64,000 nt of DNA from Devosia sp. (lineage in GTDB: Bacteria > Pseudomonadota > Alphaproteobacteria > Rhizobiales > Devosiaceae), in NCBI RefSeq assembly GCF_017744655.1, contig NZ_JAGIAW010000011.1, forward strand, positions 22,205 through 86,204. The letters are read 5' to 3'. Position numbers and translations under genes: made by a program. Of this stretch, positions 1-64,000 are shown one piece after another; the stretch's first letter is position 1; each line of letters opens with the position of its first letter. Below the pieces are notes generated by a model. The model was not told the DNA's origin. It did no database searches and saw nothing but the letters and a program-made list of their open reading frames with translations.

Positions 1-286
1 CACGCGCAAAAGGCGGCGGATCGGCCAAGGCCTCGGCACTGACTGCGTCCGGTCCCAGCGACACTTCGAAAGGCAGGCCCAGCACCGGGCAGAGCGGGGC
101 CGTGATCGGCGCCGTGCCGGCAAAGCATTTTGGGCAAAGCCCGACACCCTCGGTAATGGGCGTGCCGCAGGCGGCGCAAACTGGCGGATAGAGCTGATCG
201 AGCATCGCCGCGGCAAGCCGCCGCCCGCCCTGCAGTACCTTGCCCGAAAGGCCCCCGCCTTTGACTTCGCGCGCCCCGCTCTCCAT
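1..286 (-). CDS. ComF family (amidophosphoribosyltransferase-like) protein, N-terminal part; runs off the window start
   Basis: Reverse translation from ATG at 286-284 gives MESGAREV..LYPPVCAACGTPITEGVGLCPKCF..PLCPVLGLPFE..ADPPPFAR. This is the Cys-rich N-terminal region typical of ComF-type proteins. Not in the ORF track because no stop lies inside the window. Confidence 0.55.
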   Translation of the reverse strand, partial: MESGAREVKGGGLSGKVLQGGRRLAAAMLDQLYPPVCAACGTPITEGVGLCPKCFAGTAPITAPLCPVLGLPFEVSLGPDAVSAEALADPPPFAR

Positions 287-344
287 AAGAACCATAGTGC
301 TTCAAGGCCGCTTCATCGGCCAGTTGTTTTGAGAAGTTTCGGTT

Positions 345-1178
345 TTGTCTCAGCCGCCCCGCCTGTTCGATCCCGCCCAGCTCGCCCGCAACCTCAGGCG
401 GCGCCCCTCGCGCGACAATTTCGTACGCGATCTGGTCTTTGACGATCTGGCCGATCGACTCGGCGCCCATATGCGCAATTTCGCCGATGCGGTTCTCATA
501 GCCCCCGATGTCGACCTTTTGCCCCAACAGGTCGCCACGGCATCCGGTACGGTCAACTTCCACAAAGTGGAGGCCTTTGCCGGCGACGACGACTTTCCGG
601 ATCTTCCCGAAGGCAATTTCGATCTCATCGTCTCCCTGCTCCATCTCCAGGCCGTCAATGATGTGCCCGGCCACATGGCGCGCCTCCGCGCCCGGCTGCG
701 TCCAGATGGTCTCCTGCTGGTTGCCATGATCGGCGGCGAAAGTTTTTCGGAATTGCGCGAAGCCTTCCTCGCCGCCGACCTCGCTGTTGCCGGTGGTGCA
801 TCGGCCCGCGTCGCGCCCATGGCGCAGGTGCGCGATGCCGGAGCCCTGTTGCAGCGCGCGGGCTTTGCCCTGCCGGTGGCCGATGTCGAAACCCATCGCG
901 TCCGCTATGCCAATGCCTTTGCGCTGATGGCCGAATTGAAGGCACTGGGCGCAGCCAATCCGCTGACGGACCGGCCCCGGCGCTTCGCGACAAAAAGCCT
1001 GCTCACTCAGGCGGCGGCGGCGTACCAGGAGGCCTCTGCCGATGATGATGGCCGCGTGCGGGCAACGCTGGAAGTGATCTGGCTTGCCGGCTGGGTGCCG
1101 CATGAAAGCCAGCAGAAACCGTTGCGCCCCGGAAGTGCCAAGGTGAGCCTCGGCGATATTCTGAAGAAGAGCGAATGA
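345..1178 (+). CDS. Class I SAM-dependent methyltransferase
   Basis: Complete 277-codon ORF with G/C-rich third positions. Methyltransferase-like core (DLIVSLLHLQAVNDVPG, RPDGLLLVAMIGG). Divergent from comF. ATGA overlap with the next gene. Confidence 0.7.
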   Translation: MSQPPRLFDPAQLARNLRRRPSRDNFVRDLVFDDLADRLGAHMRNFADAVLIAPDVDLLPQQVATASGTVNFHKVEAFAGDDDFPDLPEGNFDLIVSLLHLQAVNDVPGHMARLRARLRPDGLLLVAMIGGESFSELREAFLAADLAVAGGASARVAPMAQVRDAGALLQRAGFALPVADVETHRVRYANAFALMAELKALGAANPLTDRPRRFATKSLLTQAAAAYQEASADDDGRVRATLEVIWLAGWVPHESQQKPLRPGSAKVSLGDILKKSE

Positions 1179-1714
1179 TGCTGGACCTCGCAGGGCACAT
1201 CGCCATTATTTCCGGCTCGCCCGGCTCGGGCAAAACCACCGCTGCCGACGCGCTGGCGCATTTGCCGGGCGTGCCAAAAGTGCATGTCCATTCCGACGAC
1301 TTCTGGGGCAATATCAAGCACGGCCATATCCCACCCTGGCTGCCGGAATCGGACGATCAGAACCGCATGGTCTGCCAGATCGCCGCCGATATTTCCGCCC
1401 GCTATGCGCGCCACGGCTACCTTGTCGCGCTTGATGGTGTGGTGCGCCCCTGGTGGCTACCGGCGTTCGAGGCTCTGGACCTGCCGCTCCATTATCTGGT
1501 GCTACGCCCGCCAGTCGAAGAGGCCATTGCCCGCTGCACGGCACGCGGTGGCGACAGCCTCACCGACCCAGCCGTCGTTGCTGATCTTCATGGTCAGTTC
1601 GCCGACCTCGGCACCTACGATGGGCATGTGCTCGACACGACGGGCCTTGATCGCAGCGGCACACTCGACGCCGTCATTGCAGCGCTCGATAGCGGGGCCT
1701 ATCGTCTCGTCTGA
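1175..1714 (+). CDS. P-loop NTPase / small kinase-like AAA protein
   Basis: Walker A motif GSPGSGKTT near the N-terminus; 179 aa. Translationally coupled (ATGA) to the upstream methyltransferase. Confidence 0.6.
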   Translation: MMLDLAGHIAIISGSPGSGKTTAADALAHLPGVPKVHVHSDDFWGNIKHGHIPPWLPESDDQNRMVCQIAADISARYARHGYLVALDGVVRPWWLPAFEALDLPLHYLVLRPPVEEAIARCTARGGDSLTDPAVVADLHGQFADLGTYDGHVLDTTGLDRSGTLDAVIAALDSGAYRLV

Positions 1715-1727
1715 CAGGGAGGCGAAA

Positions 1728-2120
1728 ATGAAAGAATGCAAGGTCATCCGGGGCAGCCTGAGCTTTCACGGCAAGCAGGGCATGGACTATTTTTCCGGCG
1801 TTTCGGCCGAGAGCGCCGGGTCCACCGGCATTTGCCTCCACATGCTTGTGCTGCCGCCCGGCGGCAAGGCCAAGCCGCATTTTCACGAGAACCACGAGAC
1901 CGCTATCTACCAGCTTGAAGGCTCGACCTCGTTCTATCACGGGCCCAATCTCGAATTTCTCGATGAAGTCCATCAGGGCGACTATGTCTACATCCCAGCC
2001 GGCGTGCCGCATCAGCCGTTCAACCCGACCGATAGCATAGCCCGCGCCCTGATCGCGCGCACCGACCCCAACGAGCAGGAAAGCGTCGTGCTGCTTCCCG
2101 AGAGCGCCAGCCGTTTGTAG
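1728..2120 (+). CDS. Cupin domain protein
   Basis: Cupin motifs PHFHENHETAIYQLEG and GDYVYIPAGVPHQPFN. AGGGAGG Shine-Dalgarno just upstream of ATG 1728. The longer 1284 start overlaps the previous gene in another frame. Confidence 0.7.
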   Translation: MKECKVIRGSLSFHGKQGMDYFSGVSAESAGSTGICLHMLVLPPGGKAKPHFHENHETAIYQLEGSTSFYHGPNLEFLDEVHQGDYVYIPAGVPHQPFNPTDSIARALIARTDPNEQESVVLLPESASRL

Positions 2121-2241
2121 TCCGGGCGCGGCGCTTACCGAAAATTATCCAACTCATCTTAAAACTGGACGGAAAGCCCAAAGGGCGTTCGGGAGGAACT
2201 GAGATTTTTAGCGGTCCGCAGAATGCGGCCACAGGAACCCC

Positions 2242-4242
2242 ATGTCCCTCAAGCATATGCCTATTCTCCAGAAATTCCTGCTGACCATCGTGGTCATGGC
2301 TGCCGCAGCCGTGATTCTCGGCACGGTGAGCTGGCGCGAAATCACCAGTCTCAAGGACACCATGCTGACCGTCGGCGCCAAGGAAGAGGCGGCGCGCGAG
2401 GCCATGGACCTGCGCATGGACATCATCGCCATCTCACGTATGACCTATCAGCTCGCCATGGCGCCGGAGCGCTCGGCTGATTTCGTCGCCGAAGCCGCCC
2501 GCCGCAGCGAAGAAATGCTCGGCCGCTTCCCCAAGATCGAAGCTGCGGCCGACGCCAAGGAAATGCAGCTCCTTGCCGATATCAAGCCGGTCATGACGGC
2601 CTACTTCGACAAGATCGACGCCATGCTGGCGGTCACCCCGAGCGGCGACATGACCCGCATTCGCGCCGCACTCGATGATGCACTGGCGTCCCAAAAAGTC
2701 GTGACCGACACGGTAAAACTCTACAGCACCTATTCGAGTGAGCTGATGGCTTCCATGCGCGCCGAGGCCGAGGCCCGCGCCAATACCGCCCTCATGGTCG
2801 TCATCGCGACTGCCACAACCGGCATCCTGCTTGGTCTCATTCTCTCGATCCTGATCGGCCGCCGCGCCATCGTCGCTCCGGTCCGCGCCCTCACCGAGAA
2901 GATGGAACTGCTCGCCGACGGCCAGCTCGACATTACTGTCGAGGAAGCCAGCCGTCGCGACGAAATCGGCAATATGGGCCGGGCCGTCGAAATTTTCCGC
3001 GAAAATGCCCGCCAGATCGCCGCGCTCAGCGCCGAGGAAGCCGAGCGCGCCCGCGCCCTCGTTACCCGCGCCGAAGTCATGGACCGCATGGCGACCGAAG
3101 TGCACACCGTGGTGGAAGCCGCCAGCCGCGGCGACTTCACCTATCGCGTCTCCGGCAATTTCGGAGATGAAGGGCTCAATGCCATCGCTTCGAGCCTCAA
3201 TGGTCTCGTCGAAACCGTGGATCGCGGTCTCAACGAAAGCGGCGAAGTGCTCTCAGCCCTGGCCGACGCCAACCTCAACAAGCGCGTCGAGGGCCATTAT
3301 GAAGGCGCCTTCGCCCGCCTCAAGACCAATACCAATGCCGTGGGCGATCGCCTGACCGAAATCGTCGGCCGCCTGCGCAACACCTCCCGCGCACTGAAGA
3401 CAGCGACCGGCGAAATCCTCTCCGGCACCAATGACCTTGCCGAGCGCACCACCCGCTAGGCCGCAACGATCGAAGAAACCTCCGCCGCCATGGAGCAGCT
3501 CGCGTCCACCGTGCAGCAGAATGCCGAGCGCGCCCACGAGGCCAGCAAGGCTTCCGGCGCCCTGACCGTCGCTGCCGAAGAAGGCGGCGCAGTGATGAGC
3601 GACACGACGGCCGCCATGGAGCGCATCTCGTCCTCGTCGGCCAGCATTTCCAACATCATCGGGCTGATCGACGACATTGCCTTCCAGACCAACCTCTTGG
3701 CGCTCAACGCTTCGGTGGAAGCAGCGCGGGCGGGCGAGGCCGGCAAGGGTTTTGCCGTGGTCGCCGTGGAAGTGCGCCGCCTCGCACAGTCGACCGCGGA
3801 AGCCTCGCGCGATGTGAAAAACCTCGTCGAGCAGAGTGGTCGCGAAGTTGCCAGTGGTTCGCAACTCGTCATCGAGGCGGCAAAGAAACTCAATATGATG
3901 CTCGACATGGCGCGTTCCAGCAATTCGCTGATGGACGGCATTGCCCGCGACAGCCGCGAACAGGCTTCCGCCATCGACGAAGTCGCCGTCGCCGTCCGCC
4001 AGATGGACGAAATGACCCAGCACAATGCGGCGCTGGTTGAAGAAACCAATGCTGCCATCGAACAGACCGAAGGCCAGGCGAGCGAACTCGATAGCGTGGT
4101 CGAAATCTTCAGGCTCGATGGTGGCTCGGCCACGCGCCCAACCGCCCCGCGGACTAAACCCGCTGCCCCTGCAAAGCCTGCGACGGCCCGCTATCTGTCT
4201 CAAGGCAATGCGGCCATCTCGGCAGACTGGAGCGAGTTCTAG
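2242..4242 (+). pseudogene. Methyl-accepting chemotaxis protein (four-helix-bundle-type sensor, HAMP, MA domain) interrupted by an in-frame TAG at 3457-3459
   Basis: ORFs 2242-3459 and 3490-4242 are in the same frame. The junction reads [21 protein letters not shown]. All six paralogs in this window have Q at the stop position. Two TM segments, HAMP (DEIGNMGRAVEIF), the signalling hairpin [37 protein letters not shown] and a C-terminal DWSEF are present. Confidence 0.8.
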
Positions 4243-4326
4243 GCTCAGGCGCCTGCCATCGCCCCCTCCCAACCTCCCCCATCAAGGGGGGGTGTCGGGC
4301 CGGTGGGTAAGATAGAACCCCAAAAC

Positions 4327-4356
4327 AAAAAAGGCCGGCATCGCTGCCGGCCTTTT
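4327..4356. terminator. Bidirectional rho-independent terminator between the convergent MCP and carD genes
   Basis: GGCCGGCA-tcgc-TGCCGGCC stem-loop (4333-4352) flanked by an A-run upstream and a T-run downstream. Confidence 0.75.
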
Positions 4357-4379
4357 GCATTCTCGTTGGACGAAACCGC

Positions 4380-4946
4380 TTATGCAGCTTCCTCGTCGTT
4401 TTCCGATTCAGCGGCATCCGCCTTGGTGCGCTTCGGGCTCTTGGCGAGCTGCTTTTCGATGAGCTGCACGGCTTCGGTCAGCGTCAGCTTGTTGACTGCG
4501 CTGATTTCGCGGCTCATGCGGTCCATGGCCTGCTCAAAGAGCTGGCGTTCGGAATAGGACTGCTCGGGCTGGTCGTCGGAGCGATAGAGATCGCGCACGA
4601 CTTCGGAAATGGCGATCAGGTCGCCCGAATTGATCTTCGCTTCATATTCCTGGGCGCGGCGCGACCACATGGTGCGCTTGACGCGAGCCCGGCCCGTGAC
4701 GGTTTCGAGGGCCTTCTTGACTTCGTCTTCTTCGGCCAGCTTGCGCATGCCGACGGACTTGATCTTGGCAACGGGAACGCGAAGGGTCAGCTTGTCCTGC
4801 TCGAAGCTGATGACGAACAGTTCGAGAGTGAGGCCAGCGACCTCTTGCTCTTCGATGTTCACGATCAGACCGACGCCATGGGCCGGATAGACGACATACT
4901 CACCCGTCTTGAAACCGAGCCGCTGCTGAGACTTCTTGGCTACCAT
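4380..4946 (-). CDS. carD: CarD family (CdnL-like) transcriptional regulator
   Basis: N-terminus FKTGEYVVYPAHGVGLIVNIEEQEVAGLTLELFVISF..KLTLRVPV is the typical CarD/TRCF RNAP-interacting domain. Sits in the conserved fdxA-carD neighbourhood. Confidence 0.9.
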   Translation of the reverse strand: MVAKKSQQRLGFKTGEYVVYPAHGVGLIVNIEEQEVAGLTLELFVISFEQDKLTLRVPVAKIKSVGMRKLAEEDEVKKALETVTGRARVKRTMWSRRAQEYEAKINSGDLIAISEVVRDLYRSDDQPEQSYSERQLFEQAMDRMSREISAVNKLTLTEAVQLIEKQLAKSPKRTKADAAESENDEEAA

Positions 4947-5111
4947 ATGCTGGAACTCCTTGTTGACGCCCCAAAATGAGCAGTTCCTTGCGGGAAGGAC
5001 TGGTCATCCACACTACTTCGCCCGTTCATACGGGCTCTTTTACAGTACGAGCACCCACGGTCTTCGGTTCCGCTTTGTTCCGAAGCGCCATGCAACAGGG
5101 AATGTTGTGTC

Positions 5112-5135
5112 AAAAAAATCGTGCCTTGCGGCACG
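5112..5135 (-). terminator. Rho-independent terminator downstream of fdxA
   Basis: On the minus strand, CGTGCC-gcaa-GGCACG is followed by ATTTTTTTG. Confidence 0.7.
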
Positions 5136-5314
5136 GTCTGGATGAAGGGCTGAACTGCATTTAGAAGGACCATAGCACAAAAATTCAGCAAAATCAAAAG
5201 GAACGAATCGCCTCCGCGACTCGTCCCTCCCGCGTCATCGACTGCCCATGACAGCTCAATGACAAATCCTTGCAAATGCTTAACTTCTCGACGCCAGTAG
5301 AAGCGCCCGACCAA

Positions 5315-5653
5315 TCAGTCGCCTTCGCCGGGGGCTTCGGAAAAATACTTTTCGAGCTTGCCGGTCTCGCCATCACGTTCTTTTGCCTCTGGCAAGGCAT
5401 CGCGGCGCTCGGTCAGATTGGGCCAGGCGGCGGCATATTTGCGGTTGAGTTCGAGCCAATTGTCGAGGCCGCTTTCCGTGTCGGGCCGGATGGCCTCGGC
5501 GGGGCATTCGGGCTCGCAGACGCCGCAATCGATACATTCATCGGGATGAATGACCAGCATGTTCTCGCCTTCGTAGAAACAGTCCACCGGACACACTTCC
5601 ACGCAGTCCGTATATTTGCAGGCGATGCAATTATCAGTGACGATATAGGTCAT
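5315..5653 (-). CDS. fdxA: 7Fe-type ferredoxin
   Basis: [45 protein letters not shown] shows the canonical [3Fe-4S][4Fe-4S] ferredoxin Cys pattern. Confidence 0.9.
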
Positions 5654-5803
5654 AGAGAGGGCAGTCCTTGGCGGTCGCCGCGGCCCGGGGGCTGGCTTGG
5701 CGGCAGTCTCAACGGGTTTGGTGCTAAACTCTTTTCAGTTTTCGGGCAAGGCGCTAGCGCGGGACGGATTGGCGCAATTTCAGGCTGTGCTGAAAATGTG
5801 TGC

Positions 5804-6208
5804 CTAGTCGCCTTCGTCCTTGAGCGCGTCGGTCTCGCGGCGCTCTTTCTTGGTCGGCCTGCCGGCGCCCGCAGGACGCTCGGCAATGGCTGCCTCATAG
5901 GGCGAGCGCTCGGCCTTTGGCAGCGATGGCGGCGAAATGTCTTCGTAGAGACCCTGCGCTTCGCTCGCGGGCCCGCGTCGCGTCCCCGCATCGAGAATGC
6001 GCCAGACCAGAATCCGGCCATGCAGCGACATGGTCAGCACATCGCCTGCGCCAACCTTATGGTCGGTACGGTCCGTCCGTTCGGAATTGACCCGAACGGC
6101 ACCAGTTTCGATGAGTTTTTGCGCCAAAGTGCGCGATTTGACGGCGCGCGAGAAGAACAGGAACCGGTCGAGCCGCTCCTTGTGGAGCGTTTCTCCCGGC
6201 CCTGCCAA
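5804..6208 (-). CDS. RNA-binding S4 domain protein (Hsp15/HslR-like)
   Basis: RLDRFLFFSRAVKSRTLAQKLIETGAVRVN is an S4 domain signature. 134 aa with a basic C-terminus. Confidence 0.75.
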   Translation of the reverse strand: MAGPGETLHKERLDRFLFFSRAVKSRTLAQKLIETGAVRVNSERTDRTDHKVGAGDVLTMSLHGRILVWRILDAGTRRGPASEAQGLYEDISPPSLPKAERSPYEAAIAERPAGAGRPTKKERRETDALKDEGD

Positions 6209-6210
6209 TC

Positions 6211-9200
6211 TTACTCCGACTTGCCGCGCAGGGCGGCAAGGGCTGCGAACGGGCTATCGGGATCGAAAGCCACCTTGCGCTCTTCGCGGGGCGGGCGGCG
6301 ATCGCCACGATCGGGGCGCTCGTTCTTGTTGTCCGGACGCGGACGCTCTTCATTGCGCGGGCGCGTATTGGCCGGACGTGTATTCCCGGCGGGACGAGCC
6401 GAAGCCGCTTCGCCTTCGGGACGACGCGGGCCCTTGGGACGCGAGCGATCCGGACGGCCACGACCTTCGGTCTTGGCTTCGCCACCCTCGGCGCCTTCCG
6501 GGCGGCGATTGCCCTGCCGACGACCATTATGGTTGTTCTCGTTGTGACGACGGCCACCCGGGAACCAGATCTCGTCGAATTCCGGCTCGGCCGGCACCGT
6601 GGCTTCAGCGGCCTTGGTCTCATCGACCACACCTTCGGCGACAGCCGGAGCTTCCGCTTCAGCAGCAACCTCGGCAACAGCTTCGTCGACCGGCGCCTCC
6701 TCGGTCGGAGCATCGACCTCAGCAGATTTGTCAGCCAGAGCCGCCTCGAGCGCCGGCGCTTCAGCGCTGGCCTCGGCCGCCGGAGCGGCAACCTTGGGGG
6801 TACGGCGCACGCGATAGCCCAGGGACGACAGGATCGAAGCGAAATCTTCGCCCGAACAGCCAAGGAGGCTCGTCATCTCGACGGTGACGCGGAAACCATT
6901 GCCTTCGGCAGCGCCCGCCGGCGGCTCGCCCTGGAAACGGGTCGGATCGATGGCGATCAGCGGCCGAATGATATCGGCAAGACGTTCCAAGATATCGACG
7001 CGCACGGCACGCTTGCCGGCAACCTTGAAGCCGGCGATCTCATAGAGACGCGGGTCGACTTCGGGATCGACGAGGAAGGACGTGCGGCCCGAGAGCACGA
7101 TATGCGGAATATCGGTGACGCCGGGCTGGCGGATGCCGCCATTGCGCAAGGCGAAGAGGATGAGGGCCAGTTCGCGCGGCGCCGGCTTCAAAGAAAGCGG
7201 AACATAGATGTGATAGGCACCGAACTTGATGCCAAGCTTGCGCATCTTGCCGCGCACGTCCTGGTCGAGATTCTTGACCTCATCGGAAACCTGTCCGCGG
7301 GGCAAAAGACCCAGATGTTCGAAGAGCTGGAAGGCGATACCGCGCGCCGCGCCCTCGACATCGGCCGGGGCTTCGAGCGCCATGACCTGTTCGAGCGTCG
7401 TGTTGACGTGATGGCGCAGCCAGAGTGCCAGACGATCCTGCACACGTTCGAGGTCGACACCGGTCAGCGATTCGTCGGCGAGGATGATGATGCGCGGCCG
7501 ATAGAGGCTATCGCCTTCGGCAAGTTCGGCAACCACATCGCCGCGCCAGCGCAGACGACCATCGGTTGCAAGAACGAATTCCTCATTGGGCGCGCCGGCG
7601 AGGCGATCGGCGCGATTGCGGATCTCCGGCGCCACGACCTGGTCCGCTGCAGTGCGGGTGCCCTTGGCGTCTAGCTCTCCATCGGAGCGCGCCAGGGTGA
7701 AGCGGAAGCCTTCGAGCGTGCCGAGAAGGTGGCCTTCCAGCCTTACTTCGCCGCGCTCATTGATCTCGGGAGATACCATACGTTTGTCTTTCAGGTGGCG
7801 GAGCAGCACGCTGGTGCGCCGGTCGACGAATCTCTGGGTGAGACGCTCATGGAGGGCATCACTCAGGCGATCTTCAATCTCACGGGTCTTTTCGCGCCAA
7901 TAGTGTGGGTCTGCAAGCCAGTTTTTGCGGTTGGCGACGAAGGTCCAGGTCCGGATCTGCTTGATCCGGTGACTGAGCGTTTCAATGTCACCTTCCGCAT
8001 TGTCGCAAAAGCGAACCTGCTCGGCAATCCAATCAGTATTGACGGATACATTTTGCCTCAAATCCGAAAAGATCCGGGTGACGATCTCGCCATGCGCCGC
8101 CGGCGATATCCCCTGGTAGTCGGGAATCCCGCAGCATTCCCAGAGCAGTTTGACCGCTTCGTGGCCGCGGGCGAGTCCCGCAGCCTCATTTCGCGATAAA
8201 AATTCCAGCGCCAATTGGTCGGTCGCGATGGGCACCCGGGTCAGGGTCTTGTCTTCGGGAGACTTTTCAAGGCTTGAGCGCAGCCGGTCGATGGACGAGA
8301 AATCCAGCACGGAATTGCGCCATTGCAACACTTTGACCGGCTCGAAGTCGTGCGTTTCGAGTTGCACGACCAGTTCTTCGTCAAAACCTTCGGTGCCGCC
8401 GGTGACCCCAAAGCTGCCATTGCGCTTGTGCCGCCCGGCGCGGCCGGCGATCTGGCCGATCTCGGCGGGCGTCAGCGGCCGGCTCTGGCGGCCATCGAAC
8501 TTGGTATCGTCGGCAAAGGCGACGTGATGAATATCGAGATTGAGCCCCATGCCGATGGCATCGGTGGCAACGAGAAAATCGACATCGCCATTCTGGTAAA
8601 GTTCCACCTGGGCGTTGCGCGTGCGCGGGCTGAGTGCGCCCATCACCACCGCGGCGCCACCCCGCTCGCGGCGGATCAATTCGGCAATGGCATAGACCTG
8701 CCGGGCCGAGAAGGCGACGATGGCGCTGCGGCTGGGCTGGCGCGAAATCTTCTTGGAACCGGCATAGGTCAGCTGTGAAAAGCGCGGCCGCTCGATGATT
8801 TCTGCGTGGGGCAGGAGCTTTCGGATGACATTGGCCATCGTCCCTGAGCCGAGCAGCAAGGTCTCATGGAAACCGCGCGCCTTGAGGATGCGATCGGTAA
8901 AGACGTGACCACGATCGAAGTCGGTCGCGGTCTGGATTTCGTCGACCGCGACGCAGTCGACATGGATATCCATCGGCATGGCTTCGACCGTCGCCACCCA
9001 GTAGCGCGGCTTTGGCGGCACGATGCGCTCTTCACCCGTTACCAAGGCAACGGCCTGTTCGCCGACGCGCTCGACCACTCGTGCATAGACTTCGCGCGCG
9101 AGAAGCCGCAGCGGCAGGCCGATCATCCCGGTGGGATGGGCCAGCATACGCTCGATGGCGTAATGGGTCTTGCCGGTATTGGTCGGCCCAAGGATGGCCT

Positions 9201-9228
9201 TGACCGACTGGGAGGAGAAAGAAGTCAT
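6211..9228 (-). CDS. ATP-dependent helicase (superfamily 2, SUV3/helicase-related) with a long low-complexity C-terminal tail
   Basis: Walker A GPTNTGKTH about 15 aa after the ATG at 9228, then DEIQ and helicase C motifs (GMGLNLDI, QIAGRAGR). The track ORF extends to 9798, but that extension has no helicase-like sequence. Confidence 0.8.
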   Translation of the reverse strand: MTSFSSQSVKAILGPTNTGKTHYAIERMLAHPTGMIGLPLRLLAREVYARVVERVGEQAVALVTGEERIVPPKPRYWVATVEAMPMDIHVDCVAVDEIQTATDFDRGHVFTDRILKARGFHETLLLGSGTMANVIRKLLPHAEIIERPRFSQLTYAGSKKISRQPSRSAIVAFSARQVYAIAELIRRERGGAAVVMGALSPRTRNAQVELYQNGDVDFLVATDAIGMGLNLDIHHVAFADDTKFDGRQSRPLTPAEIGQIAGRAGRHKRNGSFGVTGGTEGFDEELVVQLETHDFEPVKVLQWRNSVLDFSSIDRLRSSLEKSPEDKTLTRVPIATDQLALEFLSRNEAAGLARGHEAVKLLWECCGIPDYQGISPAAHGEIVTRIFSDLRQNVSVNTDWIAEQVRFCDNAEGDIETLSHRIKQIRTWTFVANRKNWLADPHYWREKTREIEDRLSDALHERLTQRFVDRRTSVLLRHLKDKRMVSPEINERGEVRLEGHLLGTLEGFRFTLARSDGELDAKGTRTAADQVVAPEIRNRADRLAGAPNEEFVLATDGRLRWRGDVVAELAEGDSLYRPRIIILADESLTGVDLERVQDRLALWLRHHVNTTLEQVMALEAPADVEGAARGIAFQLFEHLGLLPRGQVSDEVKNLDQDVRGKMRKLGIKFGAYHIYVPLSLKPAPRELALILFALRNGGIRQPGVTDIPHIVLSGRTSFLVDPEVDPRLYEIAGFKVAGKRAVRVDILERLADIIRPLIAIDPTRFQGEPPAGAAEGNGFRVTVEMTSLLGCSGEDFASILSSLGYRVRRTPKVAAPAAEASAEAPALEAALADKSAEVDAPTEEAPVDEAVAEVAAEAEAPAVAEGVVDETKAAEATVPAEPEFDEIWFPGGRRHNENNHNGRRQGNRRPEGAEGGEAKTEGRGRPDRSRPKGPRRPEGEAASARPAGNTRPANTRPRNEERPRPDNKNERPDRGDRRPPREERKVAFDPDSPFAALAALRGKSE

Positions 9229-9342
9229 CGCCCCTCTATTTAGGGTGCCGAACCTGCCATGGCGAGGGGCGAGAACATTTGTCCCACGAAAGCACGCCTT
9301 TTTGTGACACTGTTCGCTGCTTTTAAGATTTGGAACGGAGAT

Positions 9343-9411
9343 AGAACGAACAGGGACAGAATCGGTTTCGACTCTGAATCCGGGTTTGTTCACGGCGATA
9401 TCTAGTGGGCC
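9343..9411. repeat. Copy A of a ~70-nt intergenic repeat
   Basis: AGAACGAACAGGGACAGAATC..GGGTTTGTTCAC..TAGTGGG aligns with copy B at 10101-10170. The first 21 nt differ at one position. Confidence 0.7.
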
Positions 9412-9713
9412 AACAAGGGGAAAAGCCACTACCATCGTCACATCGGCGTCACGCTTGACCGAAGGGCGGCAAATCCCGTTCAGTTTCGTTAGAAAACCAT
9501 GAAAATCGAGTGATTCCAGCTCCTTACGAACGAAAAATGAAAACGTCGTATCGGAAATTTTCTTTGCCGTTAGCACTTGAGCCCAGCTCCGCTGCGGCTC
9601 CCGGGCAAGATCTTCATACTTTTCCGTTTGACGTCCCAGCTTGGGTCGGCTGCTGACAGGGATCGTCAGCGGGCCGGGGATAGAACCACCTCCCAACACT
9701 TGTGAGGTTTTCC

Positions 9714-10037
9714 ATGACCGTGTCCCCCACCCTGCCCGCACCGCTTCCCGAATATTTCGGCCGTACCGATGACACCAAGTTGCTGGACCTGTTTGCACCC
9801 GATGCCACCATCAAGGACGAGGGCAAGGTGCATCAGGGTGCGGCGGAGATTTCCGAATGGCTCGAAAGCGTCGAGGCCCGCTACCACCCGCGCTATCGCG
9901 TGATCGCTGCAGAACAGGACGGCGAGCGCGCAACTGTCACCTTCGTGGTGTCGGGCACCTTTCCGGGTAGCCCCGCCACCCTGCGCCAAAACTTCGTGCT
10001 GACCGGAAACCGTATCCAGCGCATTGAAACACTGTGA
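9714..10037 (+). CDS. SnoaL-like / NTF2-fold small protein
   Basis: 107-aa ORF with GAGG 7 nt upstream of ATG 9714 (alternative GTG at 9702). The size and alpha+beta pattern (FAPDATIKDEG..HQG..I..W) resemble SnoaL-like polyketide cyclase family proteins. Confidence 0.55.
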   Translation: MTVSPTLPAPLPEYFGRTDDTKLLDLFAPDATIKDEGKVHQGAAEISEWLESVEARYHPRYRVIAAEQDGERATVTFVVSGTFPGSPATLRQNFVLTGNRIQRIETL

Positions 10038-10100
10038 CGTCCCAAAACCGGGCAGATTTTGCCCAGTTGAGACGCGAGCATTAACGTTTGGTCCAAAAGC

Positions 10101-10170
10101 AGAACGAACAGGGGCAGAATCAAGCTTTTCGGACAATGCCGGCTTTGTTCTCCACGATGGGTAGTGGGTC
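10101..10170. repeat. Copy B of the ~70-nt intergenic repeat
   Basis: AGAACGAACAGGGGCAGAATC..GGCTTTGTTCTCCACGATGGGTAGTGGG. See copy A. Confidence 0.7.
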
Positions 10171-10294
10171 ACACCGACCCGGAGCACAAGTCTGGCGCCT
10201 CCTCGGCGAAACCACTGGAAATCGTATTCATCTGCATAAACAATGACTTAAAAATGTGGGGCGACGCGACTTTCCTGCCGGCGTGTTACCGCAA

Positions 10295-10319
10295 CAAAAA
10301 AGGGCGCCGCGGCGCCCTT
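10295..10319 (-). terminator. Rho-independent terminator downstream of the DUF3108 gene
   Basis: AGGGCGCC/GGCGCCCT stem. On the minus strand it is followed by TTTTTTG. Confidence 0.65.
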
Positions 10320-10402
10320 AATTCCAAAAGCCCGCAATCCGGGGCCAGAAAAATGCAAAATTGAGAAAAAACCTTTTGACCGTGCCAACTTAGGACAGAG
10401 GT

Positions 10403-11176
10403 TCAAAACTCGGCTTTGGTCAGTACCATGGAGAGATCGCCCATCGAGGTGCCGAGCAGCACGCGATAGGGGATGAAATAGCCGCTATCACCGAGGGGCA
10501 TGTACCAAATCAGGATACGGCTCTCGTCGGCGAGGTAATTGGTGATCTCATTGTTCTGATAGTGCCCGGAGATCGGTTCATAGGCGACCGAACAGAGCAC
10601 CACCGGCCCCTGATAGCCCGTGCGCGGCGAAGTGGCATTGTCATCGCTGACGAAGCTCATATCGAGATTGAAACGCTCGACCCCGGTAAAGACCCGCATG
10701 CGCCGATCGCAAAGGCTCTTGTCCAGCGCCCTTCCCTTGAGCACGAAGGACGACACGAAATCCGCCACCCCGGTGAGGTGGCTGCGCTCGAGCGGCACGC
10801 GGTCATAGTCGCTGACCGGCGGATCGACCTTGAAGGACGAGACATTTTGTCCGGCAAAGCCGACATCGACCTTGAAAGTCTGGCCGCTGGCGCGTGTTTC
10901 CAGCGCAAAGCTTTCCGAACGCAGCGTCCCGCCCGAGGATTTGCCCTTGGCGGTGACATTGGCCGTACCGCTCGCCACCACCGCACCGAGCCCGGCGACA
11001 TTAGCCTTGACGCCCAGCGTATAGGAACTGCCATCGTCATCGAGGTCGATATGCATCATGGCGACATTGATGCCGCCAAGGGTCAGCACATAGCTGGCCG
11101 TTGCATCGACCGGCGCAGCCTGCGCTTGGGAAAGGCCTAGAAGAAGGGCGGAGGCAGCAAGGCTGGTTCGGATCAA
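10403..11176 (-). CDS. DUF3108-like secreted protein
   Basis: Signal peptide MIRTSLAASALLLGLSQAQA followed by a beta-rich sequence. Position next to rpmB matches the usual Rhizobiales arrangement for DUF3108 proteins. Confidence 0.6.
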   Translation of the reverse strand: MIRTSLAASALLLGLSQAQAAPVDATASYVLTLGGINVAMMHIDLDDDGSSYTLGVKANVAGLGAVVASGTANVTAKGKSSGGTLRSESFALETRASGQTFKVDVGFAGQNVSSFKVDPPVSDYDRVPLERSHLTGVADFVSSFVLKGRALDKSLCDRRMRVFTGVERFNLDMSFVSDDNATSPRTGYQGPVVLCSVAYEPISGHYQNNEITNYLADESRILIWYMPLGDSGYFIPYRVLLGTSMGDLSMVLTKAEF

Positions 11177-11412
11177 GATAGTGTCTCGTCTCGTGCGGCA
11201 TGGGCCCCAAGAGGGCGCGTTCGCGAATCACCGATGAAAGACCAAGGTGCCGCCGAGATGTGGTACTGGCAAGGCGCTCGCAGGTGTTTGAGGCCCGTGC
11301 GGCTTGACGGGACCGCCCCTTTTCTCTAAGACGCCCGCAGATTTCATCACAATCGAGGCCCGTAGCGGGATTTCCCGCCACGCAGGACCTTTACACAAAT
11401 AGGATATCTACT

Positions 11413-11697
11413 ATGGCACGTCGCTGCGAACTCACCGGTAAGGGTGTTCTGGTGGGCAACACCGTTTCCCACGCTCTCAACCGTCACCGTCGTCGTTTTC
11501 TCCCGAACCTGATCAACGTGACCCTGATCTCCGACGCCCTGCAGCGTCCGATCAAGCTGCGCATTTCTGCTGCAGCTCTGCGTTCGGTCGAGCACCGCGG
11601 TGGCCTCGATGCATTCCTGATCAAGCAGGATGATGCCGATCTGTCCCCGGTCGCCCTGGGCATCAAGAAGGAAGTGCGCGCCGCCCTCGCCGGCTAA
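11413..11697 (+). CDS. rpmB: 50S ribosomal protein L28
   Basis: [33 protein letters not shown] is the canonical L28 N-terminus. Confidence 0.95.
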
Positions 11698-11719
11698 TCG
11701 CGCTTCTGCTAGAATTTGA

Positions 11720-11757
11720 GCCGCGCGTGCCCCCGGGCCGCGCGGCTTTTGCTTTTT
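11720..11757 (+). terminator. Rho-independent terminator of rpmB
   Basis: GCCGCGCG-loop-CGCGCGGC followed by TTTTGCTTTTT. Confidence 0.8.
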
Positions 11758-11818
11758 ATATAAGTCTCATTCCCGCACCGGTCTTCTGCCGGCTCGTGGC
11801 TAAAAGAGGTGCATTCTG

Positions 11819-12511
11819 ATGCTTTCTCGTTTCCTGGCGGCCGTAGCCGCCATGGTCGTAGTCGTTGCTGCGTCCAATATCCTGGTGCTCTATCCCTTTC
11901 AGGTCCAGCTCGGCTCGGTCAATCTCGCCGACCTCCTGACCTGGGGCGCCTTCACCTTCCCCTTCGCCTTCCTCATCACCGATCTCACCAATCGCTATGA
12001 TGGCCCGCGCAACGCGCGCCGCGTCGTGCTGGTCGGTTTTCTGGTCGGCCTAGCGGTGTCCTTCTATCTGAGCTTCCATCCCCTGCCCTGGAATGCCGGC
12101 GGCACGCCTGCCACGACGCAGCGCATCGCGCTCGCTTCGGCCGCAGCCTTCGTCACCGGCCAGTTGCTCGATATCAGCATCTTCTCGCGCCTCCGCGCCG
12201 CCCGGGCCTGGTTCCTGCCGCCGCTGGTCGCCTCGCTCTTTGGCTCCATGATCGACACGGCAATCTTCTTTACCGTCGCCTTCGCGCCTGTGCTTGCCGG
12301 TATCGACGCGCTTTTCGGCCTCGAGGATGGTTCTCTGGCCTTCCCGGCGCCCTTCCTCGGCATTGGCCCCGAAGTCCCGCTCTGGACCTCTCTGGCTGCC
12401 GGTGATTTCCTCGTAAAATTCCTGGCCGCGCTGGTGCTGCTGGCGCCCTATCGCGCCCTCATGGGCAAGCTCAAGCCGCTGCCGCCGCTCGGCAACCGCA
12501 CGCTCGCCTAG
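11819..12511 (+). CDS. yhhQ: YhhQ/VUT family queuosine-precursor transporter
   Basis: Polytopic membrane protein with ..TWGAFTFPFAFLITDLTNRYDG.. and ..LFGSMIDTAIFFTVAF.., typical of the DUF165/YhhQ family. Confidence 0.7.
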   Translation: MLSRFLAAVAAMVVVVAASNILVLYPFQVQLGSVNLADLLTWGAFTFPFAFLITDLTNRYDGPRNARRVVLVGFLVGLAVSFYLSFHPLPWNAGGTPATTQRIALASAAAFVTGQLLDISIFSRLRAARAWFLPPLVASLFGSMIDTAIFFTVAFAPVLAGIDALFGLEDGSLAFPAPFLGIGPEVPLWTSLAAGDFLVKFLAALVLLAPYRALMGKLKPLPPLGNRTLA

Positions 12512-13212
12512 CAGGTAACGCGAATCTCGGCAAAGCCGGTGGTGGCCTCGTCACCGCCGGAGGTGACCGCGATCATGCAGGCCGTGCCCGGCAAAGGCAC
12601 GGTACTGCCAGAGGGCACAGTGGTGCCGTCGGTCAGCGAAATATAGCCATTGTTGACATTCATCACTTCGATGGTCGTCTCGGTGCCGCAGACGGGATAG
12701 GAGTCCCCGGCGGCAACGAGCAGGCGCATGCCTGAGGGCAAGCAATCGCCATCGCTCTCGGTGGACGCCGTGGGACCCGACGCAGATGGTGCTGCTGTCG
12801 GCACTGCCTCGGCGGCCGCAGCCACGCCGCGCCAATTCTGTTCGAGGATGGCAAGGCGATTTTCGAGCGCCGACAGGGCCGCAGCTTCGGGCGCCTGCGC
12901 CGCGACCGGGGCCGGCGTCGTCTGCGCTCCACGCTGGACATAGAGATCAAGGCTGAGGCGCAACTGGGCGATTTCGGTTGAAACCCGCAGCATTTCCCGG
13001 CGCATATCGGTATAGATCCAGGCGCTGGCTGCAAGGGAGGCAAGCCCGATCACCGCGGCGCAAATGCCGAAGATCAGGTTCTTCTTCAACCGACGCCGGG
13101 GCCGCCTGACCCTGGCAAGGGCCGGAGAGTCAATATCGCCCACGAGCACGTCGGGGGCCTCCCCGGCATTGCCAGTTTCCGGCGATGTCTTCTCGCTCGG
13201 CTTGTCGTCCAC
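12508..13212 (-). CDS. Hypothetical bitopic membrane protein
   Basis: 234-aa ORF with a basic N-terminus, one TM segment (IFGICAAVIGLASLAASAWIY), a coiled-coil-like stretch, an Ala/Pro linker and a Cys-containing C-terminal domain. No family recognised. Confidence 0.5.
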   Translation of the reverse strand: MDDKPSEKTSPETGNAGEAPDVLVGDIDSPALARVRRPRRRLKKNLIFGICAAVIGLASLAASAWIYTDMRREMLRVSTEIAQLRLSLDLYVQRGAQTTPAPVAAQAPEAAALSALENRLAILEQNWRGVAAAAEAVPTAAPSASGPTASTESDGDCLPSGMRLLVAAGDSYPVCGTETTIEVMNVNNGYISLTDGTTVPSGSTVPLPGTACMIAVTSGGDEATTGFAEIRVTC

Positions 13213-13281
13213 GCCGCTCGCTCCTCGTCACATTGGCGTGACGGGGGTCACACCAAACTGGGGCCGAACTAAGGACCAAAT

Positions 13282-14253
13282 CTATTGCGCAGGCGTTGCA
13301 GCGACTTCGGTCGTCGGCTGCGGATTGCCCGTAATCATATTGCCAATGCCCGAAAAGAACCCGGACACCGCCTCGCTTCTTTCCTTGAGCGCCGCTTCAT
13401 TGGCCGCCTGACGTTGGACGCCTGCCGCCACATTGGCGAGAGCGCTGGCATCGGCAACCTTGCGGGCTTCAACCTCGGCATTCTGGTAGGTCGCCGGGCA
13501 CGGCCCGATGGGATTGAGCCCCGATGCCGTCGGATTGAAGATATAGCGCTGCTCGCACACGTCCCATGCCGGCGGGGTCTTGGTCAGGTCGAAATAGTCG
13601 TAGCCTTCCTTGATGTTCCGCCAGAACGCGAGGTGCTGGTTCGAGGCGTTCTGGGTCAGGCTGGCCGTGGTCATGCGGAACGGGAAAATCTGCACCTGGA
13701 AGCTCGGATTGCCGCCCTTGAACGTTTCACGGGCAAGGGCATAGATCTCGGCAATGCCGGCATCGGTCATGGCATAACAGCCGACCGACTTGCAGTCGCC
13801 ATGCACCATCAGGTTCGAACCCGAGCGGCCATTGGCGCGGTCGAACTTGTTCGGGAAGCCGGTATTGAAGGCGAGATAGTAGTTCGACTTCGGATTCATC
13901 AGGCCGGGCGTGATCGTATAGAACCCTTCCGGGCTCTGATAATCGCCTTCCTTGAATTTCGGGCCCAGATCGCCGGAATAGGAGCAGATCTCGTAGGTCT
14001 TGAGTATCTTGTACTGGCCCGAGCTCGTGCGCTTCCACACTTCGAGCTGCTCTTCCTTCTTGAAGATGCGTACAACCATGGCTTCGCCCGGCGAAGAGCC
14101 CATGTCGTGAAGCGCCTTCACCATGGCCGGGGCCAGAGGGATATTGTGCCGGTTGTCGCCACCCCCGACGAAATTGGAGCAGGCGGCGAGCCCGAAGCCC
14201 AGCCACACGATGATGATGAACGCTGCGATGCGATGAAAGAGATTGGCAGTCAC
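13282..14253 (-). CDS. L,D-transpeptidase family protein (YafK/ErfK-like)
   Basis: Signal/anchor sequence followed by ..GDLGPKFKEGDYQSPEGFYTI.. and the catalytic region SNLMVHGDCKSVGCYAMTD (His/Cys of the YkuD fold). Confidence 0.8.
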   Translation of the reverse strand: MTANLFHRIAAFIIIVWLGFGLAACSNFVGGGDNRHNIPLAPAMVKALHDMGSSPGEAMVVRIFKKEEQLEVWKRTSSGQYKILKTYEICSYSGDLGPKFKEGDYQSPEGFYTITPGLMNPKSNYYLAFNTGFPNKFDRANGRSGSNLMVHGDCKSVGCYAMTDAGIAEIYALARETFKGGNPSFQVQIFPFRMTTASLTQNASNQHLAFWRNIKEGYDYFDLTKTPPAWDVCEQRYIFNPTASGLNPIGPCPATYQNAEVEARKVADASALANVAAGVQRQAANEAALKERSEAVSGFFSGIGNMITGNPQPTTEVAATPAQ

Positions 14254-14585
14254 GAACAGGGCCCGAAAAATCCGCCCAGAGGGGCATGGTTAGCGCAGCA
14301 TGACTAGGCTGGGTGAAGGAAGCCTTATCACGCCGCCCGGTCAGGCGGAAAGCTCCCCACTTTCACGCAATAGTGTGGATGCTGGCCGCGCATTTTGACC
14401 CGATGACAGGACTGCTCAAACCCGCTAGAAAGCCTGCAGTGGCCGGAAGGCGGCCCGCAGCTCGCGCCTGGTTCAGGCATGGCAAATACCTTCTTCTTGC
14501 GACATGCGCTTTCCCTTTCCTTTTGGGCGACGCCGTCGGCAATGCGAGCGCTGACTTGACGTTTCGCCCATGTGGAGACGGAACC

Positions 14586-15125
14586 ATGCGCGATTTTCGC
14601 GATGCAAAGGCCATGGCCAAGGCCCTGAAACTGGCCATCGAACAGGACGGCACCGAGATTACCCATACAAGGGCGCTCGAGATCGTCGCCCGCCAGTTCG
14701 ATTTCCCAAGCTGGAACGTGCTTTCCAGCAAGATCGAGAAAGCCGAAGAGACGCCCGCCATTGCCTTCGAACAGGCCGTGCCGATCGTGCGCATCTTCGA
14801 CCTCGCCAAAACCCAGGAATTCTACTTCGACTTTTTGGGCTTCTCGCTCGATTGGGAACACCGCTATGGCGAGAATTTCCCGGTCTATATGCAGGTTTCC
14901 CGCGCCGGACTGCGGTTGCATCTTTCCGAGCATGCCGGAGACGCCACACCCGCCGGCAATATGTGCGTCTATATGAAAGGCATTCGCGCCTTTCATGCCG
15001 AGCTGATCGGGAAGAACTATCGTTACATGAAGCCGGGGCTCGAAAAGAGCGACGACCGGCTAGAAGTGACCGTCACCGATCCCTTCAACAACCACATTCG
15101 CTTCATGGAAATCGTGGGGTACTAG
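14586..15125 (+). CDS. Glyoxalase/bleomycin-resistance superfamily protein
   Basis: The C-terminal half IVRIFDLAKTQEFYFDFLGFSLDWEHR..LHLSEH..DPFNNHIRF is VOC-fold like. ATG 14586 is preferred over the 14313 ORF start because the N-terminal extension is low-quality sequence. Confidence 0.65.
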   Translation: MRDFRDAKAMAKALKLAIEQDGTEITHTRALEIVARQFDFPSWNVLSSKIEKAEETPAIAFEQAVPIVRIFDLAKTQEFYFDFLGFSLDWEHRYGENFPVYMQVSRAGLRLHLSEHAGDATPAGNMCVYMKGIRAFHAELIGKNYRYMKPGLEKSDDRLEVTVTDPFNNHIRFMEIVGY

Positions 15126-15179
15126 CCCCAGGAGAAGCGTCCACCGTCATGGCCAAAACCATGACGGTAGACGAATGCG

Positions 15180-17078
15180 TTAGGTGCTGGCCGCCTTGGC
15201 ATTGGCCTTGGCCACCAGCTCATCGGGGATATCGTCGAAGCTGGCATAGTTCATGTTGTAGAGGCGCGAGTAGAGCCCGCCCAGCTCCATGAGCTGGTCA
15301 TGATTGCCCTCTTCGATCTTCTCGCCGCTCTGCAGCACGATGATCCGGTCGGCACCACGAATGGTGGCGAGACGGTGGGCGATGACGAGGCCGGTGCGTC
15401 CCTTGAGCAGGATTTCGAGCGCCTTCTGGATCTGCCGCTCGGTATAGCTGTCGATATTGGCCGTCGCCTCGTCGAGCACCAGGATTTTCGCGTCGGCAAC
15501 CAGCGCGCGGGCAAAGCTCAGGAGTTGGCGCTGGCCCAGCGACAGGTTGGACCCACGCTGCTCGAGGCGGCTGTCATAGCCACCCGGCAGACGCTCGATG
15601 AACTCATGCGCACCCACAGCCTTGGCCGCCGCAATAACATCTTCACGGGTCGCCGAAGCCTTGTTGTACTTGATGTTTTCAAACACCGTGCCAGTGAAGA
15701 GGAACGGCTCCTGCAGCACCATGGCGACCTGTTCGCCCAACGACTCCTGGGTGACATTGCGCACGTCGTGCCCACCAACCAGCACCGCGCCGCCCTGCAC
15801 TTCATAGAAACGATGAACGAGCGCCATGGCACTGGTCTTGCCCGAGCCGGTCGGGCCGACAAGCGCTACGGTTTCTCCGGGATTCACCCGGAAGGAGACG
15901 TTCTTGAGCACCGGCCGATTGGGGTCATAGCCAAAGACCACATCGTGGAAGGCCACCGAGCCGTCCATATCGCCAGTCAGCGTCAGCGCATCAGGCTTGT
16001 CGGTAATGGTCACCGGCAAGTCCAGCACTTCGGTGATGCGACGCCCCGAAGTCATGGCGCGCTGCATGATCGAATACTGCATGGTCAGCGAGCGGATCGG
16101 GTCGAAGAAGCGCTGGATATAGAACAGGAACGCCACGATGACGCCGACCTGCAAAGTGCCATTGAGCACCAGCGAGCCACCGACCAGCACCACGGTCGCC
16201 ATGGCGATACCGGTGAGGCTGTCGACGATGGGAACCATCACCTGCGCATATTTCGAGCCGGTGAGCTGGGTTTCGAGGTTGTGATAAGCCTTGTCATCAT
16301 AGAGGTCGAAATTGACCTGCTGGCGCTCGAGGTTCTGCACCGTGCGCACGCCATTGATGCCTTCGGCCATGGCGCCATTGGTCAGTGAGTTCGTCTCATG
16401 CGCTGCCCAGAAGGCGCGCTTGGCCGGTGGCAGCCAGAAGATGCGGACGATGAACAGCACCGGCATGGTGACGAGCGTCAGCAGCCCCAGCCAGGGATCA
16501 AGCGTCAGCAAAACCGCGACAATGCCGAACAGCAACACGATGTCGCCGACGGAAATGACCGAGGTCTCCAGAAATTCCTGCATGGAATTGACGTCACCCT
16601 GCAAGCGGCTCATCAGGCGACCGACTTCGGTCTTGTCCATGAAACTCAGGGACACGCGCTGAAGCTGCGCAAACATGGCGCGGCGCATGTCGAAGAGCAC
16701 ATTTTCCGCGACCTGCCCCACCTGCGTTTCCTGCACATAGGACGCGCCGAAATTGAACAGCACGGCCACCGCAAAAGCCACCACGGCCCAGATCAGGTTG
16801 GTGGCATCGCCTCCCGGCACCAGCGCCCCGTCAATGGCCCAGCCGATGATCAGCGGAATGGCAAGCTGGGTCACGGTGAACACCAGCACCGCCGCCACCG
16901 ACAGGTAGATCTTCACGCGATACGGCTTCACGAAAGCCCAGATACGCCGCACGGTTTTCGGGTCATAGGCCTTGCCAAAGACCTCTTCCTCGATGCGATG
17001 GCTGCCTACGGAAGCGCGCGGCGGCCGTTGGCCCGGAAAACTTGCGACGTCCCGTTCGTCGTCCTCGACCACGCTCAT
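15180..17078 (-). CDS. ABC exporter, fused permease/ATPase (second subunit of a heterodimer)
   Basis: Six-TM exporter domain plus Walker A GPTGSGKTS, signature LSLGQRQ and Walker B ILVLDEAT. ATGA overlap with the upstream partner. Confidence 0.9.
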   Translation of the reverse strand: MSVVEDDERDVASFPGQRPPRASVGSHRIEEEVFGKAYDPKTVRRIWAFVKPYRVKIYLSVAAVLVFTVTQLAIPLIIGWAIDGALVPGGDATNLIWAVVAFAVAVLFNFGASYVQETQVGQVAENVLFDMRRAMFAQLQRVSLSFMDKTEVGRLMSRLQGDVNSMQEFLETSVISVGDIVLLFGIVAVLLTLDPWLGLLTLVTMPVLFIVRIFWLPPAKRAFWAAHETNSLTNGAMAEGINGVRTVQNLERQQVNFDLYDDKAYHNLETQLTGSKYAQVMVPIVDSLTGIAMATVVLVGGSLVLNGTLQVGVIVAFLFYIQRFFDPIRSLTMQYSIMQRAMTSGRRITEVLDLPVTITDKPDALTLTGDMDGSVAFHDVVFGYDPNRPVLKNVSFRVNPGETVALVGPTGSGKTSAMALVHRFYEVQGGAVLVGGHDVRNVTQESLGEQVAMVLQEPFLFTGTVFENIKYNKASATREDVIAAAKAVGAHEFIERLPGGYDSRLEQRGSNLSLGQRQLLSFARALVADAKILVLDEATANIDSYTERQIQKALEILLKGRTGLVIAHRLATIRGADRIIVLQSGEKIEEGNHDQLMELGGLYSRLYNMNYASFDDIPDELVAKANAKAAST

Positions 17079-18931
17079 TGGGCGGCCCTTTCTACGTCGA
17101 TATCCTCGGTCGGTCGCGTCTGGAGGTCATAGAGCGCGCTATAGCGCCCACCCTGAGCCAGCAGCTCGGCATGGCTGCCGCGCTCGACGATCTCGCCGTC
17201 TTCGAGGAACAGAATAGTGTCGGCATGCATCAGCGATGACAGGCGATGCGCGATGATGATGGTCACGCGATCGCTGGCATAGGCGCGGATGGCCGAGCGG
17301 ATGCGATGCTCGGTGCCGGCATCAATGGCGGCGGTCGAGTCGTCGAAGACCATTACCGCCGGGCGCAGTACGAGGCTACGGGCAATCGCAAGGCGTTGCC
17401 GCTGGCCGCCCGAAAGCGACACGCCGCGTTCACCAACCACCGTGTCATAGTCGGTCGGCAGGCCCATGATGTAATTATGGAGCTGGGCGCTTTCTGCCGC
17501 CTTCTCGATCTTGGTTTCCTTGGCCCAAGGATCGCCATAGGCGATGTTGTTTTCGATCGTGGTGGTGAAGAGGAACGAGTCCTGCTGCACCACGCCGACC
17601 TGCCGACGCAGGGATTCGAGCGTCACATCGCGCACGTCCTGCCCGTCAATGGTCACGCGGCCCGAGGTGACGTCGTAAAAGCGCGGGATGAGATGAGCGA
17701 CGGTCGACTTGCCGCTACCCGGCGCACCGACAATACCGATGGTCTCGCCGGCCCGACCTTCGAAGGTAATCCCCTTGAGCGTCGGATGGGTGGCGCCGGG
17801 ATAGGTGAAGTGCACGTTCTCGAAGCGCAAGGTGCCTTCGCCAAGCTGCAGCGGCACGGCACCGGGCTTGTCCTCGATCTCGATGGCCTGATCGATGAAG
17901 GCATAGAAGCGCTGGCCACAGGTATCGGCGCGGGCGAAGGAGTTGACCATCAGGCCGAGCTGACGCACCGGCATCTGCAGGATGGTCATGAAGGTCAGGA
18001 AGCTCGCGAGCGTACCGACGCTCATCTCCCCGCCGATGACCTTGTTGCCGCCAACCCAGAGCACAAGGCCCATCGCCGCGAAGAAGGAGAAGGTCATCAT
18101 CGAGGTGTTCTTGACGCGGATGAGCACACGCTCATGCGCCAGTTCCAGCGCCGATTTCGACGACCGATCGAATTTGTCGAGTTCGAATTTCTGGCCCGAG
18201 AAGGCGCGCACCACGCGGATGCCGCCGAGATTCTCTTCCATGACGCGGGTCATGATCGAAAGCCGCTCCTGCAACACGACCCAGGTGGCACGCAGCATCA
18301 ACTGCGCCACCGAAGAGCGCCAGGCAACGAACGGCACGAAGCTCAACGCCAGGAGGCCAAGCACCACATCTGTGCTCAGCAGCATATAGGCGCCCACCCC
18401 GATCAACACCGTGAGCAGGATCGTGCGCACGAAGCCGGTCGAAAAGAACATACGTACGCCGTCGAGATCGAGCAGGCCCAGGGTGATCAGGTCACCCGAA
18501 TGCACGCGGTCATGGTAGGAATAGGAGAGTTTTTGCACCTTGTCGTAGAAGGCGAGGCGCAGCTCATAGCCGACATGGTGGCCGACCGATTCCGAATAGT
18601 AGTTCTGGACGAGGGTGAACAGGCCACGCGCCACCGAGACGAGGAGCAGCGTTACCGCGCTCCAGAGCAATGCCTGCTGGGCCCCCTCTGCCGCCGTGCT
18701 CAGCACATTTTGTGCCTGATCCACCGCATGGCCGAGCAGGCGCGGAATCATCAATTGCAACACCGAGGCGATGATCGTTGCACCAATGGCTAGGCTCGCC
18801 TGCCAATAATGCCGCAGGGAGAAGAAGGTGATGCGCAACAACGGGCTTCGGCCTTTGCCGGCATATACGGCGGCCAAGTGAGCCCGAGCATCGCCGCGTG
18901 AACGTTCGCGGCCAGCCTTGAGGGTAGGCAA
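17075..18931 (-). CDS. ABC exporter, fused permease/ATPase (first subunit of a heterodimer)
   Basis: Walker A GAPGSGKST, signature LSGGQRQ and Walker B VMVFDDST. The start is a TTG at 18931 and is uncertain. Confidence 0.85.
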   Translation of the reverse strand: MPTLKAGRERSRGDARAHLAAVYAGKGRSPLLRITFFSLRHYWQASLAIGATIIASVLQLMIPRLLGHAVDQAQNVLSTAAEGAQQALLWSAVTLLLVSVARGLFTLVQNYYSESVGHHVGYELRLAFYDKVQKLSYSYHDRVHSGDLITLGLLDLDGVRMFFSTGFVRTILLTVLIGVGAYMLLSTDVVLGLLALSFVPFVAWRSSVAQLMLRATWVVLQERLSIMTRVMEENLGGIRVVRAFSGQKFELDKFDRSSKSALELAHERVLIRVKNTSMMTFSFFAAMGLVLWVGGNKVIGGEMSVGTLASFLTFMTILQMPVRQLGLMVNSFARADTCGQRFYAFIDQAIEIEDKPGAVPLQLGEGTLRFENVHFTYPGATHPTLKGITFEGRAGETIGIVGAPGSGKSTVAHLIPRFYDVTSGRVTIDGQDVRDVTLESLRRQVGVVQQDSFLFTTTIENNIAYGDPWAKETKIEKAAESAQLHNYIMGLPTDYDTVVGERGVSLSGGQRQRLAIARSLVLRPAVMVFDDSTAAIDAGTEHRIRSAIRAYASDRVTIIIAHRLSSLMHADTILFLEDGEIVERGSHAELLAQGGRYSALYDLQTRPTEDIDVERAAQ

Positions 18932-19141
18932 GGGATTATCCAGACATCAAAAAGTGGGGCCCGAACGGGGAGGCGGGGATCCGTCGACCGAGGATCGGGC
19001 AAATCAATGCCTGCCTATAAAAGTCGCATTGCGCGTACCATTCAAGGTGCAAATTGCGCAAAATTTGCAACTTTTTGGCGCCCCGCTACGCGAGACGCCA
19101 AAAAGGGGTTTGTTGGCCATCTGAGGGATGGCGTGGGCGAT

Positions 19142-22100
19142 CTATTCGAGCCGCACCAGCAGGTCCTTGGCATCGATCTGGTCACCCGGACGAATAAGCA
19201 GTTCCGCCACCACGCCATCAACTTCGGCATGGATCGCCGTTTCCATCTTCATAGCTTCGATCGAGCAGAGCACGTCGCCGACCTCGACCTTCTGGCCTTC
19301 TTTGACGGCGAGGGTCGAGATGACGCCCGGCATGGGCGCGCCGACCTGCTTGGGATCGCCCGCGACGGCCTTGGCGCGGACCTTGACCTCACCGGCCTTC
19401 AACCGGTCTGGCACCACAATGGTACGCGGCTGACCGTTGAGGTCGAAGAAGACACGAACCTCGCCCTTTTCGTTGGTCGGAGCACGGCCGAGATAATTGA
19501 CGACCAGCGTCTTGCCTTTCTCGATATCGACAAGCAACTCGTCGCCTTCTTCGAGACCATAGAAATAGACCGGCGTCGGCAGGGCTTCAGTCGGACCATA
19601 ACGATCCTGGGTCTTTTCGAAATCCGAATAGACTTTTGGGTACATCAGGTACGAGGCAAGCCGGAAGTCGTCGACGGGCAAGCCGACTTCATCCGAAATC
19701 TTCTTGCGCTCGGCTTCAAGGTCCACATCCCTAAGATAGGAGCCAGGACGCTCGGTGAGCGGCGTGCGGCCCTTAAGCACCTTCTTCTGCAGCGCCTGCG
19801 GGAAACCACCGGGAGGCTGGCCGAGATCACCGGCAAAGAAGCCGACGACGGAATCGGGGAAGGCGATGTCCTTGTCCGCATTCTCAACATCGGCGCGGGT
19901 AATTCCGGCCGAAACCATGGCCAGCGCCATATCGCCGACGACCTTGGACGACGGCGTCACCTTGACGATATCGCCGAACATCTTGTTCACGTCGGCATAG
20001 GTCTGGGCGACCTCGTGCCAGCGGGTTTCAAGGCCGAGCGAACGGGCCTGTTCCTTGAGATTGGTGAACTGGCCGCCCGGCATTTCGTGCAGATAAACTT
20101 CCGAAGCACCGCCCTTGAGATCGCTCTCGAAGGCGCGGTACTGGGTGCGCACGGCCTCCCAATAGAACGAAATCTGGCGGATCGCCTTGGAGTCGAGCTG
20201 CGGATCGCGTTCCGAACCATCAAGCGCGGCAACCAGTGAACCCAGGGTCGGCTGCGACGTGGTCGAGGACAGTGCATCCATCGCCGCATCGACGGCATCC
20301 ACCCCAGCTTCCACCGCCGCCAGCACCGTCGCCGCCGAAGCGCCCGAGGTATCATGGGTGTGGAGGTGGATCGGCAGGTCGGTCTCGTTGCGCAGTGTCG
20401 AGATCAACTTGCGAGCCGCGGCGGGCTTGAGCAGACCCGCCATGTCCTTGATGCCGAGAACATGGACGCCAGCGGCCTCCAGTTCCTTCGCCAGACCAAC
20501 ATAGTACTTCAGGTCATACTTGGAGCGGTCGGGATCAAAGAGGTCACCGGTATAGCAGATGGCGCCTTCTGCCACCTTACCCTCGGTCGCGACGGCATCG
20601 ATCGAAACGCGCATGTTTTCGACCCAGTTTAGGCAATCGAAGATGCGGAAGATATCAACGCCACCCTTGGCCGCCTGCTTGACGAAGAATTTTACGACAT
20701 TGTCGGGATAGTTCGTGTAGCCGACGCCATTGGAGCCGCGCAGCAGCATTTGCGTGAGAATGTTCGGCGCGCCTTCGCGCACTTTGGCGAGGCGCTCCCA
20801 CGGGTCCTCATTGAGGAAGCGCATGGAGACGTCAAAGGTCGCGCCGCCCCAGCATTCGAGCGAAAAGAGGTTCGGCAGCCCGCGAGAATAGGCCTGAGCA
20901 ATCCGGGTTATATCGAACGAGCGCATGCGCGTCGCGAGCAGCGACTGGTGCGCATCGCGCATTGTCGTATCGGTAAAGAGCACGCGGCCCTGACGCTTCA
21001 TCCACTTGGCAAGGCCCACCGGACCATCGCGATCCAGAACCTGCCGGCTGCCTTCCACCACGATCAGCGGATCGAATTCCGGCACGAAGGGCGCAGCAGC
21101 ATCGGCTGGCGGCCGCGGACGGTCGCGCACTTCCGGATGCCCGTTCACGGTCACATCAGCGATATAGCTCAGGAGCTTGGTCGCACGATCGCGGCGCGGC
21201 TTGAAGTTGAACAGTTCCGGCGTCGTATCGATGAAGCGCGTCGTATAGCGGTTTTCAACAAAGTCCGGATGCGTGATGATGTTTTCGAGGAAAGCGAGAT
21301 TGGTCGCCACGCCACGAATACGGAACTCGCGCAAAGCGCGGTGCATGCGCGAAATGGCCTCTTCGGCGCTCGGCGCCCAGCAGGTCACCTTTTCGAGCAG
21401 CGGATCGTAGTACCGGGTGATCACCGCGCCAGAATAGGCCGTGCCACCATCGAGACGCACGCCAAAGCCCGTGGCGCCGCGGTAGGCAGTAATGCGGCCA
21501 TAGTCCGGAATGAAGTTCTGTTCCGGATCTTCCGTCGTCACGCGGCACTGAATGGCATTGCCATTGAGCCGGATGTTTTCTTGGCTTGGGACGCCCGATT
21601 CCGGCGTACCGATCACAGCGCCATCGAGCAGGTGAATCTGCGCCTTGACGATATCGATGCCCGTCACTTCTTCGGTGACGGTATGCTCCACCTGAATGCG
21701 CGGGTTCACTTCGATGAAGTAGAACTTGTCGGTATCGGCATCCATCAGGAATTCGACCGTACCAGCGCCACGATAGTTCGCGGCATTGCCGAGGCGCACG
21801 GCAGCGTCGGTCAGGTCCTTGCGGACGGCATCAGAGAGATAGGGCGCGGGCGCGCGCTCGACCACCTTCTGGTTGCGGCGCTGTACCGAGCAGTCGCGCT
21901 CGTAAAGGTGTACGAGATTGCCGTGATCGTCGCCAATGAGCTGCACTTCGACGTGGCGGGCGCGCTCAATCAGCTTTTCGAGATACATCTCGTCCTTGCC
22001 GAAAGCCGCCTTAGCCTCGCGCTTGCCTTCCGAAACTTCCGAAAGCAGCGTCTTTTCATCCATGATGCGGCGCATGCCGCGACCGCCGCCGCCCCACGAT

Positions 22101-22582
22101 GCCTTGAGCATCAACGGATAGCCGATCTCGGCCGCGAGTTTTTTGATCACTTCTGGATCGTCGGGCAGCGCTTCAGTCGCGGGCACCACCGGGACTTTCG
22201 AGGCGATCGCCATATTGCGCGCGGCAACCTTGTTGCCGAGATCGCGCATGGTCTGGGCGCGCGGACCGATGAAGATGATGCCGGCATCGTCGCACGCATC
22301 GACGAATTCCGGGCTTTCCGACAAGAGGCCATAGCCGGGGTGGATCGCATCGGCGCCGGAGATACGGGCGATGCGGATATATTCTTCGATTTGAAGATAG
22401 GCTTCGACCGGGCCCTTGCCCTTGCCAATCAGATAGGCCTCGTCGGCCTTGAAGCGATGCAGCGCCAGTTTGTCTTCTTCGGCATAGACCGCGACGGTCT
22501 TGAGCCCGAGTTCGTTGGCGGCGCGAAACACGCGGATGGCGATTTCGCTGCGGTTGGCGACGAGGATTTTCTTGATTGGCAT
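19142..22582 (-). CDS. pyc: Pyruvate carboxylase
   Basis: MPIKKILVANRSEIAIRVFRAANELG (biotin carboxylase), a carboxyltransferase TIM-barrel region (FSLECWGGATFD) and a C-terminal biotinyl motif EAMKME. ATG 22582 chosen; the ORF extension to 22672 is not conserved-looking. Confidence 0.95.
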   Translation of the reverse strand: MPIKKILVANRSEIAIRVFRAANELGLKTVAVYAEEDKLALHRFKADEAYLIGKGKGPVEAYLQIEEYIRIARISGADAIHPGYGLLSESPEFVDACDDAGIIFIGPRAQTMRDLGNKVAARNMAIASKVPVVPATEALPDDPEVIKKLAAEIGYPLMLKASWGGGGRGMRRIMDEKTLLSEVSEGKREAKAAFGKDEMYLEKLIERARHVEVQLIGDDHGNLVHLYERDCSVQRRNQKVVERAPAPYLSDAVRKDLTDAAVRLGNAANYRGAGTVEFLMDADTDKFYFIEVNPRIQVEHTVTEEVTGIDIVKAQIHLLDGAVIGTPESGVPSQENIRLNGNAIQCRVTTEDPEQNFIPDYGRITAYRGATGFGVRLDGGTAYSGAVITRYYDPLLEKVTCWAPSAEEAISRMHRALREFRIRGVATNLAFLENIITHPDFVENRYTTRFIDTTPELFNFKPRRDRATKLLSYIADVTVNGHPEVRDRPRPPADAAAPFVPEFDPLIVVEGSRQVLDRDGPVGLAKWMKRQGRVLFTDTTMRDAHQSLLATRMRSFDITRIAQAYSRGLPNLFSLECWGGATFDVSMRFLNEDPWERLAKVREGAPNILTQMLLRGSNGVGYTNYPDNVVKFFVKQAAKGGVDIFRIFDCLNWVENMRVSIDAVATEGKVAEGAICYTGDLFDPDRSKYDLKYYVGLAKELEAAGVHVLGIKDMAGLLKPAAARKLISTLRNETDLPIHLHTHDTSGASAATVLAAVEAGVDAVDAAMDALSSTTSQPTLGSLVAALDGSERDPQLDSKAIRQISFYWEAVRTQYRAFESDLKGGASEVYLHEMPGGQFTNLKEQARSLGLETRWHEVAQTYADVNKMFGDIVKVTPSSKVVGDMALAMVSAGITRADVENADKDIAFPDSVVGFFAGDLGQPPGGFPQALQKKVLKGRTPLTERPGSYLRDVDLEAERKKISDEVGLPVDDFRLASYLMYPKVYSDFEKTQDRYGPTEALPTPVYFYGLEEGDELLVDIEKGKTLVVNYLGRAPTNEKGEVRVFFDLNGQPRTIVVPDRLKAGEVKVRAKAVAGDPKQVGAPMPGVISTLAVKEGQKVEVGDVLCSIEAMKMETAIHAEVDGVVAELLIRPGDQIDAKDLLVRLE

Positions 22583-22690
22583 CGATTTAAATTCCGAGCA
22601 GGAGAGGTTGAGGACCCGTGCACCCGGGTCCGGCTCAGCTTGTGTCGGTAGAATGGATGGCGGGCCATCCACGCCGCCAAATTGGTTATA

Positions 22691-23101
22691 TCAGCTTCTC
22701 GAAAGAATGCCGGCCAGATGGCTCATGTCGTAGCCGGCTTCCGCCGCCTGCGAGATGATTTCCGACGCATCCATCTCGCCGGCCTGGCTCAACGCCCAAA
22801 GGGTCGTCGAACGCGTACCCGAACGGCAGAAGCAGAATACAGGGCCGTCGCTCCCCTCGATGACGGCCTTGGTCTTCTCGACGAGGTCGGCATTGACGCC
22901 TTCTCGTCCCAGCGGGATCGCATGATAGGCTAGACCAGCCGCCTTGGCGGCAGCCTCGATTTCCTCACCCGCCGGCTGGTCGGGTGATTCACCGTCGGGA
23001 CGGTTGTTGACGATGGCAACGAAACCCAGGGATTTGAGCGTGGCGACATCTTCCGGGCTGATCTGCCCAGAAACGCTGACGTGGTCGTTGATCCGCTTCA
23101 A
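22691..23101 (-). CDS. TIGR01244/DUF442-type phosphatase-fold (sulfur-transferase-like) protein
   Basis: ..VSVSGQISPEDVATLKSLGFVAIVNNRPDGE..GPVFCFCRSGTRST.. shows a CX5R-type loop. The proposed TTG start at 23101 is uncertain. Confidence 0.55.
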   Translation of the reverse strand: MKRINDHVSVSGQISPEDVATLKSLGFVAIVNNRPDGESPDQPAGEEIEAAAKAAGLAYHAIPLGREGVNADLVEKTKAVIEGSDGPVFCFCRSGTRSTTLWALSQAGEMDASEIISQAAEAGYDMSHLAGILSRS

Positions 23102-23211
23102 GTCCAAGTCGCTACTCCCCAAATCCGCCCATTGGCTTCCCGCCCCCCTTATATCCACCGGGCGGCAAGCCATGCAACTGTCGGTTAGTCGAAGAGTACT
23201 GATAGTTACGC

Positions 23212-24816
23212 TCAGGCCGCGTCGGCGACCGCCAGACGCTTGAGCGGCGCCGGCCGGCCAAGCAGATAGCCCTGAAAGGCGCTGCAACCGGCGCGACGCA
23301 GCATATCGAGCTGTGCTTCGGTCTCGACGCCCTCGGCGATCACATCGACTTTCAGCGAGCGGGCAATATCGCAGATGGCGCCGACGATCATGGCATCGAT
23401 CCGGTTGTCGCCCAGATTGGCGATATAGGTGCGGTCGATCTTGATGATATCGAAGGCAAAGCCGCGCAGATATTGCAGGCTCGCATGTCCCGCCCCGAAA
23501 TCGTCGATGGCAACTTTTAGCCCAAAGGCCCTGATAGCATCGAGATTGGCCTGTTCTACGGCACCCGCCACCATGGGCACTGTCTCGGTGACCTCGACAA
23601 TCAGCATGCCCGGGTCGACGCCCATTTCCTCGACCACAAGGCCCAATTGCCGCGCAAAATCAGAGCGGCGCAACTGGGCGGGCGAGACATTGACGGCAAC
23701 CGGGGTTCGCAAGGTTTCGAGATCGGCACAGGCCCGTCGCAAAACCCATTCGCCGAGCTTGTCGATCAGGTCGCTTTCCTCGGCAATGGCGATGAACTGG
23801 GCCGGCGGAATCATGCCGCGCACCGTGTGCTTCCAGCGGAGGAGTGCTTCATGCGAGCGCACGCGCATGTCGGCACCAAAGACCGGCTGGTAATGCAGTT
23901 CAAGTTCATCCATCAGCAGCGCTGCGCGCAATTCGCGCTCGATGAAGCGGCGATGACGCTCGTCGCCCAGCATGTCGGGATCGAAGGCCACGACCTGCCG
24001 CCGCCCCGCCTTTTTACCCTTGTAGAGCGCCAGATCCGCCTTGGCGATGAGATCGTCGACATCGGTGGCATCGGCCGGGGCCAGGGCTAGGCCGATGGTC
24101 GCCGAAAGCCGAGTCGGACGACCGGCGACATTGACCGGCTGATCGAGCCGGCGCAGCAATTCTTCGCCGAGCCGCCGCAACGCGCCGCGATTGTCGCAAC
24201 CGGGAATGGCAATGCCGAATTCGTCGCCGCCGAGGCGGCCGACAACGGCGCCGGGCATGACGATGCCGATGGTTTTGGCGAGGTGCGTCAGGGCAGCATC
24301 GCCGGCCGCATGCCCCGCCCCGTCATTGAGCACCTTGAGATTGTCCATATCGAGCAGCAGATAGCCCAGCGACTTGTCCGAGCCGTGGTGCACATCGTTG
24401 CGCAGCGCTTCCATGAAATAGGAGCGCGTGAAAACCCCGGTCAACGCATCGCGATGCACCGAGGCCATGACGGCTCGCGTGGTCCGCGCCGAGCGCAGGA
24501 GGTCGCGGCGGATCGTGCGATGACCCGCAATCAGCCCAACTAGCCCCAAAGCCGATAGCGATGCGACAACGAGGATCATGGAAGGATCGAGCCGGTCCGC
24601 GACGCGGCTGACGAGCAGCAGCGCGGTCGCGACCGCAGCCAGAAAACTGAGGGCAACGAGAATGGCAATGGAGCGATAATTCGACAGGATGAGCCCGAAG
24701 CGGTCGACCTGGCGAATATCTCGGTCGCCGGCGCTGCTTCTGCGCAATGCACGGCCCGGTCGGGAAAGACCACGAGCAAGCATCGCTCGGCTCCGCTCTC
24801 TTAACGAAAGATTCAT
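23212..24816 (-). CDS. Membrane-anchored GGDEF-EAL protein (c-di-GMP turnover)
   Basis: Two N-terminal TM segments, GGDEF motif (RLGGDEFGIAI), and EAL (HEALLRW) with DDFGAGHASL. Confidence 0.9.
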   Translation of the reverse strand: MNLSLRERSRAMLARGLSRPGRALRRSSAGDRDIRQVDRFGLILSNYRSIAILVALSFLAAVATALLLVSRVADRLDPSMILVVASLSALGLVGLIAGHRTIRRDLLRSARTTRAVMASVHRDALTGVFTRSYFMEALRNDVHHGSDKSLGYLLLDMDNLKVLNDGAGHAAGDAALTHLAKTIGIVMPGAVVGRLGGDEFGIAIPGCDNRGALRRLGEELLRRLDQPVNVAGRPTRLSATIGLALAPADATDVDDLIAKADLALYKGKKAGRRQVVAFDPDMLGDERHRRFIERELRAALLMDELELHYQPVFGADMRVRSHEALLRWKHTVRGMIPPAQFIAIAEESDLIDKLGEWVLRRACADLETLRTPVAVNVSPAQLRRSDFARQLGLVVEEMGVDPGMLIVEVTETVPMVAGAVEQANLDAIRAFGLKVAIDDFGAGHASLQYLRGFAFDIIKIDRTYIANLGDNRIDAMIVGAICDIARSLKVDVIAEGVETEAQLDMLRRAGCSAFQGYLLGRPAPLKRLAVADAA

Positions 24817-24939
24817 AAACAGTTCAGGGGCTTAAAGGCGCATATGGCAGCACATTACGTCACCGGGCAGCGCCCCGGATGACGGTTCGATGACAAATCC
24901 TCGAAGCCCAAATTTATGGTATATGGCGCGTAAAGCCGC

Positions 24940-26007
24940 TCAGGGGGGCGCGCCGAGCCAGGTGCCCCAGAGATCGCGGCGCGTGGCGACAAAGCGCTCC
25001 GCTATTCCCTCGGCCGTCGCGCCGGGCTCGTTGAGCTGGCCAAGCAACGTATTCATTTCCGCGATCGGCATTGTCGCCCGCTGGAAATAGGATGCGACGG
25101 TTGGGGCTTCGGTAAAAACCCACTCCGCCAATGCGGTGACGACCGTTTCGGCTGGAAAGGAAGAAGGCTTGGGCGCCGCGCATTCAAGCCGCGCCAGGCA
25201 TTTCATCGCCTCGTCGTCATAGGCACCCATGTCGAGAGCCCGGAAATCGAGCTGTGCCAGAACCGCATTGGGCTGCCAATAATAGAGGACAAAATTCTCG
25301 CGCCGACTTACCGCTTCGGCAATCAGTGCATCCATTTCGAAGCGGTTGGCCGGCTCGACCAATTGCACGAGATTGGTCAGGCCATAGGCGGCGATGAGAT
25401 TGCGATTGATGACCGAACAGGCCCAGTCCGCGGGACAGGAAATGAAGCGGACGGGGCTTTCACTTGTCTCGGTCGAGAGCAGCGACTGCAGGGCTGCCGC
25501 GCTTGGCGGTCCGCCAAAGGCGCCCTCCATATAGGCCGGCACGAACCAGCCCTCCATCGTCGCTTCGGCATAGCTCGGCGCGACACTGCGCACCATCTGG
25601 GTTTCGATGGTACCGTTCCACACGGCAGCGATCCGGGTCACCCACATTTCCGGCGCCACGGCCGGCTGCCCCGTAGACCCCATGGAAGATGCGGTTGCAG
25701 CGAGGTCGCCGGGCACGACGCGCGCATCACAGGCGAATTCGGCATTGAGGATCCGGGTATGGATTTCTGCAAGCAGTTCCGCTGACGGCCAACTCATGCG
25801 CGCAATGGTCATGGGCTGGTTGCCGCAGGGCGGTGGCGGGGTCGCGGGCGTTTCGACGACTTCGCCCGTGGGCTCGGCCGGTGCGGCGCCTTGCGGTTGA
25901 TCCTGGGCACTATCGAGCACAGTGATCTGCGCCAGGGCCGGACCGGCCAAAAGGGCCAGCATCAAGCCAGCAAAGACAGGGTGCCGAAATCGCATGCGCA
26001 TCCTCAT
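24940..26007 (-). CDS. Periplasmic substrate-binding protein, glycine-betaine/OpuAC-like
   Basis: Signal peptide FAGLMLALLAGPALAQ. The mature part (IARMSWPSAELLAEIH.., MWVTRI.., EGWFVPAY) resembles ProX/OpuAC-type binding proteins. Three in-frame ATGs lie at the start (26007/26001/25995). Confidence 0.55.
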   Translation of the reverse strand: MRMRMRFRHPVFAGLMLALLAGPALAQITVLDSAQDQPQGAAPAEPTGEVVETPATPPPPCGNQPMTIARMSWPSAELLAEIHTRILNAEFACDARVVPGDLAATASSMGSTGQPAVAPEMWVTRIAAVWNGTIETQMVRSVAPSYAEATMEGWFVPAYMEGAFGGPPSAAALQSLLSTETSESPVRFISCPADWACSVINRNLIAAYGLTNLVQLVEPANRFEMDALIAEAVSRRENFVLYYWQPNAVLAQLDFRALDMGAYDDEAMKCLARLECAAPKPSSFPAETVVTALAEWVFTEAPTVASYFQRATMPIAEMNTLLGQLNEPGATAEGIAERFVATRRDLWGTWLGAPP

Positions 26008-26216
26008 TCCACCGGTGCCAGTCTATGCGCAATCGCCTTGCCTTAAGCAACCGCGAGCGTTCACCATTTTGCCCAAGACCCCCGGTGACTCCCCACACGA
26101 AAATGTGCAACAGTCGCGCCAGCGGGGCGCGTGAGGCGCCCCCGATATTCGTTGTGTCGCTGCAAGGAGGAGGCTGGCAAGGCCGCCCGGCACACAACGG
26201 CAACAGAGGGACGTCC

Positions 26217-27413
26217 ATGTTCAAAAAAACCCTGACCCTGGCGGTCGCCGCCACTGCTCTGTCCATCGCCGCTCCGGCTTTGGCCCAGGACACCGGCGCC
26301 ACCATCGGCTTTATCGGTGGCTTCACCGGCCCGATTGAATCCCTGACCCCGCCGATCTTTGGCGGCGCTGAACTGGTCGTGAAGCAGATCAACGAGCAGG
26401 GCGGTATTCTGGGCGGCGAGCTCAAGCTCATCTCCGCCGACGGCGCCTGCGATGCAACGGCTGCTGCTGCCGCTGCCGACAAGCTTATCAATACCGACAA
26501 CGTGACCGGCATCGTCGGCGCGCTGTGCACCGGTGAAACCATCGGCGCCTTCAACGGCTCGGGTCTCTCCGGCGGCGTCGTGTTCATCTCGCCGGCCTCT
26601 TCGGCTCCGGCCCTGACCACGCTCGAAGACAATGACCTTGTCTATCGCACCACCCCGTCCGACGCGCTCCAGGGCGTGAAGCTGGCCAATCTGCTGCTCG
26701 CCAAGGGCGTCAACGACATCGCCATCACCTATGTGAACAACGACTACGGCAAGGGCTTTGCTGACGCACTGGCTGCTGCCTACACCGCCGGTGGCGGCAC
26801 CGTTGCTGCCAACCTCGCACACGAAGAAGGCAAGGCCGACTATCGTGCCGAACTCGGCAATCTCGTTGCGTCGCAGAACCTCGTGATCCTCGCCTATGCC
26901 AATGCTTCGGGTAACACCGTGCTGCGTCAGGCTGTGGAATCGGGCAACTTCACCACCTATGTGGGCGGTGACGGCATGGTTGGTGACGACCTGCTCAACG
27001 GTATCGACGCTGCTGCCGTCGAAGGCCTGATCGCGACCCGCGCCGGCGCTCCGACTGGCGAAGCCGTCGACATCTACAACGCCTTCACCGGCGAAAACTT
27101 CACCGCCAACGCCACCTATGCGCCGCAGGCCTATGACGCCGCCTTCCTCCTGGCTCTCGCCATCGAGAAGAACGGTTCGGCCAGCCGCGAAGGTCTCGCC
27201 GCCGCTCTGCGCGACGTTTCCTCCGCTCCGGGCGAAAAGATCCTGCCCGGCGAATGGAGCAAGGCCGTCGAGCTGATCAAGGCCGGCACCGACATCGACT
27301 ATGAAGGCGCCGGTGGCCCGCTCGACTTCGACGCCGCTGGCGACGTGGACGGCATCATCGTCGAACTCGCTGTCGAAGGCGGCAAGTTCGTCGAGAAGGG
27401 CGCGATCCAGTAA
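26217..27413 (+). CDS. Branched-chain amino acid ABC transporter substrate-binding protein (LivJ/K-like)
   Basis: Signal peptide MFKKTLTLAVAATALSIAAPALA followed by IGFIGGFTGPIESL..VKQINEQGGILGG..DGACD, typical of type I Leu/Ile/Val-binding proteins. ATG 26217 chosen. Confidence 0.8.
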   Translation: MFKKTLTLAVAATALSIAAPALAQDTGATIGFIGGFTGPIESLTPPIFGGAELVVKQINEQGGILGGELKLISADGACDATAAAAAADKLINTDNVTGIVGALCTGETIGAFNGSGLSGGVVFISPASSAPALTTLEDNDLVYRTTPSDALQGVKLANLLLAKGVNDIAITYVNNDYGKGFADALAAAYTAGGGTVAANLAHEEGKADYRAELGNLVASQNLVILAYANASGNTVLRQAVESGNFTTYVGGDGMVGDDLLNGIDAAAVEGLIATRAGAPTGEAVDIYNAFTGENFTANATYAPQAYDAAFLLALAIEKNGSASREGLAAALRDVSSAPGEKILPGEWSKAVELIKAGTDIDYEGAGGPLDFDAAGDVDGIIVELAVEGGKFVEKGAIQ

Positions 27414-27449
27414 TTTTGGCGCCACACGGCATCGAATGACAAATTGCGA

Positions 27450-27478
27450 GGCCCGGGAGCAATCCCGGGCCTTTTCTT
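27450..27478 (+). terminator. Rho-independent terminator after the livJ-like gene
   Basis: GGCCCGGGA-gcaa-TCCCGGGCC followed by TTTTCTT. Confidence 0.8.
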
Positions 27479-27489
27479 GGGAGAGGTTG

Positions 27490-28083
27490 ATGGCCGACGA
27501 TCCGACGCTGCGCTTTTATGCCGACAATGCCGCAGTCTATGCCGAGCACGTGACAACGCCGACGGGAAAACACCTCGACGCATTCCTGGCTCTGGTTCCA
27601 ACGGGTGGCAAAATCCTCGAACTCGGCTGCGGCAATGGCAGGGATGCAGCGCATATGCTTTCCCTCGGCTTTGATGTCGATCCCACCGATGGCACGCCGG
27701 AACTGGCGGCAGAGGCAGAAAAGCGCCTGGGCCGACCAGTTCGCATCTTGCGCTTCAAACAATTGGACGCCATTGCCGCCTATGACGGCATCTGGGCCTG
27801 CGCCAGCCTTTTGCACGCGCCGGCTTCCGATCTCGTCGGCATCCTGGGCCGCATCCACCGCGCCCTGCGCCCCGGTGGCGTCTTCACCGCCAGCTTCAAG
27901 GCCGGAACAGGCGAAGGACGCGACGAGCTTGGCCGCTACTACAATTATCCGACATCGGAACGCCTTCGCGCCGATTTCGCAGCCGCCGGCTGGACCGACC
28001 TCACGCTCGAAGCGAATATGGGCAGCGGCTATGACGCAAAACCCACCGAATGGCTCTGGATCACGGCGCGGCGAGCTGCCTAG
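27490..28083 (+). CDS. Class I SAM-dependent methyltransferase
   Basis: ILELGCGNGRDA (motif I), ..YDGIWACASLLH.. and LRPGGVF. ATG 27490 is preceded by GAGAGG. Confidence 0.75.
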   Translation: MADDPTLRFYADNAAVYAEHVTTPTGKHLDAFLALVPTGGKILELGCGNGRDAAHMLSLGFDVDPTDGTPELAAEAEKRLGRPVRILRFKQLDAIAAYDGIWACASLLHAPASDLVGILGRIHRALRPGGVFTASFKAGTGEGRDELGRYYNYPTSERLRADFAAAGWTDLTLEANMGSGYDAKPTEWLWITARRAA

Positions 28084-28086
28084 ACG

Positions 28087-28758
28087 CTATTGCGACAGCG
28101 TCTCGACCGCGATCTGCGGCCCATTTGTGCGCACGGTCACGGACAAATGCTGGGCCTGGACCACATCGAGCACCTTGCTTGGCCGATAGGCGCAGATCGC
28201 GATGCCGCCCGCAAAGCGCAGGCTGTCATAGAGAATACCGTCTTCCCCTGCTGCGCGCTGCCGCTCCCCAAACGCCTGGCTCGCCACATAATCCTGCCGA
28301 TCGTAGAGCTGAGGTTCATCGGCGCCGCGGAGATCGACAAAGGCTCCCTCGAGCCGCGCGACATAGACCCGAAAGCAGCGCGTGGCGCTGGGTTGCCGCC
28401 GCACAAAAGCCTCGCGTCGGAGATGGTGCGCCACCTCGGCAAGACTGGCTTCGATTGTGTCCGCAGCGTACCAGGCGCCAAGGTCCGCGCCCGAAAAACG
28501 CCCGCCGCCCGGCGCCGCATGGAGGAATGCGGCCATGACGATGGATGAATTGGCCCGACCGAACACCCATTCGTCCCGTGGCAAGCGGGCAATGCGTTCA
28601 GCCACCAGCCGGTCATTGGTCCAACCAGCCAGTTCCATCACTGCCTCAAGGTCGGCAGCGCGCGAAACCGTGTCAAAAAGCCCGATGGGCGGGAATTGCG
28701 ACGGGATCAGGCGATAGCTCGGTTGCGGCGCTGGCGCGTGGCGCTTTTCTAGCGCCAC
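28087..28758 (-). CDS. RES domain toxin (NAD+-degrading family)
   Basis: YRLIPSQFPPIGLFD.., GGRFSG..GAWYAADTIEASLAEV.., ..GILYDSLRF.. match the R/E/S signature blocks of RES domain proteins. Overlaps the upstream antitoxin gene by 10 nt. Confidence 0.8.
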   Translation of the reverse strand: MALEKRHAPAPQPSYRLIPSQFPPIGLFDTVSRAADLEAVMELAGWTNDRLVAERIARLPRDEWVFGRANSSIVMAAFLHAAPGGGRFSGADLGAWYAADTIEASLAEVAHHLRREAFVRRQPSATRCFRVYVARLEGAFVDLRGADEPQLYDRQDYVASQAFGERQRAAGEDGILYDSLRFAGGIAICAYRPSKVLDVVQAQHLSVTVRTNGPQIAVETLSQ

Positions 28759-29282
28759 GCGATATCTCCTGCCGTGGTCGGCAGAAAATCGGCATCGAGC
28801 CCATTGGGCGCCATATAGACCCCGCCCCGCGCCGCATCGAGAAAACGCCGCACCTGCAAGATACCGTCAAGCGAACCCGATACGACGAGGCTCAATGGTG
28901 CCTGCCCGCCAAAGAGCGGCGCATCATGCGGCCCCTTGAGCCAGCCCAATTGCGCCTGCGCATCGGCAAAGAGCACGCCCAAGGCCTGGTGCACGCCGAA
29001 TACTGCCGAAAGACGCATCAGCGCATCGACATCGAGCGTGACCTCCCCCTGCTCACGCGCCAGTTTCATCCAGTTCTGATAGGTCGAGCGGCTCGGATAG
29101 CCCAGCACCAGCCGACGCTGTTCTTCGTTGAGCCCCCAGAGATCGGCAATGGCAGCAAAGGTGCGTAGCGCCGGTGCGCTCAGCCGTCGGCGATTGGCAG
29201 GCTCAAAGCGTTCAACGCCGAGAACCTGAGCCTGACCGGCAAATGCAGCCTGCGGTGCCTCACCCAACCCAAATACGGACAT
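28749..29282 (-). CDS. Xre/MbcA/ParS-type antitoxin (DUF2384 toxin-binding domain)
   Basis: ..LWGLNEEQRRLVLGYPSRSTYQNWMK.. (HTH-like) plus a C-terminal WLKGPHDAPLFGGQAPLSLV..G..GILQVRRFLDA typical of DUF2384. AAGGAG lies 7 nt upstream of ATG 29282. Confidence 0.8.
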   Translation of the reverse strand: MSVFGLGEAPQAAFAGQAQVLGVERFEPANRRRLSAPALRTFAAIADLWGLNEEQRRLVLGYPSRSTYQNWMKLAREQGEVTLDVDALMRLSAVFGVHQALGVLFADAQAQLGWLKGPHDAPLFGGQAPLSLVVSGSLDGILQVRRFLDAARGGVYMAPNGLDADFLPTTAGDIAWR

Positions 29283-29342
29283 CTCGATCTCCTTCGAGAT
29301 CAAGATTGTCTATATTTGGACATTTGTCAAGTTTCAGACAAA

Positions 29343-30632
29343 TCAGCTTTCGCGCTTGACCACTTCGGGAATGAGGCCCTTCGGCGCAAAGCGGAGTGCA
29401 ATGGTGATGACAAGACCGAGAACGAAGACGCGCATCTGCGCCGAGCGCGCTTCAATTTCCGGAATCGCGCCCCAGCCAAATTGCGTCGACCAGGTGCTGA
29501 CGAAATCAAACACGGCCTTCGACAGGGGCTCGGAGACCACCCAGATCAGCCAGAGAAGCACGGCCCCAAACAGCGCACCCCAGTTGTTGCCTGCGCCGCC
29601 GACGATCACCATGACCCAGATGAGGAAAGTGTGGTTGATCGGTTGATAGCTCGACGGATCGAAGATCTGCACAAAGCTGACCAGCATGGCACCGCCAATG
29701 CCCATCAACACCGAACCGAACACGAAAATTTCGAGCTGGCGGGCGGTGACGTTCTTGCCCATCGAGGTTGCGGCAATGTGGTTGTCTCGGATGGCGCGCA
29801 TCATGCGGCCCCAGGGCCCGGCATAGGCCCGCGAGATCAGCCAGAGCACAACGCCGAGAACGACAATGGCAAGCAGCAGATAGATGGCACGTGCGGTCAG
29901 CAGCGAGTCGGCGATACTCATGCCGCCGGCCTGCAACTGCTGCGGCAGCGGGGTCGGCCATGGGATCGGCGACACGGTCAGCGTGCCGCGCGTCAGCCAA
30001 TCCATGTTCTTGATCAGCGCGCGGATGATTTCCGAAATGCCGATGGTCGCGATGGCGAGATAGTCGGTGCGGAGGCCCAGACAAATCTTGCCGACGACAT
30101 AGGCGATACCAGCCGCCAGGACGCCACCGAAGACCCAGCCGAGGATCGGGTGACCGCCAAGACCACCGACCCAGCCGCCACCGGCTGCCGATTCGATATA
30201 GGCCGCTGCGGGATCAAGCTGGCTGCGATAGAGCACGTAGGCGATGAACCAGGCAAGGACGGTCAGCGCAGCCTTCCACTTGCCGGCAATGCCGATGCGA
30301 TCGGCCTTGCGTGCGGCAAGGACGATCAGCGCACCGCCGGCAAAGGCGAGCAGCGCCCTGCCCAGCATGGCGGGACCTTCAGAACCCCAGAAGACTGGGT
30401 TGACCGGGTAGGAAATGAAGGTGACGGCTGCGCCGCCAACCATGAGAAAACCCATGATGCCGAAGTTGAAGAGACCGCCATATCCCCATTGGATATTGAG
30501 CCCCAGCGCGATCAGCGCATAGGCGGCTGCTTCGACGAGGCGCGAGGAGGTGAAGGGCGCACCCATCACCCCGCCCATGAGCAGGATGAGCACGAAAAGG
30601 CCGCCGAAAAGCGTCAGGGAACGCTGGATCAT
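29343..30632 (-). CDS. livM: Branched-chain amino acid ABC transporter permease
   Basis: Polytopic LivM-type permease (..YGGLFNFGIMGF.., ..AIRDNHIAATSMGKNV..). 4-nt overlap with livH. Confidence 0.8.
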   Translation of the reverse strand: MIQRSLTLFGGLFVLILLMGGVMGAPFTSSRLVEAAAYALIALGLNIQWGYGGLFNFGIMGFLMVGGAAVTFISYPVNPVFWGSEGPAMLGRALLAFAGGALIVLAARKADRIGIAGKWKAALTVLAWFIAYVLYRSQLDPAAAYIESAAGGGWVGGLGGHPILGWVFGGVLAAGIAYVVGKICLGLRTDYLAIATIGISEIIRALIKNMDWLTRGTLTVSPIPWPTPLPQQLQAGGMSIADSLLTARAIYLLLAIVVLGVVLWLISRAYAGPWGRMMRAIRDNHIAATSMGKNVTARQLEIFVFGSVLMGIGGAMLVSFVQIFDPSSYQPINHTFLIWVMVIVGGAGNNWGALFGAVLLWLIWVVSEPLSKAVFDFVSTWSTQFGWGAIPEIEARSAQMRVFVLGLVITIALRFAPKGLIPEVVKRES

Positions 30633-31633
30633 GACGAGGCTCCCTTGAAAATACCGGTCGGTCGCACGAGCAGTGTGACGACGAGAATAACGAAAGCGAC
30701 GGTGAGCTTGTACTCTGTCGGCACCAGCGCCAGCGTCGGCGGCAACTGCATCCAGTCAGGCAGGATGGCGTTGAGCGGCCGCAGCAGCATGGTCCAGTTG
30801 AACACCGCCAGCGTTTCAGCAAAGCCGATGAGCAGGCCACCGGCAATGGCCCCATAGGCTTGGCCGAGGCCACCGACGATGGCGGCGGCAAAGATCGGCA
30901 GGATGATGTTGAACGCCAGATCCGGCTTCAGCGTCACGTCAAGCGCCAGCATGGTGCCGGCCATGCAACCGAGCGCACCGGCGATGATCCAGGTAACGCG
31001 CACGACAAGCGTGGTATTGATACCCGAAACCTGCGCCAGATCAGCATTATCGGCCATGGCGCGCATGGCCTTGCCGAGACGCGAACGCGTCAGAAAGAAG
31101 TGCAGCGCTAGCACCGAAACGAAGGTGACGAGGATCATCAGGACCTGCGGCTCGGTGATCACCAGCGGGCGCGTCGACCCGATGGCCGTCATATCGAAAC
31201 GGAACACTTCCTTGGGCTCGGTCTCGAAGAACGAGTAGGAACCGGCGCCGAAGAACAGGCGAATGAGACCCTGGATCATCAGCGTCACGCCGATGGAGGC
31301 GATCAGCAGCGTCACGGGCTTCGCACCGCGCTTACGCAGGGGCGCATAAAAGCCCTTGTCGATCCCCAGCGCCAGAATGGCGGCCAGCACCATGGCGATG
31401 GGCAGCACGACAAAGCCGGTCGGAATGGGAGTGACAATGCCCCAGGCGGCAAAGAGGCTGGCGAGCAGGAAGGCGATGAAGGCACCGCCCGTCATCAGTT
31501 CGGAATGGGCAAAGTGCGCGAAGCGCAAAATGCCAAAGATCAGCGTGATGCCGATGGCACCCAGTGCATAGATGCAGCCCAGCACGAGACCGGAAATGAT
31601 CACCTGATTGGTGAAGAAAATGAGTTCGGTCAC
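30629..31633 (-). CDS. livH: Branched-chain amino acid ABC transporter permease
   Basis: LivH-type permease (..GCIYALGAIGITLIFGILRFAHFAH.., ..AMRAMADNADLAQVSGIN..). Confidence 0.8.
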   Translation of the reverse strand: MTELIFFTNQVIISGLVLGCIYALGAIGITLIFGILRFAHFAHSELMTGGAFIAFLLASLFAAWGIVTPIPTGFVVLPIAMVLAAILALGIDKGFYAPLRKRGAKPVTLLIASIGVTLMIQGLIRLFFGAGSYSFFETEPKEVFRFDMTAIGSTRPLVITEPQVLMILVTFVSVLALHFFLTRSRLGKAMRAMADNADLAQVSGINTTLVVRVTWIIAGALGCMAGTMLALDVTLKPDLAFNIILPIFAAAIVGGLGQAYGAIAGGLLIGFAETLAVFNWTMLLRPLNAILPDWMQLPPTLALVPTEYKLTVAFVILVVTLLVRPTGIFKGASS

Positions 31634-31636
31634 GGC

Positions 31637-32341
31637 TCAGCCCCCGAGGAAAGACTTGGCGACTTCCGGGTCGGCGATAAGCTCCGCCCCGGTGCCGGTG
31701 AAGCGGTTTTGCCCGCTGGCAAGCACGAAACCCTTGGAGGCAAAGGCCAGGGCCTGACGTGCATTCTGCTCGACCATGAGAATGCCAACGCCTTCCTGAT
31801 TGACGCGCCGGATGGTCTCGAAAATTTCGATGACGTAGCGCGGCGACAGGCCCGCAGAGGGCTCGTCGAGCATCAGCAGCGTCGGCTTGCTCATCAGTGC
31901 GCGGCCCATGGCCACCATCTGCCGCTGGCCGCCGGAGAGCTCGCCCGCCGGCTGACGGCGCTTCTCGCGCAGCACCGGGAACATCTCGTAGACCCATTCC
32001 ATGGTTTCGGAAAAATCGTCGGTGCGCGTGAAGGCGCCCATTTCGAGATTTTCTTCGACCGACATGGAAGTGAAGACGTTTTTTTCCTGCGGCACGAAGC
32101 TCAGCCCCTTGGGCACGAGCTTGTCCGGCAGGGAGTTGGCGACGTTCTCGCCACCAAACTCGATAGTGCCGCCAGTGACCTTCAAAAGCCCAAAGATGGC
32201 TTTCAGCGTCGTCGACTTGCCGGCGCCATTGGGACCGACGATGACGCCGATATCCGATTTCTCGATGGCGATATTGACGCCATTGAGAATGGGCGCGCCG
32301 CCATAGCCCCCCACCACATGCTTGAGTTCGATCAACGGCAT
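31637..32341 (-). CDS. livF: Branched-chain amino acid ABC transporter ATP-binding protein
   Basis: Walker A GPNGAGKST, signature LSGGQRQ and Walker B LLMLDEPS. ATG 32341 overlaps the livG stop (ATGA). Confidence 0.8.
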   Translation of the reverse strand: MPLIELKHVVGGYGGAPILNGVNIAIEKSDIGVIVGPNGAGKSTTLKAIFGLLKVTGGTIEFGGENVANSLPDKLVPKGLSFVPQEKNVFTSMSVEENLEMGAFTRTDDFSETMEWVYEMFPVLREKRRQPAGELSGGQRQMVAMGRALMSKPTLLMLDEPSAGLSPRYVIEIFETIRRVNQEGVGILMVEQNARQALAFASKGFVLASGQNRFTGTGAELIADPEVAKSFLGG

Positions 32342-33126
32342 CAGACAGCGACCTCGGCAGGCGAGCCGAAATAGGCTTCGACGATTTGGGGATTGGCGCG
32401 GATTTCGGCCATCGGGCCCTCGGCGATCTTCTCGCCCTGCGCCATGACGATGACGGGATCGCAAAGCCGTCCGATCAGGTCCATGTCATGCTCGATGACG
32501 AAGAACGTATAGCCAAGCTCGCGATTCATGCGCTCGATATTGCCGGCGAGATCGTTGAGGAGGCTCTTGTTGACGCCGGCGGCGACTTCGTCGAGCAGCA
32601 CGACCTTGGCGTCGACCATCATGGTGCGGCCGAGCTCAAGCAGCTTCTTCTGGCCGCCCGAGAGATTCCCCGCGAGCTCATTGCGCACATGGCCGAGCTT
32701 CAAAAAATCGATGACGTCGAGCGCCTTCTTGCGCACCTCGGTTTCGCGGCTCTTTACGAGGCCCGGCCGGAACCAGGTCGAAACCAGATGCTCGCCCGGC
32801 TGGTCGCCCGGCACCATCATCAGGTTTTCGAGCGCCGTCATCTGGCTGAATTCATGCGCGATCTGAAAGGTGCGCAGCATGCCGATGCGGAAAAGCTGGT
32901 ATGGCTTCATACCAGTGACATCAGCACCATCGAAGATCACTCGGCCGCTATCGGGCGTGATATTGCCGGCGACCATGTTGAACAGGGTCGACTTGCCTGC
33001 GCCATTGGGGCCGATGAGCCCGGTGATCGATCCGCGCCGGACCGAGAGCGAACAATTATTGACAGCCAGAAGGCCGCCAAATCTTTTAGAGACGTCGCGA
33101 ACGTCTATAACCAAATCGGTGGTCAC
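32341..33126 (-). CDS. livG: Branched-chain amino acid ABC transporter ATP-binding protein
   Basis: Walker A GPNGAGKST, signature LSGGQKK and Walker B VVLLDEVA. The proposed GTG start at 33126 is uncertain. Confidence 0.75.
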   Translation of the reverse strand: MTTDLVIDVRDVSKRFGGLLAVNNCSLSVRRGSITGLIGPNGAGKSTLFNMVAGNITPDSGRVIFDGADVTGMKPYQLFRIGMLRTFQIAHEFSQMTALENLMMVPGDQPGEHLVSTWFRPGLVKSRETEVRKKALDVIDFLKLGHVRNELAGNLSGGQKKLLELGRTMMVDAKVVLLDEVAAGVNKSLLNDLAGNIERMNRELGYTFFVIEHDMDLIGRLCDPVIVMAQGEKIAEGPMAEIRANPQIVEAYFGSPAEVAV

Positions 33127-33282
33127 TAAGCGCCCCGAATTTCCTGAATGCCATGCCGCCCGGTTCAATCCAGGCAATTTTGGGGCATCTGCTCACAAGA
33201 GGGGCAAAGGGTCAACGCCGCTGCGCCTCCCTTGGGGACAAAAAGACCTGATGAAATCGATTCTTTCAGGGATTTCAGTGGG

Positions 33283-33657
33283 TCAGACGGCAGCCAGGAC
33301 AGCATCCGCCGTCGAACGGTTGTTGGCGAGCGGCACATCGTAGAGCGTCGCAAGGCGGGTAAGGGCCTTCACGTCTACATCATGCGGCTGGGCCGAAAGC
33401 GGATCGATGAAGAAAATCAGCACATCGAGCCGACCTTCGCAGATCATCGCCCCCAATTGCTGGTCCCCGCCCAGCGGCCCGCTTTTGAGCAATTGCACGG
33501 TGAGCCCCGTGGCGGCCATGACCCGGCTGCCGGTCGTGCCCGTGCCCCAGAGCTCATGCTGGACGAGCTTATGCCGATGCCGTTCGGCCCACGCGCAGAG
33601 GTCATCCTTCTTGTCGTCGTGAGCCACGAGCCCGATGCGCGCCATGCAAGCCTCCAT
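33283..33657 (-). CDS. mgsA: Methylglyoxal synthase
   Basis: IGLVAHDDKKDDL..L.GTGTTG..SGPLGGDQQ..DPL..QPHDVDVKAL are the canonical MgsA motifs. Confidence 0.9.
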   Translation of the reverse strand: MEACMARIGLVAHDDKKDDLCAWAERHRHKLVQHELWGTGTTGSRVMAATGLTVQLLKSGPLGGDQQLGAMICEGRLDVLIFFIDPLSAQPHDVDVKALTRLATLYDVPLANNRSTADAVLAAV

Positions 33658-33680
33658 ATGTCAGGCGTTTCAAGCACGGC

Positions 33681-34040
33681 TCAGGCAAATAGCGCAATGG
33701 CTTCCATGAGAAAGAGGCCGATCTCCTTGTCGGGTACGGCCTGGCCGGGAGCAAGGCGCAGAATGCGTCCCTTCTTTCCCGGCTCGCCCACCAGCAGACC
33801 ATCGGGATCGGACAACAGGCTGCCGCGCTGGAAGAAGATCGAGACGCGCTCGGGCTGGGCCAGTACGGCGCAAACATAGCCCGCTTTGGCATGGCTGAAA
33901 TTGACTGAGCGCCAGCCGGGCATGACCTTGCCCGAAAGCTGGGGATGGCCGGCGATGAGCGTGACAACCTCGCGAGTCAGCGCCCCTATCGCGGGCGACA
34001 TGGGTTGCAGGATGGCATCAAGGCCCTGCAGATCATGCAT
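33681..34040 (-). CDS. DUF1801-like small protein
   Basis: 119-aa ORF from ATG 34040 (GGGAG upstream). The ..GWRSVNFSHAKAGYVCAV..ERVSIFFQRG.. pattern resembles YdhG/DUF1801 proteins. Weak assignment. Confidence 0.45.
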   Translation of the reverse strand: MHDLQGLDAILQPMSPAIGALTREVVTLIAGHPQLSGKVMPGWRSVNFSHAKAGYVCAVLAQPERVSIFFQRGSLLSDPDGLLVGEPGKKGRILRLAPGQAVPDKEIGLFLMEAIALFA

Positions 34041-34122
34041 GCGAAACTCCCAATGGCGAAGCGCCACTGTCAGGTGGCGCTTCTGTGTCGGGCCCGGCAA
34101 TGTCAGTCTGTGTCAGCAGACC

Positions 34123-35736
34123 TCAGAACTCGTCCCAATCCTGCGCCAGGGCCGCGTTGCCATGGCTCTTGGGCATTGGCTTTGACATGGGCTTGGGCCG
34201 GCGCACTGCCGAAACTGGGGCCGCTGCAAGCCGCTGGTGGCCTTCGATGCGGAAGACGTCGACGATCTTGTCGAGTTCGCTCGCCTGAGCCTCCGTCTGC
34301 TCGATCGCGGCATTGGTTTCTTCCACCAGCGCCGCATTGTGCTGGGTCATCTCGTCCATCTGCCGGACGGCGACGGTCACTTCCTCAAGCGCGGCGGACT
34401 GCGTGCGATTGGCCTGCGCGATCGTATCGATCAGGTCAGAGCTTTCCTGCGCGCCGGCAAGAATGTCGAGCAGCACTTCGGCGGCGCGGGCCACCAATTG
34501 CGTCCCGCTGCGCACTTCGGCGGCTGATGTTTCGATCAGGGCCTTCACCTCCGAGGAGGCATTGGCTGCCGACTGGGCGAGACGCCGCACTTCTACGGCG
34601 ACGACCGCAAAACCCTTGCCTGCTTCGCCGGCCCGCGCCGCTTCCACCGAAGCATTGAGTGCCAGGAGATTGGTCTGGAACGCGATGTCGTCGATCATGC
34701 CGATGATATTGGAAATCTTGGCCGACGAGGTTTCGATGGCGCCCATTGCCCCGTTGGCGGCCGTGATCGCCTCACCGCCGCTCGTCGCGCTCTCGGCCAC
34801 GCTGCGGGCCTTGTCGCTGGCCGTCGCCGCGCGCTTGGCATTCTCCACCACTGCCGTCGAAAGCTGTTCGATCGCCGCGGTCGTTTCCTCGATCGTGGCC
34901 GCCTGGCGCGTCGTACGGTCGGCAAGATCATTGGCACCCGAGAGGATTTCGCCGGTCGCCACTTTCATCTGGCGCGATGTCTGCTGCAACTGCATGACAA
35001 TGGTGCTCAGGCGCTCGGCTACCGCATTGGTATCATGCTTGATCTGGTCGAATTCCGGATCAAGATCTGCGGTCACGCGCGTCGTCAGATCGCCGCGCGC
35101 CACATCCTGCAGCACCGCACCGGCAGCCGAGACGGCGGCCTGGATCTTGGCCTTGGCCGCGTCGTCCGCCTTCCTGGTATCGTCATTGAGCTTTTCGAAA
35201 TAGGCAGAAACGCCGATGTCGATATCGAGCATGATGGCCTTGAGCACCGAAACCAGCGAACTGGTCAGCACCTCGACATCCTTCATGACGTCCTTGGGAT
35301 CGCGCGGCACCGAACGCCCGAAAGCGCCCTTGGTCGGGGCCAGGGCCGTGGTCATGTAATCGGTGATGATACCAGTCACCAGCGTCTCGACGATGAGGCT
35401 ATAGCCCCCGATATGCCAGCGCGGCTCAAGCCCGATCTGGGCATGGCGCAGGCCGACGCGGGTGCTTGCTTCGAAATAATTGGCATCGAGCTGGCCCGAA
35501 GCAATGGCGCTCCAGTGGCCAACCTGCTTGCCCTGGGCACGGGCCATCTGCGGCTTGCCATCGAAGAAGCGCGAAACGGCCGGAACCTTGGCGATATGGC
35601 CATAGAAGCGTTCAAGCGCCGGCACGAGATGGGCTTCGATCAGGGGGCGGATGCGCGGCAGGCGGGCCCGGGCCTCTTCATCGAGTTGAACGAAATCCAG
35701 CCGCGACTGCAGCAGCTCGTGAGAAGATTTAGACAT
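34123..35736 (-). CDS. Soluble globin-coupled (HemAT-like) methyl-accepting chemotaxis protein
   Basis: N-terminal protoglobin/sensor-globin-like domain (..RLDFVQLDEEARARL..FYGHI..H..IGL..W..GY) with no TM segment. MA domain with [38 protein letters not shown]-terminal QDWDEF. Confidence 0.8.
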   Translation of the reverse strand: MSKSSHELLQSRLDFVQLDEEARARLPRIRPLIEAHLVPALERFYGHIAKVPAVSRFFDGKPQMARAQGKQVGHWSAIASGQLDANYFEASTRVGLRHAQIGLEPRWHIGGYSLIVETLVTGIITDYMTTALAPTKGAFGRSVPRDPKDVMKDVEVLTSSLVSVLKAIMLDIDIGVSAYFEKLNDDTRKADDAAKAKIQAAVSAAGAVLQDVARGDLTTRVTADLDPEFDQIKHDTNAVAERLSTIVMQLQQTSRQMKVATGEILSGANDLADRTTRQAATIEETTAAIEQLSTAVVENAKRAATASDKARSVAESATSGGEAITAANGAMGAIETSSAKISNIIGMIDDIAFQTNLLALNASVEAARAGEAGKGFAVVAVEVRRLAQSAANASSEVKALIETSAAEVRSGTQLVARAAEVLLDILAGAQESSDLIDTIAQANRTQSAALEEVTVAVRQMDEMTQHNAALVEETNAAIEQTEAQASELDKIVDVFRIEGHQRLAAAPVSAVRRPKPMSKPMPKSHGNAALAQDWDEF

Positions 35737-35886
35737 GACCGGCCTTTGGACTAGCAAAAGAGTGCTTAGTTTTAACCGCGGGCAAGTTCCCAATCTTGAT
35801 CACGATCAACTCGACAGACTTATGGTGGTCTTGGTAAATTTCCGGTTTATCGGCCTAGGAACTGCCTAGATAAAGGGCAGTCCGGG

Positions 35887-37587
35887 CTAGGCCGCCGAGC
35901 GCTCGTGCCGCGCGCTCCTTTGCTCCTGGCGGAAGACGTCGACAATGCCGTCGAGCTTGGCGGCCTGGGCCTCGGTCTGCTCGATGGCGGCATTGGTTTG
36001 CTCCACCAGCGCCGCATTGTGCTGGGTCATTTCGTCCATTTGTCGAACGGCCGTCGCGACCTCGTTGAGCGCCCCCGATTGTTCGCGGCTGGCCCTGGCC
36101 ATATCCCCGATCAGCCCAAAACTGTCCTCGGCCCCGCGCAGGATATCGTCGAGTTTTCGCGCCGCCTGCTCGACAAGCTGGGCGCCGGTCCGCACTTCGC
36201 CGGCGCTGGTTTCAATGAGCGCCTTGACGTCGGCCGAAGCCTGCGCCGCCGATTGGGCAAGGCGTCGCACTTCCACGGCCACCACGGCAAAGCCCTTGCC
36301 CGCATCGCCCGCCCGAGCCGCCTCGACGGAGGCGTTGAGAGCCAGAAGATTGGTCTGGAAGGCGATATCGTCGATCAGCCCGATAATGTTGGAAATCTTG
36401 CCCGAGGAAGCCTCGATGGCCGCCATGGCCTCGGTCGCCTCCCCCATCACCGCGCCGCCCTTGGTCGCGTCTTCGGCAAGATTTTTTGCCTTTTCGCTGG
36501 CGGCCGCCGCGCGCTTGGCATTTTCCGAAACGGTCCCGGCCAATTGTTCGACCGCGGCCGAGGTTTCCTCGATCGTCGCGGCCTGCCGTGTCGTGCGCTG
36601 CGAGAGATCATTGGCGCCGGCGAGGATTTCGGCAGTGGCGGTTTTCAGCGAGCCCGATGTGGTGCGCAGCCCACCGACAATGGTTTCGAGCTGGCTCAGC
36701 GATTGGTTGAATGCTTGCCGGAGCTGCTCATATTGGCCGGTAAAGCTGGTATCGATCCGCCCCCCGAGATCGCCATTGGACATGCGCGCCAGGCTCTGGG
36801 TCAAAAGCGCGATAATGCCTTCGGCCCGCTTGCGTTCGGAAATGTCGGTCGCGAACTTGACCACCTTTACCACCTTGCCGGCGGCATCGAAGATCGGGTT
36901 GTAGCTGGCCTGGATCCATATCTCCTTGCCACCCTTGCCGAAGCGCTGGAACTCGGCCGAGATATATTCGCCCGCCCCCAGCCTTTGCCAGAAAGACCTA
37001 TATTCGGCGCTGGCGGCAAAGTCCTTGTCGCAGAACATCGAATGGTGCCGACCGACGATTTCTTCGAGACGATAGCCAAGGGTCGAGAGAAAATTCTGGT
37101 TGGCCTCGATGACCGTGCCATCGAGCTTGAAGGCGATGACGGCCTGGACGCGGGAGATCGCTGCCACCTGCGCCGCATGGTCGGCGGCAACGCCCACCTG
37201 CTCGGTAATGTCGGTGGCGAACTTGATGACCTTTATCGGCTTGCCGGACTTGTCCATGACCGGATTGTAGCTGGCCTGGATCCAGATTTCCCTTCCGCCC
37301 TTGGCGAGGCGTCGATAGGCGCCCGATTGAAACGAACCGCGCCGCAGCTCGGCCCAGAAATTCCTGTACTCTTCGCTTGCCGCAAAAGCAGGATCGCAGA
37401 ACATCGAATGATGCTTGCCAGCGACCTCCTCAAGGCGATAGCCCGTCGCGCCAAGGAAATTCTCATTGGCTGTGATGATCTTGCCTTCGAGGGTGAATTC
37501 GATGACTGCCTGGCTGCGCGAAATAGCCGCGCACTTGGCCTCAAGATCCCGTGTTGAGGCACTCTGTCCAAAGCCCAGAGCTCGCAT
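35887..37587 (-). CDS. Soluble dual-PAS methyl-accepting chemotaxis protein
   Basis: Two tandem PAS repeats ([37 protein letters not shown] and [37 protein letters not shown]), no TM segment, and an MA domain. It lacks the C-terminal xWxxF pentapeptide. Confidence 0.85.
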
Positions 37588-37866
37588 GATTTTGGCCTTT
37601 TCTCCGGGGCAACAGCCGCCTATCGCCCTCTCCACGAGGCTGCTCCCAGAGGGTTAACAAAACCCTGCCTGGCAAATAGAATGTTTTTCGTATTTCGGCA
37701 GGCGATATGTAAAAAGACATATCCGGAATTAATATGACAATTTAGATCAATACTTGCTGCAACATTGCTTTGAGCAAAACTGCGTATTCACGGCTGCATC
37801 GACCATTAGCAAGTCAGGAGCGATGCTGAATGCGTCCTCTATTAAGGTACAGTCCCAGAAAATGAG

Positions 37867-37891
37867 AAGGGGCGCCATTTCGGTGCCCCTT
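37867..37891 (-). terminator. Rho-independent terminator after the dCache MCP gene
   Basis: AAGGGGC-loop-GCCCCTT. On the minus strand it is followed by CTCATTTTCT. Confidence 0.65.
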
Positions 37892-37952
37892 TGCTTTGAA
37901 AATTCTACGGATAGAAGCTTCAACTTGGTGCAGGCACGGCGTGAGGTTCCGC

Positions 37953-40361
37953 TCAGAACTCATCCCAATCTGCCGAGATGGCAGCATTGCCCTGGCTGAG
38001 ATAGGCGCTGGCGGCCTTCTGGGTGCTCGCGGGCCGCGGGGCGGGGCGGGAAGGCTTTGACGCTACCGGCTGCGGCGCAGCAGAGCGATCGTCCGTGTGG
38101 AACACCGCCACGATCCGGTCGAGTTCGCTGGCCTGTGCTTCGGTCTGCTCGATGGCGGCATTGGTTTGTTCCACCAGCGCCGCATTGTGCTGGGTCATCT
38201 CGTCCATCTGACGGACGGCGACGGTCACTTCCTCGATCGCTGCGGCCTGTTCGCGACTGTCGCGCGCCATGCCTTCCATCAGCGCCGAATTGGAGCGCGC
38301 CGCCTCAAGCATGGCTGCGAGCTTTGCCGCCGCTTCCGCCACGAGTTTCGTTCCGGCGCCCACTTCACCCGAGGATGCCTCGATCAACGCCTTGACGTCG
38401 GAGGACGCCTGCGCCGCTGATTGTGCCAGGCGCCGCACTTCTACGGCGACCACCGCAAAACCCTTGCCGGCATCGCCCGCTCGCGCCGCTTCCACCGAGG
38501 CGTTGAGGGCGAGGAGATTCGTCTGGAAGGCAATGTCGTCGATCAGCCCGATAATGTTGGAAATCTTGCCCGAGGAGGTGGAAATCTGCTCCATAGCCTT
38601 GGTAGCGCGGCTCATCACTTCGCCGCCCTCTTCGGCCGTACGGCTCACCAATTGCGCATCGGCATTGGCATCGCGCGCCCGGTCGGCGTTCTGCAACACG
38701 GTATGAGCCAACTGCTCCATGGCCGCCGAGGTCTCTTCGATCGTCGCCGCCTGCTTGGTCGTACGCTCGCTGAGATCATTGGCGCCCGAGAGAATTTCCC
38801 CGGTTGCCGTCTTGATCGAGCGCGAGGTCTGTTTGAGCTGGCCGACCACATCGCTCAGCGTCTCGGCTACTGCATTGGCGTCATTCTTCAACTTGGCGAA
38901 AGCGCCGCTGAAATTGCCCTGCATGCGGACCGTGAGATCGGTCTTGGCCAGGGCCCCGAGCACGATACCGGTTTCCGACACGCCGCTATCGACGGTTTCG
39001 ACCAGCGAATTGACGCTGCGGGCGAGGCTGTTGAGTTCGGCATCCGGGAATTCGGCATGCACGCGCTTGGTAAAATCGCCGGCAATGGCGGCATCCACCA
39101 CTTCGCCAAAGGCGGCTTGCAGGTCGGTCATCATGGCGCGGCGCTGCTGCTCGTCAGCTATGATGCGCGCGGCTTCCGCCTCGGTCATCTGGCTGATCTT
39201 GAGCCCGTTCTCGCGGAACACTTCCACGGCCCGTGCCATATTGCCGATTTCGTCCTTGCCCTGCTGATAGGGCACGTCGAGATCATACTTGCCCTGCGCC
39301 AGTTCGCGCATGATGGCGGTCATCTTCTGGATTGGGCCGGAAATAAAGCCCGCACCGAACCAGACAAGGCCAAGCGCGATCAGCGCCAGCACCGCCGCCG
39401 CGCCAATGGCGAGATTGCGGGTGTTGTCGACGCCGGCATAGATCGTTGCCAGCGGCACCTGCATGATCATGGTCCACTGCTCGGGCACGCCCGGGAACTG
39501 CATCTGCGTGGTGACAGCAAACTGCTGCACCCCGGCAGCGTCCACATAGGCCATGCCCTGTTCCATGCGCGCCGTATCCTTGAGCGCAGCGGCAACGTCG
39601 GGGGCAACGGCCGTCCCGGCCAATGTCGGATCGGGATTGACGATCCAGAGGCCGTTATTGCTGATGAGCTGTACCGTGCCGACACCGAAGGGTTTCAGCT
39701 GGCCGATCACGCCGGCAATGGTGTCGAGCGTCAGGTCCGAGGTCAGGATGCCGATCGGCTTGTCGTCCTTGCGGATCACGACGCTGACCGTGGTCATCAG
39801 CACGGTCTTGCCACCCACCGTATAGCTATAGGGCGGCACCAGGGTATTGCGGTTTTCCTTGATCGGCAGGTCATACCAGTCGCCGGTTCCGGCTTCGGGC
39901 GACATATCGAGCTGCTCGACGATCAATTCGCCATTGGGCCGGGCAAAATAGGGCACGAAACGGCCCGTCGCATCCGAATAGGCATGGCCGATAAATTCGG
40001 CATCACGGCCATCGGGCTGGTTCGGTTCGAAAGCCAGCGTCATGCCCATCAGCGTCGGCCGCGCCTCGATGGCCTGGGTAACGATGCGCCCGAGCTGGTC
40101 GCGATCGATCACCTCACCCTGCATGGCCCCCTCGATCGCCGCACCCACGCCCTGGGTCATGTTGACGATGCCGCCGAGCTGGCCCGAGGCCATCTGCGAA
40201 TAGGAGGCGACAAGGGCTCTGGCGCGCTCCTGCGCTTCGGTGCCCGCCGTCTGATACATCAGGGCGATACCGCCGGCGATGAGCCCTGCCATGCTGACTG
40301 CAAACAGAACACCGGCGCCCGTTACCAGCTTGGCGCGAATGGAAAGATCGGAAAACTTCAT
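37953..40361 (-). CDS. Methyl-accepting chemotaxis protein with a double-Cache (dCache_1-like) periplasmic sensor
   Basis: TM1, a ~300-aa periplasmic domain (..[37 protein letters not shown]..), TM2, HAMP, MA domain and C-terminal ADWDEF. ATG 40361 chosen. Confidence 0.85.
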
Positions 40362-40562
40362 TTCAACGCAATTGCCTCCACACCCTTCTGGGCGGAATTC
40401 CCTCGCACAGCCCATTGCCGTCCCCCGGGCTGCGCCAAGAGAAAGCACCTGTGAAGGGCCGTCTGGTGGCCGCCGAAGCGGACCATGATTTGCAATGTCT
40501 GCGTCCGGGGCTAGCAATGCACGATTTGGGTTAAGTGCCGGTAAAGCATAAATGCAAACGAA

Positions 40563-40586
40563 GGCGGCGCCCCGAGGGACGCCGCC
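40563..40586 (-). terminator. Rho-independent terminator after MCP 40614-42650
   Basis: GGCGGCG-loop-CGCCGCC. On the minus strand it is followed by TTCGTTTGCATTT. Confidence 0.65.
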
Positions 40587-40613
40587 ATGCATGCCTGGTT
40601 ACTGGGCGAAAAA

Positions 40614-42650
40614 TCAGAACTCGTCCCAATCGGCGGCAAGTGCAGCATTGCCCCTCGATTTGAGCACTGGCGCCGCCGCCCGGGCCGGAACGACAGGCTC
40701 GGCACGGCCCCCATCCACCGTGAAGATATCGACGACCCGGTCGAGTTCAGCCGCCTGGCTTTCGGTCTGTTCGATGGCGGCATTGGTTTCTTCCACCAGC
40801 GCCGCGTTGTGCTGGGTCATCTCGTCCATCACCCGCACCGACGAGCCCACTTCCTCGATGGCCTGGGCCTGCTCCCGGCTCGCCTTTGCAATGGTCTGCA
40901 TCACCTCGGCATTGCGCGCAACGGCGTCGAGCATGCCTTCGAGCTTCTTGGCCGCGGTCGACACGAGGCGTGAGCCACCGCTGACCTCCATGGCGCTCTT
41001 CTCGATCAGATCCTTGACCTCGGCCGAGGCCTGCGCCGCCGATTGCGCGAGGCGCCGCACTTCAACGGCCACCACGGCAAAGCCCTTGCCCGCCTCTCCG
41101 GCCCGCGCAGCTTCCACCGAGGCATTGAGCGCCAGCAGATTGGTCTGGAAGGCGATGTCGTCGATCATGCCGATGATATTGGAGATCTTGGCCGAGGACT
41201 GGGTAATGCGCTCCATGGCCTCGTTGGCTTCGCCCATCACGACGCCTGTCGCCTCGGCCTCGCGCGACACGCTTTCGGCATCGGCCCCGGCCTTGCCGGC
41301 CAGTTCCGCGTTGCTGGCCACGGTTGAGGCGAGCTGTTCCATGGCGGCCGAAGTCTCCTCGATCGTCGCCGCCTGCTTGGTGGTGCGTTCACTAAGATCA
41401 TTGGCGCCCGAGAGAATTTCCCCCGTCGCCATCTTCAGCGCCCGCGAGGTGACACGCAACTGGCCGATGACATCGCAGAGCTTGTCGGCAACCCCATTGG
41501 TATCGCCGCTGAGCTTTGCAAATGCCCCCTGGTAATTCCCCGCCATGCGATGGGTCAGGTCCGCCTCGGCGAGGCGCGAGAGCACTTCCCCGGTTTCGCT
41601 GAGGCCGCGATCGACGGTTTCCACCAGCCGATTGACGCTGCCGGCGAGGCTGTTGAGCTCGGGATCGGCGAACTGGGCATGAACGCGCTTGGAAAAATCC
41701 CCGGCAATGGCCGCATCGACCACTTCACCAAAGGCTGCCTGCAGCGCAACCATCATATCGGTGCGCTCGACGCGCCGCCGCTGCGAGGCAAGCCGCTCTT
41801 CCTCGGTCATCTCGGTCATCTTGAGGCCATTGACCCTGAAAACTTCCACGGATTTGGCCATGGCGCCAACTTCATTATTGCGCGCCACATAGGGCACGAC
41901 GGCGTCGTAATCGCCGCCCGAAATGGTCTCCATCACCTTGGCCAGCCGCGGCACCGGCGCCAGCAGCAGCCGCGCCACGAAAAATCCGGCGACGCCGAGC
42001 ACGACCAGCACGCCGCCGCCCACCGCCAGGAGCAATTGCAGCAATTGCTGGATCGTGCCGTCGACCCGGGCCCGGTCGACACCGACATAGAGTATGCCCA
42101 GCGTCTTGCCGCCCTGATCGACGATAGGCTGGTAGGCAGTGTAATAGGGTCGTCCGACGATCGTCGCCTCACCGAAATAGGCCTGCCCCGCCATGACCGG
42201 CTCATAGGCCGCGCTCGCCTTGCCGAGCACGGTGCCGAGGATCCGTTCGCCCTTTTCATCGACGATCGTCGTCGTCATGCGCACAAAATCCTGCTGAGCC
42301 TCGTCCCAGCCGAAAATCGTCGCGGATTCCCCTGTCAGCCGCACGATCGAGTCGACAATGTCATGATTGAGAAACTGGCGCGGCATGGCCCAGGCGACGA
42401 GGCCTTCGAGATCGCCGGTCTCCCCCCACTTGGCCTCGGAGCCCGGCAGGTTGCCCGAAAGGATCGTTGCCGCCGTCTTGAGATTGGCGTGCTGTTGTTC
42501 GATCGCCTGCGCACGAAGTGCCGTGCCGAGGCTGGAATAAACAGCAAATGTCACGGCGCTAATGGACAGAATAATGGTCACCACAACCAGACAAACGATG
42601 GCAGAGGTAACTTTGACATCGGCAACAAAGGCCGAAATTCGGCTGAACAT
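40614..42650 (-). CDS. Methyl-accepting chemotaxis protein with a single-Cache-like (Cache_3-Cache_2 type) sensor
   Basis: Periplasmic ..[69 protein letters not shown].. with HAMP, MA domain and C-terminal ADWDEF. ATG 42650 has a GAGGGGG SD. Confidence 0.85.
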
Positions 42651-42810
42651 GAAATACCCCCTCAGGCGCTCGATTAAGACGAGTTTTTGCACTATCGGGG
42701 AATGTTAGCATTCGGCCATTAACCGAATATTATTGCTGATCTTCAGACAAAAATCCCGACCAGCGCTGGGCTGATCAGGATCAATATTGTTCGCAAACGA
42801 CTGTTATTAC

Positions 42811-44880
42811 TTAAAATTCATCCCAGTCTGCCGCGAGAGCCGTATTGCCGGCGTTCCGCGGAGCGGGCGCCCCGCCGCGTGGCGAAGCCGCGGCATACTT
42901 CTTCCTGGGTGCGCGAACACTTCCAGCGCAGTGGTCCTCGAGCCGGAAAATATCGACGATCCGGTCGAGTTCGCTGGCCTGTGCTTCGGTCTGCTCGATG
43001 GCGGCATTGGTTTCTTCCACCAGCGCCGCATTGTGCTGGGTCATCTCGTCCATCTGCCGTACGGCGGTCGAAATCTCCTCGATGGCGCCGGCCTGATCGC
43101 GACTATCGCGGGCAATGGCTTCGAGCGAGACAGTATTGTCGCGAATAGCCCCCAGCACCGACGCGAGCCTGTTCGCGGCCTCCTCTACGAGCCGCGATCC
43201 CGAGGCCACTTCGCCCGCGCTCTGCTCGATCAGCACCTTCACCTCAGCCGAGGCCTGGGCGGCCGATTGCGCGAGGCGCCGCACCTCCACCGCCACGACC
43301 GCAAAACCCTTGCCGGCATCGCCCGCCCGCGCCGCTTCCACCGAGGCATTGAGGGCAAGAAGATTGGTCTGGAAAGCGATGTCGTCAATCATGCCGATGA
43401 TGTTGGAAATCTTGGCCGAAGACTGGGTGATCCGCTCCATGGCATGGGTCGCATCCTGCATGGCGAGCCCGCCCTGCTCGGCCGTGTCGGTCACCTGCGC
43501 CGCCTTGGCGCTGGCGTCACGAGCCCGTGCCGCATTGCCCATGACGGTGGTTGCCAACTGCTCCATGGCAGCAGAGGTTTCCTCGATGGTCGCCGCCTGC
43601 CGCGTCGTGCGCTCGCTGAGATCATTGGCGCCGGAGAGGATTTCCCCCGTTGCCGCCTTCAGCGCGCCCGATGTGGTGCGGAACTGGGTGACGATATCGG
43701 TCAGCTTCTCGGCCACAGCATTGATATCGATCTTGAGCTTGGCAAAGGCGCCGCGATGTTCGCCCCGCATGCGCTGGGTCAGATCGGTATTGGCCAGCGC
43801 ATTGAGCACCATGCCAGTCTCACCGAGCCCGCGATCGACGCTCCCCACCAGCGTATTGACCGAATTGGCAAGGCCATTGAGTTCGGCATCGGGGAACTGC
43901 TCGGGCACGCGCCGCGAAAAATCCCCCTCGATGGCGGCGTCGACCACATCGCCAAAGGCGCGCTGCAAGTCGATCATCATAGCCTGACGCGCTTCAGAAT
44001 CGCGAATGATGCGCGCCGCCTCCGCCTCGGTCATCTGCGCAACTTTCAGCCCACTCTCGCGAAAGACTTCCACGGCCCGCGCCATGGCGCCAATCTCGTT
44101 GCCGCGCTGCACATAGGGCACGTCGGTTTCGAACCGTCCCTCCGCAATCGCTCCCATGGCTGCCGCAATGCGCGGCAGCGGACGGGTGATGACGAGGCTC
44201 AGGAGATAGCCGAGAACGCCCAGCACCAGCGTCGTCACTACGGCAATGGTCAGCATCAGCACCATCATGCCCTGCACCGATTGCTCGATGGCCTCAAGCG
44301 TTTCCCCGACAAGGATCGCCCCGGCCACCGCACCGTCTTCCCGCACCACCGGATAATAGGCGGCATAATAGGTCTGCCCGCCAATCTGCTCTTCGCCCAG
44401 CCACGCACGCCCTTCCTTCATGGCGGCCATGACGGCGCCCTGCGGGTCCATGATCTGGCCCTTGAGGCTGGTGCCCGCTTCATCGGCCAGCGTCGTCGTA
44501 TTGATCACCAGTTCCTTGGTGTCCTTGTCGGCAATGTAGATCGCCGTCTCACCCCCGGTGACGCGCGAAATGCCGTCGACCAGTTCGGTATCGAAGAAGG
44601 GCAGTAGCGCCCAGAGCGTCAGCTGGCCCAGCGCCCCGTCGTCTCCCCAATTGACCACGGTGCCGCCTGCCTTGTTGGTCGCCGCGGCGAAAATGGTCGC
44701 GGCGGTGCGCAGATTGGCTTCCTGGCGGTCGCGCCCCTGCTGCATCATCGTGCTGGAGAAGTTGAGGTAGATGCCGATCGCCACCACGGTAATCGAAACG
44801 ACAATGGCTGTTGTCACCAAAGTCGCAATAATAAATCTCAGGCTTAGGCGCCCGAAAAAGGCGGATACAGACCGTGCCAT
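42811..44880 (-). CDS. Methyl-accepting chemotaxis protein with a single-Cache-like sensor (paralog of 40614-42650)
   Basis: Periplasmic ..[38 protein letters not shown].. with HAMP, MA domain and C-terminal ADWDEF. Confidence 0.85.
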
Positions 44881-45064
44881 TCTTGTCCCTCGGATGAGCA
44901 GCGTGGCGCGAATCTTATTGGAGTCAAATTTAATCAAGTATTACAATGATTTAGATCGCCGTCATTTTCATTTTTGCACCCTCGCGCTGAAAATGCGGCC
45001 AATGAAATCGACATCCACGGCAGGCTTTTTCAGAACGAACTCCCCAGACGAAAATGGGGAAGGC

Positions 45065-45092
45065 CCGTTTCCGAGCCTTCCCCACCTAGAGT
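45065..45092 (-). terminator. Rho-independent terminator after MCP 45113-47623
   Basis: GGGGAAGGC-loop-GCCTTCCCC. On the minus strand it is followed by ATTTTCGT. Confidence 0.7.
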
Positions 45093-45112
45093 GAAGTCTG
45101 AGAGCGTTTTAT

Positions 45113-47623
45113 CTAGAACTCGCTCCAGTCGTCCGCTTTCACCGCCGCGCTGCCATGGCTGAGATAGGCTTTGGCAACCGACTTAAGCTTGTTCTGCAGG
45201 CCCCGCGCACCCTGAGACTGGGGTTCCGCAGGACGTGTGGCCGGAGCACTCTTGCGCCCGTCCGTCGCAAAGATATCGACGATCCCGTCAAGCTTAATGG
45301 CTTGCGCCTCCGTCTGCTCGATGGCCGCGTTCATCTCTTCCACCAGCGCCGCATTGTGCTGGGTCATTTCGTCCATCTGCCGCACCGCAGCATTGACCTC
45401 TTCGATGGACGAGGCCTGTTCGCGACTTTCCCTGGCAATGCCGTTCATCAGGTCATTGGACGAGCGCGCCGCTTCCAGCATGGCTGCGAGCTTCGAGGCC
45501 GCGTCGCTAACAAGCCGCGTACCGCCCTTCACCTCGGTGGCACTCTGCTCGATGAGCTGCTTCACATCCGAGGATGCGCTGGCCGCACTCTGGGCCAGAC
45601 GCCGCACTTCCACGGCCACAACGGCAAAACCCTTGCCTGCCTCGCCGGCCCGCGCCGCTTCAACCGAAGCATTGAGAGCCAGCAAATTGGTCTGGAAGGC
45701 GATATCGTCGATCATGCCGATGATGTTTGAAATCTTGGCCGAAGATGCGGTGATCTTCTCCATGGCCTCCGTCGCCTGCGCCATCACCTGCCCGCCGACC
45801 TCGGCAGAATTCGTCACATCGCCCGCAGCCGCACTGGCTTCCTGCGCACGCTGCGCATTCTGCAGCACGGTAGCAGCAAGCTGTTCCATCGCCGCCGAGG
45901 TCTCTTCGATCGTCGCCGCCTGCTTGGTGGTGCGTTCGCTGAGATCATTGGCCCCGGAAAGGATTTCGCCGGTCGCCGTCTTCAAGGTTCCCGAAGTCGT
46001 CCGCAATTCGCCAACCACGTCGGTCAGGCGATCGGCCACCGCATTGACGTCCGACTTGAGCCGCGCAAAGGCGCCCTCATAGTCCCCTTCCATGCGATGG
46101 GTCAAATCGGTATTGGCCAGCGCCGAGAGCACGACGCCGGTTTCGCCCACGCCACGATCCACGGTTTCCACCAGACCATTGACCGAACGCGCCAGCGCAT
46201 TGAGCTCATCATCCGGGAAATCGGCTTCCACGCGGCGCGAGAAATCCCCCGCAATGGCGGCATCCACCACATGCCCGAACGAGCGCTGCAATTTCTGCAT
46301 CATGGCAGCGCGATCCGCCTGGCCGCGAATGATTGATGCCGCTTCTGCTTCCGTCATTTCCGCCATGCGCAACCCGTTCTGGCGGAACACTTCCACCGCC
46401 CGGGCCATGGCGCCGATTTCGTCGCCGCGATGACCGCCCGATACCTCGACGGCAAGATCGCCCTCGGCCAGCGTCTCCATCGTATGGGTCAGGCGCGAAA
46501 TCGGCCGGCTGATCGAGCGGGCAAAGAAGAAGCCGAGCACTGCGGCAATGGCCAGCAGAACCCCGCCGACCAGCAGCGTCATGTTGCGCATGCTGACAAC
46601 AGGCGCGAGCGCCTCGTCTTCGGGCTGCACCGCCGTCACCGCCCAGGTCACCCCGCCCACGCTGATGGGCTCGGCCCGCACCACCATGGGGGCACCGCGA
46701 TAATCCGTGCTCATCCCCTCGCCGGTCTGGCCGGAGAAGGCTGCGGTCACCACGTCGGAGGTCAGCGCCGTGACGAGAACGTCGTCAGCCGCCGTCTTGG
46801 GCGATTCGCTGCGAAGGAGGCCATCCTGCCCCACCACCACGACTTCGCCGCTCTTGCCCATGCCCGAAAGCTCGGACACCCGGCTGCTCATCGCCGCAGG
46901 CGAAATCGCCAGCACCATGACGCCGGTATTTTCGTCCTTGTCGAAAACCGGCATGGCCATGAAACTTTGCGGCGTGCCGGTCGGGCCATAGACGGAGAAG
47001 TCGACAAAGGCGGCCGAACCATCCGGCATATCCTTGGCCGCCGTGAAGGCCTGGCCCAGGCCGGAAGCAGCCAGAACCGGGTCGGCGACGACATTGCCGG
47101 CAAAATCGATATTCTTGGCGACCGAATAGACGACGTCCCCGGTCGCGCTCACCAGCAGCACGTCGGAATAATCGCGCTCAAGTTTCAGCGTCCGGAAGCC
47201 GGGATGGAACCGCTTGTGCGGCGCGTCATAGGTCGCGCCCTTGCCATTGGCACTGTCGAGCGCCGAACGATCGTCCTGGTTCGGGTTTTCGGTGACGTAG
47301 GCGGTCTGCAATTGCAGCGCCGCGCGTTCCTTGAGCCCCATGCGCAATTCTTCGAGCGCACGCGTCAGGTTCTTCATCGCCGTGACCGTATCGGAGCGCT
47401 GCACGAAGAGCCGCAAATCCACCTCGGCGCTCGAAAAATACTCGCTCACCATGCTCGTCGCCGTGTTGAGCGAAGCCTGCATAGACTGGTCGCGCTGTTC
47501 CTCAACCGTGCCGAGGCCAATAAAATAGCTGGCAATGCCGACACCGGCACTCACCACCAGAGCCGAGCCAACCAAAGCCAATGGCAGTTTCTGCGCAATG
47601 CGCAGCTGCGGAATAAATCGCAC
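45113..47623 (-). CDS. Methyl-accepting chemotaxis protein with a large double-Cache-like periplasmic sensor
   Basis: A ~370-aa periplasmic region (..[43 protein letters not shown]..), HAMP, MA domain and C-terminal DDWSEF. GTG 47623, preceded by a G-rich SD, is proposed. There is no in-frame ATG between the 47746 ORF start and TM1. Confidence 0.8.
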
Positions 47624-47780
47624 CCTTGTTCCCCCCAAGCATGATCCGACCCAGCGGCTTTCAAGCCGGCCGCGTCCCAGCCAGCGACAGGCGCTGCGGG
47701 TCGGCAAATCTCCTTCCGCAATCGTTACATATTTAGGTTTAACCACTTATTACGGCGTCAAGGGACGTGAAAGCGGCCCG

Positions 47781-47817
47781 AAAAGCAAAGCGCCCGCAAC
47801 CGGTTGGTTGCGAGCGC
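47781..47817 (-). terminator. Rho-independent terminator after cheY2
   Basis: On the minus strand, GCGCTCGCAACC-aacc-GGTTGCGGGCGC is followed by TTTGCTTTTCGGG. Confidence 0.7.
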
Positions 47818-47845
47818 TTCAGGAACTGGTTTTGTCGCTAGCCGA

Positions 47846-48235
47846 TCAGGTCAGCGCGCCGATCACGGCCTCGATACGCTTCTTCATGGTCGAAACGTCG
47901 AATGGCTTGATGATGTAGTTGTTGACACCAGCCGAAATAGCTTCCTTCACCTGCTCGGCGTCGGAACGCCCGGTCGCCATGATGAAGGGCATGGCCTGGG
48001 TGCGCGGATGCTTGCGGATCACCTTCAGAAGCGTCAGCCCGTCGATATCGTCCATGTTCCAGTCGGAAATGATGAGATCGACATTGGCGCCTTCGAGCTT
48101 GCCCAATGCATCGCGGCCGGACTTGGCCTCGATGATGTCCTTGAAGCCGAGTTGGTTGAGAATGTATTTACAGATGCCACGCATGGACTGCTGGTCATCA
48201 ACGATGAGAACGCTGACAGCACTGGCTTTGGGCAT
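47846..48235 (-). CDS. cheY: Chemotaxis response regulator CheY (CheY2-type)
   Basis: Single receiver domain: LIVDDQ..DLIISDWNM..G..LLK..P.IM.T......AGVNNYIIKPF. Confidence 0.9.
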   Translation of the reverse strand: MPKASAVSVLIVDDQQSMRGICKYILNQLGFKDIIEAKSGRDALGKLEGANVDLIISDWNMDDIDGLTLLKVIRKHPRTQAMPFIMATGRSDAEQVKEAISAGVNNYIIKPFDVSTMKKRIEAVIGALT

Positions 48236-48347
48236 GGACTCTATCTACCTCTTACTCGCCGGCGCCTAGGCTCCGGTATTCAAGATCATCCTAAGCGGGA
48301 GAGGTTACAATTCTCTCAATCGCACAGGGTGCATTGCAGCCTTGCCG

Positions 48348-49394
48348 TTAAGCTGCCGAACGCAAACGAACGAGCGCATTGGCCAGTTTGGCCGCGATCT
48401 GCTCAAGCGGCGCCTGCTCGACCACTGCGCCTTCCTCGAAGGCAACGCGCGGCATGCCATAGACGAGGGCCGAAGCCTGGCTCTGCCCCACCGTATAGGC
48501 GCCGGCATCGCGCATGAGTTTCAGGCCACGGGCCCCATCGCGGCCCATGCCCGTGAGAATGGCGCCAACCGCCATATGTCCCACCGCCTTGGCCACGGAT
48601 TCGAACAGCACGTCGACGCTGGGACGATGGCCGCTGGTCAGCTCGTCCTGGCTCAACCGGCATTTCAGTTGCCCCGACGAGCGCTCGACGCGCAGGTGAT
48701 AGTCGCCGCGCGCCACATAGGCATGGCCGCGCTCGAGCACCATGCGGTCCTCGGCTTCTACAACCTTGATGGCGCAGAGTTCGTCGAGACGTGCCGCAAA
48801 GCGGCCGGTAAAGCCGGCCGGCATATGCTGGGCAATGACGATGGGCGGGCAATCCGCCGGCATATTGGTCAGAACCGCGCGGATGGCTTCGACGCCACCT
48901 GTTGATGCACCGATGGCGATGAGAGCACCGTCGGGCGCCGCCGCCGTCTTGACCGCGGCCTTGGGCGTCTCGATCCGGGTTGCGGCGCCCCGCACGTCGG
49001 TGCGCGCCGCATCGCGAATCTTGTCGCGCAGGCTTGCGCCAAAGGCATCGAGCCCGCCGGCAAATTCGGCGCTGGGCTTGGCCACGAAATCAATGGCGCC
49101 CAGTTCGAGCGCCAGCAGCGTTTCGCTCGCGCCCTTCTTGGTCAGGGTCGACACCATCACCACTGGCATGGGCCGCAAGCGCATCAGCTTTTCGAGAAAA
49201 TCGAGCCCGTTCATATTGGGCATTTCGATATCGAGCGTCACCACATCGGGGTTGAGCTGCTTGATCTTCTCGCGCGCTTCGATGGGATCGGTTGCCGTGC
49301 CGACGACATTGATGTCGCCATCGCGCGTCAGCATGCGGGTGAGCACCTCGCGAATGAGGGCCGAGTCGTCGACGACCAGAACCTTGATAGTCAT
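48348..49394 (-). CDS. cheB: Chemotaxis methylesterase/deamidase CheB
   Basis: Receiver domain (KVLVVDDSALIRE..DVVTLDIEMPNMNGL) plus methylesterase domain (IAIGASTGG.., ..IAQHMP.GFT.., ..GMGRDGA..). ATG 49394 overlaps the cheR stop. Confidence 0.9.
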   Translation of the reverse strand: MTIKVLVVDDSALIREVLTRMLTRDGDINVVGTATDPIEAREKIKQLNPDVVTLDIEMPNMNGLDFLEKLMRLRPMPVVMVSTLTKKGASETLLALELGAIDFVAKPSAEFAGGLDAFGASLRDKIRDAARTDVRGAATRIETPKAAVKTAAAPDGALIAIGASTGGVEAIRAVLTNMPADCPPIVIAQHMPAGFTGRFAARLDELCAIKVVEAEDRMVLERGHAYVARGDYHLRVERSSGQLKCRLSQDELTSGHRPSVDVLFESVAKAVGHMAVGAILTGMGRDGARGLKLMRDAGAYTVGQSQASALVYGMPRVAFEEGAVVEQAPLEQIAAKLANALVRLRSAA

Positions 49395-50233
49395 GCTGCT
49401 TCTCGTTTGTTCATCCGCTTGGATTGATAGATGGTCTTGCCCACGAGGCGGAAACCCTCGCCACCCGACCCCAGATTTTCCGAATGGCCGATATAGAGGA
49501 AGCCTTCGGGAGCCAGGAGCTTGCCGAAGCGGCCGAAAACGGCGCCCTGCGTCGGCTTGTCGAAATAGATCGCCACATTGCGACAGAAGATGGCGTCGAA
49601 CGGCCCCTTCATCGGCCATTCGGCGATGAGGTTGAGCGGCTTGAACGAGACCAGTTCGCGCGCCGCCTGCGGCACCTGCACTGTTCCGTCGCTGAGTTTC
49701 TGGAACGGCCGCGCCCGTTCGCCGCTAAGACCCGAAAGTTCGTTCTCGGGATAGATGCCGCGCGCCGCCTTGGCGATCACGGCCGTATCGATGTCAGTCG
49801 CCAGGATTTTGAAATCCCAGCGCTTGAGTTCGGGAAAGGCATTGAGCAGGTCCATGCCGATCGTATAGGGCTCCTGCCCCGTCGAACACCCGGCAGACCA
49901 GATGCGCAGGCGCTGGCCGCGCGGTCGCTCGCTCATCAGCGCGCCGACATAGGTCTTCAAATGATCGAAATGGTGATCTTCGCGATAAAAACGCGTGAGA
50001 TTGGTCGTCAGCGCATTGACGAAGTCCTGCCCGTCGCTCGCCGAAGCACCCTTTTCGAGATAGTCGACATAGTCGTCGAAACTGGACAGGTCGAGCGCCC
50101 GCACGATCTTGGACAGGCGCGATACCACCAGGGTCCGCTTGGCGTCGCTAAGGGAAATGCCGGCAACCTTGTAGACGCGGCTTTTGATCCGCGAAAACTC
50201 GCGCTCGCTGAGGGAAATTTCTCCCTGTTCCAT
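49391..50233 (-). CDS. cheR: Chemotaxis protein methyltransferase CheR
   Basis: ..LTTNLTRFYREDHHFDHL.., RIWSAGCSTGQEPYT, FCRNVAIYFD. ATG 50233 has a GGGGAAGG SD. Confidence 0.9.
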   Translation of the reverse strand: MEQGEISLSEREFSRIKSRVYKVAGISLSDAKRTLVVSRLSKIVRALDLSSFDDYVDYLEKGASASDGQDFVNALTTNLTRFYREDHHFDHLKTYVGALMSERPRGQRLRIWSAGCSTGQEPYTIGMDLLNAFPELKRWDFKILATDIDTAVIAKAARGIYPENELSGLSGERARPFQKLSDGTVQVPQAARELVSFKPLNLIAEWPMKGPFDAIFCRNVAIYFDKPTQGAVFGRFGKLLAPEGFLYIGHSENLGSGGEGFRLVGKTIYQSKRMNKREAA

Positions 50234-50404
50234 GAAACCTTCCCCGACTAACCAAGCCCTTGTCACAGAGCGGCAAGTTACCGTTCCGCGAGCATGGTCG
50301 CTTGTGCCGCGCCATGCTGTTGAGCGAAAGTCATTCTGGCCGGTTCATTCCTTAGATTGCGTAAATTCTGCCGGGAATGCCGGGCAATATTTGCGCGATG
50401 CGCC

Positions 50405-51022
50405 TTAGAAAAGTTCGATATCGTCGATGGGCGCCGGCACCACGACGCGGCGCTTGGCCAGCGCCAGTTCTTCCTTGGCGACATTGGCGCCGACATCGCT
50501 GTCGAGGCGCTTTACGAAAGCGCGGCCAGAATGGGGCTTGAAGAGCACGCGTCTGGCGAACATGCCGCCAAGATCTTCGCTCGAGGCCATATAGCCTTCG
50601 TCGGCGAGGAACTGGCGCACGAATTCGATATTCTTGGCCCCGACATCGTCGAGCGCCGAATTGATCTTGCCGCCGCCGAACACTTTGATCTCGAGGTTGG
50701 ACTTCTTGCCCGACCCTTGCGAGAGCACCTTGTTGATCAACTGCTCCATGGCAAAGGCCCCGTAGCGGGCCGAGGCGCCATACCGATCCTTGGCCGAACC
50801 CGACTGCTCGGCGAGGAGAAAATGGTTCATCCCGCCGACATTGGCGACGCGATCCCTGACGCAGGCCGAGATGCACGAACCGAGCACGGTCGAGAACGTG
50901 ACATCCTGAGCCGAAGAAACGTGGCAATCGCCCTGATGGACTGTAGTGACGATACCTCTGTCGAATTCAGGCGGCAGGGAGCTATTCTGGCCCATTTGTC
51001 TACGAATACCCGTCGAGTCCAA
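50405..51022 (-). CDS. cheD: Chemoreceptor glutamine deamidase CheD
   Basis: ..STVLGSCISACVRD..VGGMNHFLL.. and ..KVFGGG.. are CheD signatures. Alternative ATG at 50995. Confidence 0.85.
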   Translation of the reverse strand: MDSTGIRRQMGQNSSLPPEFDRGIVTTVHQGDCHVSSAQDVTFSTVLGSCISACVRDRVANVGGMNHFLLAEQSGSAKDRYGASARYGAFAMEQLINKVLSQGSGKKSNLEIKVFGGGKINSALDDVGAKNIEFVRQFLADEGYMASSEDLGGMFARRVLFKPHSGRAFVKRLDSDVGANVAKEELALAKRRVVVPAPIDDIELF

Positions 51023-51158
51023 TTGCTTCCGACCTTAGCTTTAACTCGTTAGCCAAACGCTAACCACGCCAAGCGGGGAGTCCCGATCTCGCCGCAACAG
51101 CAAGAAGCGGTTTAGAAATATTCGGATAATGTGGGCCGGTAGACCTGAGGTTATGCGT

Positions 51159-51512
51159 ATGTCATTGCAGAAGCTGGCAAGAGAGCTCGACGAGACGGCC
51201 CGTCAGTCCGCCGCAATGCTGGAAGGGATCACCGAAGCCCTCGAACTCCTGACGGACTCGACGGCCGGTAAGGACGCATCCGTGCGCCAGGGCATGATGA
51301 TGATCATCACCGCCCTCCAGGGCCAGGACCGCATCGAGCAGCGCTGCCGCAACATGGCCCTCGCCGCCCGCCAATTCTCCCTTCTGCCCCCAACGGCGCC
51401 CGAAAGCGTCTATGACGAAATCTGGCAGAGCCTCACCCTCGACGAACTCCGCGTCCCCGCCCTTTCCGGCGTCGCGGCCAACCAGGCACACGGCGAGATC
51501 GAACTGTTCTAG
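51159..51512 (+). CDS. Hypothetical small helical protein with a CheZ-like QD-x3-Q motif
   Basis: Most codons end in G/C, unlike the overlapping antisense ORF 51162-51533. GAGG lies 8 nt upstream of ATG 51159 (alternative starts at 51129 and 51153). Central motif ITALQGQDRIEQR. Function is an inference only. Confidence 0.55.
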   Translation: MSLQKLARELDETARQSAAMLEGITEALELLTDSTAGKDASVRQGMMMIITALQGQDRIEQRCRNMALAARQFSLLPPTAPESVYDEIWQSLTLDELRVPALSGVAANQAHGEIELF

Positions 51513-51637
51513 TTCGACGGTTTTCGACGCCATTTAGTCGTTCGATTTGCCTCAAGCCTGGCGGCGGAGCCCGTCAGGCAAGCAGCGGAACGTCACCCCT
51601 CCTCGCCCCTGAGGCGAAGAGGGCATTGAGGCCAGGC

Positions 51638-52063
51638 CTAGGCGAGCCTGGCGTCCAGCGTGACCTCAATGGCGCCCAGCGCCTTTGACACCGGACAATT
51701 GGCTTTCGCCTTTTCCGCCAGTTCCTGAAATTTGGCGTTGTCGATGCCGGGCACGGTTCCGACCAGGGTCAACGCGCTGCCGGTAATGCCGGTGCCGGGA
51801 ATGAGCGTGACCGCCGCCTCGATATTGAGATTGGTAGCCGGGGTACCATTCTCTGCAAGGAAATGTCCAAGCTGCATCGCGAAGCACCCCGAATGTGCCG
51901 CGGCAATCAGCTCTTCCGGATTGGTGCCCGACTTGCCGCTCTCATCAACGAACCGCCCTTTATAGGTGTAGGGCAGCGCCGAGAATGCGCCACTCTGGAC
52001 ATCCAGGGTGCCCGTGCCTTCGACAAGTGTTCCTGCCCAGTTCGCAGTAGCCGTGCGCTTCAT
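51638..52063 (-). CDS. osmC: OsmC family peroxiredoxin
   Basis: ..TNPEELIAAAHSGCFAM.. and ..AKANCPVSKAL.. are the two conserved Cys blocks of OsmC/Ohr proteins. 141 aa. Confidence 0.85.
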   Translation of the reverse strand: MKRTATANWAGTLVEGTGTLDVQSGAFSALPYTYKGRFVDESGKSGTNPEELIAAAHSGCFAMQLGHFLAENGTPATNLNIEAAVTLIPGTGITGSALTLVGTVPGIDNAKFQELAEKAKANCPVSKALGAIEVTLDARLA

Positions 52064-52170
52064 CGTGCTCTCCTCAGGTTGGATCCATGCACTTCATGGC
52101 AGCGCGAAGACTAGCAGTTGCGACCATGAAGCCCAAGCATCGACATGCGCAGGCAGTCCCACCAAACAGA

Positions 52171-52192
52171 AAGGGCGCCTTGCGGCGCCCTT
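52171..52192 (-). terminator. Rho-independent terminator after cheW
   Basis: AAGGGCGCC-loop-GGCGCCCTT. On the minus strand it is followed by TCTGTTTGG. Confidence 0.6.
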
Positions 52193-52213
52193 GTCAAACT
52201 CATGCTCGTAAGC

Positions 52214-52702
52214 CTAGCCGTCGAGCTTGGCGCCATTGACCACGGCATGGAGGTCAATCAGGCCCACCATGCGACTGTCATGGGTGATGATGCCGTTGAG
52301 GAGTTCGGTGTCGATGGCATTGCCCTCGGGCACGTTGTGGATGTCTTCGCGGCTCACGGTCAGAATGTCGCTGACGGCGTCGACCAGGATGCCGACCCAC
52401 TTGTCACCCACGCTCATCACCACCACGACATGGTTCTTGGTAGGCGAGGTCTGGCCATCGCCGAAGCGGGCGCGCAGATCGAAGATCGGCACGATGGTGC
52501 CGCGCAGGTTGATCACGCCGCGTACGAAATCGCGCGTGTTCGGCAGCGGGGTGGCACCGTTCCAGGCGCGGATTTCGCGCACCGTGGTGATCTCCACGCC
52601 ATAGGTCTGCTCTCCGATGGAGAAGGCGATAAGTTGCAGGGTGTTCTGGCCAACGACGGCCGTTTTATCCCCATTGTCTTCGCGGAGGCTGAGCGCTTCC
52701 AT
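52214..52702 (-). CDS. cheW: Chemotaxis coupling protein CheW
   Basis: ..LIAFSIGEQTYGVEITTVREI..P..P....GVINLRGTIVPIFDLR.. is the canonical CheW domain. Confidence 0.9.
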   Translation of the reverse strand: MEALSLREDNGDKTAVVGQNTLQLIAFSIGEQTYGVEITTVREIRAWNGATPLPNTRDFVRGVINLRGTIVPIFDLRARFGDGQTSPTKNHVVVVMSVGDKWVGILVDAVSDILTVSREDIHNVPEGNAIDTELLNGIITHDSRMVGLIDLHAVVNGAKLDG

Positions 52703-52811
52703 TTTCCTGGCCTTTCTGCCGCCCTTCTGGGCCGGTTACACACTCTGAGCGGCTGACGCGCCGCGCGTTACTCGTACTCAGCGCGGCGTACCGCCACGCC
52801 CACTTGGCCAA

Positions 52812-55136
52812 CTAGGCCGCGTTCTGGTGGATCTGATGGACACGCAGGCCCTGCACGTCGACGATCAGTGCGACATTGCCGTCGCCCAGGATCGTGCCGC
52901 CGGCAATGCCTTCGACCTGTTCGAAGTTCTCTTCGAGCGATTTGATGACCACCTGCTGCTGGCCGATGATGTCGTCGACGACCAGCGCCACCTTCTGGCT
53001 GCCCTCGCTTTCGCACAGCACCACGAAACGGTCGTCCGGCGCCTTGTTCGAATGCATGCCAAACCGCTGTGCTACGTCGATGACCTGCACATATTCGCCA
53101 CGCACCTGCAGCACCTGTCCACCGGACGGCACGCGTTCGAAAATAGCGCCCGAGCACTGCATGGTTTCAACGATCGAGGAGAGCGGCACCACATAGGGCG
53201 ACTCGCCAACCTTGACGAGCATGACGTCGAGCACTGCCAGCGTCAGCGGCAGACGCAAGGTCATGCGCGACCCCTTGCCGGTCCAGGAGCGGACATGCAC
53301 CGAGCCGCCGATCTTCTTGATGTTGGAGAGCACCACGTCCATGCCGACGCCGCGGCCGGAAATGTCGCTGACCGCATCCGCCGTCGAGAAGCCCGGGGCG
53401 AAGATGAGCTGGTCAATCTGCTCGTCGGTCGGCGTGATGTCGGGCGCAACGAGGCCCTTGTCACGGGCAAGCTGCAACACGCGTTCGCGGTTGATGCCAT
53501 TGCCGTCGTCTTCGACAATGATGAGGATATTGCCGCCGGCCTGTTCGGCCGAAAGGCGAATGGTGCCGATTTCGGACTTGCCGCGAGCCTTGCGCTTTTC
53601 CGGATCCTCGATGCCGTGGTCGGCCGAGTTGCGGATCATATGGGTCAGCGGATCGGAAAGCTGCTCGATGACGGTCTTGTCGATTTCGGTGTTTTCACCG
53701 ATCGTCTCGAGCTTGATCTTCTTGCCGGTCTTGGTGGCGAGTTCACGCACGAGGCGCGGCATGCGCGAGAACACCGATTTCACCGGTTGCGCGCGGATGG
53801 CCATGACCGAATCCTGCAGGCCGCGCGTCGTCTGCGCCAGCACTTCGAGACCACGAACCAGTTCGGTGTAGCGAGCGCGCAGATTTTCATCCATCTGCTG
53901 GGTCAGCATGGACTGGGTGATCACCAGTTCCGAGACCATGTTGACCACGCGATCGACCTTGTCGAGATCGACGCGGATCGACTGCACGCCGGCGCTGCGA
54001 TTGCCGCCCTCTTCGCCACCTTCGCCGCTGGCAGCGGGTTTTGGTGCGGCAGCGGGCTTGGGCGCTGCAACCGGCACGGGCCGGGGCGGCGCGGAAGCCG
54101 AGATTTCATTGGCAAGATCGGCAAAGCTGAGCGCCGGTTCCTCGGCGACAGGCTCTTCGGCAACCGGGGCGGCCGGAGCTTCGGCAACGAGGCGCACGGG
54201 AGCGGAGGCCACTTCGTCTTCAGTCAGCGCCATAAGATTCTCGTCGGCTTCGACAGGTTGTGCGACCGCGACAGGCGCAAGAGCCGGCGCAGCGACCGGC
54301 GGCGGAACGACGTGGCCCAACGGCACGACTTCGATGCTGCAATCGCCATCGACGAATTCGAAAACTTCGCGGATGGTTGCTTCCGTCAGGTCGGGTGCAA
54401 AGAGCGAGATTTCCCACGAGCAGTAGACGCCGAAGGGTTCGAAGTCGCTCAGCGGGGGAATGTCGGTCAGAATGGCGCGGACATTGATCTCACCCAGCGC
54501 TGCCAGTTCACGGAACAGCAGCAGCGGATCATTGGCGCGCGAATAGAGCTGACGATAGGGCGTAAACCGCACTTCCCAATGGCCCGGTTCGACCGGCATG
54601 GGCGGGGCTTCGAACGTATCGGGCTCGGCCGCAGCCGGGGCCTCGACGACTTCGTCGTCGGCGACAGCGAGTTCAACCCGGACCGGGGTGAATTCGATAT
54701 CGAATTCCTCGATGATCTCGCCGCTCCACTCGTCTTCGTCGCCGCCGCGCTGACCGCGGGCAATGGCGTCGAAACGCTGCTTTTCTTCCTGGCCATAATC
54801 GGCGTCGAGCTCTTCGCCGCTCTGGGCCGCGTTGATATGGTCGGCGACGATATCATTGGCGCGGATGCAGAGATTGACCACGTCGTCGGTCATCTCGACG
54901 CGACCATCGCGAACATAGTCGAGCAGGGTTTCATAGGCATGGGCAAAGCCCACGAGCCCCGAGAACCCGAAGGCGCCGGCGCCGCCCTTGATCGAGTGGA
55001 TGGCGCGGAACACGGCATTGAGCCGGTCGGCGTCGCGCTCGCCACCTTCGATCGCGGCAAACTGCTCTTCAAGCTCGTTCATGAGCTCGGAACATTCGTC
55101 GAAGTAAGTGGCCTTGAAGTCGTCTAGGTCGCTCAT
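52812..55136 (-). CDS. cheA: Chemotaxis histidine kinase CheA
   Basis: HPt domain (FRAIHSIKGGAGAFGF), a long Ala/Pro-rich linker, a dimerisation domain, a HATPase domain (..HMIRNSADHGIE.., DDGNGI, GRGVGMDVV) and a C-terminal CheW-like domain. Confidence 0.95.
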   Translation of the reverse strand: MSDLDDFKATYFDECSELMNELEEQFAAIEGGERDADRLNAVFRAIHSIKGGAGAFGFSGLVGFAHAYETLLDYVRDGRVEMTDDVVNLCIRANDIVADHINAAQSGEELDADYGQEEKQRFDAIARGQRGGDEDEWSGEIIEEFDIEFTPVRVELAVADDEVVEAPAAAEPDTFEAPPMPVEPGHWEVRFTPYRQLYSRANDPLLLFRELAALGEINVRAILTDIPPLSDFEPFGVYCSWEISLFAPDLTEATIREVFEFVDGDCSIEVVPLGHVVPPPVAAPALAPVAVAQPVEADENLMALTEDEVASAPVRLVAEAPAAPVAEEPVAEEPALSFADLANEISASAPPRPVPVAAPKPAAAPKPAASGEGGEEGGNRSAGVQSIRVDLDKVDRVVNMVSELVITQSMLTQQMDENLRARYTELVRGLEVLAQTTRGLQDSVMAIRAQPVKSVFSRMPRLVRELATKTGKKIKLETIGENTEIDKTVIEQLSDPLTHMIRNSADHGIEDPEKRKARGKSEIGTIRLSAEQAGGNILIIVEDDGNGINRERVLQLARDKGLVAPDITPTDEQIDQLIFAPGFSTADAVSDISGRGVGMDVVLSNIKKIGGSVHVRSWTGKGSRMTLRLPLTLAVLDVMLVKVGESPYVVPLSSIVETMQCSGAIFERVPSGGQVLQVRGEYVQVIDVAQRFGMHSNKAPDDRFVVLCESEGSQKVALVVDDIIGQQQVVIKSLEENFEQVEGIAGGTILGDGNVALIVDVQGLRVHQIHQNAA

Positions 55137-55164
55137 GGCGCCGTACCAGCCTTAGAAGAACGTA

Positions 55165-55530
55165 TTAGTGGACCACGCGATGGATGACGCTGATCAGCTT
55201 GTCGGGGTCGAATGGCTTGACGATCCAGCCGGTACCGCCTGCGGCTTTGCCCTGGTCGCGCTTGTCCTGGCTCGTTTCCGTCGTGAGAATGAGGATCGGC
55301 AGGCTCTGGTACTGGCCGCTGGCCCGCACATTCTTGATGAATTCGATGCCGTCCATGACCGGCATGTTGATGTCGGTGATGACGACGTCGATATCGTGGC
55401 TCATCAGCACGTCGAGACCCTGCTTGCCGTCCTCGGCCTGCAGCACCTCAAAACCGGCATTGCTCAGGGTATGATGCAACATGGCCAGGATGGTTCTGGA
55501 ATCATCCACAGTCAGTACGCGCAATGTCAT
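55165..55530 (-). CDS. cheY: Chemotaxis response regulator CheY (CheY1/sink-type)
   Basis: Receiver domain: VLTVDDS..DVVITDINMPVMDG...ILTTE....GWIVKPF. ATGA overlap with the upstream STAS gene. Confidence 0.9.
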   Translation of the reverse strand: MTLRVLTVDDSRTILAMLHHTLSNAGFEVLQAEDGKQGLDVLMSHDIDVVITDINMPVMDGIEFIKNVRASGQYQSLPILILTTETSQDKRDQGKAAGGTGWIVKPFDPDKLISVIHRVVH

Positions 55531-55859
55531 GGTCTCATCATCCCTGAAAATTGTGCGCCAAGGCCCAATCGATCGATCGCGGCCAACATGGCGGCGCTCG
55601 GCGCGTCGACAGCAAATTCATTATGGTTACGGCGGGCGCTTTCCGCAGCGCTGATCAACATCAGCAGACCATTGGTCGACACGCGCTGCACCGCGCTTGC
55701 GACGACGGTCACCGCGCCATCTTCGACAGCGTCGATCAGCTTGTCACGAATCGCGTCCAGCGCGTCGAGGTCGATGACCTCTGGCAAGGCAATCGCGCTT
55801 GCTTCCTGATGTGCCATTTCGTGGCCAGCCCCCGGAGTTCTCTCCTTCGCCATATTCAT
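55527..55859 (-). CDS. STAS-domain protein, CheS/CheX(orf2)-like
   Basis: A ~100-aa protein (..LPEVIDLDALDAIRDKLIDAV..GAVTV.ASAVQRVSTNGLLMLISA..) placed immediately upstream of cheY1-cheA, as CheS is in Sinorhizobium-type operons. Start uncertain (ATGs at 55859, 55853, 55817). Confidence 0.6.
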   Translation of the reverse strand: MNMAKERTPGAGHEMAHQEASAIALPEVIDLDALDAIRDKLIDAVEDGAVTVVASAVQRVSTNGLLMLISAAESARRNHNEFAVDAPSAAMLAAIDRLGLGAQFSGMMRP

Positions 55860-55979
55860 CTGGAACGGTTTAAGAAGTGCTAATCGCCCGGAAGCCGGGG
55901 CTTAGCACCGTGCGACTTCCGGCGCGCTTGCCGCGGCGTGCAAGTGGCTGTAACGAGGCGGCAGTATCAGGACAACGCC

Positions 55980-57296
55980 ATGACCACCAAGATCGCCCTG
56001 ACCGGGCTCGCCCGTGACCTCGCCGCCCGCGCCGATGCGGGCAAGCCCATTCGCGTCGGCGTTATCGGCTCGGGCGAGATGGGCACCGATCTCGTCACCC
56101 AAATGAGCCTGATGAAGGGCGTGGAAATGGCTGCAATCGCCACCCGCCGGCCCCATACCGCGCTCACCGCCATGACCATCGCCTATGGCGACGATAGCCA
56201 CGGCAAGGTGGTCGACACGCCCGCTGCCGCCACGGCCGCCATCGAACAGGGCAAGATCGCCGTCACCTCGGCCGAGACCCTGGTCACGACACCCAATATC
56301 GATGTCGTCATCGACGCCACCGGCAAGCCCGGCGTCGCCGCCGACTTCTCCCTGACCGCGATGGAACACGGCAAGCATCTGGTCATGATGAATGTCGAGG
56401 CTGACGTCACCATCGGGCCCTATTTGAAGGCCCAGGCTGATCGCCTCGGCGTCGTCTATTCCGTCGGCGCCGGCGACGAACCCTCGTCCTGCATGGAGCT
56501 GATCGAATTCGTCACCGCGCTCGGCCTCGATGTGGTCGCTGCCGGCAAGGGCAAGAACAATCCACTCAAACATGATGCCGTCCCCGACGACTATCGCGAG
56601 GAAGCCATCCGCCGGAACATGAACCCCCGCATGCTGGTGGAGTTCGTCGACGGTTCAAAAACCGCCGTCGAGATGACCGCCATCGCCAATGCCACCGGCT
56701 TGATGCCCGATATTCCAGGCATGCATGGCCCGGCGACCAATCGCGAGGACATGGCCAAGGTGCTCATCCCCAAGGCCGATGGCGGGATTCTGAATTCCTC
56801 GGGCGTCGTCGACTTCACCATCGGCAAGGGTGTAGCGCCCGGCGTCTTCGTGATCGTCAAAGCCGAACATCCGCGCATTATCGAGCGCATGGACGATCTC
56901 CATATCGGCCATGGCCCTTATTATGCATTCTTCCGGCCCTATCACCTGACAAGCCTTGAAGTGCCGCTCACCTGCGCGCGCATCGTGCTCTACGGCAAGC
57001 CCGACATGGTCCCCCTCCCCCGGCCCGTCGCCGAAGTCTGCGCTGTCGCCAAGCGCGACCTGCTGCCCGGCGAACCGCTCGATGCCATTGGCGAGACCTG
57101 CTACCGCTCCTATGCGATGAGGGCAAACGATGCCCGCGCTGCCGGCGCATTGCCGGTCGGCCTCCTCGAAGGCGGCAAGGTCACAGCCCCCATTGCCAAG
57201 GGCGCACTGCTTACGACAGCAAACTGCCAGCCCGACACGTCAACGCGCCTCTTCGCTCTGCGTCGGGAGCAGGACAAGATGTTGGACTACCTCTAG
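55980..57296 (+). CDS. NAD(P)-binding oxidoreductase with SAF domain (homoserine-dehydrogenase-like, COG4091-type)
   Basis: N-terminal Rossmann motif IRVGVIGSGEMG. ..VYSVGAGDEPSSCMELIEF..GLDVVAAGKGKNN.. is typical of this family. Confidence 0.6.
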   Translation: MTTKIALTGLARDLAARADAGKPIRVGVIGSGEMGTDLVTQMSLMKGVEMAAIATRRPHTALTAMTIAYGDDSHGKVVDTPAAATAAIEQGKIAVTSAETLVTTPNIDVVIDATGKPGVAADFSLTAMEHGKHLVMMNVEADVTIGPYLKAQADRLGVVYSVGAGDEPSSCMELIEFVTALGLDVVAAGKGKNNPLKHDAVPDDYREEAIRRNMNPRMLVEFVDGSKTAVEMTAIANATGLMPDIPGMHGPATNREDMAKVLIPKADGGILNSSGVVDFTIGKGVAPGVFVIVKAEHPRIIERMDDLHIGHGPYYAFFRPYHLTSLEVPLTCARIVLYGKPDMVPLPRPVAEVCAVAKRDLLPGEPLDAIGETCYRSYAMRANDARAAGALPVGLLEGGKVTAPIAKGALLTTANCQPDTSTRLFALRREQDKMLDYL

Positions 57297-57371
57297 ATTT
57301 TCGGAAGCGCGCCACATTCTGGTCGTGCTTGCCCCTAGAAATGTTGGGGATGCCTTTCCTCGGAGCCCGAC

Positions 57372-58268
57372 ATGCGACTGCTCGGCCTTTTCGTCCTCGC
57401 CATGCCCCTGCTGCCGCTGACCGTGGCCGCTGAGCCGGCAGTCAAGACGAAGGCCTTTGCCGATTGCGCGGCATTGGTCGCCACCATGTCCGAGATCATC
57501 GTGGGTTCGAAGAGCAGCGTGGAAGACGTCGATGGCGGTTGCCGGGCGACCAATGTCCGCTACGGCGTCTCCAGCTTCATGAATTACAGCATCGATGAGG
57601 TGACGCTGCTGAGCCCGAACCTCTTGGCAACTTTTCCGACCGGCGAGATTTTCGAAGCGGCCGAACTCGTGCTCAAGGGCGTCCGCCTCAAACCGGTGAC
57701 CCATTCGCCGCTGCAGGATTATGTCCTCGCCCTTAACACCGTCGGCATGGACTTGCGGCTCGCCTACACGACCGATCCCGAAGCCCTGACCAGCCAAGCC
57801 GAGTTTGAGTTCAGCGCGGAGAAGCTGGGACGGTTTGCGGCGAAGGCTTTCCTTTCCGATTTCGACAACACCGATATCGACATCGACGACATCGCAGACG
57901 TTACGGGCAGGCTCCACCAGCTTGATTTCACGCTCGAAGACCGCGGCCTCTTCGTCGCAATCTTTGCCCCGGCCGTCCTCAATTGGTTTTTCGCCCCGGA
58001 TGAAGACCCGACCAATGCGATCATGGTCATGCAGGAAAGCGCCGTGGCGATGCTCGCCGGCCTGCCCGAAACCACCATCTCGCCCGACTCCCTTGTCGCG
58101 CTCAGTACCCTGATCCGGGCCTTTCCCCGGCCCGAGGGCGATTGGCACCTGAGCTTTTCGAGCGAGAGGGGAATTTCCGTTGACGACCTCGAGGGGAACG
58201 AAGCCACCGTCATCGCCGCAATTCTCGCAGACGCGAAAATCGCGGCGACGGGTGAGCCTGCCCGCTAG
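57372..58268 (+). CDS. Hypothetical secreted protein
   Basis: Signal peptide MRLLGLFVLAMPLLPLTVAA. 298 aa with G/C-rich third positions. No family recognised. Confidence 0.5.
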   Translation: MRLLGLFVLAMPLLPLTVAAEPAVKTKAFADCAALVATMSEIIVGSKSSVEDVDGGCRATNVRYGVSSFMNYSIDEVTLLSPNLLATFPTGEIFEAAELVLKGVRLKPVTHSPLQDYVLALNTVGMDLRLAYTTDPEALTSQAEFEFSAEKLGRFAAKAFLSDFDNTDIDIDDIADVTGRLHQLDFTLEDRGLFVAIFAPAVLNWFFAPDEDPTNAIMVMQESAVAMLAGLPETTISPDSLVALSTLIRAFPRPEGDWHLSFSSERGISVDDLEGNEATVIAAILADAKIAATGEPAR

Positions 58269-58274
58269 CGCCTG

Positions 58275-59246
58275 CTAGATTCCCTTGATCGCAATCTTGC
58301 CCTTGCGGCCCGGTTCGCCGCTGGCGCGCACGGCTTCGGCAACCTCGCTGATCGGATAGGCCGCCTCAATATCGAGCACCAGCTTGCCGGCAACGGCATC
58401 GCGGACCAGTTCACCCAGCAATTCGCCAATCCGCTCGGGTTTGACCGGCGGCTTAGCGCCCCAGAAGCCCTTGACCGTGATATTGCGGAACAGCAATTCC
58501 CCGGCCGATATTTTCAGCGGCCGGCCAGTCATCGCGCCAAAACTAATGAGCTGTCCACCATCGGCCAGAATGCTCGAAAGCTGCGCCGCACCATCGCCGC
58601 CAAGCGACTCCACGCCGCGAATGATGGGCGCGCCACCGGTAACGGCCCGAACCTTCTCCTGCCAGCCGTCGCTTTCGGTTGCCACGACATCCTTGAAGCC
58701 CAGCGCAGCCATTTCTTCGACTGCCGCATCGCGGCGGACCAGACCCAATACCTTGACTCCCTTCTCGGCCGCGTACTGGCTGAGCAGCTTGCCCACCGCG
58801 CCATTGGCAGCATTGATGGCGATCCAGTCGCCCGCTTTTACATCAAGCGTATCGAGCAGCATCTTGGCTGAGAGCGGCATGGAAACAAGCTGGCAGGCTG
58901 TTTCGTCACTCACGCGGTCTGGCACTGGTACAAGCCGTGCTGCGGTGCCGACATAATATTCGGCCCAGGTCTTTTCTCCACCGCCGGCAACGCGCTGCCC
59001 AACCTTGAGATGGGTAACACCTTCGCCCAGCGCTTCGACAATGCCCACTGCTTCCGTGCCCGGCACGGCGGGAAGGCTCGGCTTGAACCCATATTGGCCG
59101 GCAATGGTCATCAGGTCATGATTGTGGACGGGTGACAGCACCATCTTGACCAGCACCTGGCCAGGGCTAGGCTGCGGTCGCTCCACATCTATCGTCTTGA
59201 GTACTTTTTCCGGCGTACCGAATTCGGAATAGATGGCGGTCTTCAT
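58275..59246 (-). CDS. Zinc-independent MDR-family NAD(P)H:quinone oxidoreductase / enoyl reductase-like
   Basis: ..GQVLVKM..SPVHNHDL....G.Y....LPAVPGTEAVG.V..G.GV...KVGQRV.. and the nucleotide motif AANGAVG. ATG 59246 has a CAGGAG SD. Confidence 0.75.
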   Translation of the reverse strand: MKTAIYSEFGTPEKVLKTIDVERPQPSPGQVLVKMVLSPVHNHDLMTIAGQYGFKPSLPAVPGTEAVGIVEALGEGVTHLKVGQRVAGGGEKTWAEYYVGTAARLVPVPDRVSDETACQLVSMPLSAKMLLDTLDVKAGDWIAINAANGAVGKLLSQYAAEKGVKVLGLVRRDAAVEEMAALGFKDVVATESDGWQEKVRAVTGGAPIIRGVESLGGDGAAQLSSILADGGQLISFGAMTGRPLKISAGELLFRNITVKGFWGAKPPVKPERIGELLGELVRDAVAGKLVLDIEAAYPISEVAEAVRASGEPGRKGKIAIKGI

Positions 59247-59366
59247 GGCCGGCTCCTGTAAATTGCTATGTAGCAAAGATATGTCTCGCGCTTTGGTGTT
59301 CAAGCCCGGCTTGCCATCCCGAGCTGCATGAAATAATTGCTGACTAAATTATTCAGGATTAAAGCC

Positions 59367-60176
59367 ATGACGACCGAAGCTCTCGATCCCCGTGCGCCGC
59401 AGCGCATTCGCCACGACACCAAATTGCGTTTGTTGACCGTCACCGCCGTCACCGACATTACCCCGCTCATGCGCCGGGTCCGTCTCACCGGCGATATGGA
59501 AGGCTTCGTTTCTCCCGGTCATGCCGATCATATCAAGGCTCTCTTCTTTCCTGAAGGCGTGACCCCGCTCCTGCCCGTCATCGGGCCCAATGGCGCCGAA
59601 TTCGAGCCCGGCACCCGTCCCGAAATGCGCGACTACACGCCCCGCTACTGGGATGTCGCCGAAGGCTGGATCGAACTCGATTTCGTCCTCCATGGCGATG
59701 GCCCTGCCTCGAGCTGGGCTGCGGATGCGGTGCCGGGCAAGACCCTCGTCATCGGCGGGCCGCGCGGCTCCATGGTCGTCCCAACGACCTATGACTGGTA
59801 CCTGCTCGTGGGCGACGAAACCGCCCTCCCCGCCATCGGCCGCCGCATCGAGGAACTGCCCGCAGGCGCATCGGTTGTCGCCGTGGTGGAAGTCGACTCC
59901 GCCGCCGAGGAACAGAGCTTTGAGACCAGGGCCGATCTCGACCTGATCTATGTGCACCGCAACGGCGCCGCAGCCGGCAGGACCACACTGCTCATCGACA
60001 AGGTCCGCTCGCTCGACCTGCCCAAGGGCGATGCCTATGCCTATATTGCGGGCGAAAGCGGCATGAGCAAGTCGGTCCGCCAGCACCTCACCGAAGAACG
60101 CGGCTTCAGTTCCGAATGGGTCAAGGCGGCCGGCTATTGGCTGCTCGGCACCGCCGACGCCCACGAGCCGCACTGA
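59367..60176 (+). CDS. Siderophore-interacting (FAD-binding 9 / SIP) protein
   Basis: ..RRVRLTGD..F.SPGHADHIKALF.., ..RDYTPR..D......ELDFVLHGDGPAS.WA.., ..GDETALPAI.RR.EEL.. are SIP/ViuB family motifs. Confidence 0.75.
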   Translation: MTTEALDPRAPQRIRHDTKLRLLTVTAVTDITPLMRRVRLTGDMEGFVSPGHADHIKALFFPEGVTPLLPVIGPNGAEFEPGTRPEMRDYTPRYWDVAEGWIELDFVLHGDGPASSWAADAVPGKTLVIGGPRGSMVVPTTYDWYLLVGDETALPAIGRRIEELPAGASVVAVVEVDSAAEEQSFETRADLDLIYVHRNGAAAGRTTLLIDKVRSLDLPKGDAYAYIAGESGMSKSVRQHLTEERGFSSEWVKAAGYWLLGTADAHEPH

Positions 60177-60209
60177 GCCTAAGGCCGGCCCATTAAGGCC
60201 GGCACTCGC

Positions 60210-60701
60210 TTACTTGGTTTTGGTCTTTCCCATTGCCGGCGCATTGGCTTCGGCCTGCAGCCGATCCATCAGCGCACGCCATTCTTCATAGGCCGCTTCC
60301 TGATCCGGCAGGGCTTCGCGCGAACCGCCGAGCTCGACCAGTTCACCCAGCACCACTTCGACATCAGGACCTTTTTCCTCGCAGGTCCCGGCCTCGTCGA
60401 GCGCGTTGAAGGCGGGGGTGTAGTAAGTGGTGTCGTAGTCGTCGGTGCTGAGCTTGAGCTGACCATAGGCGAGGAGATCCGCGGAATCAGTCAGCAACGA
60501 CCAGTCCTCGTCGGTCACCTCATAACCCGCGCAATTGCTCGACACGACATTGGCGAGCACGACCCGCTCCAGAAATGCCTCGGCCTCGGCTCCCGAATAG
60601 GAGGTCAGATCGGGCAGCTGCACGAAAATCTTGCCATCGGCAGTCGCCTGCTGCGCTCCCATGGCAAGAAGCAGTCCCGATATCAGCGCTTTCTTGAGCA
60701 T
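60210..60701 (-). CDS. Hypothetical secreted acidic protein
   Basis: Signal peptide MLKKALISGLLLAMGAQQATA. 163 aa. No family recognised. Confidence 0.5.
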   Translation of the reverse strand: MLKKALISGLLLAMGAQQATADGKIFVQLPDLTSYSGAEAEAFLERVVLANVVSSNCAGYEVTDEDWSLLTDSADLLAYGQLKLSTDDYDTTYYTPAFNALDEAGTCEEKGPDVEVVLGELVELGGSREALPDQEAAYEEWRALMDRLQAEANAPAMGKTKTK

Positions 60702-60769
60702 TTTGCATTCCCGATTGTTGGCTTCGCCCCGAAGGTACTGAGCTTCATGGAGAAATAACGGCAGAAGGA

Positions 60770-61654
60770 CTATTGCGGCTGGCCGCCCACGAATTGAACC
60801 GCCCGCGCACCATTGGCGATGCCGCGCTCAAGGCACTCCTCGACTGCTTGCCCGTCCGTCAGCGCGGCAATGAAGCCGGCGGCGAAAGCGTCGCCTGCAC
60901 CGGTCGAATCGACCACTTTCACGATCGGCGCGGCACGGCTGAAATCGACGCCATGCGCGCCGCCAACCGCGGCACCGAACTGCCCGCGCTTGATGACGAC
61001 ATGTTTGAACTGCGCGCCAAGGATGCGCATCTGCTCTTCAAAGCCAGCGACGCCCGCCAGCATTTCCGCTTCGCTTTCATTGGCAAAGAGCCAGTCGGCC
61101 GCGCCAACCCAGGCAAGGAACGTCTGCGGCCCGACTTCGTCGAGAAAGCCGATCGAGGCTGGGTCGATGGCAATCGAGATACTGCGTTTGCGCGCTCGAC
61201 CCAGCAGCGACTGCACGACGGAGCGCGGCCCCGGCGCGAAGAAGCTGTAGCCGGAGACCAGCACCAGGCCCGTCCCATTGAGGAGGCTATCAGGCAGGTC
61301 TTCGGCGCAAAGATTGAGATTGGCGCCGCGATCGGTGAGGAAACTGCGCTCCCCGCTGGGATCGAGTATCGTCACCAGCACGCCCGAGCCCAATTGCGGA
61401 TCGCCCGCCAGCATCGGTGTCACGTTGCGCAGGCGGAAGTGCCCCTCATGGCTCGCCTTGTCGACCATGCCAACCCGGGCAGCAAACACCACATCGGCCC
61501 CGGCCGCACCAAGCCACACGGCCTGATTGGCGCCCGAACCACCGGCACGGCTTTCGATCGCCGCCCGCCGGTCGGAGCCGAACACGATCGGCCCTTCCGG
61601 TTTGACGATGACGTCGGTCATCACGTCGCCGACGACGAGGACCCTTTTGCTCAT
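60770..61654 (-). CDS. PfkB family carbohydrate kinase (pseudouridine-kinase-like by context)
   Basis: ..GGSGANQAVW.. and the C-terminal DSTGAGDAFAAGF PfkB motif. 4-nt overlap with the upstream psuG gene. Confidence 0.7.
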   Translation of the reverse strand: MSKRVLVVGDVMTDVIVKPEGPIVFGSDRRAAIESRAGGSGANQAVWLGAAGADVVFAARVGMVDKASHEGHFRLRNVTPMLAGDPQLGSGVLVTILDPSGERSFLTDRGANLNLCAEDLPDSLLNGTGLVLVSGYSFFAPGPRSVVQSLLGRARKRSISIAIDPASIGFLDEVGPQTFLAWVGAADWLFANESEAEMLAGVAGFEEQMRILGAQFKHVVIKRGQFGAAVGGAHGVDFSRAAPIVKVVDSTGAGDAFAAGFIAALTDGQAVEECLERGIANGARAVQFVGGQPQ

Positions 61655-62598
61655 GCGCGACGAACGGGTGCCTTGCCGGCCTGAAGATGCGCCAAGGCCA
61701 CCGCGATCTGGCCGGCCACCAGCGCATTGTTCTTAACGAGCGCGATATTGGACACGAGCGACTTGCCATCCGTCAGCTCAAAAATCCGCTGCAACAGGAA
61801 CGGCGTCATCGCCTTGCCTTTCACCCCCTTGGCGTCGGCGTCAGCCAGAGCCTGAGTGATGAAACCCTCGATGGCGCCCGCTTCCCAGGCATCGGCTTCC
61901 GGGATCGGGTTGGCAATCAGCACGCCGCCCATTTCGAGATCGGACTGGATGGCCAGCATCTTGGCCACACCCTCGGCATCGTCAAACCGGTGATCGACAC
62001 CAAAGCCGCTTTCGCGCGCCCAGAAGGCCGGGAAATGGTCGGTACCGAAACCGAGGACCGGCACACCATTTGTCTCGAGCACTTCCAGCGTCTTGGCGAT
62101 ATCTAGGATCGACTTGGCACCGGCACAGATCACCGTCACCGGCGTCCGGCCCAGTTCTTCAAGATCGGCCGAAATATCAAAGCTGTCCTCGGCACCGCGA
62201 TGCACACCGCCAATGCCGCCAGTGGCAAAGACCTTGATGCCCGCAAGCGCGGCGATCTGCATGGTCGTTGCAACGGTGGTCCCGGCCGTGGTCCCGCTTG
62301 CCAGCAGCGCCGCGACGTCACGACGGCTCGCCTTGGCCGCCTTATGGCCTTCGAGAGCAAGACGCTCGAGGTCTTCCCCGGCAAGACCGACGCACAGCCT
62401 TCCATCCATGATGGCAATGGTCGCGGGCACTGCGCCGGTTGCCCGCACCACGTCCTCGACTTCGTTGGCCATGGCGAGGTTCTGCGGATAGGGCATGCCA
62501 TGGGTGATGATGGTGGATTCGAGCGCCACCACGGCCTTGCCTGCAGCGAGCGCCGCCTTCACGTCTGCCGATATTGAGAGATAGGCCTTGCCGCTCAT
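61651..62598 (-). CDS. psuG: Pseudouridine-5'-phosphate glycosidase
   Basis: ..VVALESTIITHGMPYPQN.., ..ATGGIGGVHRGA...DISADL.EL.. are IndA/YeiN family motifs. ATG 62598 has an AAGAGG SD. Alternative ATGs at 62628 and 62691. Confidence 0.8.
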   Translation of the reverse strand: MSGKAYLSISADVKAALAAGKAVVALESTIITHGMPYPQNLAMANEVEDVVRATGAVPATIAIMDGRLCVGLAGEDLERLALEGHKAAKASRRDVAALLASGTTAGTTVATTMQIAALAGIKVFATGGIGGVHRGAEDSFDISADLEELGRTPVTVICAGAKSILDIAKTLEVLETNGVPVLGFGTDHFPAFWARESGFGVDHRFDDAEGVAKMLAIQSDLEMGGVLIANPIPEADAWEAGAIEGFITQALADADAKGVKGKAMTPFLLQRIFELTDGKSLVSNIALVKNNALVAGQIAVALAHLQAGKAPVRRA

Positions 62599-63008
62599 CC
62601 GCGCCTCTTTCGAACTGTTCGTGGGCATATAGGTACGCCCCTTGTTGCCAGCGCTTTTGCGCTCGGGCAGTTCTCTGGTCAACCCCCGCAAAAACTTCTG
62701 TTTGTCCGTCTTGTCGCTCCCAAAAAATGACTTTAGTTTGCCTGTCGATCAGAGAGGGAAAGGGCACTTCGCTGACCAGGTCTTTTGTTGATGGCGCAAC
62801 TCTTGCGCGTCGATATCAGCCCCATGCCGGGCCGATCACAGCGATAGTCCCGGGCGCCCTTCGGCGTCCCCTGAAGACGTGTTCCCAATTGTTCGCCAAT
62901 TCTGTGCCGGGCACTCAAAGATGAGCGCCCGGGCCTGAGCCCTGCCATTCGAACCTCCCCTCCCCAAGAGGGGCTATGCCCCCGATTATTACTTGGAGCT
63001 TTGACGTT

Positions 63009-64000
63009 ATGAACAAGACGCTCGCCCTCGCCTTTGGCGCCCTGGTGGCCGCAAGCCCCGCTCTGGCCCAGGAGGAACCGGTCCTCAACGTCTATAATTG
63101 GTCCGACTATATTGCCGAGGACACCATCGCCAATTTCGAGGCGGAGACCGGCATCAAGGTCAATTACGACGTCTACGACAATAACGAGATCGTCGACGCC
63201 AAGCTCCTTGCCGGTAATTCCGGCTATGACATCGTCGTTCCCTCGGGCAATTTCCTCGAACGCCAGATCAAGGCCGGCCTGATCCTGCCGCTCGACAAGT
63301 CCAAGCTGACCAATCTCGGCAATCTCGACCCGGCCGTCATGGCCACCGCCGCCGAGCAGGACCCGGACAACGCCCATGGCGTGCCCTACATGATCAACAC
63401 CATCGGCCTCGGCTACAATGTGGCCAAGGTGACGGCCGCCCTCGGCCCCGATGCCGATCTTGAAAGCTGGGACCTCCTCTTCAAGCCTGAAGTCGTCGAG
63501 AAGCTCGCCGGTTGCGGCGTTGCCGTGCTCGACAGCCCCTCCGAGGTCACCGGCATTGCGCTCCACTATCTCGGCCTCGATCCGAATTCGGAGAGCGAGG
63601 AAGACCTCGCCAAGGCCGAGGAACTGCTCAATTCGATCAAGCCCTCGATCCGCTATTTCCATTCGAGCCAGTATATCGACGACCTCGGCAATGGCGAAAT
63701 CTGCCTGGCGCTCGGCTATTCCGGCGACATCTTCATCGCTTCGGACGCTGCTGCCCAGGCCGGCCAGGGCAATGAAGTGACTTACCTCATCCCCAAGGAA
63801 GGCGCCGCGACGCTCTTTGACTTCCTGGCGATCCCGATCGATGCCCCGCATCCGGACAATGCCCACAAGTTCATCGACTATATCCTCAAGCCCGAAGTCG
63901 TGGCCGCGATCACCAACTACGTGTTCTACGCCAACCCGAACCTGCCGGCGCTCGAATTTGTCGACGAGGAAGTCAAGTCCAACCCGGGCATCTATCCGCC
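63009..64000 (+). CDS. Spermidine/putrescine ABC transporter substrate-binding protein (PotD/PotF-like), partial
   Basis: MNKTLALAFGALVAASPALAQEEPVLNVYNWSDYIAEDTIANFEAETGIKVNYDVYDNNE.. is the canonical PotF/PotD N-terminus. The ORF runs off the window end, so it is absent from the track. Confidence 0.85.
   Translation, partial: MNKTLALAFGALVAASPALAQEEPVLNVYNWSDYIAEDTIANFEAETGIKVNYDVYDNNEIVDAKLLAGNSGYDIVVPSGNFLERQIKAGLILPLDKSKLTNLGNLDPAVMATAAEQDPDNAHGVPYMINTIGLGYNVAKVTAALGPDADLESWDLLFKPEVVEKLAGCGVAVLDSPSEVTGIALHYLGLDPNSESEEDLAKAEELLNSIKPSIRYFHSSQYIDDLGNGEICLALGYSGDIFIASDAAAQAGQGNEVTYLIPKEGAATLFDFLAIPIDAPHPDNAHKFIDYILKPEVVAAITNYVFYANPNLPALEFVDEEVKSNPGIYP

What the first reader, a model, noticed from the sequence alone, without database searches (positions are those of the whole stretch)
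51159..51512. Opposite-strand small ORF inside the che cluster with a CheZ-like QD-x3-Q active-site signature
A ~117-codon ORF sits between cheD and osmC, divergent from cheD. Most of its codons end in G/C, as in the window's real genes, while the overlapping antisense ORF does not look like protein. Its central segment A-L-Q-G-Q-D-R-I-E-Q-R lines up with the E. coli CheZ catalytic segment A-Q-D-F-Q-D-L-T-G-Q-V, where D143 and Q147 form the D-x3-Q motif. Its C-terminus ..HGEIELF is acidic/hydrophobic and ends in Phe. As far as I recall, the CheY-binding C-terminal peptide of CheZ ends ..DSLGF. The same cluster encodes a CheS-like STAS protein and two CheY proteins. That is the Sinorhizobium-type phosphate-sink design, which is generally thought to work without CheZ. 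A half-size CheZ-like phosphatase here would be unusual and, if real, poorly described. The motif is short and the match could be chance.
Basis: partly seen in the sequence, partly recalled or inferred. Interest (0 to 1): 0.7.

Follow-up and report, generated by a model that had tools for sequence, protein, structure and literature searches.

The report
Divergent CheT-like chemotaxis phosphatase gene
This small opposite-strand ORF is a real, strongly conserved gene of Devosia chemotaxis clusters. It is most likely a very divergent, still unannotated relative of CheT, the mini "CheZ-like" CheY phosphatase described in Sinorhizobium in 2024.

Summary
The ORF at 51159-51512 (+) is a real gene. 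GC3 is 0.83, dN/dS is 0.02-0.16 against orthologues, and there are 895 homologue clusters, almost all 117 aa and annotated "hypothetical protein" in Devosia and Maritalea.

Its position is fixed in every Devosiaceae locus read: cheS-cheY1-cheA-cheW | ORF on the opposite strand | cheD-cheR-cheB-cheY2. The osmC gene is a local insertion.

Across members as low as 34% identical, Q54, D57, R58, Q61, R62 and the terminal F117 are invariant, so the D-x3-Q motif is conserved. Paralogues outside che clusters lack both the motif and the tail.

The protein is not a CheZ family member. It has no Pfam, NCBIfam or PDB-sequence hit, and no Foldseek hit, although genuine CheT also fails Foldseek.

The closest known protein is CheT of S. 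meliloti. NCBI's CheT model does not detect the ORF. Profile-profile comparison does (E about 1e-4; score 30.3 against 11.0±2.2 for shuffles). It aligns D57/Q61 of both families and both C-termini. The AlphaFold layouts match.

The most likely function is a CheT-type phosphatase of CheY1~P with a tethering tail. Notably, CheD carries the same C-terminal tail (DDIELF against GEIELF).

Verdict: new, divergent member of a known kind. Moderate interest.

The parts
51159..51512 (+). cheT-like gene: 117 codons plus stop. Predicted helices at residues 2-32, 38-74, 82-90 and 95-98, with a disordered tail at 100-117.
   Evidence: ORF and translation. 895 homologue clusters, almost all 117 aa. dN/dS 0.02-0.16. 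AF2 model with pLDDT 85. hhalign to CheT gives E 1e-4.
51312..51344 (+). Codons A52-R62 (ALQGQDRIEQR). This is the putative catalytic stripe Q54, D57, R58, Q61, R62 on helix 2, with D57 at 51327-51329 and Q61 at 51339-51341.
   Evidence: These columns are invariant in A1 and in close homologues. They are absent from the non-che paralogues. They align with D57/Q61 of CheT and D56/Q60 of the Rhodobacterales form.
51492..51509 (+). C-terminal tail G112-E-I-E-L-F117. Family consensus is [GDA]-[DE]-x-[ED]-[LFM]-F at the carboxyl end of a disordered linker. It is a putative docking peptide.
   Evidence: F117 is invariant and E115 nearly so. pLDDT is below 50 for residues 109-117. The same tail occurs on CheD. 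It aligns with the GDFEAF / GDFDFF tail of CheT.
51023..51158 (.). Divergent intergenic region between cheD and the ORF. It would be 50996-51158 if cheD starts at the ATG used in orthologue gene calls. It contains the conserved palindrome GTTAGC-N5-GCTAAC at 51048-51064.
   Evidence: The region aligns across five Devosiaceae loci, and TTAGCCAAnCGCTAACCA is the best-conserved block. The palindrome is unique in the window. No sigma-70 consensus site was found.
50405..51022 (-). cheD (receptor deamidase). It is the divergent neighbour of the ORF. Its roughly 30-aa C-terminal extension ends in DDIELF, the same tail motif as the ORF.
   Evidence: Pfam CheD 3e-24 covers residues 69-172 only. The tail is DDIELF in all five Devosiaceae loci. 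It is 42% identical to S. meliloti-type CheD, with the tails aligned.
55165..55530 (-). cheY1-like response regulator, the phosphate-sink type. It is the inferred substrate.
   Evidence: Response_reg 1.6e-27. 59% identity to the CheY1 of the S. meliloti-type locus L002. The assignment as substrate is inferred from the CheT literature.
49391..50266 (-). cheR methyltransferase. It is the inferred second partner, because CheT binds CheR in S. meliloti.
   Evidence: Pfam CheR plus CheR_N. The partnership is inferred from PMC12654446 and was not tested here.

Best explanation
The ORF encodes a divergent, Devosiaceae-specific form of the alphaproteobacterial chemotaxis protein CheT.

Shown:
- It is a conserved 117-aa protein under purifying selection.
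- It is locked into a CheS / CheY1 / CheA / CheW / CheD / CheR / CheB / CheY2 cluster.
- It is predicted to form a two-helix hairpin (residues 2-32 and 38-74), followed by short helices and a disordered tail.
- An invariant polar stripe (Q54, D57, R58, Q61, R62) lies on the second helix, and the C-terminus is invariantly ...E-L-F.

Inferred mechanism:
- As in CheZ and CheT, the helix docks on phosphorylated CheY.
- D57 pairs with the conserved active-site lysine, and Q61 positions the hydrolytic water. This speeds dephosphorylation.
- The substrate is most likely the sink regulator CheY1 (55165-55530), so the sink empties faster and the signal ends sooner.

Inferred role of the tail:
- The flexible tail acts as a tether. 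CheD carries the same tail, and the local receptors end in DWDEF.
- The tail therefore probably docks both proteins on a shared partner in the adaptation machinery. CheR is the published CheT partner.
- The alternative is that it binds CheY, as the CheZ C-terminal peptide does.

The gene is transcribed on its own from a divergent promoter region shared with cheD. That region carries a conserved palindromic operator.
For: Real gene:
- GC3 is 0.83.
- dN/dS is 0.02 and 0.16, with changes concentrated at third positions.
- There are 895 homologue clusters.

Fixed context:
- The same inverted position between cheW and cheD is seen in L081 (36% identical), L088, L089 (Maritalea type) and L090. L087, a short contig, shows the convergent cheW side only.

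Motif tied to chemotaxis:
- D57-x3-Q61 and the terminal F are invariant in che-linked members.
- Both are missing in paralogues that lie next to an HD-GYP-type gene or in other non-che contexts.

Link to CheT:
- Genuine CheT was retrieved downstream of cheD in 80 Rhizobiaceae-type loci. NCBI names it 'chemotaxis protein CheT', and it scores 226.8 bits on NF047973.
- hhalign of the Devosiaceae profile against the CheT profile gives E 1.2e-4 to 2.1e-4 and probability 46-56%. Adding two Rhodobacterales sequences gives 61%.
- That alignment places ALQGQDRIEQRCRNLA on VLQGIDLAVQKTRGLA and GEVELF on GDFDFF.
- The score is 30.3. It is 11.0±2.2 (maximum 17.9) for 160 column-shuffled controls and 12.2 for the reversed control.
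- The Devosiaceae HMM, run against 12,803 ORFs of the Rhizobiaceae loci, ranks CheT ORFs on top almost exclusively.
- A third group (Rhodobacterales plasmid che clusters, motif LQDFDLxxQ) bridges the two: CheT against it gives probability 89% and E 2e-6, and the ORF family against it gives E 0.006. The same motif columns align in all three comparisons.

Same architecture:
- In the AF2 models of both the ORF and S. meliloti CheT, helix 2 ends at residue 74 and carries D57/Q61. A coil at 75-81, a third helix and a disordered tail follow.

Orthologous cluster:
- CheY1 is 59% identical to its S. meliloti-type counterpart, CheY2 42% and CheD 42%.

Published function of CheT:
- PMC12654446.
Against: - NCBI's CheT model NF047973 gives no hit at E<=1 for the window ORF or for two other Devosiaceae members.
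- The reciprocal HMM (CheT family against all window ORFs) does not find the ORF.
- Pairwise BLASTP gives E 0.33.
- hhalign probabilities are only moderate, and the ORF family against the Rhodobacterales group gives only 6%. Both alignments are shallow (Neff 2-3.6).
- The N-terminal helix aligns only at low confidence.
- R58 and R62 are invariant here, where CheT has L58 and K62 and CheZ has Leu/Val. The contact surface may therefore differ.
- I could not check whether Devosia genomes also carry a canonical CheT elsewhere.
- No activity, binding or expression data exist for this protein.
- As I recall the abstract of the 2024 paper, even for S. meliloti CheT the reported rate enhancement is modest. 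That paper is not held here.
Confidence: 0.68

Rival explanations
1. It is a CheT relative whose main job is not catalysis. It would be a small adaptor that uses its tail and hairpin to bridge CheR / CheD (adaptation) with CheY or the receptor array. The D-x3-Q stripe would be a binding surface rather than an active site.
For: - CheD and the ORF share the C-terminal motif (DDIELF against G[DE]xELF) in every Devosiaceae locus. The Rhizobiaceae pair also shares a Phe-terminal acidic tail.
- The receptors in the window end in DWDEF / DWSEF, the classical CheR/CheB tether.
- CheT binds CheR in S. meliloti.
- Invariant R58 and R62 have no counterpart in CheZ.
Against: - The D and Q are absolutely conserved at i and i+4, as in proven phosphatases. 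They are lost exactly in the paralogues that left che clusters.
- CheT itself is reported to have phosphatase activity as well as binding CheR, so the two roles are not exclusive.
Confidence: 0.15
2. It is an unrelated, lineage-specific small helical protein that only resembles CheT / CheZ by convergence or chance. It would have another role in the cluster, for example a regulator of che gene expression or a partner of CheD analogous to CheC.
For: - No curated model (Pfam, NCBIfam CheT, PADLOC not tried) recognises it.
- Foldseek sees only generic hairpins.
- The gene has its own orientation and promoter, unlike cheT in Rhizobiaceae.
- It stays adjacent to cheD despite the rearrangement.
Against: - The profile-profile score is far above both shuffled and reversed controls. 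It is colinear from the motif to the last residue.
- Alignment through a third group is consistent.
- Length, helix boundaries and motif numbering match CheT.
- No DNA-binding or other domain was detected.
Confidence: 0.1
3. It is a genuine but truncated, half-size member of the CheZ family.
For: - It has the D-x3-Q motif, plus A52 and Q56 at the positions of the CheZ AxxFQ motif.
- The motif lies on the second helix of a hairpin.
- The C-terminus ends in Phe, as CheZ does.
Against: - No member hits Pfam CheZ.
- A PDB profile search finds no CheZ.
- hhalign against 1KMI gives E 0.33 and aligns the wrong region.
- The conserved Phe of AxxFQ is Gly, Ala or variable here.
- The hairpin is about half the length of CheZ's.
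Confidence: 0.03
4. It is not a gene. The ORF would be a chance open frame in GC-rich DNA, or the real gene would be the antisense ORF 51162-51533.
For: Long ORFs occur on both strands here, as elsewhere in this 62% GC window.
Against: - The third-position substitution pattern and dN/dS of 0.02-0.16 fit the + frame.
- The composition of the + frame is gene-like.
- Length, start and stop are conserved in hundreds of homologues.
Confidence: 0.01

Closest known systems
CheT of Sinorhizobium meliloti / Atu0522 of Agrobacterium fabrum (NCBIfam NF047973; Agbekudzi et al. 2024, Mol Microbiol 122:429, summarised in PMC12654446)
   Same: - Size is similar: about 117-130 aa.
- It belongs to the same type of cluster (CheS, two CheY, CheD) and lies next to cheD.
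- LQGxDxxxQ[KR] sits at the same residue numbers (Q54, D57, Q61) on the second helix.
- The predicted helix layout is the same.
- Both have a disordered tail ending in acidic-x-acidic-x-Phe.
- The profile-profile match is E about 1e-4.
   Different: - Identity is only about 20%, and the curated CheT HMM does not detect the ORF.
- The gene is inverted, lies between cheW and cheD, and has its own promoter. In Rhizobiaceae, cheT is the last gene of the operon.
- R58 and R62 are invariant here, against L58 and K62 in CheT.
- The tail is xELF, identical to the local CheD tail, rather than DFEAF / DFDFF.
- Activity is untested.
CheZ (E. coli, PDB 1KMI; Pfam PF04344; alphaproteobacterial CheZ of Azorhizobium caulinodans, PMC7750401)
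   Same: - A D-x3-Q pair lies on the C-terminal helix of a helical hairpin.
- It partly matches the adjacent AxxFQ motif (A52 and Q56).
- A flexible linker is followed by a C-terminal peptide ending in Phe.
- The presumed job is to accelerate CheY~P hydrolysis.
   Different: - It is half the size.
- No sequence or profile similarity was found.
- No Foldseek match was found, though genuine CheT also gives none.
- The Phe of AxxFQ is missing.
- It occurs in a phosphate-sink system with two CheYs.
Unnamed 109-aa 'hypothetical protein' after cheY2 in Rhodobacterales plasmid che clusters (Tritonibacter WP_106164731.1, Leisingera WP_024092567.1)
   Same: - It is a small helical protein in a CheS / CheY / CheA / CheW / CheR / CheY cluster.
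- LQDFDLxxQ aligns to the same columns.
- A VTLxxLR block aligns with LTLDELR.
   Different: - It has no C-terminal Phe tail.
- It is co-oriented with the operon.
- It is closer to CheT (probability 89%) than to the Devosiaceae family (E 0.006).
CheC / CheX / FliY phosphatases with the CheC-CheD partnership of Bacillus and Thermotoga; Spo0E-type hairpin phosphatases (from my own knowledge)
   Same: - They are auxiliary response-regulator phosphatases that insert an amide or acid side chain from a helix into the receiver active site.
- CheC works together with CheD. Here the gene stays linked to cheD.
- Spo0E is likewise a small helical hairpin.
   Different: - They have different folds and motifs: CheC/X/FliY use D/S-x3-E-x2-N, and Spo0E uses SQELD.
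- No sequence similarity was detected in the Pfam scans.

Membership tests
CheT (alphaproteobacterial chemotaxis protein, NCBIfam NF047973) | Matches the curated CheT HMM (cut-off 200 bits) | tested here: not met
   The window ORF, L089 and L081 members give no hit at E<=1. Controls: S. meliloti-type CheT scores 226.8 bits, and the Hoeflea-like CheT scores 115.6 bits.
CheT (alphaproteobacterial chemotaxis protein, NCBIfam NF047973) | Detectable homology to CheT sequences | tested here: met
   The evidence is weak but above controls.
- hhalign gives E 1.2e-4 to 2.1e-4 and probability 46-61%.
- The score is 30.3, against 11.0±2.2 for 160 shuffles and 12.2 for the reversed control.
- The family HMM ranks CheT ORFs first among 12,803 ORFs, best E 0.15.
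- The reciprocal HMM and BLASTP fail.
CheT (alphaproteobacterial chemotaxis protein, NCBIfam NF047973) | DXXXQ motif on a predicted alpha-helix | tested here: met
   D57 and Q61 are invariant. They lie in helix 38-74 of the AF2 model, where pLDDT is above 90. They align with CheT D57/Q61.
CheT (alphaproteobacterial chemotaxis protein, NCBIfam NF047973) | Small (about 13 kDa) helical protein with the CheT helix layout | tested here: met
   ORF model: H2-32, H38-74, H82-90, H95-98, tail disordered. CheT model: H14-33, H35-40, H48-74, H85-102, tail disordered.
CheT (alphaproteobacterial chemotaxis protein, NCBIfam NF047973) | Encoded in a cheS-cheY1-cheA-cheW-cheR-cheB-cheY2-cheD type cluster, next to cheD | tested here: met
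   All components are present. The ORF is adjacent to cheD in all four longer Devosiaceae loci, but on the opposite strand and between cheW and cheD. In Rhizobiaceae, cheT follows cheD on the same strand.
CheT (alphaproteobacterial chemotaxis protein, NCBIfam NF047973) | Accelerates dephosphorylation of CheY1~P but not CheY2~P | not testable with these tools
   This needs purified proteins. It is known only for S. meliloti CheT.
CheT (alphaproteobacterial chemotaxis protein, NCBIfam NF047973) | Binds the methyltransferase CheR | not testable with these tools
   No complex prediction is available here. The pentapeptide-like tail is only suggestive.
CheZ (Pfam PF04344) | Matches the CheZ profile or CheZ sequences | tested here: not met
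   No Pfam CheZ hit for any of 19 members at E<=10. A PDB sequence search with the family profile finds no CheZ. hhalign against 1KMI_Z gives E 0.33.
CheZ (Pfam PF04344) | Long helical-hairpin / four-helix-bundle fold | tested here: inconclusive
   The model is a hairpin but about half as long. Foldseek against PDB has best E 0.83, with CheZ not in the top 50. The positive control (genuine CheT model) also fails to retrieve CheZ, so the test has no power. Dimerisation could not be modelled.
CheZ (Pfam PF04344) | Catalytic D143/Q147 (DxxxQ) preceded by AxxFQ | tested here: inconclusive
   DxxxQ is present and invariant. A52 and Q56 match the A and Q of AxxFQ. The Phe position is Gly here and varies in the family.
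CheZ (Pfam PF04344) | C-terminal amphipathic peptide that binds CheY | not testable with these tools
   A disordered tail ending in ...GEIELF exists. Its partner is unknown. The same tail on CheD argues for a partner other than, or in addition to, CheY.

The most novel reading that the evidence does not exclude
The carboxy-terminal [DE]-x-[ED]-[LF]-F tail, carried at the end of a disordered linker by both the CheT-like protein and CheD, may be a second class of 'pentapeptide' tether.

The tails vary by lineage. In Devosiaceae they are GEIELF and DDIELF. In Rhizobiaceae they are DFEAF / DFDFF and SIEFF.

The tail would dock both enzymes on the same site that receptor DWxEF pentapeptides use, on CheR or CheB, or on another shared array component. 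A CheY~P phosphatase and the receptor deamidase would then be recruited to, and compete within, the adaptation machinery. That would physically couple signal termination to adaptation in phosphate-sink chemotaxis systems.
Probability: 0.3. Interest if true: 0.6.

Novelty: new member of a known kind. Interest (0 to 1): 0.4.

Why it matters
Phosphate-sink chemotaxis systems were long thought to need no dedicated CheY phosphatase. CheT changed that view in 2024, but so far only for Rhizobiaceae.

This work suggests that CheT-like proteins are more widespread and more divergent than the curated model captures:
- Hundreds of Devosiaceae genes now labelled 'hypothetical protein' could be annotated.
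- The comparison across three lineages isolates a minimal conserved core, LQxxDxxxQ, for mutagenesis.
- The tail shared by the CheT-like protein and CheD offers a concrete, testable handle on how CheT is linked to CheR and to adaptation.

It does not reveal a new kind of system.

Tried and rejected
Searches with no informative result:
- Pfam and NCBIfam scans of the ORF gave only noise: AraC_binding_2, DUF1441 and Pan1, all far below cut-off.
- A Pfam scan of all 19 family members gave scattered coiled-coil-type noise, including weak WXG100_2 hits, and no CheZ.
- A PDB sequence search with the family profile gave only coronavirus-spike heptad repeats and designed coiled coils, which is compositional noise.
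- Foldseek against PDB gave only generic hairpins for the ORF. Running genuine CheT as a control showed that this test cannot detect CheZ-likeness at all.
- tblastn of the ORF against PLSDB plasmids found nothing.
- phmmer against 1.84 billion representative proteins found only 44 clusters. None is a Rhizobiaceae CheT, so the link is beyond single-sequence reach.
- The CheT HMM against window ORFs gave no hit.
- Sigma-70 promoter and intrinsic terminator scans of 50950-51700 found nothing.
- Rfam on 50900-52200 found nothing.

Leads dismissed:
- A weak second hit of the family HMM at 28367-28714 (+) overlaps a RES-toxin gene on the other strand.
- The 127-aa start at 51129 was rejected.

Not available:
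- The original CheT paper is not held, so its content is taken from the 2025 review and from my memory of the abstract.
- A fused-chain complex prediction was considered. I dropped it because the tool returns no interface information and accepts only native sequences.
Full report
**1. The observation**

It has ATG at 51159, a stop at 51510-51512 and 117 codons on the + strand. It lies between cheD (50405-51022, minus) and an OsmC peroxiredoxin gene (51638-52063, minus). An upstream in-frame ATG at 51129 is not conserved, and nearly all homologues are 117 aa.

The coding evidence is strong:
- GC by codon position is 0.67/0.43/0.83, like the che genes around it. The overlapping antisense ORF has 0.81/0.44/0.68.
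- Against orthologous DNA, dN/dS is 0.02 (L090, 98% aa identity; 33 of 37 differences at third positions) and 0.16 (L088, Devosia chinhatensis, 79%).
- A search of 5.8 billion proteins found 895 homologue clusters. The named ones are 'hypothetical protein' of Devosia species.

The window is therefore from a Devosia. The closest named hit is D. crocina at 90%.

**2. The family and its context**

The family is narrow. Reading all 1.84 billion representative proteins with phmmer gave only 44 clusters. The named ones are Devosia and Maritalea.

In 19 che-type members, down to 34% identity, only ten columns are invariant: M1, E9, T13, Q54, D57, R58, Q61, R62, E96 and F117. The D-x3-Q pair, its flanking arginines and the terminal Phe are thus the most conserved features of the protein.

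In every longer locus I could read, the gene sits in the same place. These are L081 (36% identical), L088, L089 (Maritalea type) and L090. The order is STAS(CheS)-CheY-CheA-CheW, then this gene on the opposite strand, then CheD-(MCP)-CheR-CheB-CheY. The short contig L087 shows the convergent cheW side only.

The slot between its 3' end and cheW is variable. It is empty in three loci, holds osmC in the window, and holds a periplasmic-binding-protein gene in L090. So osmC is an insertion and not part of the system.

A more distant subfamily (P0150, P0151, P0153, P0156, P0158, P0162, P0163) keeps the helices but lacks both D-x3-Q and the -ELF end. Its members lie outside che clusters, for example upstream of an HD-GYP-type gene. 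The motif and the tail therefore travel with the chemotaxis context.

**3. Is it CheZ?**

No test supports membership:
- Pfam CheZ is not hit by any of the 19 members, even at E<=10.
- A family profile finds no CheZ among PDB sequences.
- hhalign against E. coli CheZ gives E 0.33 and aligns other regions. I confirmed that CheZ sequence as identical to 1KMI chain Z, with D143 and Q147.

The AF2 model (pLDDT 85) is a helical hairpin (helices 2-32 and 38-74), followed by two short helices and a disordered tail. Foldseek returns only generic hairpins.

As a control I modelled genuine S. meliloti CheT. It also fails to retrieve CheZ. The fold search therefore has no discriminating power here.

CheZ proteins carry AxxFQ directly before DxxxQ (PMC7750401), and the ORF has A52 and Q56 at the matching positions. 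However, Gly replaces the conserved Phe.

**4. Is it CheT?**

The literature held here shows that rhizobial che operons end with cheT. As summarised in PMC12654446, its product:
- has a DXXXQ motif and a CheZ-like predicted structure;
- enhances dephosphorylation of only one of the two CheY~P;
- binds CheR.

In 2021 it was still 'uncharacterised' (PMC8429497).

I retrieved the gene by fetching 80 Rhizobiaceae-type loci with the S. meliloti CheY2 sequence (verified against PDB 1P6Q). A 109-131-aa ORF follows cheD in all of them. It carries [LMVIF]QG[IV]DL[AT]VQK and the tail GDFEAF / GDFDFF. NCBI names it 'chemotaxis protein CheT', and it scores 226.8 bits on NF047973.

Evidence against a link:
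- The Devosiaceae ORFs do not hit NF047973.
- BLASTP gives E 0.33.
- The CheT HMM does not find the ORF in the window.

Evidence for a link:
- hhalign of the two family profiles gives E 1.2e-4 to 2.1e-4 and probability 46-56%. It aligns ALQGQDRIEQRCRNLA with VLQGIDLAVQKTRGLA, LTLDELR with LVKLADM, and the two C-termini. At low stringency the N-terminal helices also align: L..ELeETA with L..ELhDVA.
- The score is 30.3. Column-shuffled controls (160) give 11.0±2.2 with a maximum of 17.9, and the reversed control gives 12.2.
- The Devosiaceae HMM ranks CheT ORFs first among 12,803 ORFs of the Rhizobiaceae loci.
- A third group acts as a bridge. It was found by tblastn on plasmids of Tritonibacter and Leisingera, as a 109-aa gene after cheY2 with LQDFDLxxQ. 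CheT against this group gives probability 89% and E 2e-6. The ORF family against it gives E 0.006. The same motif columns align in all three comparisons. Adding two of its sequences to the CheT profile raises the match with the ORF family to probability 61%.
- The two AF2 models have the same layout. Helix 2 ends at residue 74 in both and carries D57/Q61 in both.
- The surrounding genes are clear orthologues: CheY1 59%, CheY2 42% and CheD 42% identical.

I conclude that the ORF is probably a fast-evolving homologue of CheT (about 0.75). By the curated model's criterion it is not a recognised member.

**5. Mechanism**

Shown:
- It is a conserved hairpin protein with an invariant polar stripe at i, i+3, i+4, i+7 and i+8 (Q54, D57, R58, Q61, R62) on helix 2.
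- A disordered linker is followed by an invariant Phe-terminal acidic tail.

Inferred from CheZ and CheT:
- Helix 2 docks on CheY~P.
- Q61 orients the attacking water, and D57 pairs with the active-site Lys.
- The likely substrate is the sink regulator CheY1.

The tail. I found that CheD of every Devosiaceae locus ends in DDIELF, at the end of a roughly 30-aa extension beyond the CheD domain. In Maritalea the ORF's own tail is also DDIELF. Rhizobiaceae CheD ends in [STA][IV]EFF, and CheT ends in DF[ED][AF]F, with the variants DLDFF, DIDLF and DFDLF. Five MCPs in the window end in DWDEF or DWSEF.

A tail shared by a phosphatase and a deamidase points to a common docking partner. CheR, the published CheT partner, or CheB are the obvious candidates, but this is inference. 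Position -4 of the tail is variable (I, V, A, P, C), unlike the essential Trp of receptor pentapeptides. That is a caution.

**6. Expression**

The gene is divergent from cheD. Their shared intergenic region contains the best-conserved non-coding block of the locus, TTAGCCAAnCGCTAACCA, which is the palindrome GTTAGC-N5-GCTAAC at 51048-51064. It is conserved from Devosia to Maritalea and L081, and it is unique in the window. From my own knowledge it resembles a CtrA box (TTAA-N7-TTAAC / TTAACCAT) with two mismatches. This is untested. No sigma-70 consensus, terminator or Rfam family was found.

**7. Verdict**

- The functional reading ('small CheZ-like phosphatase in a sink system') is plausible, and the motif conservation supports it.
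- The family assignment should be CheT-like, not CheZ.
- The concept was published in 2024. This is therefore a new, highly divergent and currently unannotated member of a known kind.
- Two modestly new points emerge: the inverted, separately promoted gene arrangement, and the tail shared with CheD.

Interest 0.4.

Noticed in passing
window 51048-51064 (within intergenic 51023-51158): The palindrome GTTAGC-N5-GCTAAC (block TTAGCCAAnCGCTAACCA[CT]) lies in the divergent cheD / cheT-like promoter region. It is conserved in Devosia, Maritalea and the distant locus L081, and it is unique in the window. It resembles a CtrA box with two mismatches (my knowledge). It may be the operator for both genes.
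   Followed up: partly
window 50405-50500 (3' end of cheD); L081, L088, L089, L090; L001-L080 about 6900-6940: Alphaproteobacterial CheD has a roughly 30-aa C-terminal extension beyond the Pfam CheD domain. It ends in DDIELF in all Devosiaceae loci and in [STA][IV]EFF in Rhizobiaceae. This mirrors the tail of the neighbouring CheT or CheT-like protein in the same lineage.
   Followed up: partly
window 51513-52213 (osmC at 51638-52063); L090 7355-9143: The convergent gap between the cheT-like gene and cheW is an insertion slot. It holds osmC here and a Peripla_BP_4 gene in a 98%-identical relative. It is empty in L081, L088 and L089. The OsmC gene is therefore not part of the che system.
   Followed up: yes
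window 34126-47746 (minus strand): Five MCP genes lie in a row downstream of cheY2. Their sensors are dCache, sCache_3, PDC and protoglobin types. All end in the CheR/CheB-tethering pentapeptide DWDEF or DWSEF. The one at 34126-35799 is a protoglobin (HemAT-like) receptor.
   Followed up: partly
L083 7292-7651, L084 5387-5746, L091 702-1001, L092 364-717: A paralogous subfamily of the same small helical protein lacks D-x3-Q and the -ELF tail. It lies outside che clusters. In two loci it is directly upstream of an HD_5/HD (HD-GYP-type) gene. In one contig a CHASE2-GGDEF-EAL gene lies about 1.9 kb downstream. Its function is unknown.
   Followed up: partly
L093 6983-7312 (Tritonibacter plasmid), L094 6866-7192 (Leisingera plasmid): Rhodobacterales plasmid-borne che clusters (STAS-CheY-CheA-CheW-CheR-CheY) end with an unannotated 109-aa gene carrying LQDFDLxxQ. 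It is a CheT relative (hhalign probability 89%) that NCBI labels 'hypothetical protein'.
   Followed up: partly
window 28087-29303 (minus strand): This is a RES-domain toxin (28087-28758) with an overlapping Xre/MbcA/ParS-type antitoxin (28749-29303), a typical RES-Xre toxin-antitoxin pair.
   Followed up: partly
P0124, P0125, P0130, P0139, P0141, P0133 (homologues): Several database 'homologues' of odd length share the N-terminal part or the motif and then diverge into unrelated sequence. They are probably frameshifted or chimeric gene calls on short metagenomic contigs, not real fusions.
   Followed up: no
window 55902-56573 and 57240-58148 (minus strand): Long ORFs just upstream of cheS have no Pfam hit. 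In relatives this position holds a + strand DRL_cat / NAD_binding_3 gene, so these minus-strand ORFs are probably shadows of the 55938-57296 (+) gene.
   Followed up: no
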